From: Candidatus Helarchaeota ASGARD archaeon Hel_GB_B
GTDB lineage: Archaea; Asgardarchaeota; Lokiarchaeia; Helarchaeales; HEL-GB-B
Length of the DNA stretch: 19,989 bases
Direction: 5' to 3'
Assembly (NCBI GenBank): GCA_005191425.1
Contig: SUPR01000068.1
Coordinates: 1 to 19,989 of the forward strand
Under the pieces are notes generated by a model. The model had not been told where the DNA came from. It did no database searches and was given only the letters and a program-made list of their open reading frames with translations. Shown one piece after another: positions 1 through 19,989 of the stretch (positions within the stretch are counted from its first letter, which is position 1; the number at the start of each line of letters is the position of its first letter). The translations under genes and the position numbers were made by a program.

Positions 1-2
1 AG

Positions 3-3000
3 TTCAGTATTTCTTGCCTGGACAATTAAATTAAGACTTAATCCAGACCAATTTTGATAGTATGGTTCACCAGTATATTTTACATAGAATTGTACCAAAT
101 GTCCTGTTGCACTTAACGACCCAAAAACTGTCGTGTTGATAGACAAAATATAATACCCAGGACTAGCCCCTACATAGACATTCCAGTATGAAGGATCTAT
201 ATTAGTACAGTTAATATACACACCAATTTTATCAGTAATTGTCCCTACATCACTTATTGGACTTGAGTAATAAGTATCCCAATATTTTATAGTTATATTC
301 GCTAATTCACCATAAGAAGTAGCAGTTGGTGGGGTCAATATAACTTGTGTATCAATTGGCCTGACCCTCATTATTACATTCATTGACCTGTCTGTATAAT
401 TTGCACTAGATGCATCAACTCGTAATGTGAAATAACCAGAATTTGGAGGAGCATATAATGATGTATTTACAGTTACATTGTATACTCCATTACCGTAATG
501 GAAATAGCTCCAATAAGAACTATTCCAATAAGTTCCAAAGTCTATACAGTACAAAGAAATAGTAGTATCACTTATTACTGACCCATCTAATTTTGTATAA
601 GTAACATTAAATGTAGCATTAACGTTCCAGACCACTTCAATTGGATAGTCAACGCCCATAATAGAAGTTTGGGGTTGAATTCTAAAAGTAATATTCAATT
701 CTTTTGATTGAACTAAGGAGCCAGCAGAGATATTTAAAGTAAGATAATATTTTCCGCCAATAACAAGTCCTAATGCAGTTGATGCATTAATTAAAAATTG
801 ATATCGCCCATCATCGCCGCTATATGCTCCAATTGCCCAGCTTGAAGTGGATTGGTTCCAGCCATAAACAAATAATATATTGGGGTGAGATGCATTTAAC
901 CAATTCCACCTTAATATTACATTACCGGTACTATTTACAATTCCTTCACCACTTTCTGCATCAATATAATTTATTGTAATATTTGTAAGTCCATCAATAA
1001 TTTGAGATGCAGGTGCAAATGGTGATGTAAATTGAGTATAACCACGTCTAATAGTAAATGTAATATTTGAAATAGTGCGGGAATCATAATTTGTTTTATT
1101 AATTTTAACACTTACTTTATAAGTCCCAAATTCATGGAGATTATTTGGCCCCATAAATATCCTCAATTCATACCAGCCGTTCCCTTGATAATTTACAGTA
1201 TAATTTGATGAGTAATAGAATGAACTGGTAATATTTACATCATTGATATCATAAATTGCTGTTACATTTAATTCTGCCCCAGAGATTGGACTACCACCTT
1301 CATCAAGATTGGTATATCTAAAATCAATTCCAAAAGAACCGGGGACATATTTTACACTCCCAGGGGGAATATATTCAAGTAATGATGTAATGTTTCTAAT
1401 ATTAAACGGAACAATAATTGATTTATTATAATATAATGAGTCGGAAATCCAAGAAACATTAATTTGGGCATAATAACCACCAGTAAGTCCCAAGGAAGAG
1501 GTATCAAGTGTAATATTATACCATCCATTACCCATTTGATTTTTCATGCTAAAAATCCAATATATCAGCCCAGAAACTTCATCAGTCAGTCCAACATCTC
1601 TAAATACTTGGAATGATATTGATACATTTCCAGCATATGTAGTAAGCCATGGAATCTGAGGATTAGTATCATTATTTATTCCCACAGAGGCACCAGAGGT
1701 ATTATCTTGATCAGTATATCTGAATTTGAGAGTAAGATTATATAAATAGGGGACAATATCAGGAGTTAAGTAGATTAAATTAGTTTCACGTGTTGCAATA
1801 ATAATATCAATCAAAGTTGAAGAATTATAATAACCATAAGCAGAATATATGGTAACATTCAATTGATGGCGACCTACAGGCCATTTCGATATGTCGCGAG
1901 TATCTATATCCAGTAAATATCCATTACCATCTTGGCTATAAGTTAATTTGACTCCTTGAGTTTCATTTATTGTAATATCGTCGGCATAGATAACGGATGG
2001 AGATAAGATTTGATTGTTATCTAAATCTTTTAAGTAGACATTCAAAGTGGCATTTTTACCCCATTTTATTATTTGTGGGACATCATAAATGACTTGAGTA
2101 TATCTGGGACGTATTTGCACTTCTACATAATAACTTTTAGTAATATAATGAGGCTTAGAAACAGTAATATTGATATAATAAGTCCTAATGCTTGTCCAAG
2201 AAGTATTTATTTCAATCTGGTAATAATAGCCATAAGAGCTTACTAATGGGTTTGATATGCTATAATAATCATTCCCATCATTTGACCAATTTACTTCAAC
2301 ATTGCCTGTTAAATCAATGGTATGGTCCAAATCACGATATGTAATACTTATAGTTTTATTATTACCGCGTGGATGATTAGAAATTATGGATGGATCTACA
2401 ATCAATTCTGTTTTAATTGGAGTAATAATAACTTCAAAATCCATATATCGTGTAGTCCAATTATTTTTTGAGGCTTTAATGGAGAGATAATAATGTTTTT
2501 CACTTAAATCACTTATATTTCCATGGAAAGTAATTTTATATGTATTATTGGAAAATGGACCAGCTAGAGACCAATTTAAACTAGAAGCATGACCACCTTC
2601 TAAGACAGAAATAGAAACTTGAGGACCAGACAAATTTAAATAGGGGCTATTAACAGTATCTTGGTACAAAATTTCAAGTGTAAAACTGTCATTCCAAGGA
2701 ATTGAAACATAAGCAAAGGAATATGTGGGCCTAATTAATTGAGTTGAGCGATTCAATATATATAAAGTAAGATAAATTTCTCTTGACTGGTATCCAGGTG
2801 CACTTACATTAATTCTTAAGTTATATGTACCTGGAATAATTTCATTATTAGCATTAATATCTAATTTATAAAAACCGCCCCCAATACTGTTTAAATCTAA
2901 AATGGTCGATATATCGGGCCACCCAGTTAAATTTACTTTTGCGTTATCAACTCCAATTTCACTCGTAATATTGAAAAAGTATACTTTAACTTCGAATGAT

Positions 3001-3803
3001 TCATTCCAATAAATTTGAGCAGAATAAAGATCGGTAATATTATTATAAGTTAACCAACCCGATCCGCTTGGAGGATGATCTATAGAAGTCCTTACTAAAT
3101 CCAGGTCAGAATCAGAATATACTATTTGAATTCTTACATTAAAAGTTTGAGTTTCAAATTTATACTGATATGGACTTGACTCGACCACATTCATAGTGAT
3201 CCTATACTCGGCATGGTCATGAATTTCAGCAGTATTTATTTCATAATACCAAGTAATCCCGTCAGGTTTAAGTGAAAAATAATCAATTGTCCCATTCAAA
3301 TAGTCAATTTTCACCTCAACATTAGTCCATGGAGATGTCCCATTTTTAATATTAGCTTGTTCAAATTCGTCATAAAATTGAACTGTAATATTATAATCAT
3401 TTATTTCTAATGTTTCAGCATAATAGGTTGTCAGGTTCCATTTTTGTTGAGGAGTAATTACATCTGCAGAGACATCTACAGTCTGATTAATAAAATATGG
3501 CCTTATTATTGAGTCAAAATATTTCTTGAATAAATAACAAGTAACATTTTGTGGTCCGGCTTTTAAGGCAGAGGTGGGTAAGTTAATAGTATAATTTCCT
3601 TTATTCACATTCCTTCCTTCTGTATAACTTGTATAATTGACAAGGACATATGAAGTTGAATTATATTCGATATAAAAATGACCATTAGAAACAGCATTAG
3701 ATAATTGGTCAGACCATCTTGCCTTAAATGGTAAAAAGCTTGGTTGTAAATAGCTATTTCCATAATCAAAAGATTTATCAATATAAATAAATACATTAGT
3801 TTT
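3..3803 (-). repeat. Protein-level tandem repeat array (11 complete units plus the start of a 12th) inside the giant ORF
   Basis: Units share the pattern T-x-hydrophobic ... (W/Y)-x-x-x-x-x-hydrophobic-x-hydrophobic-x-Y-x-D ... (GNG)-x-Y-x-hydrophobic-x-hydrophobic-x-T ... G-x-Y ... hydrophobic-x-hydrophobic-x-(I/V)-x-x-(R/I). Examples: STQLIRP..PWNDSFTLEILYQD, YTQVIYD..KWGKNATLNVYLKD, QMGNGWYNITLDTS, YQGNGWYELRI, HYGNGVYNVTVNTS. The units are diverged at DNA level. Confidence 0.85.
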
Positions 3804-6137
3804 TCTCCAAACTTCGAAATTTATATAATTAAATCCTATTTTTGAAACAGAACTCCCGCTTATACTATTGTTCCACCGTACTATTGACCTATAAGTTCCA
3901 ATTGAATTAGGAGCGACCAGCCAAGTCATATTATAGACACTACTGGTAATTGAAGAATAGAAATCATGTCGAATTTCAATATTAACTTGCGTCTGGTTAA
4001 CATCTTCAATTTGAGCAACAGTACGGCTAGCCATTCCTTGAGTCCAAGGATATGAAGTATTAATGAAAATTTGAGTCCTTGAATTATTATTTGGATAAAA
4101 TTTATTAGAATCAGTCCAAGTCCCGGCTGTTTCAATCTGACTTTTAATATCATATATGTAATTTGGTGCATATAATCTAATTTTCCATAGCCCATCATTA
4201 TTTTCAGTGAAATATTTATAGAATACCATTGTATTATTCTGATTAACATCACTTGGTTTTATAACTAGCATATAATTAGTTTGATTTTTAATTTCATAAT
4301 TTACTGCCGATCCTGGTATCCAAATTCTGTTAGGATCCCAATCATTTGGAACAGTTACATTAAAACTAAATGATGTAAGATTTGCTAATGAAGTTGGGTC
4401 AAAATAAATCCACCATGTTACTCTAGTCATATCTTGGGAAGAAATAGTAAAATTACTTAACGCACTTGCTACTTTTGTTTCATTTAATCTTAAATATGCG
4501 TTAAAAGTAACTGAAAAACTTGAAGATATTGAAAAATCAAATCTATGTTTATTACTATTCCAATTATCATTAATAGTGGCAGTTCCACTCCCATAAGACC
4601 CCGTGATTTGATATGCAGCTGATCCGTGTGAAACATCTAGCACATTCATATTTACATTTGAGTCATCTGGATCTAATTCACAGACCATATTTATCGTAAT
4701 ATTATCAAATCTAATTCCCATTGGATATTTAGAATTAAAATCAAGTCCAGCTGTTGTAACCCCAAGTCTGATCGTAAGATTAGTCGTAGTACCTAATGTA
4801 CTTAAATCGCCTAAAATGTTAATTGGATCAGCTTGTCTCCATGTTGTTTCGATATTAGACAAAAATTGATACGTCCCTTGATAAGATATATAATGTTTTG
4901 AACCCCACTTACCATTGCTCCCAACTTGTGCCCATATATATGAAGATGCCCCGCCGGATATTGTATTATTTCCTCTAAAAGCAAAATTTAGATTACTTGA
5001 AATTATACTGCGACCTTTAAGAGAATTGGAAGTAGTTTGATTCCAAAATGCTTCAGACCCAGTATTTATTTTCTTTTGATAGATAATAGTAAGATTAACA
5101 TAATTAAACCACCCATTCGCATCAATATATCCATTTTGGTCGCCCAACCATGTTGATCTTCCAGCAATTTGTAGTCCACATTCAAAACCAAATGCAAGGG
5201 TCCAACTCGATCCACTTTGTAAAATAGATGTAACATCTTTATTGGAAACAGTTTTACTTTGGGCATTTGGCCATGTATATGAAGTCCCATCAAATTCTAC
5301 GCTATTAATATAAACATGCCCAATTGCAAAACCTGATGGGTTCTGCGGATTTTGACCCCAACTATGGGCAGTATCAAATATCCTATAACTATAACTTAAA
5401 TAAGCTTTAGTGACTATTATATCGGTCGTTGATAAAGTTATTGTTTGATTCCATTTAACAGAGGGACCTTCGGATACTGAATTGCCATCAGGAGCATATA
5501 CATCATGATAAAAGTACGCAACACCCCCGTCTCCATGAGAAGTATCATGGCCAACAGTATCAGGAGTGTCCTCATCAGGATCGCCATATGCACTTGTCCC
5601 GGTATACTGATTCCAGCCGTTGAGATTAGAAGTAAAATCAATGTTTTGATTTGCTTTTGTACTCTCCCATCCTTTAATTATTATCTCTAAACTATCACCC
5701 CCACCACCAGGTGTATTGTCTGCATTAAAATTAAAATCAATATCGCTGGTATCCCCGGATTTAGAATTATACCAATTTAAATGCGTTGTAATCATTGGAT
5801 TATCAACCCATTGACCACTTTCTCTTAAATTTGATATCGAAAGATACGTTTCATATCCGGTCCAAGTCGCTGGCACAGTCCCATATATAGAATCACTAGG
5901 AGTTAAACCATTAAAAGAGCTCGTATTAAGTGCCTGTTCACCTATTTTAATATTTATCCCGGGCCCAGAATACTCTAGATCAGTATACGAATAATCATTA
6001 TTTATCGTAAATGGGTTATTAACTACTTGATAATTATTACCAATAAAATTTAAATTATAACTAATAATAGAAAAGGAAAATTCAATTAAAATAAAAAAAA
6101 AGATCATTAAGTAAAAATTATTTTTTCTTTTAATCAT
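3..6137 (-). CDS. Giant secreted/cell-surface repeat protein, 3'-partial (2045 codons in window, no stop before the edge); N-terminal jelly-roll-like region followed by at least 11 tandem Ig-like beta-sandwich repeats
   Basis: I read the minus-strand frame by hand from ATG (6135-6137) to base 3 and found no stop codon. It starts MIKRKNNFYLMIFFFILIEFSFSIIS (basic residues then a hydrophobic stretch, signal-peptide-like) and has an AAGAGTGA SD-like site upstream. It is N/T/S/Y/I-rich with about 75 N-x-S/T sequons by manual count. Repeats of about 105-135 aa start near 3803. It is absent from the ORF track. Confidence 0.95.
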   Translation of the reverse strand, partial: MIKRKNNFYLMIFFFILIEFSFSIISYNLNFIGNNYQVVNNPFTINNDYSYTDLEYSGPGINIKIGEQALNTSSFNGLTPSDSIYGTVPATWTGYETYLSISNLRESGQWVDNPMITTHLNWYNSKSGDTSDIDFNFNADNTPGGGGDSLEIIIKGWESTKANQNIDFTSNLNGWNQYTGTSAYGDPDEDTPDTVGHDTSHGDGGVAYFYHDVYAPDGNSVSEGPSVKWNQTITLSTTDIIVTKAYLSYSYRIFDTAHSWGQNPQNPSGFAIGHVYINSVEFDGTSYTWPNAQSKTVSNKDVTSILQSGSSWTLAFGFECGLQIAGRSTWLGDQNGYIDANGWFNYVNLTIIYQKKINTGSEAFWNQTTSNSLKGRSIISSNLNFAFRGNNTISGGASSYIWAQVGSNGKWGSKHYISYQGTYQFLSNIETTWRQADPINILGDLSTLGTTTNLTIRLGVTTAGLDFNSKYPMGIRFDNITINMVCELDPDDSNVNMNVLDVSHGSAAYQITGSYGSGTATINDNWNSNKHRFDFSISSSFSVTFNAYLRLNETKVASALSNFTISSQDMTRVTWWIYFDPTSLANLTSFSFNVTVPNDWDPNRIWIPGSAVNYEIKNQTNYMLVIKPSDVNQNNTMVFYKYFTENNDGLWKIRLYAPNYIYDIKSQIETAGTWTDSNKFYPNNNSRTQIFINTSYPWTQGMASRTVAQIEDVNQTQVNIEIRHDFYSSITSSVYNMTWLVAPNSIGTYRSIVRWNNSISGSSVSKIGFNYINFEVWRKTNVFIYIDKSFDYGNSYLQPSFLPFKARWSDQLSNAVSNGHFYIEYNSTSYVLVNYTSYTEGRNVNKGNYTINLPTSALKAGPQNVTCYLFKKYFDSIIRPYFINQTVDVSADVITPQQKWNLTTYYAETLEINDYNITVQFYDEFEQANIKNGTSPWTNVEVKIDYLNGTIDYFSLKPDGITWYYEINTAEIHDHAEYRITMNVVESSPYQYKFETQTFNVRIQIVYSDSDLDLVRTSIDHPPSGSGWLTYNNITDLYSAQIYWNESFEVKVYFFNITSEIGVDNAKVNLTGWPDISTILDLNSIGGGFYKLDINANNEIIPGTYNLRINVSAPGYQSREIYLTLYILNRSTQLIRPTYSFAYVSIPWNDSFTLEILYQDTVNSPYLNLSGPQVSISVLEGGHASSLNWSLAGPFSNNTYKITFHGNISDLSEKHYYLSIKASKNNWTTRYMDFEVIITPIKTELIVDPSIISNHPRGNNKTISITYRDLDHTIDLTGNVEVNWSNDGNDYYSISNPLVSSYGYYYQIEINTSWTSIRTYYINITVSKPHYITKSYYVEVQIRPRYTQVIYDVPQIIKWGKNATLNVYLKDLDNNQILSPSVIYADDITINETQGVKLTYSQDGNGYLLDIDTRDISKWPVGRHQLNVTIYSAYGYYNSSTLIDIIIATRETNLIYLTPDIVPYLYNLTLKFRYTDQDNTSGASVGINNDTNPQIPWLTTYAGNVSISFQVFRDVGLTDEVSGLIYWIFSMKNQMGNGWYNITLDTSSLGLTGGYYAQINVSWISDSLYYNKSIIVPFNIRNITSLLEYIPPGSVKYVPGSFGIDFRYTNLDEGGSPISGAELNVTAIYDINDVNITSSFYYSSNYTVNYQGNGWYELRIFMGPNNLHEFGTYKVSVKINKTNYDSRTISNITFTIRRGYTQFTSPFAPASQIIDGLTNITINYIDAESGEGIVNSTGNVILRWNWLNASHPNILFVYGWNQSTSSWAIGAYSGDDGRYQFLINASTALGLVIGGKYYLTLNISAGSLVQSKELNITFRIQPQTSIMGVDYPIEVVWNVNATFNVTYTKLDGSVISDTTISLYCIDFGTYWNSSYWSYFHYGNGVYNVTVNTSLYAPPNSGYFTLRVDASSANYTDRSMNVIMRVRPIDTQVILTPPTATSYGELANITIKYWDTYYSSPISDVGTITDKIGVYINCTNIDPSYWNVYVGASPGYYILSINTTVFGSLSATGHLVQFYVKYTGEPYYQNWSGLSLNLIVQARNTE

Positions 6138-6142
6138 AAAAT

Positions 6143-6150
6143 TCACTCTT
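6143..6150 (-). promoter_or_regulatory. Shine-Dalgarno-like site (AAGAGTGA) of the giant ORF
   Basis: Lies 5 nt upstream of the ATG at 6137. The identical octamer precedes the ZIP gene. It resembles the GGAGGTGA complement of the archaeal 16S 3' end. Confidence 0.6.
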
Positions 6151-6659
6151 TTTAATTTATTTTCTTATAATTGAAAACAACGACCGATAATTTCAACATT
6201 TATATGAGGAATACCTATGAATATAAATAAGAATTTAAATTGGATTTAAATATATATATTTATTGATGTTGAAATTTTAATTCATAAATATGAGTTTAAA
6301 GTTTAATATTGTTTCTTTTTCATATATTTATTTTTTTATTTACTTATAGATGACATATCTAAATATGCATAAAAGTATATTAGTCGGGAAAAAATTTAGT
6401 TATGTAGCCATTTTTTTATTATGAATTTACTTTAGCAGAATGAATAGGTTAACAGATAGAAAAATTCAATATGAAATTTAAATATAAAAATATCCCATTC
6501 ATAAAAAATGCAATCATTATTTACTGATTTACTTTAATATCATTATCATTAAAATAAATTCATGTCTGAATAAAAAATAGCATACCCGCATAATTAACAT
6601 ATTATTGATAATTTCTCTATATATTAAAAATGATGTTACATAGAGAAAAATCCATTAAA

Positions 6660-7988
6660 TCATAAAAATTCACTGGGTACCAATAAAGGATATGCCCACA
6701 TTGTTATAAATAAAATTATAATTCCAAGTAATAGAAGAATTGAAAAAATAGTTAATTTGATAAAGTATCTTGGCTTATATTTACTCTCAATGACTTGAAT
6801 TACGTCATTATTTACAATCTTTATATTAATATTATTTTTTTTAGTTAAGTATTTGAATATAGCATTTAATTTATTTTTATTTTTATTTCTTTCATCATAA
6901 ATAATCTTGTATAAAATTACTATAAACAAGGGAGAAAAATAAATGAGAGATAACATTGAATATGCAAGATTAATAAAGCATGAACTACTTGAAATAAAAA
7001 TAGAAATAAAAGCTTCACTAAATTTAAACATAACCATAGCATAAATAGTCATAACATACAAATTTAAGCTCCCAATAATACTTCTTATAGTAGGATATAG
7101 GAACTTTTTTTTGCCTGTTATGTCTAAATTAATGCTTCTTTTTATAAAAATATACGAAAAACTCAATGCAATTAAAATGGTTAATAATACAGGGTGCCCT
7201 ATACCAGTTGCATAACTCAATTTGGGGTCTAACAAAAATGAAAAAAATGCCCTGAAAAAGTGATTCCATAAAATATCATCATAAGGTAGTTCCCATGGAA
7301 AAAAGAAATAATCGGTTATAACCACAACTTGGATAAGGATTGCTACTCCGACCACGGATAATTTAATAGTCCCGGATAAGTTTGCTCTCGAAAAAGTATA
7401 AAGAATAATACAACCAATAAAACATACAAAAACATTAAACCCAAAATATTGTACCCAATGTCTTAAATTAATATCAAAACTTTGAAGTTCAAAAATAGTC
7501 ACTCTAATGACAACAGAAATAAAAAATACAAAAATTAAAATAAACCAGCCAAGATATTTAACTATAATCTTTTTATATCCTTTAAATTTATATTCGTAAG
7601 GAAATTTTTCAATTATATCAAACATTCTTTTAAATATATTCTTTTTGGGCTCTTTTTCTATCAATTTTTTCTTGGATAGACTGTCAAATTCAGATTTTTT
7701 AATTAGACCCATTTCTTTTGTAAATAAAAAACGCTCGATAGAAATCATTAGAAGAATATAAAAAACAGTAGCAAAAATAAATAGGAAGATAGTAATTGAG
7801 CTAAATGGGTCAATTAGAAAATTGAACATAAAAAATATTCCAAGAATCATTAATATTATAAAAATTATAAGATTTAAAAATGATAAAATTAAATTTTTCC
7901 TTGCTATTTTTACCTCATTTTCAAGCCTTCTTTTATTATTGTTTGATACCCTAAATTTTTTAGAAGAATCCGGCAAAAAGTATCGCAC
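6660..7988 (-). CDS. Polytopic membrane protein of unknown function (about 9-11 hydrophobic segments)
   Basis: 442-aa ORF with a GTG start. Many 18-25-aa I/L/F/V stretches are separated by K-rich loops. No family motif recognised. Confidence 0.85.
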   Translation of the reverse strand: MRYFLPDSSKKFRVSNNNKRRLENEVKIARKNLILSFLNLIIFIILMILGIFFMFNFLIDPFSSITIFLFIFATVFYILLMISIERFLFTKEMGLIKKSEFDSLSKKKLIEKEPKKNIFKRMFDIIEKFPYEYKFKGYKKIIVKYLGWFILIFVFFISVVIRVTIFELQSFDINLRHWVQYFGFNVFVCFIGCIILYTFSRANLSGTIKLSVVGVAILIQVVVITDYFFFPWELPYDDILWNHFFRAFFSFLLDPKLSYATGIGHPVLLTILIALSFSYIFIKRSINLDITGKKKFLYPTIRSIIGSLNLYVMTIYAMVMFKFSEAFISIFISSSSCFINLAYSMLSLIYFSPLFIVILYKIIYDERNKNKNKLNAIFKYLTKKNNINIKIVNNDVIQVIESKYKPRYFIKLTIFSILLLLGIIILFITMWAYPLLVPSEFL

Positions 7989-8047
7989 CTATACTTAAAT
8001 TCGAAATTAAATTTACATATATCTTAATTCTTAAAAAAATATTAGGT

Positions 8048-9610
8048 TTAAATGATTTTTCCTTTTCTATGTTTTAATTTTGTGTTTTTTGACTTTTTTT
8101 TATGATAAATTGCTTTTCTATAATAATTAATTGAAATCGTAAGGTTAATAATTAAAATAATTAGTCCAATAATCATAAAAATGATAATATAAATAATTAG
8201 TTGGTCTGAGATTTGTGGGAAACTGTTTGGGTCTAGAGGATTTGTCCCGATTGAGACTTCCAGTCCGTCAGAGTATCCATCACCATCAGTATCACTATTA
8301 TTTACATTTGTTTTATAAATATATTCCAAATAATTAGTTAGCCCATCATTGTCGATGTCCTGAAGAGCGTCTAACTTATTAGTAGGGGCAAGTCCATTTA
8401 AAACTTCCCAACCATCAGGCATTCTATCAGAATCAGTATCAGAGTTGTTCGGTAATGTATTATATATATATATTTCATCCCAATCATTTAGCCCATCAAA
8501 ATCAGTATCAAGTTTTAATGGATCCGAATGATAAATATGAATTTCATCTCCGTCAGATAGGTTATCGTTATCGGTGTCATTATTGCAAGGATTTGTTTGG
8601 TAAAAGATTTCCTCTCCATCTAATAAATTATCATTATCTGTGTCCGGGTCGGAAGGATCAGTAAAATATATTTCAATTTCTTCATAATCAGAAAGATTAT
8701 CATGGTCACTATCTAAATCATTTATTTTATTATTATGATAGATATTATACTCACTTGCCTCTTCATAAATTCCTCTATAGTTATCAATGATCCAATTATT
8801 ACTAATTGTATTATTATAGGCTAAATTTAAATGAACCCCATATTCGGTGTTATTATTGATAGTACTATTCAAAATTTGATTATAAAAAGAGAATAATATA
8901 ATATTTATACCAGATTTATTGTTTAAATTTATAGTGCTGTTAAAAATAACTGAGTAATTGGATTGGACAATTTCTATACCATAATAATCATTCAATTTAA
9001 TAGTATTATTAAAAAAATTATTTTTAATAGAAGATTCGACTTTTATTCCGCTTCTAAAATTATTAGAAATGAAATTATTTGAAAAATTGTTATTATTTGA
9101 ATTAGAAATTATCTTAATCCCATAATATTTATTTGAAAAAAAATTGTTTGCATAGATTTCTGAATGTGTTAATTGAAATCCATATAATCCGCTATTGCTA
9201 AATAGAACAGTATTATTATAAATTATTGCATTTGTAACATTTGAGAGAGACAAGCCATAAGTCCCATTATATAAGGTACAATTTCTAAGAATAAAATATT
9301 TATTGGTATTTCTAATTCGAATACAGAATCCATTATTACCGTTAATAGTTTTGTTTTCAATAACAAATGGTGAAATTTTAGTCCCATTTCCATAATCTGC
9401 TACCATTTCAAGCTGGGAATTGTTATCTACATCAATAAATGATTTTTTAAAAATAATAAATTTTTTATCAAAACTACTTTTAATAATTCCACTTTTTCTG
9501 ACCAATGAAAAATTAACATAAAAAATGTAAATTGATGATAATAAACATAAAAAAATGAAAAAGACCCTTAAATTCTTTATTTTCAATAGTTTAAGATTCA
9601 TTTTTTTCAT
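8048..9610 (-). CDS. Membrane-anchored secreted protein: right-handed parallel beta-helix (NosD/PbH1-like) + 7 TSP3-like Ca-binding repeats + C-terminal TM helix and basic tail
   Basis: N-terminal hydrophobic segment (VFFIFLCLLSSIYIFYVNF) is followed by GNGTKISPFVIEN, then Asn-ladder repeats (GI.I.S.NN.I.NN.I..N). DxDxDxLxDxxE repeats come next, then LIIYIIIFMIIGLIILIINLTISI and KKKSKNTKLKHRKGK. ATG 9610 is preferred over the track's TTG 9649, which overlaps cooC. Confidence 0.85.
   Translation of the reverse strand: MKKMNLKLLKIKNLRVFFIFLCLLSSIYIFYVNFSLVRKSGIIKSSFDKKFIIFKKSFIDVDNNSQLEMVADYGNGTKISPFVIENKTINGNNGFCIRIRNTNKYFILRNCTLYNGTYGLSLSNVTNAIIYNNTVLFSNSGLYGFQLTHSEIYANNFFSNKYYGIKIISNSNNNNFSNNFISNNFRSGIKVESSIKNNFFNNTIKLNDYYGIEIVQSNYSVIFNSTINLNNKSGINIILFSFYNQILNSTINNNTEYGVHLNLAYNNTISNNWIIDNYRGIYEEASEYNIYHNNKINDLDSDHDNLSDYEEIEIYFTDPSDPDTDNDNLLDGEEIFYQTNPCNNDTDNDNLSDGDEIHIYHSDPLKLDTDFDGLNDWDEIYIYNTLPNNSDTDSDRMPDGWEVLNGLAPTNKLDALQDIDNDGLTNYLEYIYKTNVNNSDTDGDGYSDGLEVSIGTNPLDPNSFPQISDQLIIYIIIFMIIGLIILIINLTISINYYRKAIYHKKKSKNTKLKHRKGKII
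8222..8713 (-). repeat. Seven coding DxDxD(G/N)-type calcium-binding repeats (bacterial TSP3-like)
   Basis: DSDHDNLSDYEE, DTDNDNLLDGEE, DTDNDNLSDGDE, DTDFDGLNDWDE, DTDSDRMPDGWE, DIDNDGLTNYLE, DTDGDGYSDGLE; most are followed by (T/S)(D/N)P. Confidence 0.85.
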
Positions 9611-9632
9611 ATTAATTAACTTTTTATAATAT

Positions 9633-10427
9633 TTAAACGCGTTTTTCAATATTCATAATAATTTGTTCATATAAATATTTAATTACTTCAATACCTTTGG
9701 AATTTTCGTCATTATCTATAGGAGCAATTGATTTTAAATCTGCTTCTTTTATTTTTTGGTCTAAAGGAATATTAGATAGAACTTCAATTCCAAGTTCTTT
9801 AGCTTTATTTTTTATAAAATCCAGTTCAAAATCGGATGAGATTTTATTACCTACTAAAAAGATTTTTTTAATGCCGAGTTCAGAGGCTAAATCTCTTATG
9901 GTTTTTGCAAGGACAATAGACCGATTTCCAGGTTCTACAACTATAATCATAGCGTCAACTGCTTTGGCGGTACCTCTTCCTAGGTGCTCAATGCCAGCGA
10001 CCATGTCTAGAATAACAACGTCCTTAGTTTCCAAGATGAGGTGGTATATTAATGCCCGAATTAATGCGTTATCGGGGCACATACAACCACTTGCTGGTGT
10101 TTGGACAGTACCCATTACTAATAATCTGACTCCATCAGGGCCTATTACTTGGAATTTATCGGGTAAGTCATCGACCTTGGGGTTTAGTACAAATACACCA
10201 CCTTGAGTCCCAGCGCGTTCTTCAATTATTTTCTTTTGCTCAGAAATTGGCTTGATTTTCTTTAAATCCTCGTTAGAAATTCCTATAGCTGTTGATAGGT
10301 TCATACTTGGATCCGCATCTATTGCAATAACCCTATAACCATTTCTTGCAAATAGCCTTGAAAGAGTCCCTGCTATTGTGGTCTTTCCAACACCACCTTT
10401 TCCAACAATCGCAATTTTATAGCCCAT
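9633..10427 (-). CDS. cooC: CooC/AcsF-family nickel-insertion ATPase (CO dehydrogenase/acetyl-CoA synthase maturation factor; MinD/SIMIBI class)
   Basis: Deviant Walker A GKGGVGKTT, IDADPSMNL, Ni-binding CxC motif in GCMCP, DMVAGIEHLGRGTAKAVD and VGNK. A GTGAT SD-like site lies upstream. Confidence 0.93.
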   Translation of the reverse strand: MGYKIAIVGKGGVGKTTIAGTLSRLFARNGYRVIAIDADPSMNLSTAIGISNEDLKKIKPISEQKKIIEERAGTQGGVFVLNPKVDDLPDKFQVIGPDGVRLLVMGTVQTPASGCMCPDNALIRALIYHLILETKDVVILDMVAGIEHLGRGTAKAVDAMIIVVEPGNRSIVLAKTIRDLASELGIKKIFLVGNKISSDFELDFIKNKAKELGIEVLSNIPLDQKIKEADLKSIAPIDNDENSKGIEVIKYLYEQIIMNIEKRV

Positions 10428-11202
10428 AAACTATCACATTAAAAATTTTAATTTTAGAAATTTAATTAAATAAGCAATTTTTGATTTGGGTTTTTTTATC
10501 ATTTTGTCAATCTATCAATATAAGAAATTTAAAACTTTTTTTAAAAATTTGAATATTAAAACTAATATTGATTTTAAAATGGGTAGATACAATACTACTT
10601 TTTGTTTTTTTTGATTATTCTAGATTTTTAATGATTAATCTATTAAAATAGGGGAGATAATTCATTTCTAAATAAGATTAATCAAAAAGATGAGAAATTA
10701 AATTTATTTGTATTAGGGTCTTATTAAAATTATAAATTTAATTAATTTTTAATTGGACTAAAATGAAAATTGATAGCGCGTATTTTAATTACAGATTGAA
10801 AATTAAAAGTTTTATACCATTTTTGTGAAATGTTTAGAATTGAATTTAGATGAATGTAAAAATTTTATTAAATTATTAATTTTTAAATATATAGACATAT
10901 ATTTATTTAGTAAATGTCGTTCTAAAATTCATTATTTTTATTTGATAATTTATTAAATTTAATATATTCGAATTTATCCTTTTAAATCTTTATAAAAGAG
11001 AATGAAAAAAAGTAAATTTTAGATGTGATAAATAATTTTTAAATAGAAGAAGTAAATAGTTATAAAAAGAATTAAAGTAAAAATAAAGAGATTCAATCAT
11101 AAATAATTATTTTAGATATAAAACAAATTTAAAATTAGAAGACTTTTAAAGCTCTAAAAATTTTACTAGATTCCACAATTTTTTATATTAGAGGGTCAAA
11201 AA
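10428..11202. promoter_or_regulatory. 775-bp extremely AT-rich divergent intergenic region (expected to hold promoters for cooC and for the GIFT-domain gene)
   Basis: Flanking genes point away from each other. No ORF of 60 aa or more in the track and none convincing by eye. Individual TATA boxes cannot be singled out in this composition. Confidence 0.55.
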
Positions 11203-12546
11203 ATGGAAAAAAGTTTTAAGGCAAGCATTGGTTTTGATAATACACAAAATGAGCGAGGAAAATTAGAGGAGAACTATACTAAATTCAAATCTATAATTAT
11301 AGATGAAGGTCATGAAATCAATTCAAAATTTGAATTTCCAATTTCACTTGGTCAATTGTCGAAGTATGACATAGTATTTTTTGCATGCCCAGATAGGTCG
11401 AAATTTCGGGAATTTGAAATAGAACAAATTATTAAATATGTAAAAAATGGTGGTAATGTAGTTTTATTAAGTAATGCTGGTGGAGATAAAGGGTTAGGTA
11501 CAAACCTAAATGAAATTGGTAAAGAATTTGGGATTACATGCAATAATGACCAGATTTGTGATGATGAACAAAATTATGGAATAAGGACACTTCCAATATC
11601 TCAGAATTTTAATTTACACCCAATAACGACTGAGATCGAACTTTTATTATTACCAGGTGCTTGTAGCTTAAATGTATCTAAAGATGCAACGGTAATAGTA
11701 TCTTCAGGAGAACATGCCGAACCACCAAATGCACCAGTAATCGCTGTTGCGGAAAAAGGACTTGGTAAATTTGTATTTTTTGGGACTTATGAATTGTTTA
11801 GAGATAATATTAGGGGGGGTATTCAAGTTATTCAGCACCGAATTTTATTAAAAAATCTATTAAATTGGCTATTTGAAGATATGGAAAAGAAAAGACTAAT
11901 ACTTAATATTCAAACTTTGGCTAACGCCGTTGTTCTGAAACTTAAAAAGAAAGAGAAAAAGGAAAAAGGTATTGAACCAATTAAAATTGTTTCTACCAAA
12001 CCAGTTATAAGGACTCCTGATGGTAAAATTTCCCCAGAGTCCATGCTTGACCAGATTATTATATCTTTAAAACAACTTCAGGAAATTAGTGGAAATTTAA
12101 ATATTATTGATAGAAACATAACAGAATTTGCTCGCGAGATTAAACTGTTAAGAAATGATATTACTTCAATTCCAAGCGAAATGGACAATCTTACAAAAGA
12201 AATTTCAAATATATCACTATTATTAAAAGATTTACAAGAAGAAATAAAGGAAATCAAAATTGCTAAAAGTCTTGAAAAAGCTATAGAAAATTTTCAAGAT
12301 TTTAAATTAAATTTCGAGTCTCAAATAGACATAATTTTAAATAAAAACATTAACCCAATTAAATTGGAAATTTCTGAAATAAGTGAGTCCGTTAATTTGA
12401 AAGACAAAGAAATAGAAAAAATCAAAGAAGATTTAGTTTATATTAAAGAAAATTTAGTCTTAAAAAAAGATGTTGAAGAAATAAAAATAGAATTAATTGA
12501 TAGTATCAAAAGTTTTTTTGAAAATTTAAAAAATCAGGGCCAATAG
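11203..12546 (+). CDS. IFT52/GldG-like (GIFT, class-I GATase-like fold) domain protein with C-terminal coiled coil; no signal peptide
   Basis: Residues about 5-223 read IGFDNTQNE...LSKYDIVFFACPDRSKFREFEIEQIIKYVKNGGNVVLLSNAGG...TNLNEIGKEFGITCNNDQI...HPIT...GKFVFFG...LLKNLLNWL. This matches the remembered IFT52 N-terminal pattern (P..KF...E.E.(I/L).KY...GG.V.......GG......TN.N.....(E/Y)GI..NND). A K/P-rich linker and heptad-rich C-terminal ~170 aa follow. Confidence 0.75.
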   Translation: MEKSFKASIGFDNTQNERGKLEENYTKFKSIIIDEGHEINSKFEFPISLGQLSKYDIVFFACPDRSKFREFEIEQIIKYVKNGGNVVLLSNAGGDKGLGTNLNEIGKEFGITCNNDQICDDEQNYGIRTLPISQNFNLHPITTEIELLLLPGACSLNVSKDATVIVSSGEHAEPPNAPVIAVAEKGLGKFVFFGTYELFRDNIRGGIQVIQHRILLKNLLNWLFEDMEKKRLILNIQTLANAVVLKLKKKEKKEKGIEPIKIVSTKPVIRTPDGKISPESMLDQIIISLKQLQEISGNLNIIDRNITEFAREIKLLRNDITSIPSEMDNLTKEISNISLLLKDLQEEIKEIKIAKSLEKAIENFQDFKLNFESQIDIILNKNINPIKLEISEISESVNLKDKEIEKIKEDLVYIKENLVLKKDVEEIKIELIDSIKSFFENLKNQGQ

Positions 12547-12640
12547 TTAAAATTCTTTTATTTTTTTACAATTTATAATCTTTCAATTACTCTTTTTTAA
12601 AAGAAATACTTAAATTCTCCAAAATTTAATTAATATTATA

Positions 12641-12651
12641 ATTTTTATATA
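12641..12651 (+). promoter_or_regulatory. Candidate TATA box (TTTTTATATA) for the coiled-coil-profilin gene
   Basis: About 35-45 nt upstream of ATG 12686. A GGAGA SD-like site lies just before the ATG, and T-runs follow the upstream stop codon. Weak because the background is AT-rich. Confidence 0.35.
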
Positions 12652-12685
12652 CCTTTCACTAATAATTATTTCTGGAGAGATAGTA

Positions 12686-15199
12686 ATGTCTATGAGTAGC
12701 CTTGAAAAAGAGATTGAAAAATTAAAAGCAGATATTGATTTCAGAAATAAAAGAATTGAAAAACTAGAATTAGAAGTTGCAAAAAATAAGACGGATGCCA
12801 GATTAAAAGACGAAAAAATTGAAAAGCAACAAATAGAAATAAAAAATAAATTGGAAGAAATTGAGAGAAAAGACGCAGAAATTAAAACATTAAAAGAAAA
12901 ACTGGAATCACTAGCTACTGACCAACTTGAACAAGAACTAAATTCATTAAAAACACTCAGTCAAAATCAAAAAAAGGAAATTGATTCTTTAAAAATTGAA
13001 AATGAGAAATTAATATCTGAACTTGATAAAGCAAATAAAAAAATTGATGAATTAAATTCAACTTTAGAATCTCAAAAAGAAAATATCGCGTCATTAGAAT
13101 CTCAATTTTCTGATGCTCAATCTAAAATTAAAGAAAAAGAGAAAGAATTAATCGCAACGAATATTAAAAATTCTAAGCTGGAAGATTCGATTAAAAATCT
13201 AAAAAATTTATTAGACGCCAGTAATGATGAAAAAAACAAGTTATATGAAAATTTAGAGAATATTAATAAAAAAGTTTCAGAACTTGAAAAACAAATACAG
13301 GAAAAAGATGAAAAAATAGAAAAAATTAAAAATGAATTAGAACTTACAACTCAAATTTCCGATAATAATAAACAAATGGTCGATGATTATAAAAAACAAA
13401 TTATTGAATTAAATAATAAACTCACCAAATATATTAACGATTCGGAGGGAAAAAGCCTTAAAATTGACAATTTACAAAAAGAATTAGACAAATTACATGC
13501 AGGAGTCGACCTTTATGAGTCCAAAATTAAAGAATTGAAAGACAAAATTAATGAAAAAGAAGAAGAGATTCAAAAATTAAAATCAAGTAGTAGTAGCCCA
13601 TTAGAAGATAATTTAAAAGTGGAAGAGTTAAACAGACGTATTAAAATTTTAGAACTTGAACTTAAGGATACCAAGAAGGAGTTAGAGGAAGAGAAAAGTA
13701 AAAAAAGAGTGAAAGAATCTGAAAAAGCAGTTATATCTCCTAAAGATATTTCACTTGAGTTTGATATTGAGAAAATTTTGATCGGTAATCTCACAGATTC
13801 AGATAAAGAACAAATAACAGAACAATTTAAAAAGCAACAAAATTTGATTAAAGAATTTATGACGGTAAATAATAAACAAAAACTACAAATTGAAAAATTA
13901 GAAAATAAAATTTCCAAAAGAGACGATGAAATAGAAGATATTAAGAAAAAAAATAAAGAATTAGAAAAAGAAATTAAAAAATTATCTAAAGAATTAAAGA
14001 AAAAATCCCATGTAATTAAAGAATTGAAAAGTGAAGTTGATCTAGAAGAAGCAATTGACCAGATTGATAAAATTGGAGAATATGAAAGCAGATTTGAAGA
14101 AATAAATAAATTAAAAGGTTTATTAGAAAAAGCAAATATTACAATAGAGGGCCAAAAAAATATTATTAAAGACCTAGAAAATACAGTCGCTACATTAAAA
14201 AAAGATACAAATGTACAAGCAGCACAAAAACTCAGAGAATCATATGAACAATATATAATGAACCTCCAAAAAGAAGCGTATGATAATAAATATCAATTAG
14301 AAAATGCATTAAAAAGAATTGAAGATTTGGAATTTGAATTAGAAAAATATAATAAATTATTTAGTCAATACGAATCTCAAATTGAAAAAATTGGTAAGAT
14401 TAGTGAGGGCGTCTCTTCAGATATTCCCTTGGATGAATATACTTCAATTCCAAGTAGCCAGCCTACGGATGAAATAAATTATAATGAATATGAACAAGGA
14501 AAACCAGCTTTTGTCCCTAGTGAAACAAATTTAAAACCCTCAGAATTATTTGGGACTCGACCAGCTCCAAATAAAGTAATCGAGCGAGCGAATGAATCCA
14601 CAAATGAATTATTGGGTAGTAAATTAATAGGTGAATCGGACGACCTAAACCAAAATAGAGGATTATTAACTCCTGCTAATATATCACAAGATAGTAATTT
14701 ACTTACACCAGATGACCTAAAAAGTGATAATAAAGTAAAGGATGGAGAATTATTAGGAAGTTCAAGCAGTGGTGGATTATTAACGGGAGAAACAGAACTA
14801 AAATTACTACCAGAAGAGGGTAAATTTAGCTTATTAAATAAAATAATTAATCAATTTATTAAATATTGTAACAATGTTGACGATTCGGCATTATGTATGT
14901 TTGATGGACTTGTCTTATCTCAAACTTTTGATTGGGACATTTCTGCAGATATAAAAAGAGTAATAAATGAATGGAAAGAGGAATCTACCTCAATTTTTTT
15001 GAAAGGGACTAAATATGCAACTTTAAAAGTGGGAGATGATGTATTAGTAGCCACCAGTACACAGGGAAAAGGACATCTACTATGTATCTCAATTAATGAA
15101 GATTTGTTTATAATATTTGTTTTAGATAAAACTGCAGACCCACTGACTATTTTTGATGATTTTGAACCCTATAATGAGCAATTACGAAGTTTATTATAA
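12686..15199 (+). CDS. 837-aa protein: about 570-aa coiled coil + acidic low-complexity linker + C-terminal Asgard-type profilin domain
   Basis: Residues 5-570 are E/K/L-rich heptads with no Walker motifs. Residues 573-713 form an S/D/E/P/G-rich linker. Residues 714-837 carry DGLVLSQTFDWDISADI, TSIFLKGTKY, VATSTQGKGHLL and EPYNEQLRSLL, matching remembered Loki profilin motifs (DG.I..QT.NW.IS.D, TS..IQG.KY, TN..GKGH, Y...L..L(I/L)-COOH). Confidence 0.85.
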   Translation: MSMSSLEKEIEKLKADIDFRNKRIEKLELEVAKNKTDARLKDEKIEKQQIEIKNKLEEIERKDAEIKTLKEKLESLATDQLEQELNSLKTLSQNQKKEIDSLKIENEKLISELDKANKKIDELNSTLESQKENIASLESQFSDAQSKIKEKEKELIATNIKNSKLEDSIKNLKNLLDASNDEKNKLYENLENINKKVSELEKQIQEKDEKIEKIKNELELTTQISDNNKQMVDDYKKQIIELNNKLTKYINDSEGKSLKIDNLQKELDKLHAGVDLYESKIKELKDKINEKEEEIQKLKSSSSSPLEDNLKVEELNRRIKILELELKDTKKELEEEKSKKRVKESEKAVISPKDISLEFDIEKILIGNLTDSDKEQITEQFKKQQNLIKEFMTVNNKQKLQIEKLENKISKRDDEIEDIKKKNKELEKEIKKLSKELKKKSHVIKELKSEVDLEEAIDQIDKIGEYESRFEEINKLKGLLEKANITIEGQKNIIKDLENTVATLKKDTNVQAAQKLRESYEQYIMNLQKEAYDNKYQLENALKRIEDLEFELEKYNKLFSQYESQIEKIGKISEGVSSDIPLDEYTSIPSSQPTDEINYNEYEQGKPAFVPSETNLKPSELFGTRPAPNKVIERANESTNELLGSKLIGESDDLNQNRGLLTPANISQDSNLLTPDDLKSDNKVKDGELLGSSSSGGLLTGETELKLLPEEGKFSLLNKIINQFIKYCNNVDDSALCMFDGLVLSQTFDWDISADIKRVINEWKEESTSIFLKGTKYATLKVGDDVLVATSTQGKGHLLCISINEDLFIIFVLDKTADPLTIFDDFEPYNEQLRSLL

Positions 15200-15244
15200 T
15201 AAAAATCTTTTTATTATTAAGCTTTTTTTCATAGGTAATTCTAT

Positions 15245-17485
15245 ATGATACCACTAACTTCTCAAAAATTTTCAGAAGTTTTTGGTGTAAATTCATCTAT
15301 TTATTATGAATATAAAAATGAAATTTCAGATTTATTTAGAACTAACAATAATTATATAGAAATAATGAGTGATAAAGAACAATGGACCAAAAAATTTAGT
15401 TTATTATATAAAAAATCAGAATTGAATGAAGATCTATTCATCAAACATTCATATATTTCCTTATTGATTAAAATTATTATTGCAAAAAAGGTTCTTTTAT
15501 TTAAGAAATGGACAGACCTTGAAAATTTTAAAAATACTCTCGATGAAAAAAAAATAGACATTTTTAAAGATGAATTATTTAAGTGGAATATACAAATCAA
15601 TAAAATAAATAAAATGATTTTTAATGAAATCGATAAATACAATTTTAAATCAATGGACCTCTTTAATTTATTATATCAAGAAATGTTTACTATTAAAACT
15701 AGACGTAATCTTGGAGAATATTATACACCGCCTGAATTGGCAAAATTAATGGTAGATGACAGCTATAAACTTGGGGATTATGTATTGGACCCAAATTGTG
15801 GGAGCGGTACGATTCTTATTGAAATTATATTAAAAATTATAAGATCAGATATTCCTGACACTGACAAAATTAAATATTTAAATCGGATCTATGGGTTTGA
15901 TATAAATCCAATAGCAATTTTAATTGTTAAAGCAAATTTATTGTTAATTTATTATTTAAACAATTTAAAAGATACCTCAATTAATATTTTTCTTTTAAAT
16001 CCATTGTTTGAAAAAGAGTACAAAGGAGCGCAATTTCCTAAATTTGATTTAATTATAGGAAATCCACCATGGATTGTCCTCAATAGTATTCATTCTTATG
16101 AATATAAAGAAAAAATAAGAATGAAAGCATTAGAACTTGGGATAATAAGGGGTGGTAAATACTCAACATCAATAGAAATCAGCTCACTTATTTTTGAAGA
16201 TGTTTCACAATATTTTTTGAAGAATGGAGGAATTATATTCTTTATTATGACAAATGGGGTTATGAATGGCGATCAACATTCAAAATTCCGCACTTTTAAA
16301 AATTTCAAAGAGATAACCATTTGGAAATTTACGGAGGATATATTTAGAATTAATAGCATCTGTTTGAAAGCAAAAAAAGGTTTTAGACCAATTCTTGAGC
16401 GATTAAAAATAAATGTAATTGAATTATTTTGTATTAAAAAAGATTCTAAGTGGGAATTCAAGTTCAAAAGACCAGAAATTTATGTTCCATACAATTATAA
16501 TACAATTAATGAAAATTCAAAAATTATAAGAAGATTTATCCCATTAAAAATATTAGAATTATTATTACCCCAAAAAAAATCAGAATATTCCAGTAAATTC
16601 TATCAAGGCGCGTCATTAATACCCAGAAATTTAATTTTTATTAATATAGATCTTGAAATTAATGAAAAACTTGTTAAAATATCACCCTATATGGATTTTC
16701 AAGCCAAATATCCCTGGAATAAAAAACCTTTTGACAACGCAATTATAGAAAAAAAGTACATTTTTAATGTGGCAAAAAGTACTGACCTCGTCCCATTTAA
16801 GTTGTTAACTACCCATTACGTTGTTTTACCTATAAATAAAAAAGATTTCAAGTATGAACCAAAATTATTGAATAAATATGCACAAATCCATTTTAATTTC
16901 CTGAATAATTATTATAAAGAAAATATAAAAGAGGGAACTAAAATTGGGAAATTGTGGAATGAAATTAATCATTTTAATAAATTAATTAATCCAAATCAAA
17001 AAAGAAAAATTAAAATAATTTTTAATGGAATCGGTAGCATTGTCAAATCAGCTGTTTTAACAAATTATGAATTAATTGATACGAGTCTTTATTATTATTC
17101 GGCAAATAATTTGGACGAAGCTTATTATCTTATGGCAGTATTAAATTCGCCTTCGATAACTTATTCTATCCAATATTTTGGGAGTATTGGAAAAAGCGGA
17201 ACCTTGCGAAATATTCATAAACACCCATTAAACATTCCAATTCCTCTATACAACCCAAATAACGAATTATGTACCAAAATATCAAATCTTGGAAAAAAAT
17301 TAGAACAATTGGTCCAAAGTTTGATCAATGAATGGATAAAGGAAGGTAATAATAAAACATTTATCAAATCACAAATAAAATTAAGACCAAGGGCAATTCA
17401 ACTATATATATTAGAAAATAAATTATTCCAAAAACAATTAAAATACTTAGATAATTTAACAAAAAGTTTAATTTTTGAAGGATAA
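15245..17485 (+). CDS. N6-adenine DNA methyltransferase (gamma class, Eco57I/TaqI-like) with fused C-terminal target-recognition region; no nuclease domain recognised
   Basis: GEYYTP (motif X), VLDPNCGSG (SAM-binding motif I), GFDINP, FDLIIGNPPW (catalytic motif IV). About 350 aa of C-terminal region ending in a YYY..LNS..IP.P pattern typical of TRD-bearing MTases. Confidence 0.88.
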   Translation: MIPLTSQKFSEVFGVNSSIYYEYKNEISDLFRTNNNYIEIMSDKEQWTKKFSLLYKKSELNEDLFIKHSYISLLIKIIIAKKVLLFKKWTDLENFKNTLDEKKIDIFKDELFKWNIQINKINKMIFNEIDKYNFKSMDLFNLLYQEMFTIKTRRNLGEYYTPPELAKLMVDDSYKLGDYVLDPNCGSGTILIEIILKIIRSDIPDTDKIKYLNRIYGFDINPIAILIVKANLLLIYYLNNLKDTSINIFLLNPLFEKEYKGAQFPKFDLIIGNPPWIVLNSIHSYEYKEKIRMKALELGIIRGGKYSTSIEISSLIFEDVSQYFLKNGGIIFFIMTNGVMNGDQHSKFRTFKNFKEITIWKFTEDIFRINSICLKAKKGFRPILERLKINVIELFCIKKDSKWEFKFKRPEIYVPYNYNTINENSKIIRRFIPLKILELLLPQKKSEYSSKFYQGASLIPRNLIFINIDLEINEKLVKISPYMDFQAKYPWNKKPFDNAIIEKKYIFNVAKSTDLVPFKLLTTHYVVLPINKKDFKYEPKLLNKYAQIHFNFLNNYYKENIKEGTKIGKLWNEINHFNKLINPNQKRKIKIIFNGIGSIVKSAVLTNYELIDTSLYYYSANNLDEAYYLMAVLNSPSITYSIQYFGSIGKSGTLRNIHKHPLNIPIPLYNPNNELCTKISNLGKKLEQLVQSLINEWIKEGNNKTFIKSQIKLRPRAIQLYILENKLFQKQLKYLDNLTKSLIFEG

Positions 17486-17582
17486 TAAAATACTCTATTA
17501 AGAGGTAAAAAAAATAGAGAGTAGAAGAAATCCAATTAACTTATATTGTATATGATTTGAATTTTAACATTCAGACTAAGCC

Positions 17583-18005
17583 CTAATAATGAAATATGTT
17601 ATGTCCACACGGACAAACCCTTGGATGCTCCAATTTTGTACATATTTTATCAATTATTTTCTCTGATATATAAATGTCTATTTTAGAAGCTTCTTTGCAT
17701 GCCTCTTCACAGGTTAATCCCAATTCATTTGAAAAAAAATATTCTAAAATGCGATGTTTTCGCATTAAGATTTGGCCTTGTTTAATCCCATGAGGAGTTA
17801 ACTTGATACCTTTGTATTTTTTATATTCAACAAGTCCCAACATTGATAGACTTTGAAAATGCTCCGTGACAGTAGAAGGGTGTACATTGAATTTTTCAGC
17901 AAAAAATTTTGTTGAAAACCACTTATTAGGATTTTGATCATAATTTCTAATAATCGGTTTTAAATATTTGCTAATAGTCTGTTCTTTCATATTAATATTT
18001 GGCAA
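17583..18005 (-). CDS. DtxR/MntR-family metal-dependent transcriptional regulator (no FeoA/SH3 domain)
   Basis: wHTH segment AEKFNVHPSTVTEHFQSLSMLGLVEYKKYKGIKLT..G, then RKHRILEYFF..ELG and C-terminal HP..CPCGH. Starts 21 nt after the ZIP stop codon. TTG start with GGA upstream; alternative ATG at 17990. Confidence 0.9.
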   Translation of the reverse strand: MPNINMKEQTISKYLKPIIRNYDQNPNKWFSTKFFAEKFNVHPSTVTEHFQSLSMLGLVEYKKYKGIKLTPHGIKQGQILMRKHRILEYFFSNELGLTCEEACKEASKIDIYISEKIIDKICTKLEHPRVCPCGHNIFHY

Positions 18006-18026
18006 TTTTAATTCCTTTAATTAGCT

Positions 18027-18782
18027 TTAAACAAATATTACTTTAAAAAACCACATTAAAAATATTCCGATTATAAATAGGATTGAAATAAATGTAGTCT
18101 TTTTTCCACTATTTTCCTTCTTTAATTCGGGAATGAGGTCAGCTGCTGCAATATATATAAATCCACCCGCAGAAAATGCTAATAAGTATGGAGAAATGGA
18201 TAGGAGCGAATATAATAAATAATATCCGAAAATTCCACCACCAATAGCTGTTAACGCTGTTAGAAAATTGAAAAATAAAGCTCGTTTTTTGGAAAAGCCG
18301 CCATAAATGAGTACCCCAAAATCGCCAATCTCTTGAGGGATCTCATGAGCTATAACTAAAATTGTAGCAACAAAACCTAATTGAAAGGATGATATAAAGG
18401 AAACAGCAATTACCAGCCCATCTGTAAAATTGTGAATACCATCACCAATAAGATTCAACCATTTGAATGAATGTTGCTCGCAAATATGATCTTTTTCTAC
18501 ATTATGGCATTGATGATAATCCAATAATTTTTCAAATATAAAAAAACAAATAAAACCGATGATAAGGATTATGTATATGTTTAATGAATTTATTTTCTCC
18601 ACAGCTTCGGGTAATAGATGTAAAAATCCTCCGCCGATTAGTGCACCTGCAGCAAAACTAACTAAATAAAAAACAATTTTGTTTAACGTTTTGTCATTAA
18701 TGCTTAAAGTTATTACTCCGACTAATGAAATTAAACTAACAATAAAATTACTCAATACAATATACAATAAGGTAAAATCCAT
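18027..18782 (-). CDS. ZIP-family (ZupT-like) divalent metal transporter
   Basis: SFAAGALIGGGFLHLLPEA, His-containing loop HQCHNVEKDHICEQH, TM4 GDGIHNFTDG, TM5 AHEIPQEIGDFGVL, GGFIYIA..DLIPEL. Confidence 0.93.
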   Translation of the reverse strand: MDFTLLYIVLSNFIVSLISLVGVITLSINDKTLNKIVFYLVSFAAGALIGGGFLHLLPEAVEKINSLNIYIILIIGFICFFIFEKLLDYHQCHNVEKDHICEQHSFKWLNLIGDGIHNFTDGLVIAVSFISSFQLGFVATILVIAHEIPQEIGDFGVLIYGGFSKKRALFFNFLTALTAIGGGIFGYYLLYSLLSISPYLLAFSAGGFIYIAAADLIPELKKENSGKKTTFISILFIIGIFLMWFFKVIFV

Positions 18783-18788
18783 ATTTTT

Positions 18789-18796
18789 TCACTCTT
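18789..18796 (-). promoter_or_regulatory. Shine-Dalgarno-like site (AAGAGTGA) of the ZIP gene
   Basis: 6 nt upstream of ATG 18782. Same octamer as upstream of the giant ORF. Confidence 0.6.
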
Positions 18797-18959
18797 TGAA
18801 TTGTTTTTCAAGTAAACAAATATTTTATTCTTTATAATAATATCTTATTAATAAAATAGATATCTAAAATTTTCTTAAAATTAAAAAAACTTTTTTGAAA
18901 ATATGTTTCTAATTATTCGTACATATTTTTTATTGAATAATTAAATAAATCCAAAATAA

Positions 18960-18967
18960 TTTATAAA
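18960..18967 (-). promoter_or_regulatory. Candidate TATA box (TTTATAAA) of the ZIP-dtxR operon
   Basis: Canonical archaeal TATA sequence. On the minus strand it is directly preceded by purine-rich ACCAAAAA (BRE position). Implies a leader of about 150 nt. Confidence 0.5.
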
Positions 18968-18968
18968 T

Positions 18969-18985
18969 TTTTGGTCAGACCAAAA
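18969..18985. promoter_or_regulatory. Perfect 8-1-8 inverted repeat TTTTGGTC-A-GACCAAAA, candidate operator of the adjacent DtxR-family regulator
   Basis: Exact palindrome containing G/C bases in an otherwise AT-rich spacer. Overlaps the BRE position next to the TATA box. Length and AT-rich flanks fit DtxR-family boxes. Confidence 0.7.
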
Positions 18986-19078
18986 TTTCCAAAATAAGTA
19001 ATAATTTTTCCAATAAATTGATATTAGCAATTTGTCGGTGATATATAGTAATTTTTTAAGAATTAGTATATATAAAAT

Positions 19079-19688
19079 TTAATCTGATGATTTTTTAATG
19101 TTCATCAGCTCATTTACTTCTTCGGCAATACGCGAAATAACACCCTCTACCCTTAGGTATAATTGAAATGGACGTTGGGTCTGCTCTTACCTTAATGCCT
19201 GTTTTATGTGCAATAATACGCAGTTTTTTTATTTCGTCCAATGCTTTATCAAACATTTTTTCGAGATTTTTTATGGTTTCATTGGTTTCAGTCGTAAATT
19301 TATCTAAGCTAGAGTCTAATGATTCAGTTGCGTTTTTTAATGATTGTTCCATATTATTTGTTGCAGAAATTAGATTTGAAGTTGATTCCACCAACGCTTT
19401 TTCTATTGTAATTTAAGTTTTTTCTAATGATTGCGTAGTTTTCAAAAATGCTTTTGCTACTTCGTTTAAATTTTCAGTTGTAGTTTGTAATGAAGTAGAT
19501 ATTATTTGTGCTGTTTCTAAAAATGATTTAGAAACTTCAGTTAAATTATTGGAAGTAAGCTCCATCGATTTTGAAATACTATCGGCAGTCTCTTTTAATG
19601 AACTGTTTAATTCTAAAGATACATCATCAAATTTCTTGATTATTCTATTAATTTTATTGTTAACTTTTTCAATGATTGGTATTTTCAA
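19079..19688 (-). pseudogene. Disrupted gene for an about 202-aa amphipathic helical (7/11-residue repeat) protein; merges track ORFs 19413..19709 and 19110..19394
   Basis: The two track ORFs are in the same frame, separated by TAA at 19413-19415, and the repeat pattern continues across it. Removing one G from GGG at 19150-19152 gives IIPKVEGVISRIAEEVNELMNIKKSSD-stop (TAA 19079-19081). Probable start is TTG 19688 with an AGGTGG SD-like site upstream. Confidence 0.7.
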
Positions 19689-19989
19689 ATTTCTAAACCA
19701 CCTTTCCAATTAAGTGTTAAATGGTGCTAAAATATTTGAAATTATCTATTTTATTCAACCTTCTTTTAACACATTTTTGATGATATGTACCACAAACTAA
19801 TAAAGATTTATAAAATGTTAAGATATAACTTAAAAATACAAAAATATTTTGAATTTCAACATTTTTTTCCAGATTTTTTGATTTAGTATATATTTTAAAA
19901 GTATTTTTTTTCGAGATTTTTCAAATTCCACTTTTCGACAAAAATATATAAATGTTAATTCTATTTTTTCGGAAATATATTTTTTGATA

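Follow-up and report, generated by a model that had tools for sequence, protein, structure and literature searches.

A gene pair for a GIFT/coiled-coil protein and a stalk-borne profilin, kept together in two families of Helarchaeales

Profilin is among the best-studied proteins common to Asgard archaea and eukaryotes, and its fold is a central antiparallel sheet against which the N- and C-terminal helices pack. Eukaryotic scaffolds such as formin FH1 and Ena-VASP capture profilin through poly-proline, without a covalent bond, and in Asgard archaea it has to our knowledge been found so far as a small free protein. A soluble IFT52-like GIFT/coiled-coil family also occurs widely in Asgard archaea, and no function is known to us for it. 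Within IFT-B, the coiled coil of IFT57/38 cradles the IFT52 GIFT domain (PMC9753473), so the docking of a GIFT domain on a coiled coil has precedent.

The window analysed here, 19,989 nt of a contig from the Helarchaeales archaeon Hel_GB_B, contains two neighbouring genes, called gene 1 (protein P0001) and gene 2 (P0002), whose features are collected in Table 1. Their ORFs agree with an earlier note on this DNA, which described a co-oriented pair 139 bp apart. The absence of signal peptides, also claimed there, was upheld by a hydropathy scan (19-residue means), in which neither protein showed a hydrophobic N-terminus or a transmembrane-grade segment (maximum Kyte-Doolittle means, 1.22 for P0001 and 1.43 for P0002). 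The pair is real, undescribed and specific to two families of Helarchaeales (Lokiarchaeia), in which its linkage has been kept.

Table 1. Positions of the features of the gene pair in the window
Feature	Position	Strand	Basis
Gene 1 (P0001, 447 aa), soluble GIFT-head/coiled-coil-tail protein	11203..12546	+	ORF, Pfam, tree
GIFT domain, residues 1-225, GATase1-like alpha/beta fold	11203..11877	+	AlphaFold2, Foldseek, phmmer
Gene 1 tail, residues 273-444	12019..12534	+	motif alignment, predicted helices, heptad analysis
T-rich tract (T4 then T7), candidate archaeal oligo-T terminator	12553..12567	+	sequence, three-genome comparison
Conserved block AAAGAAATACTTAAATTCTCCAAAA, candidate BRE/TATA promoter for gene 2	12599..12624	+	three-genome alignment
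GGAG ribosome-binding site	12674..12677	+	8 nt before gene 2 ATG
Gene 2 (P0002, 837 aa): coiled-coil stalk, disordered linker, profilin domain	12686..15199	+	ORF, orthologues
Segmented coiled-coil stalk, residues 1-580	12686..14425	+	heptad analysis, invariant columns
Pro/Ser/Asp-rich disordered linker, residues 581-705 (~125 residues)	14426..14800	+	composition, motif positions
Asgard-type profilin domain, residues 706-837	14801..15196	+	phmmer, AlphaFold2, Foldseek

The earlier note had placed a profilin domain at the C-terminus of the gene 2 protein, and this domain is a genuine Asgard-type profilin. Its last 132-140 residues match four solved Asgard profilins in phmmer searches (E = 4e-11 to 1e-6; 7pbh, 3.9e-11; 5zza, 4e-8; 5zzb, 2.6e-7; 5yed, 1.4e-6), and AlphaFold2 predicts a profilin fold with a pLDDT of 89.3. 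The best Foldseek matches of this domain, 5zza, 5zzb and 5yee (E = 3e-11 to 5e-10, TM 0.74-0.87), are Odin and Loki profilin/actin complexes, and a motif, QGKGHLLC, is invariant among the gene 2 orthologues. The Pfam Profilin model (PF00235) gives gene 2 only 18.6 bits (cut-off 25). Asgard profilins as a whole are scarcely picked up by it: a shorter profilin-domain protein (241 aa) from a related genome reaches just 25.6 bits. Actin is encoded in the genome (446 bits to PF00022), and actin binding by the profilin head is putative. Stand-alone profilins are also retained in the genome, and therefore gene 2 represents an additional, specialised copy. No description of a profilin fused to a coiled-coil stalk was found in full-text literature searches.

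Ahead of the linker and the profilin domain, gene 2 encodes a coiled coil about 580 residues long that is most likely dimeric. Heptad-periodic segments extend over residues 1-580 (covered fraction 0.62, versus 0.07 in shuffles), and comparison with shuffles bore out the long coiled coils that had been claimed for both proteins. The stalk contains conserved non-heptad patches, namely residues 1-35, GVDLY (273-277), SEVDLEEAI (449-457) and Y-E-x-Y-I-x-x-L-Q-x-E-x-Y-D (520-533). Searches, among them Pfam and PADLOC, returned only weak matches to generic coiled-coil families, and the Pfam search revealed no CH domain or IFT81/74 family match. Collinear orthologues of 785-853 aa exist in both families (f1 and f2), and the linker of the f2 orthologues is much shorter and poorly conserved. 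LL[G/T/P] motifs occur in the linker region at residues 642, 660, 672, 689, 698 and 707, and the last LL ahead of the profilin domain is the sole LL that is invariant among the orthologues.

The head of gene 1 belongs to the GIFT domain superfamily (PF23355/GldG-IFT52). It scores 68.3 bits to Pfam IFT52_GIFT (PF23355; cut-off 27.2), matches structures of the IFT52 N-terminal domain, including 5fmr, with an E-value of 6e-15 (phmmer), and is modelled by AlphaFold2 with a pLDDT above 95 across the domain. Foldseek ranks 5fms and 5fmr first for this model (E = 5e-19, TM 0.80-0.92, rmsd 1.8-4.2 Å). The GIFT N-terminus of the earlier note is thus present, but the eukaryote-like character ascribed to it did not stand. 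Gene 1 has at least two closer relatives among prokaryotic GIFT proteins (Por secretion tail, DUF2341; E = 1e-16 to 1e-21) than true IFT52 (P0145, 301 bits to PF23355), which ranks about 145th among the sequence relatives (E = 5e-13), and the head is not specifically eukaryotic. Similar PF23355 scores are reached by at least two prokaryotic proteins of secreted or multidomain kind. Weaker Pfam matches were to PF09822, DUF2194 and OST48_N; no other IFT52 family was matched in the Pfam search, and the Foldseek match to full-length IFT52 (8bd7_B) extends over only about 250 columns. Gene 1 was also considered as an IFT52 orthologue and rejected, since true IFT52 is not its nearest relative outside the family and the partner-binding parts are absent.

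By phylogeny, gene 1 is instead placed as a diverged paralogue, in clade A (support 100/99), of the soluble Asgard family with GIFT head and coiled-coil tail. The GIFT genes that adjoin a profilin gene form one clade, and the non-adjoining paralogues of the same genomes fall outside it. The tail opens with a clade-A-specific motif, G-x-x-S-P-E-x-x-L-D-Q-I, which is invariant across the clade-A rows of the alignment and has only a loose echo in clade B. Behind the motif, the AlphaFold2 model has helices at residues 278-318, 327-417 and 421-444, and heptad segments were recognized at 279-323, 325-381 and 386-420, with a periodicity far above that of shuffled sequence. The orthologues are 39-72% identical in a six-sequence alignment, and the length of the tail varies among them (370-558 aa), which makes a fixed, in-register pairing over the whole tail less likely.

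At all eight loci with a clade-A GIFT gene, the coiled-coil-profilin gene lies directly downstream in the same orientation. These loci (G000, G001 and the JGI contig L052 in f1; G002, G004, G006, L066 and L068 of the f2 type) are those with enough flanking context, and they sample effectively only two lineages. A check of neighbourhood conservation, suggested earlier, thus came out, though narrowly, in favour of the pair (8/8 loci, two Helarchaeales families). Across the two families, BLAST identity of the orthologues is only 43-45% for gene 1 and 27-28% for gene 2. The flanks of the pair differ between loci, save for a MinD/ParA-like gene that remains nearby. Upstream neighbours are this MinD/ParA-like gene (G000, L052), an IS6 transposase fragment (G001) or a deacetylase and a 189-aa gene (f2), whereas a type IIG-like methylase (G000, L052), a ZIP transporter (G001) or a 317-320-aa gene (L066, L068) is found downstream; CHAT protease genes are inserted near the pair in L052. 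The two genes therefore form a conserved gene-neighbour module, whose adjacency and orientation have outlasted the divergence of the genomes and the rearrangement of the flanks.

The module is confined, however, and the idea of a general Asgard feature was not sustained: a profile search recovered the stalk from no families but f1 and f2 (five of the seven genomes of the order, 5 of 400 of the phylum), and f3, f4, f5 and 395 other Asgard genomes gave no match. This distribution is identical to that of GIFT clade A, and from these searches the pair appears as a narrow, lineage-specific innovation. Since the pair exists in only two Helarchaeales families, it says little on the ancestor of eukaryotes.

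Both the T-runs and the TATA-like box noted earlier are present in the spacer. The T-rich tract starts 7 nt past the gene 1 stop (its T7 part at 15 nt) and has a counterpart at the matching position in both other genomes of the genus; of 40-nt windows drawn at random from this DNA, just 7.6% hold a run of six or more T. Three genomes share the block AAAGAAATACTTAAATTCTCCAAAA (62-87 nt before the ATG of gene 2) almost without change, despite the divergence of the surrounding spacer, and similar words are scattered genome-wide, as expected of a generic promoter consensus. The sequence at the ribosome-binding site of gene 2, TCTGGAGA, is likewise invariant in the three-genome alignment. Because the spacer holds the T7 tract, the BRE/TATA-like block and the GGAG site, gene 2 is probably transcribed from a promoter of its own. 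The gap between the genes is 107-373 bp in relatives and, in the co-directional f2 cluster of L066, it is the largest (172 bp, versus 61-82 bp for the other gaps). An operon by sequence criteria was rejected on the 139-bp gap, which is long for genes of one operon, the T7 tract, the promoter-like block and the separate GGAG site. A T7 tract of similar kind lies past the gene 2 stop (15223-15229).

A functional link between gene 1 and gene 2 is plausible, and gene order is the single line of evidence for it. The reading that we favour, tentatively and at somewhat under an even chance, is that gene 1 and gene 2, although transcribed from separate promoters, serve one actin-related process, the stalk protein acting as a tethered profilin. 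A flexible linker of some 125 residues would join a profilin head to each stalk chain, and profilin, hence profilin-bound actin monomers, would be locally concentrated where the stalk is anchored. The GIFT/coiled-coil protein would be the best candidate for an anchor or scaffold partner, and the two proteins may be in contact. An extended version is in our estimate unlikely: here both proteins would build a heteromeric scaffold that holds profilin-actin, tethered covalently, at one defined place in the cell, such as the base or tip of a protrusion. This would be an archaeal actin-monomer delivery device of independent origin, comparable in its working to formin FH1/profilin or an IFT-B cargo adaptor. 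Counted against a functional link were the long spacer with its signals, the baseline survival of adjacency, the restriction to two lineages, the other neighbours elsewhere, the lack of a fusion and the variable tail length of gene 1.

The same observations give some weight to a doubtful but real possibility, that the genes are neighbours by descent only, having arisen in the common ancestor of f1 and f2, not yet separated and acting independently, with gene 2 as a tethered profilin and gene 1 as other Asgard GIFT/coiled-coil proteins. Among adjacent f2 pairs with homologues in G000, 11 of 41 (about 5 of 18 when non-redundant) are still within 6 kb, so that any adjacent pair survives the f2-f1 divergence at a baseline of about 25-30%. 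The promoter-like block and oligo-T tract between the genes fit such independence, and relatives of gene 1 elsewhere have unrelated neighbours (in f4, a GPN-loop GTPase and a nucleotidyl transferase). No GIFT-profilin fusion exists among the 150 best GIFT relatives, and therefore there is no Rosetta-stone fusion. However, the pair has outlasted rearrangements on both sides, including the IS fragment and adjacent restriction-modification and protease insertions, and the two genes, both new in this lineage, are distributed identically. An obligate complex formed through the coiled coils, co-transcribed and delivering actin monomers as IFT-B delivers tubulin, seems improbable. The co-oriented adjacency in 8/8 loci and the long coiled coils in both proteins agree with it, and the non-heptad patches of the stalk and the clade-specific motif of the tail could be docking sites; but the spacer signals indicate separate transcription, the gap in the L066 cluster is wide between just these two genes (172 bp versus 61-82 bp), the Pfam search found no IFT81/74 homology or CH domain, and the length of the gene 1 tail is not conserved. 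That the pair and the neighbouring type IIG-like methylase make up part of a variable island (defence or mobile), unrelated to the cytoskeleton, is hardly credible. An Eco57I/type IIG kind of methylase does lie directly downstream, with CHAT protease genes nearby in the JGI contig and the IS6 fragment upstream in G001; yet the PADLOC matches of both proteins are weak and of a generic coiled-coil kind (JetC, LmuB and DruC arms), G001 and all f2 loci keep the pair without the methylase, and the C-terminal domain of gene 2 is a clear profilin.

With profilin fixed permanently to a long stalk of coiled coil, a cell would have a new means of positioning actin monomers, and Asgard lineages would be seen to have tried out actin regulation independently. 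For the Asgard GIFT/coiled-coil family, the stable linkage with a profilin gene offers a concrete, testable clue to function, and the heteromeric scaffold, if true, would give this widespread IFT52-like family its first functional assignment.

Compared with known systems, gene 1 shares a domain superfamily with prokaryotic GIFT proteins (GldG/ABC_transp_aux PF09822, DUF4350 and ThuA-like), but these are mostly exported or membrane-associated, whereas gene 1 has neither a signal peptide nor a transmembrane segment, and the coiled-coil tail is its own feature. IFT52 of the IFT-B1 core (5fmr, 5fms, 8bd7 chain B) is the best solved structural match to the gene 1 head; the sequence match includes a K-N-G-G ... 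G-T-N-x-N ... F-G ... N-N-D stretch, and both proteins are soluble and cytoplasmic. However, gene 1 lacks the proline-rich central segment that binds IFT88/IFT70 and the C-terminal IFT46-binding domain, with a linker and coiled coil beyond residue 225 instead. The likeness to IFT-B drawn in the earlier note is usable as an analogy: as in the IFT81/IFT74 module, a long coiled coil bearing a domain for a cytoskeletal monomer would stand beside a GIFT-domain scaffold. The likeness does not extend to homology, since the Pfam search found no sequence or domain homology to IFT81/IFT74 in gene 2; its cargo would be actin, not tubulin, and a complex of the two proteins is hypothetical. Gene 2 was also considered as an IFT81/IFT74-like cargo adaptor and rejected, as the same search gave no N-terminal CH domain or homologous coiled coil. 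With the Asgard profilins (Loki profilin-1/-2, Odin, Thor; 5yed/5yee, 5zzb, 5zza, 7pbh), gene 2 shares sequence homology and the predicted fold, but those known stand alone with about 120-145 aa, whereas in gene 2 the domain is the end of a chain of 837 aa, preceded by 580 residues of coiled coil and a linker of 125 residues. With formin FH1 and Ena-VASP the analogy would be functional. In gene 2, whose role is predicted, the profilin is in the same chain and there is no FH2-like domain; as in those systems, profilin-bound actin monomers would be enriched locally by a dimeric scaffold whose arms are flexible, and gene 2 would do in one polypeptide what eukaryotes do by recruiting free profilin to poly-proline tracts.

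The description in the earlier note of two co-oriented genes, one joining a GIFT domain to a coiled coil and the other a coiled coil to profilin, was correct throughout, and no signal peptide or membrane segment was found in the product of gene 1 (P0001) or of gene 2 (P0002). Residues 1-225 of P0001 score 68 bits against the Pfam IFT52_GIFT model (cut-off 27), and a sequence search matched this domain to solved N-terminal domains of IFT52 at E = 6e-15. In an AlphaFold2 model built from a 54-sequence alignment, the GIFT domain has a pLDDT above 95, and the nearest solved structures are 5fms and 5fmr (E = 5e-19, TM 0.80-0.92), followed by OST48 and ThuA-like proteins at E = 1e-9 or weaker. Beyond the domain, the model has a helix packed against it (227-254), a linker, and helices at 278-318, 327-417 and 421-444; the heptad periodicity of the tail helices is far above that of shuffled sequence, and the tail starts with a motif, G-x-x-S-P-E-x-x-L-D-Q-I, specific to the profilin-linked paralogues (clade A, see below). 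H139 and C154-S155 are nearly invariant among 54 Asgard GIFT/coiled-coil proteins, whereas IFT52 has Ala-Thr in place of the Cys-Ser pair; in the GATase1-like fold of the domain, they may be part of an active or metal-binding site.

P0002 consists of heptad-periodic segments (residues 1-580), a linker rich in Pro, Ser and Asp (581-705) and a C-terminal domain with four solved Asgard profilins as sequence matches (E = 4e-11 to 1e-6). This domain is predicted to have the profilin fold (pLDDT 89), with profilin/actin complexes of Odin and Loki as the best matches; against the general Pfam Profilin model, P0002 reaches 18.6 bits, under the 25-bit cut-off. Conservation is highest in the profilin domain, where QGKGHLLC is invariant, and lowest in the linker, and the stalk has conserved non-heptad patches at residues 1-35, GVDLY, SEVDLEEAI and Y-E-x-Y-I...Y-D. 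The linker carries six LL[G/T/P] motifs, 9-18 residues apart, of which only the last, those immediately preceding the profilin domain, survive in family f2 (f1 and f2 being the two Helarchaeales families with the pair); their role might be docking, as short linear motifs, or they might form an element folding back onto the profilin head. Because the source genome (G000; metagenome-assembled, 3.5 Mb, 27% G+C, with the window as contig C149) also encodes an actin (446 bits), two stand-alone profilins and a second profilin fusion, P0002 is an extra, specialised profilin copy, and a profilin borne on a stalk is a new architecture for this protein.

Features of the window and of related loci
Feature	Location	Strand	Remark
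MinD/ParA-type ATPase gene	window 9633-10427	-	C-x-C motif (GCMCP)
Interval upstream of gene 1	window 10428-11202		775 bp, very A+T-rich
Gene 1 (P0001, 447 aa)	window 11203-12546	+	ORF call
H139 codon	window 11617-11619	
C154-S155 codons	window 11662-11667	
T-rich tract	window 12553-12567		TTCTTTTATTTTTTT
Conserved spacer block	window 12599-12624		AAAGAAATACTTAAATT-T-CAAAA
Gene 2 (P0002, 837 aa)	window 12686-15199	+	ORF call
LL[G/T/P] motifs	window 14606-14812		P0002 residues 641-709
N6-adenine methylase gene	window 15245-17485	+	Eco57I / type IIG restriction-modification kind
Adjacent pair	G000, G001		one genus, family f1
Adjacent pair	L052		JGI Helarchaeota contig
Adjacent pair	G002, G004, G006		family f2; G004 contig stops within the stalk gene
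Adjacent pair	L066, L068		f2-type; found via GIFT-family representatives
IS6-family transposase fragment	L031:309-857 (G001:C199)		
317-320-aa gene	L066:9856-10818, L068:10223-11176		
Second profilin fusion	G000:C118:20810-22357 (locus L061:6829-8358)		
Second profilin fusion, f2 orthologues	L058:7081-9291, L059:5774-7960, L060:8104-10305		
Stand-alone profilin gene	G000:C118:11219-11698		
Main actin gene	G000:C118:27048-28157		

Both proteins were searched in 41 related genomes, and the neighbourhoods were then fetched. In a maximum-likelihood tree of 37 GIFT/coiled-coil proteins, the six profilin-adjacent GIFT genes form the single clade A (support 100/99) on a long stem, separate from a clade B that holds the genes of family f3, a second paralogue of f1 and f2, and all genes of families f4 and f5. 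Clade-B genes are never beside a profilin gene in the fetched neighbourhoods; those of f4 come after genes for a GPN-loop GTPase and a nucleotidyl-transferase, and the profilins of these genomes lie elsewhere, in open frames of about 125-460 aa, mostly below 250. A profile of the 575-residue stalk recovered it in f1 and f2 only, in five of the order's seven genomes and 5 of the phylum's 400, the other matches (in the 41 and the 400 genomes) being weak, at most 47 bits, and of a generic coiled-coil kind; no stalk homologue without profilin was found with this profile beside the GIFT genes of the other families. Both genes are therefore novelties of one small lineage, with identical distributions and always adjacent. 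Long profilin fusions were also sought by word-indexed protein search, which returned, besides a Helarchaeota homologue of 82% identity, only a few proteins of 255-412 aa; because it missed the f2 orthologues on contigs, this method is not sensitive enough to define the distribution. All 17 runs that contain the window sequence are metagenomic DNA from hydrothermal-vent or marine sediment.

The second profilin fusion has N-terminal winged-helix (TrmB-type), DNA-binding-like repeats and a C-terminal profilin domain; the f1 proteins measure 509-533 aa and the f2 proteins about 730 aa (509-736 aa overall). On the G000 contig, the main actin gene is about 4.7 kb away from it and a stand-alone profilin gene about 9 kb. 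In the f2 loci checked, this long paralogue was not adjacent to the second GIFT paralogue.

The genes around the pair differ between loci. Upstream, G000 and L052 have an oppositely oriented MinD/ParA-like gene and f2 a deacetylase gene and a 189-aa gene; in G001, the sister species, an IS6-family transposase fragment directly upstream of the GIFT gene replaces the MinD/ParA-like neighbour of G000. Downstream, the methylase gene is present in G000 and L052 and absent from G001, where a ZIP transporter gene directly follows gene 2, and from all f2 loci, and L052 has two CHAT-domain protease genes inserted past the methylase; the spot is a variable insertion site. In L066 and L068, the stalk-profilin gene is followed (after 77 bp in L066) by a 317-320-aa gene with faint matches to Era/EngA-type GTPases, whose G000 homologue is distant and lies elsewhere (C19). 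The product of the MinD/ParA-type gene falls below all NCBIfam cut-offs; orthologues 55-59% identical lie one to three genes from the GIFT gene in seven of the eight loci, in an orientation that differs between f1 and f2; this gene may belong to the neighbourhood as a third member, or it may just be a slow-moving neighbour.

The 139-bp spacer of the window bears on whether the two genes are transcribed together. Oligo-T tracts terminate archaeal RNA polymerase, and a T-rich tract begins within 7 nt of the stop of gene 1 (a run of at least six T occurs in 7.6% of random 40-nt windows of this DNA); a T7 tract of similar kind lies 24 nt past the stop of gene 2. In three f1 genomes, the spacer block listed in the table is almost invariant and TCTGGAGA, immediately before the ATG of gene 2, is invariant, the rest of the spacer having diverged. 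The block resembles a BRE plus TATA box, a candidate promoter; near-copies are scattered across the genome, as for a generic promoter word. No clearly conserved element emerged when the f2 spacers were aligned. Upstream of gene 1, where a promoter motif shared by both genes was sought, no conserved block was found: the interval next to the divergent MinD/ParA-like gene has no ORF of more than 43 codons and shares no conserved block with the other two genomes of its genus. With no conserved block before gene 1 and a generic one before gene 2, there is no case for co-regulation. In the co-directional cluster of L066, the gap between the two genes is the largest (172 bp; others 61-82 bp). To judge from these sequences, gene 2 probably has its own promoter, and some read-through across the spacer is possible.

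The conservation of the neighbourhood, a check proposed in the earlier note, bore out the pairing: the genes are adjacent and co-oriented, GIFT gene first, in all eight loci that carry a clade-A GIFT gene, which are effectively two lineages. That they are merely neighbours by descent is a real possibility, although one that we somewhat doubt. When the genes of all fetched f2 loci were located in G000, 11 of 41 adjacent f2 pairs with G000 homologues were still within 6 kb, or about 5 of 18 after removal of redundancy (three f2 genomes and one tandem duplicate), so that adjacency is not rare at this divergence, at which BLAST identity between f1 and f2 is about 43-45% for the GIFT proteins and 27-28% for the stalk proteins. 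However, the differing flanks indicate that the pair outlasted rearrangement on both sides, and its survival, set against this baseline, raises the odds of a functional link without establishing it. We lean, tentatively, towards two genes that are functionally linked and do not form a strict operon.

In its strong form, such a link would make P0001 and P0002 an obligate coiled-coil complex, which we consider unlikely: tail length varies from 370 to 558 aa among gene 1 orthologues, which argues against a heteromeric coiled coil running in register over a long stretch. P0002 residues 1-550, a construct that stops short of the linker and profilin head, and full-length P0001, each with its own alignment, gave an ipSAE of 0.00 in both runs of an uncontrolled complex prediction, a result neutral on binding. 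It is very improbable that the pair is a component of a defence system or mobile island; the PADLOC matches are to coiled-coil arms only.

The most economical model for P0002 is that a stalk dimer would present two profilin heads on flexible tethers, which would concentrate profilin-bound actin at the site where the stalk is anchored; judged by conservation, the stalk patches and the tail motif of P0001 are candidate docking sites.

In a literature search, we found no published link of GIFT/IFT52 to Asgard archaea or to archaea generally, and no published coiled-coil-profilin fusion. The gene pair is real and apparently undescribed: in it, a lineage-specific paralogue of the Asgard IFT52-like family stands beside a profilin of new architecture. 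Being confined to two families, it bears on how the Asgard cytoskeleton was elaborated in particular lineages and not on the eukaryotic ancestor.

The eukaryote-like character attributed to the GIFT head holds in part. IFT52, a subunit of the intraflagellar-transport complex IFT-B, is the best solved match to P0001 and has a striking sequence stretch in common with it. When 1.84 billion representative proteins were searched exhaustively, however, 61 clusters, taken to be the Asgard GIFT/coiled-coil family, matched P0001 at E < 1e-30, and in the long tail of weaker matches a true IFT52 was reached only at about rank 145 (E = 5e-13); at least two prokaryotic GIFT proteins rank above it, one with a Por secretion tail and one with a DUF2341 domain, and their PF23355 scores are comparable to that of P0001. 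All the partner-binding parts of IFT52 are missing from P0001, and the P0002 stalk shows neither a CH domain nor homology to IFT81/74, so that the proposed parallel with IFT-B is one of analogy. One point that favours the analogy is that, in IFT-B, the GIFT domain of IFT52 sits against a coiled coil, that of IFT57/38 (PMC9753473).

Follow-up and report, generated by a model that had tools for sequence, protein, structure and literature searches.

A profilin domain at the end of a long, hinged coiled coil in the archaeal order Helarchaeales

The stretch of DNA analyzed here (the window) comprises positions 1 to 19,989 of contig SUPR01000068.1 from the Candidatus Helarchaeota archaeon Hel_GB_B (GCA_005191425.1), 19,989 nucleotides in all. 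Mechanical listing and translation of its open reading frames (ORFs) reveals a complete frame at 12686-15199 on the forward strand, the strand to which all coordinates below refer. This ORF encodes 837 amino acids plus a stop codon, and its translation contains no internal stop. The protein has a three-part anatomy: a coiled-coil rod (residues 1-570), a disordered linker (571-709) and a C-terminal profilin domain (710-837). The initial annotation had described a long N-terminus and a profilin running together in a single frame, and the uninterrupted translation bears this out; all four of the motif strings that it quoted lie within residues 739-837.

Directly upstream (11203-12546) is a gene for a 447-residue protein with an IFT52-type GIFT domain (Pfam IFT52_GIFT, 68 bits) and a C-terminal coiled coil of its own. 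A GIFT-domain gene also lies immediately upstream of the orthologous gene on the P0002 contig and in genomes G001, G002, G003 and G004, and this conserved adjacency makes its product a candidate partner of the coiled-coil-profilin protein. The two genes are separated by an AT-rich spacer of 139 bp (12547-12685), in which a TATA-like T-T-T-T-T-A-T-A-T-A (12642-12651) and a G-G-A-G-A-G just ahead of the ATG (12674-12679) can be read; the corresponding spacers in orthologs measure 154-373 bp. The coiled-coil-profilin gene may have a putative promoter of its own. Among the sequencing runs searched, no RNA dataset containing the gene was listed. A ParA/MinD ATPase gene is found nearby in both of the Helarchaeales families that are considered below.

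The fusion of rod and profilin is a genuine, conserved gene and not a product of assembly, because independent metagenome contigs cross the junction without insertions or deletions and because full-length orthologs exist elsewhere. Across 14400-14900, where the initial annotation had asked for read support, continuity of the frame is backed by Logan contigs whose studies are not the probable source of the assembly. Three of these span 14243-15165 (X4 record 28), 14397-14821 (X3 record 21) and 14524-15400 (X2 record 14), each with 0 gaps and no insertions or deletions listed. Apparent “joints” in the contig layout were considered as deletion variants and rejected: their sides are only 21-22 letters long and belong to other, deeper contigs, and such joints reflect repeats or other organisms.

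Orthologs sharing 24-63% identity occur in every one of the five genomes that represent two Helarchaeales families, and other metagenome-assembled genomes (MAGs) have them as well. They are full-length in G004, G001, G002, P0002, P0006 and P0009, and G003 holds the N-terminal part; their lengths range from 770 to 853 amino acids, and the start codon and N-terminus are conserved. One independent ortholog, that of P0002 (843 amino acids, from a Helarchaeota MAG), is annotated only as a hypothetical protein. Two short forms, P0017 (426 amino acids) and P0004 (344 amino acids), cover 117-121 of the 121 positions of the third rod segment and at most part of the second, followed by linker and profilin. 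A search of 400 Asgard genomes for the same architecture, as had been proposed at the outset, found long profilin frames in the two Helarchaeales families only. As judged from these genomes, the coiled-coil-profilin protein appears to be a genuine lineage-specific feature of the two families.

Residues 1-570 bear the marks of a coiled coil. Windows enriched in hydrophobic residues at heptad positions a and d cover 79% of this region, as compared with a mean of 11% and a maximum of 31% in shuffled sequences (n=100). In the AlphaFold2 (AF2) model of the full protein, helices occupy residues 3-221, 279-297, 308-339, 371-449, 456-506 and 508-570; heptad periodicity is sustained within predicted helix, as in two-stranded coiled coils. 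The coiled coil of ~570 residues that had been proposed for this protein is therefore sound as to length, but not as an unbroken structure, for the rod is interrupted two or three times. Likewise, the proposed extent of about 80 nm, calculated for an unbroken rod, is an upper bound only, because the rod has hinges.

Rod segment 1 (12692-13348; residues 3-221) is predicted as one continuous helix (pLDDT about 77-88) with a nearly unbroken heptad register whose one break falls at residue 77. Conservation across families in the ortholog alignment extends to its first ~35 residues and to an L-x-T-[ED]-x-L-E-x-E-L motif (residues 76-84). An interrupted region follows (13349-13795; residues 222-370), in which low-confidence stretches (pLDDT below 50 at 248-279, 298-309 and 336-357) surround the two short helices. 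This region carries a conserved G-V-[DN]-L-[YF] motif, and its residues 222-307 are 63-64% identical to those of the two closest orthologs, versus 50-59% for the first rod segment. Rod segments 2 and 3 (13796-14395; residues 371-449 and 456-570) are separated by a conserved break, S-E-V-[DN]-[LI]-E-x-A-I. This part of the rod also contains the motif Y-E-[QNS]-[YR]-I, with Y520, E521 and I524 invariant, and family members share 73-78% identity in segment 3. In the rod, position a is occupied mainly by isoleucine (30) and leucine (15) and position d mainly by leucine (29); isoleucine at a with leucine at d is said, after Harbury in 1993, to be the classical preference of parallel dimers. Given this pattern, the sole pointer in the matter, the rod is most likely a parallel, two-stranded coiled coil.

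Against known coiled-coil families, the rod scored 19.2 bits (Tropomyosin; cut-off 38.6), 10 bits (Rod_CreS; cut-off 100) and 10.1 bits (Filament; cut-off 40); membership in the intermediate-filament, crescentin or tropomyosin families was rejected, and these sub-threshold scores signify generic coiled-coil similarity. The same is true of the matches to ATG16, Fez1, Rab11-FIP3, AAA_13, Spc29, BRE1 and similar Pfam families, all far under their cut-offs. A search with residues 440-575 through 161 genomes of the class recovered orthologs only and no rod-only relative devoid of a profilin, and an ESM Atlas feature search with the whole protein gave matches that were all below 0.8, i.e. at noise level.

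Beyond the rod lies a linker of about 140 residues (14396-14812; residues 571-709). AF2 assigns it a pLDDT of 29-46 and no secondary structure, in agreement with the flexible linker that the initial annotation had placed ahead of the profilin. At 40% identity it is less conserved than any other part of the protein, and its composition favors Ser, Gly, Pro, Asp and Glu; it has 11 prolines and, over its entire length, no polyproline run. Short x-L-L-[G/T/S] motifs recur within it, together with a conserved N-L-K-P-S-E-L-F segment. Six LL dipeptides are present where 2.1 would be expected (p about 0.002), and 7 of 8 relatives are also enriched. Among the 2,950 ORFs of the genome, this one alone carries at least four L-L-[G/T/S] motifs within 120 residues. 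When at least three such motifs in a window of low hydrophobicity are considered, two ORFs qualify: this one and that of an 853-residue actin-related protein of the same genome. A connection between the two proteins on these grounds was dropped, as the cluster is not conserved in orthologs of the actin-related protein from the sister family.

The C-terminal 128 residues (14813-15196; residues 710-837) constitute a profilin, and not a Roadblock/LC7 or longin domain. Modeled by AF2 with a sequence alignment, this head has a pLDDT of 92.8 and a pTM of 0.85, and it is folded over residues 710-836 in the full-length model. Its secondary-structure elements (H-E-E-H-E-E-E-E-E-H) make up an N-terminal helix, a seven-stranded sheet and a C-terminal helix. 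As in profilins generally, the terminal helices lie on one face of the sheet, and a three-strand motif (S-I-F-L-K-G-T-K-Y-A-T-L-K ... V-A-T-S), which follows a short central helix, replaces half of the central helix. A short central helix succeeded by three strands is what sets profilin apart from Roadblock, and it is also the actin-contacting element (PMC10933270).

Similarity searches concur. With phmmer, the PDB sequences matched were Asgard profilins (7pbh, E 3.4e-11; 5zza, 3.4e-08; 5zzb, 2.2e-07; 5yed, 1.2e-06), save for one non-significant lipase match (E 0.84). A family profile detected all five solved Asgard profilins with E-values from 4.7e-36 (7pbh) and 2e-31 (5zza) down to 1e-12 (6yrr); plant profilins were reached at about 1e-3, and a Roadblock protein in the PDB at 0.75. 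The Pfam Profilin model (PF00235) scores this protein at 21.2 bits, under the curated cut-off of 25; it is matched by 19 of 37 family members, none of which matches another family, and no Roadblock or longin match was found in Pfam at E up to 1. In Foldseek comparisons to the PDB, the top 16 matches are profilins (rmsd 1.9-2.9 Å), the closest being Odin and Loki profilins in complex with rabbit actin (TM 0.78-0.87), whereas Roadblock proteins match only at rmsd values above 6 Å (6-7 Å). Sequence, profile, Pfam and structural comparisons thus all uphold the identification of the domain as profilin over Roadblock or longin. Further, alignment to Loki profilin-2 (5zzb) leaves an eight-residue gap in the query just before TSIFLKG, and alignment to Odin profilin (5zza) leaves none; the loop insertion of Loki profilins is absent, as had been surmised. 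Conservation peaks in the head (84% identity), where the residues that are invariant in the family (K776, T790, Q793, G794, K795, H797-C800, D818, L820 and D825) fall within the region of the three strands, the strand after it and the beginning of the C-terminal helix.

In phylogenetic analysis, the coiled-coil-profilin heads form one clade, the sister group of which (support 98/97) consists of the heads of proteins with winged-helix repeats. Both fused groups are separate from the short profilins of the same genome, and the fused clade sits on a long branch (0.68). This genome also encodes two ordinary short profilins and an actin (378 amino acids; Pfam Actin, 446 bits). Among the other profilin-domain fusions that were recovered is one to a small GTPase (P0026).

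What might such a protein do? On balance, we lean toward a dimeric scaffold that clusters profilin-actin by means of a two-stranded rod with two or three hinges, flexible tethers, and profilin heads that sit on actin monomers. Residues 1-570 of two chains would associate into the parallel, hinged rod; each chain would continue past it as a flexible tether of ~140 residues and end in a true profilin domain, which would take one polymerizable actin monomer by its barbed face in the manner of free Asgard profilins. Conservation of the strands that touch actin speaks indirectly for such binding, and the genome supplies a cognate actin. Covalent linkage of the heads to an oligomeric rod would keep at least two profilin-actin complexes within a few tens of nanometers of an anchor, and more monomers would thereby be on hand locally for filament growth. 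The L-L-[G/T/S] motifs of the tether are candidate docking sites, as is the conserved N-terminus of the rod; the first candidate for the anchor would be the adjacent GIFT-domain coiled-coil protein. The sub-threshold PF00235 score and the long branch of the fused clade are counterpoints to this model: the head stands apart from the short profilins, and its ligand could therefore have changed. Moreover, Pfam searches at E up to 1 detected no filament-binding, barbed-end-binding, WH2, FH1, FH2 or EVH elements, and thus the clustering of monomers need not mean their delivery to filaments. Since two ordinary short profilins are available in the genome, the fused one need not perform the housekeeping duties of profilin.

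Other functions may be envisioned. The rod could be part of, or lie on, a filamentous or cortical scaffold resembling those of intermediate filaments, crescentin or tropomyosin, with the heads serving only to attach this scaffold to actin, e.g. at barbed ends. The great length and regularity of the rod, with its uninterrupted 219-residue predicted helix, would suit such a cross-linker, as would the coiled coil of the GIFT neighbor and the proximity of the ParA/MinD gene in both families; the weak Tropomyosin, Rod_CreS and Filament matches are in keeping with it but show coiled-coil character only, all being far under their cut-offs. A floppy tether of 140 residues, however, is better fitted to capture and delivery than to rigid cross-linking, and the short members of the family retain mainly rod segment 3, tether and head, which speaks against an essential role for the long rod. 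We consider this role unlikely. Rather doubtful, too, is a more ambitious form of the scaffold hypothesis, in which the protein would be the archaeal functional counterpart of a formin or Ena/VASP protein, feeding tethered profilin-actin to growing filaments from an anchored, oligomeric scaffold and directing where polymerization takes place. Anchoring would be through the conserved N-terminal end or the L-L-G motifs, possibly onto the IFT52-like GIFT neighbor, and the setting would be cells that have no formins and no strong binding of profilin to polyproline.

A third alternative would have the head keep the profilin fold but not actin binding, acting instead as a Roadblock-like platform for a small GTPase or a partner helix, so that the whole protein would be a long tether in membrane trafficking, working with its GIFT neighbor. 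Profilin, Roadblock and longin do have a common core fold (PMC10933270), the fused clade is divergent and under the Pfam cut-off, a fusion of a small GTPase to profilin exists, and the conserved neighbor is IFT52-like. On the other hand, the three-strand actin-contact motif is retained and no part of the protein is better conserved, the structural neighbors at about 2-3 Å are profilin-actin complexes while Roadblock proteins lie beyond 6 Å, and the Roadblock/longin signal in sequence is not significant; we deem this alternative improbable. Finally, the notion that the fusion arose from chimeric assembly, from overlooking a frameshift or stop that separates two genes, or from decay of the gene is essentially refuted and has next to no chance of being correct: although the source genome is a MAG in 182 contigs with an estimated contamination of 4.9%, a single ORF with conserved start, end and neighbor recurs in no fewer than six genomes or contigs of independent assembly, contigs from other studies cross the linker-profilin junction intact, and conservation is graded by domain as for coding sequence under selection.

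Asgard archaea possess actin, profilin and gelsolin, but a factor that would bring profilin-actin to where filaments assemble is not yet known in them (PMC9433394). A profilin welded to an oligomeric rod by a long, flexible arm would be a concrete and clonable candidate for such a recruiter, with covalent tethering as a suggested alternative to the polyproline-based recruitment practiced by eukaryotic formins and VASP. Its layout, for which no profilin precedent was found in the open-access literature searched, may illustrate how these relatives of eukaryotes bring the building blocks of actin filaments to a chosen site. The protein demonstrates that a profilin need not be free and of one domain and, along with the winged-helix-profilin and GTPase-profilin fusions, it points to profilin being used as a module in the Loki/Hel lineage, which had gone unrecognized. 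All of its parts are amenable to tests in vitro with existing assays for rabbit and Asgard actins.

Characterized eukaryotic and Asgard profilins are small, essentially single-domain proteins that bind actin monomers. The C-terminal 128 residues described here are homologous to the stand-alone Asgard profilins (Loki profilin-1 and -2, Odin, Thor and Heimdall; 5YED/5YEE, 5ZZB, 5ZZA, 7PBH, 6YRR), with which they have in common the fold, the three-strand actin-contact motif, and the G-x-K-Y and G-x-G-H strands; like the head, Odin profilin has no Loki loop. Those proteins, however, are single domains of 119-148 residues, whereas the present domain comes after some 710 residues of rod and tether, well outside the usual profilin format of about 120-150 amino acids. 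In 256 surveyed Asgard profilins, N-terminal extensions reach 25 residues at most (PMC8410842). In the open-access literature searched, only short profilins are described and no Asgard profilin fusion of this architecture was found; the view of the initial annotation that no profilin had been described on a coiled coil of this size still stands. The binding of polyproline through the terminal helices varies among profilins, being found in the eukaryotic, Heimdall and Thor proteins but not in those of Loki and Odin (PMC8410842, PMC9433394). Roadblock/LC7 and longin domains have the same core of a β-sheet flanked by helices and give weak structural matches to the head. But Roadblock has a long central dimerizing helix where profilin and the head have three strands (PMC10933270), and the five-stranded sheet, long central helix and family-level similarity by which the Roadblock/LC7-longin group is recognized are not those of the head.

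A related design is that of the winged-helix-repeat-profilin proteins of the same order. Their C-terminal profilin belongs to the sister group and is likewise preceded by a disordered linker, with proline or leucine motifs, but TrmB/MarR-like winged-helix repeats take the place of the coiled coil at the N-terminus. These proteins, of which no description was found in the open-access literature searched, are 509 amino acids long in this genome, where the gene is on another contig, some 5 kb away from that for actin, and 595-740 elsewhere. An Asgard actin-binding module on a predicted coiled coil is also found in the Thorarchaeota protein 1DGelX, a gelsolin domain fused to a coiled-coil “domain X” of unknown function (PMC7444086). 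Compared by description only, 1DGelX differs in its gelsolin fold, its lineage and its much shorter coiled coil; taken together, the two proteins suggest that coiled coils have been added recurrently to actin regulators in Asgard archaea.

In eukaryotes, profilin binds to the polyproline tracts of formins and Ena/VASP proteins, which thereby furnish a local supply of monomers; oligomerization is provided by a coiled-coil tetramer in VASP and by the FH2 dimer in formins. The coiled-coil-profilin protein has no homology to either family, and Pfam searches at E up to 1 found no EVH1, FH1 polyproline, FH2, GAB/FAB or WH2 elements in it; any resemblance is functional. The logic may nevertheless be the same, with an oligomerizing element and a long, flexible arm holding several profilin-actin complexes near the site of growth. 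Where the eukaryotic scaffolds recruit their profilin non-covalently, the Helarchaeales protein carries its own, covalently attached.

The gene at 12686-15199 (+) is a single ORF of 837 codons, as seen in the ORF listing and the translation. Its product, coiled-coil-profilin, comprises a rod (residues 1-570), a tether (about 571-709) and a C-terminal profilin domain, or head (710-837). The four motif strings quoted in the initial annotation all fall within residues 739-837 of the translation. Upstream of the ATG start are GGAGAG and a 139-bp, AT-rich spacer containing a TATA-like run, and the N-terminus is kept across orthologues in the family alignment.

The head is a profilin. Profilin is the sole Pfam family to match residues 700-837 (21.2 bits, slightly below the 25-bit cut-off); it is also matched by 19 of the 37 related domains in our alignment A1, none of which matches any other Pfam family. 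Among PDB sequences, the significant matches to the head are Thor, Odin and Loki profilins (E 3.4e-11 to 1.2e-06). A profile built from the 37 domains matches all five solved Asgard profilins (E 4.7e-36 to 1.1e-12); plant profilins rank after these (E about 1e-3), and an Asgard Roadblock protein scores E 0.75. An AlphaFold2 model of the head made with A1 (pLDDT 92.8, pTM 0.85) opens with two N-terminal helices and two strands; a short central helix, five further strands and the C-terminal helix follow. In a Foldseek search of the PDB, its top matches are complexes of Odin or Loki profilin with rabbit actin (TM by target 0.78-0.87, rmsd 1.9-2.9 Å), followed by Thor profilin and eukaryotic profilins; Roadblock entries appear from rank 17 onward, with rmsd above 6 Å. 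In profilin, an actin-contacting three-strand motif replaces half of the central helix of Roadblock (PMC10933270). This motif is present in the head model, and the family-invariant residues (K776, T790, Q793, G794, K795, H797-C800, D818, L820 and D825) are located in it, directly after it, and where the C-terminal helix begins. A better score for Roadblock or longin, two folds related to profilin, was sought in the head and not found; with sequence profile and structure both favoring profilin, the original identification therefore holds. So does the suggested absence of the Loki loop: when aligned to Loki profilin-2, the query lacks 8 residues ahead of TSIFLKG.

In a simple heptad test, windows strongly enriched in hydrophobic a/d residues hold 79% of residues 1-570, compared with a mean of 11% and a maximum of 31% in 100 shuffles. 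Residues 3-221 can be assigned to a single heptad register with one break at residue 77. The a positions are mostly Ile (30) and Leu (15) and the d positions mostly Leu (29). Isoleucine at a with leucine at d is the classical preference of parallel dimers, and these residue preferences suggest that the rod is such a dimer. A full-length AlphaFold2 model, run on an alignment of nine family members, places helices at 3-221, 279-297, 308-339, 371-449, 456-506 and 508-570, low-confidence breaks in the rod at 248-279, 298-309 and 336-357, disorder at 571-709 (pLDDT about 30-40) and a folded alpha/beta domain at 710-836. The helical residues of the rod total about 460, or about 68 nm end to end, the first helix alone accounting for about 32 nm. 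The 80 nm initially estimated thus stands as an upper bound, since the modeled rod is jointed.

The tether is not proline-rich in the manner of FH1, having 11 Pro in 142 residues and no Pro run. It bears repeated x-L-L-[G/T/S] motifs and contains six LL dipeptides versus 2.1 expected from composition (p about 0.002), an enrichment that recurs in seven of eight relatives. Among 2,950 ORFs of at least 100 aa in the same genome, only coiled-coil-profilin packs at least four of these motifs into 120 residues. The tail of an 853-aa actin-related protein from this genome (contig C168, L025:67-2628:-) has a similar, weaker cluster. That cluster is not conserved among the protein's orthologues, so we dropped the link and do not use it as evidence. 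The actin-related protein itself (orthologues L035-L038) combines an actin fold with a winged-helix-like segment and a long tail that has 4-6 repeats of [FY]-T-F-[QE]-K-I-D...E-W and a conserved acidic/basic C-terminal end. It occurs in f1 and f2, two families of the order, and was not found in the third, f3, a distribution matching that of coiled-coil-profilin.

The best-supported reading of this anatomy is that the rod oligomerizes as a coiled coil, probably into a parallel dimer, and displays the profilin heads at the ends of long flexible tethers. Heads so tethered would hold profilin-actin complexes close to the site at which the rod is anchored. Anatomy, head identity, conservation and synteny are demonstrated here; beyond these, we infer that the protein would bind actin, oligomerize and be anchored, and that it might have some effect on polymerization. 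A rival explanation is that it serves as a structural cross-linker; another is that the head has been repurposed for a non-actin ligand.

That the fusion is an artefact of assembly or a frameshift is essentially excluded by orthologues, whole-length conservation and spanning contigs. A word-indexed search of 5.8 billion proteins yielded one full-length relative, P0002, an 843-aa "hypothetical protein" from a Helarchaeota MAG; its head is 82% identical, and its gene has the same neighbors on a contig of 119 kb. Whole-genome searches covering seven species representatives of the order recovered the same architecture in the Helarchaeales genomes G004 (853 aa), G001 (802 aa) and G002 (796 aa), along with the N-terminal 464 residues of an orthologue in G003, where the contig ends. 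When 1.84 billion cluster representatives were searched exhaustively with HMMER, four more members emerged: P0006 (770 aa) and P0009 (616 aa, partial), both labeled only "hypothetical protein" in Helarchaeota or Promethearchaeota MAGs, and the nameless P0017 (426 aa) and P0004 (344 aa). P0009 has an extra tail after the profilin (residues 527-616), with P-P-E-E-E-I-T repeats and a lysine-rich end. The family can be aligned end to end, with islands of conservation within the rod. Identity to the two closest orthologues is 84% in the head, 73-78% in rod segment 3 (456-570), 66-68% in segment 2 (371-449), 50-59% in segment 1 (3-221) and 40% in the tether, a gradation that would be expected of a functional multi-part protein. 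Further, contigs from other studies of hydrothermal-vent and marine-sediment metagenomes span 14243-15165, 14397-14821 and 14524-15400 without gaps, and no indels across the gene are listed for the metagenome contigs aligned to the window. These contigs support a continuous frame from rod to profilin through 14400-14900, where confirmation of read support had been called for.

Across 400 genomes of the phylum, surveyed with an E threshold of 1e-12 that more divergent fusions would escape, profilin frames longer than 500 aa are confined to f1 and f2; those elsewhere measure 127-270 aa. No relatives of rod segment 3 beyond the orthologues were found in 161 genomes of the class. In a maximum-likelihood tree of 37 domains, eight coiled-coil-type heads form one group (support 96/89), whose sister is the heads of a family combining winged-helix repeats with profilin (pair support 98/97); both groups are separate from the short stand-alone profilins. 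Two other metagenomic fusions have separate origins inside a short-profilin clade: P0026 (390 aa), in which a profilin domain follows a Ras/Rab-like small GTPase, and P0023 (315 aa), in which a short coiled coil and a P-P-L-P-P-P-S-L-H-P-P-P-P-P tract precede profilin and a Cys-rich tail. The genome under study encodes an actin (446 bits on Pfam Actin) and four profilin paralogues: coiled-coil-profilin, a 509-aa winged-helix-profilin and two short forms (144 and 123 aa). In the winged-helix family, a proline-rich linker connects TrmB/MarR-like repeats to a C-terminal profilin (relatives L020, L021, L022, P0007, P0011 and P0013; 595-740 aa elsewhere). Its gene here (contig C118, L004:373-1902:+) shares the contig with the main actin gene, some 5 kb away, and with the 144-aa profilin gene, some 10 kb away.

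Directly upstream of coiled-coil-profilin is a gene (11203-12546, +) whose 447-aa product combines an IFT52-type GIFT domain with a C-terminal coiled coil. An equivalent gene holds this position in the P0002 contig and in G001, G002, G003 and G004; the G003 orthologue has a K-P-P-P-P-L tract between its GIFT domain and coiled coil. Nearly every genome of the class (160 of 161) has GIFT-coiled-coil proteins, usually several of them, so the neighbor next to which the profilin fusion was added is a widespread gene. In the third family (two genomes), the GIFT gene is present and no coiled-coil-profilin neighbor was found. The spacers between the two genes (139-373 bp) would leave room for separate promoters, and we regard adjacency as a lead, not proof, that the GIFT protein is a partner. 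Both f1 and f2 have a ParA/MinD-type ATPase gene within a few kb; here it is at 9633-10427 (-). It is one of four opposite-strand upstream genes found in the same order in the P0002 contig, the others encoding a beta-helix/TSP3-repeat protein (8048-9649, -), a 442-aa ORF with no Pfam match (6660-7988, -) and a giant open-ended ORF (3-6146, -; over 2048 aa in the window, 3939 aa in the related contig). Downstream of coiled-coil-profilin by 45 bp is a 746-aa N6-adenine DNA methylase/Eco57I-type protein (15245-17485, +); such a gene also follows in the P0002 contig (750 aa), and not in the sister family.

We found no description of coiled-coil-profilin in the open-access literature on Asgard profilins and eukaryotic signature proteins (ESPs), nor any counterexample to the earlier statement that no profilin on such a coiled coil had been described. 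The longest N-terminal extension reported, in a survey of 256 Asgard profilins, is 25 residues (PMC8410842). Elsewhere in the Asgard ESP literature, profilins are mentioned just as small members of the Roadblock superfamily, or ESP architectures are called unusual in general. AFDB clusters hold unnamed long proteins with a C-terminal profilin fold (e.g., 710 aa, 32% identical); such sequences are therefore public but uncharacterized. Thor 1DGelX (PMC7444086), in which an actin-binding domain is joined to a predicted coiled coil, provides an Asgard precedent. The proposed presentation of profilin heads by a coiled-coil oligomer would follow the same logic as formin FH1 and Ena/VASP, with the difference that those systems recruit profilin through polyproline, whereas coiled-coil-profilin would hold it by covalent attachment.

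Follow-up and report, generated by a model that had tools for sequence, protein, structure and literature searches.

The question raised by this locus is whether an Asgard archaeon encodes a profilin that is covalently attached to a long coiled coil, and what such a protein could be for. Asgard archaea possess actin, profilins, and gelsolins, and scaffolds of the formin, Ena/VASP, or WASP type have, to our knowledge, not been recognized in them. Eukaryotic profilin almost always occurs as a free protein. The gene in question (P0001) occupies positions 12686..15199 (+) of the window, i.e., the whole analyzed stretch of 19,989 nucleotides of the Candidatus Helarchaeota archaeon Hel_GB_B, and encodes 837 amino acids (coordinates include the stop codon). 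Its product consists of three parts, namely a coiled coil, a linker, and a profilin domain, and the fusion is kept in six assemblies together with conserved neighboring genes.

The reading frame extends from an ATG to a TAA that is directly followed by a second TAA, with zero internal stops. Given the base composition of the window (GC 27.5%), 837 open codons would occur by chance with p ~10^-32.7, and the GC content at codon positions 1, 2, and 3 (41, 23, and 17%) follows a pattern that fits a coding frame. Residue 714 begins at nucleotide 14825, and the profilin motif series quoted in the preliminary description was found in the 837-aa frame. The 837-codon frame bears out the claim made there that these motifs are in frame with a heptad-rich N-terminus, without a stop in between. 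A Shine-Dalgarno-like element, GGAG, was read from the sequence 8 nt ahead of the ATG (12674..12677, +), and a TATA-like box, TTTATATA, was located at 12644-12651 (+), a weak signal as the DNA is so AT-rich. A T-rich run follows the stop codon of the gene upstream. A separate promoter may serve the coiled-coil-profilin gene, and the T-rich run may be the terminator of the upstream gene.

As the source is a metagenome-assembled genome of 182 contigs with 4.9% contamination, the fusion of coiled coil and profilin could be an artifact of mis-assembly, of a missed frameshift or stop codon, or of two merged genes. The same architecture was looked for in other genomes, as the preliminary description had proposed, and was found in five other assemblies, in orthologues of 770-853 aa. 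These full-length, collinear proteins are P0002 (843 aa, 62% identity), G305 (853 aa), G294 (796 aa), G304 (802 aa), and P0006 (770 aa). The architecture is uninterrupted in all five independent assemblies at 27-68% identity, the junction of linker and profilin included. The fusion is therefore not an assembly artifact, an explanation that is effectively refuted and to which we assign a negligible probability. It is further disfavored by the position of the only methionine near the domain, M739, which lies past the first helix, so that initiation at this codon would produce an incomplete domain. Orthologues of the other family have a methionine at the equivalent place.

The six full-length proteins, collinear from N- to C-terminus, are distributed over two families of one order. 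A word-indexed protein search limited to 460-1465 aa returned one orthologue only, and the family was recovered only when 1.84 billion representatives were scanned exhaustively with HMMER. Among 106 further genomes of the class (93 of family f3, 10 of f4, 2 of f31, and 1 of f32), a profile of the C-terminal part of the rod, the linker, and the profilin gave no full-length match. The coiled-coil-profilin is thus not a lone oddity but forms a small family that is conserved together with its gene neighbors. Because it is limited to two families of one order, its function is not general to Asgard archaea. Besides an actin (446 bits; C118:27048-28157), the Hel_GB_B genome encodes two profilins that are free (144 and 123 aa), and the coiled-coil-profilin is therefore an extra, specialized copy.

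The C-terminal residues 710-837 (14813..15196, +) were assigned to profilin by sequence search, profile search, AF2 modeling, and structural alignment. The phmmer matches among PDB sequences included the profilins of Thor (7PBH, E 3.9e-11), Odin (5ZZA, 4e-8), and Loki (5ZZB, 2.6e-7, and 5YED, 1.4e-6). A profile of 32 relatives matched the Thor, Odin, and Loki profilins with E-values of 6e-36 to 9e-26, the Heimdall profilin with 3.6e-12, and plant profilins with about 1e-3. The Pfam Profilin model (PF00235) scored 18.6-21.2 bits on the domain, which is under its gathering cut-off of 25, and for this reason all members of the family are deposited as 'hypothetical protein'. It was the only Pfam model matching residues 700-837 at E<=1, and no Robl_LC7 or longin match was obtained.

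The AF2 model of the domain (pLDDT 92.7) shows the order of elements H-E-E-h-E-E-E-E-E-H, with seven strands and a central helix of 9 residues. All top Foldseek matches of this model were profilins, and Asgard profilins were aligned by VIA-align with Z 16.5-17.4 and an rmsd of 1.8-2.2 Å over 119-127 residues. The top ranks in both programs were taken by Odin and Loki profilins crystallized with actin (E 7.6e-10, Z 17.4), and Odin profilin was aligned over 119/119 residues (Z 17.4, rmsd 1.8 Å). In the profilin fold, the N- and C-terminal helices lie on one face of a seven-stranded sheet, and a 3-strand motif replaces half of the central helix of Roadblock (PMC10933270). The domain model has this topology as judged by AF2, Foldseek, and VIA-align. 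Roadblock and longin, named as competing identities in the preliminary description, both scored worse than profilin. PDB Roadblock chains reached E 0.55-0.92 with the domain profile, without a significant stretch, and Roadblock/MglB structures were aligned with Z 11.8-13.1 over 107-113 residues, fewer than Asgard profilins. A Roadblock/LC7 or longin identity was rejected on these scores, and on the presence of seven strands and a short helix instead of five strands and a long dimerization helix. On the basis of sequence and model, residues 710-837 are a bona fide Asgard-type profilin domain.

The fused domain has the same fold as the solved Asgard profilins (5ZZA, 5YED/5YEE, 5ZZB, 7PBH, and 6YRR), belongs to the same family at 24% identity, and has the W, G.KY, and ATN..G.GH motifs in common with them. 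Whereas the solved proteins are free chains of 119-148 residues, extended at the N-terminus by no more than a short stretch (Thor, Heimdall), the fused domain forms the last 128 of 837 residues, and its ligand binding is putative. The small single-domain size, which is typical of the family but not strictly defining, is not seen here, the domain being residues 710-837 of an 837-aa protein. The loop insertion of Loki profilin, which the preliminary description had presumed absent, is indeed lacking, with a gap of 8 residues relative to Loki profilin-2 just ahead of the TSIFLKGTKY segment.

Alignment of the orthologues revealed residues 774-803 (15005..15094, +), GTKYATLKV..VATSTQGKGHLLC, as the most conserved segment. 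It covers the three central strands, and the invariant residues cluster in it. The segment is 90% identical to its counterpart in P0002; between the two families it reaches 57-63%, compared to 26-29% for the rod. Within the family, identity amounts to 84% for the profilin part, 63% for the rod, and 40% for the linker. Sequence comparison indicates that the profilin part is under the strongest purifying selection. The 3-strand motif equivalent to residues 774-803 contacts actin in 5YEE (PMC10933270). Since the strands through which profilin touches actin in the solved Asgard complexes are retained, the fused domain may bind actin monomers as well, 1:1 and at the barbed face. Binding of polyproline and/or phosphoinositides varies among Asgard profilins. 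The linker is attached at the N-terminal helix of the domain. In eukaryotic profilins, the N-terminal helix forms half of the polyproline site.

Residues 1-575 (12686..14410, +) constitute a segmented coiled-coil rod according to heptad score and AF2 helices. The heptad periodicity of residues 1-588 was 0.458, compared to 0.255 ± 0.020 in shuffled sequences (z~10). The a positions are occupied by Ile in 25 of 63 cases and by four Asn, and the d positions by Leu in 26 of 63. A core of this a/d composition fits the dimer rule (Harbury et al., 1993). Judging by these core statistics, the rod is probably a dimeric, two-stranded parallel coiled coil. In the full-length AF2 model, long helices are followed by disorder at residues 572-709 and by a compact domain at 710-836. 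The helices of the rod comprise residues 3-221, 232-242, 280-297, 307-339, 371-449, 453-506, and 508-571. The longest unbroken one, residues 3-221 (219 residues; 12692..13348, +; pLDDT ~76-86), would span about 32 nm if straight. The heptad register and the AF2 helices are interrupted near residues 222-279, 298-306, 340-370, 450-452, and 507, and residues 340-370 (13703..13795, +) are a non-heptad insert with a low-confidence, non-helical prediction. As the full-length model is a monomer with pLDDT 66.5 and pTM 0.26, its helix breaks and rod geometry are uncertain.

The N-terminal coiled coil of ~570 residues put forward in the preliminary description therefore holds with respect to strong heptad periodicity, which extends over ~575 residues, but not with respect to an unbroken course. 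The single rod of ~80 nm derived from it should be taken as a maximum rather than as the shape to expect, since breaks divide the rod into at least 5-6 helices and a non-heptad insert lies among them. Comparison of the two families revealed several conserved islands in the rod. The best-conserved patch, LKSEVDLEEAID (residues 447-458; 14024..14059, +), is 69% conserved between them, and further islands comprise residues 21-31, 75-88, 275-282, and 523-537 (nt 14252-14296), all on the + strand.

The rod resembles tropomyosin, the arms of SMC/Rad50, and crescentin in its heptad-rich helices dominated by K/E/L/I, and weak matches to the coiled-coil parts of these proteins were obtained. It differs from them in that ATPase heads and family-specific motifs are lacking and that scores are far under the cut-offs. 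All coiled-coil matches of the full protein in Pfam and NCBIfam were sub-threshold, and ATG16, Fez1, Tropomyosin, SMC, and Rad50 were discarded as coiled-coil noise. Scores relative to the family cut-offs (in bits) were 61.6 versus 567 for SMC, 41 versus 1087 for Rad50, 19.2 versus 38.6 for Tropomyosin, 10.1 versus 40 for Filament, and 10 versus 100 for Rod_CreS. Membership in the SMC/Rad50, tropomyosin, intermediate filament (IF), or crescentin families was rejected, as no score exceeded its cut-off and no diagnostic heads or consensus motifs were present.

Rod and profilin are connected by residues 576-709 (14411..14812, +), a linker rich in S, P, G, and E that is predicted to be disordered from its composition and AF2 pLDDT values of 28-44. 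A pattern count revealed five xLL[G/T] motifs in the linker (14606-14617, 14660-14671, 14696-14707, 14747-14758, and 14774-14785, all +), compared to 0.77 expected. Of the 9 family members, 7 show enrichment of this conserved motif. Under the stricter pattern [DEGSNPKTAQR]LL[GT] in a polar context, four copies are retained out of the five. At least three strict copies within 150 aa occur in a single one of the 2891 ORFs of the genome, the coiled-coil-profilin ORF. As the genome-wide cluster scan returned this ORF alone, the idea that xLL[GT] marks a network of cytoskeletal proteins was unsupported. A polyproline run was not found in the linker, which has 11 Pro in 140 residues. An 853-aa actin-fold protein contains only a few copies of xLL[GT].

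The gene directly upstream (11203..12546, +) encodes a GIFT-domain protein of 447 aa (Pfam IFT52_GIFT, 6.9e-19) with a C-terminal coiled coil at residues ~270-447. Orthologues with 44-73% identity immediately precede the coiled-coil-profilin gene in the same orientation in L007, G305, G294, G304, and G301, and a GIFT-coiled-coil gene takes this place in 6/6 loci for which upstream DNA was assembled. Of 111 genomes of the class, 103 encode the GIFT protein, in most cases with no coiled-coil-profilin partner, and the GIFT protein hence does not depend on it. In the f3 and f31 loci, no coiled-coil-profilin was found beside the GIFT gene, and the adjoining gene is unrelated. A MinD/ParA-type P-loop ATPase of 264 aa is encoded at 9633..10427 (-), with a Pfam CbiA match of 3.9e-20 and a sub-threshold match to NCBIfam minD_arch. 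In the window's own family, its gene is oriented divergently. Orthologues with 59-76% identity occur in the same neighborhood in L007, G294, G304, and G301, compared to 29-30% for the next paralogue in the genome. Based on gene order, the GIFT-coiled-coil protein is a candidate partner and the ATPase a candidate positioning factor of the coiled-coil-profilin, gene neighborhood being a weak sign of physical interaction.

The reading that we favor, and regard as fairly probable, is that the gene encodes a scaffold-tethered profilin, in which a coiled coil carries a profilin head on a tether of ~135 residues and actin is delivered at an anchored site. The rod would dimerize and present two profilin heads, each of which would bind one actin monomer. 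The point of fusion, the N-terminal helix, would lie on the face opposite the actin-binding strands and leave the actin face free. The conserved islands of the rod would anchor the protein to a cellular site, the best anchor candidates being the GIFT-coiled-coil protein encoded next to it and the ATPase of MinD/ParA type. Polymerization-competent profilin-actin could be concentrated or held at this site. Such a protein would be a covalently wired counterpart of the eukaryotic arrangement, in which free profilin binds to formin FH1 or Ena/VASP scaffolds rich in proline, and it is a concrete, clonable candidate for the spatial control of Asgard actin assembly.

In eukaryotes, formin FH1 and Ena/VASP scaffolds recruit profilin-actin, and VASP tetramerizes by a coiled coil. 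The proposed likeness lies in an oligomeric scaffold with a long disordered region that would hold several profilin-actin units near the growth site. The difference is that profilin is bound non-covalently to polyproline in eukaryotes, whereas it is covalently attached in the coiled-coil-profilin, in which Pfam revealed no FH2, EVH1/EVH2, or WH2 domain and no polyproline tract was found. The likeness is not one of homology. Given actin binding and anchoring, it would be a functional analogy at most, because the linker is devoid of polyproline. A further-reaching proposal, which we hold to be unlikely, is that of a primitive site-specific actin-assembly factor: a dimer positioned by the GIFT protein and the ATPase would feed tethered profilin-actin to barbed ends, and the xLL[G/T] motifs would be a new class of ligands for actin, profilin, or a partner. 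If true, this factor would be an archaeal functional counterpart of the formin-FH1/VASP-type elongation machinery, in a lineage from which homologues of formin, VASP, or WASP are not known.

Two other explanations assign the central role to the rod or to a different ligand. The rod may itself be cytoskeletal, of the IF, crescentin, or tropomyosin type, with the profilin anchoring an actin monomer or a barbed end, so that the protein would serve as a cross-linker or organizer. Sub-threshold Pfam matches to Tropomyosin (E 9e-4), Filament, and Rod_CreS point in this direction, as do matches of the orthologues (a weak one to Rod_CreS in P0002, and Rod_CreS and Filament in G294). The arrangement in segments and linkers is like that of IF proteins, and the conserved islands could be assembly interfaces. 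However, all these matches are far under the family thresholds and typical of composition-driven coiled-coil hits, neither IF consensus motifs nor a head/tail organization was detected, and the rod evolves fast (26-29% identity between the families). We consider this explanation quite improbable.

Roadblock and longin relatives of profilin bind GTPases. The fused domain could be a profilin fold re-purposed for a non-actin ligand, and the protein a golgin-like tether or adaptor that has no relation to actin and, together with the GIFT protein and the ATPase, positions membranes or cargo. The profilin-specific seven-strand topology without the long central dimerization helix of Roadblock, and the insignificant sequence matches to Roadblock, speak against such a role. 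So does the sharing of G.KY... and ATN..G.GH with Odin and Loki profilins co-crystallized with actin, in what is the most constrained part of the protein. In its favor, profilin, Roadblock, and longin have a common core fold (PMC10933270), which is reflected in the Z of 11.8-13.1 for Roadblock/MglB, and the xLL[G/T] motif of the linker is not among the known profilin ligands. Moreover, related profilins follow winged-helix repeats (with NPRL3-HTH-like matches) or a Ras-family GTPase, and the fused profilins form a clade of their own, apart from most free profilins. On balance, a role of this kind appears distinctly unlikely.

The scaffold-tethered profilin is not the only profilin fusion in this class of archaea. 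The premise that Asgard profilins are essentially single-domain proteins fails here, as profilin domains joined to winged helices, to a Ras GTPase, or to a polyproline tract were found. The absence of a described coiled-coil-borne profilin, also assumed at the outset, agrees with the searchable literature: no coiled-coil, winged-helix, or GTPase fusion of profilin was found described in searchable full text, although an earlier mention elsewhere is possible. Among the 50 structural matches listed, the only multi-domain profilin chains were ExoY-proline-rich-domain-profilin (8BJH/8BJI), which differ in being artificial constructs for crystallography and cryo-EM and not natural architectures. 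Profilin is thus already a module of multi-domain proteins with coiled coils, winged-helix repeats, Ras GTPases, or polyproline in the archaeal relatives of eukaryotes. If the further-reaching proposal of a site-specific assembly factor is true, Lokiarchaeia wire profilin directly into positioning and, considering the winged-helix- and Ras-fused forms, signaling modules. Surveys of eukaryotic signature proteins have likely missed fused profilins because of their Pfam scores below the cut-off and their deposition as 'hypothetical protein'.

Winged-helix-repeat-profilin proteins of Lokiarchaeia were found in the genome itself (C118, 509 aa), in G294 (736 aa), and as P0007, P0011, and P0013. Like the coiled-coil-profilin, with which they occur in the same genomes, they have a C-terminal profilin after a disordered linker, and their profilin domains group as sister to those carried on coiled coils (support 93/97). 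They differ in three N-terminal TrmB/HTH_47-like winged helices and in a linker that is proline-rich and not LLG-bearing. The winged-helix-profilin of the same genome is located 5 kb from the actin gene.

The coiled-coil-profilin is encoded by one open reading frame of 837 codons (window 12686-15199, + strand). Its ATG start has a GGAG 8 nt upstream, and its TAA stop is directly followed by a second TAA. At the window's GC content of 27.5%, the chance of an open frame of 837 codons is ~10^-33, and the GC contents at the three codon positions (41/23/17%) follow the pattern of a coding frame. The protein consists of three parts: a rod (residues 1-575), a tether (576-709), and a profilin domain (710-837). 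The profilin motifs quoted in the preliminary description were found where it had placed them.

The sole domain-family match of the C-terminal domain was Pfam Profilin (21.2 bits, E 3e-4), under the gathering cut-off of 25. Among PDB sequences, the domain matched 7PBH (E 3.9e-11), a Thorarchaeota profilin (bioRxiv 10.1101/2021.08.06.455371), the Odin profilin 5ZZA (4e-8), and the Loki profilins 5ZZB/5YED (3e-7 to 1e-6). With a profile of 32 relatives, E-values were 6e-36 to 9e-26 for Thor, Odin, and Loki profilins, 3.6e-12 for the Heimdall profilin, ~1e-3 for plant profilins, and 0.55-0.92 for Roadblock chains. The domain model (pLDDT 92.7) shows seven strands together with a helix at each terminus and a short one in the centre. 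Foldseek ranked Odin and Loki profilins at the top (E 7.6e-10, rmsd 1.9 A), with the first Roadblock match at rank 23. In VIA-align, the Odin and Loki profilin crystal structures reached Z 16.5-17.4 and the Thor NMR model 12.0; eukaryotic profilins scored 12-14, and Roadblock/MglB 11.8-13.1 over fewer residues. The outcome named beforehand as refuting, a better score for Roadblock or longin than for profilin, did not occur; Roadblock scored worse by E-value, Foldseek rank, and Z. By its sequence, profile, Foldseek, and VIA-align matches, the domain is a bona fide profilin, as initially proposed; the insertion known as the Loki loop is absent from the domain, also as proposed.

The heptad periodicity of residues 1-588 exceeded shuffled controls by ~10 SD. 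Across the heptad segments, Ile predominates at a (25 of 63, in addition to 4 Asn) and Leu at d (26 of 63). This combination classically marks parallel two-stranded coiled coils, and by these established rules the rod would be such a coil. A single register runs from ~71 to 300, with breaks near 300 and 340-392 and between ~448 and 476. The full-length AF2 model, built with nine family members as input and of low overall confidence (pLDDT 66.5), places helices at 3-221, 232-242, 280-297, 307-339, 371-449, 453-506, and 508-571, leaves residues 572-709 unstructured (pLDDT 28-44), and folds 710-836 into a compact alpha/beta domain. Because both the predicted helices and the heptad register are interrupted, the rod is segmented and is not a single continuous helix of 80 nm, the upper length given in the preliminary description.

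The window's genome is a MAG of 3.54 Mb. One orthologue (843 aa), encoded in a Candidatus Helarchaeota MAG, shares 62% identity across the full length, and a genome of the same genus encodes an 853-aa orthologue. In the sister family, two genomes carry orthologues of 796 and 802 aa, while the gene of a third is cut at a contig end. The family further includes P0006, a 770-aa protein from Helarchaeota, and a number of partial proteins. Its members align collinearly between the N-terminal motif and the profilin domain, with the conserved rod islands (residues 21-31, 75-88, 275-282, 447-458, and 523-537) included. On this evidence, the fusion of profilin to a coiled coil is real and conserved. 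Within the family, identity was 84% in the profilin part, compared to 63% in the rod and 40% in the linker; across families, the three central profilin strands retained 57-63% identity, compared to 26-29% for the rod. The profilin part is thus the most constrained. The three-strand motif is the actin-contacting element in the Loki profilin-actin crystal (PMC10933270).

We searched 111 Lokiarchaeia genomes with a profile spanning the C-terminal rod, the linker, and the profilin. Full-length matches were obtained in 2/2 genomes of the window's family and 2/3 of the sister family, the third being truncated; in the other four families searched there were none (0/2, 0/93, 0/10, and 0/1 genomes). 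In a representative library of 1.84 billion proteins, the family amounts to only about six clusters. In the partial member P0009 (616 aa, Promethearchaeota MAG), the profilin domain is not at the end: Pro/Glu repeats of the TIPPEEE type and a lysine-rich tail come after it.

In each of the six loci with assembled upstream DNA, a same-strand gene for a GIFT-domain (IFT52/GldG-type, Pfam) protein with a C-terminal coiled coil (window 11203-12546, + strand) lies directly 5' of the coiled-coil-profilin gene. A quick full-text literature search returned no paper on such a protein in Asgard archaea. The GIFT protein occurs in 103 of the 111 genomes, mostly without this neighbour, so that the coiled-coil-profilin is a lineage-specific addition. 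A MinD/ParA-type P-loop ATPase (window 9633-10427, - strand) has orthologues near both genes in two families; these are 59-76% identical, with the next paralogue at 29-30%. The ATPase gene of the sister family runs in the same direction as the two genes, and an HDAC-like gene plus one or two small genes (~190 aa) lie in between; in the window's family, the ATPase gene has a divergent orientation.

Elsewhere in the window, a giant ORF (3-6146, - strand) runs off the end at >2048 aa and reaches 3939 aa in an orthologous contig. It matched no Pfam family at E<=1e-4 and keeps synteny with a 442-aa gene (no Pfam) and a beta-helix/TSP3-repeat gene (8048-9649). Directly downstream of the coiled-coil-profilin gene lies a 746-aa N6-adenine DNA methylase of the Eco57I (type IIG-like) kind (15245-17485, + strand); the closest orthologous contig keeps it in this place, but the sister family does not. 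A DtxR-type iron-dependent repressor (140 aa) beside a ZIP-family metal transporter (251 aa; 17583-18782, - strand) forms an ordinary metal-homeostasis pair.

Besides the coiled-coil-profilin, the genome encodes a second fused profilin, two free ones (144 and 123 aa), and an actin (446 bits). The nearest relatives of the coiled-coil-profilin's domain are C-terminal modules too. The second fused profilin (509 aa; G000:C118, L002 373..1902, + strand), 5 kb from the actin gene (G000:C118:27048-28157, - strand), combines three TrmB/HTH_47-like winged-helix repeats with a C-terminal profilin, joined by a proline-rich linker. This layout recurs in the sister-family genome G294 (736 aa) and in Lokiarchaeota P0013 (734 aa); among the Helarchaeales and Lokiarchaeota, orthologues span 501-744 aa. 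P0011 and P0013 carry an additional ~130-residue N-terminal domain, which in P0013 lies outside every Pfam match; P0013 also has an NPRL3-HTH-like match. On metagenome contigs, P0026 (390 aa) joins a Ras-family small GTPase (Pfam Ras 1e-31), a short coiled coil, a proline-rich stretch, and a profilin, and in P0023 (315 aa) a single chain holds a short coiled coil, a genuine polyproline run (PPLPPPSLHPPPPP), and a profilin. Maximum-likelihood phylogeny united the domains borne on coiled coils like that of the coiled-coil-profilin in one clade (95/83), sister to the winged-helix-borne profilins (joint clade 93/97). The domains of P0026 and P0023 formed a clade apart from these, among free profilins, so profilin fusion occurred at least twice. 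All fused profilins were deposited as hypothetical proteins.

A parallel dimer would present two profilin heads, each on a ~135-residue tether, and each head would bind one actin monomer, the fused N-terminal helix lying on the opposite face. The conserved islands may anchor the rod, with the GIFT-coiled-coil protein and the MinD/ParA ATPase as possible anchoring partners, and profilin-actin would thereby be concentrated at a defined place. Such an action would resemble the recruitment of profilin by formin FH1/VASP, but there is no homology to these proteins and no polyproline in the coiled-coil-profilin. Alternatively, the rod might be a filament-type structural element, or the profilin fold might have been re-purposed for a non-actin ligand within a tethering or positioning system.

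Among about 8.4 million papers and preprints searched in full text, key subscription papers excepted, the fused architecture was not found; the Asgard profilins described there are free, some with short N-terminal extensions. The coiled-coil-profilin is an undescribed, conserved multi-domain architecture carrying a bona fide profilin, and belongs to a broader, unrecognised modular use of profilin in Lokiarchaeia.

The linker contains five xLL[G/T/S/I] motifs, compared to 0.77 expected, and the motif is enriched in 7/9 family members. With a stricter pattern, such a cluster was found in one of 2891 genome ORFs, namely the coiled-coil-profilin. The motif is not known to have a described ligand. 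P0050 (853 aa; G000:C168, L006 67..2628, - strand) begins with an actin-fold domain (residues 3-376; Pfam Actin 6.8e-45), followed by a low-complexity tail of ~475 residues in which [LF]P[ST]FLK[IF]D-like motifs recur and LLG motifs occur a few times. It ends in KLL, and the coiled-coil-profilin in SLL.
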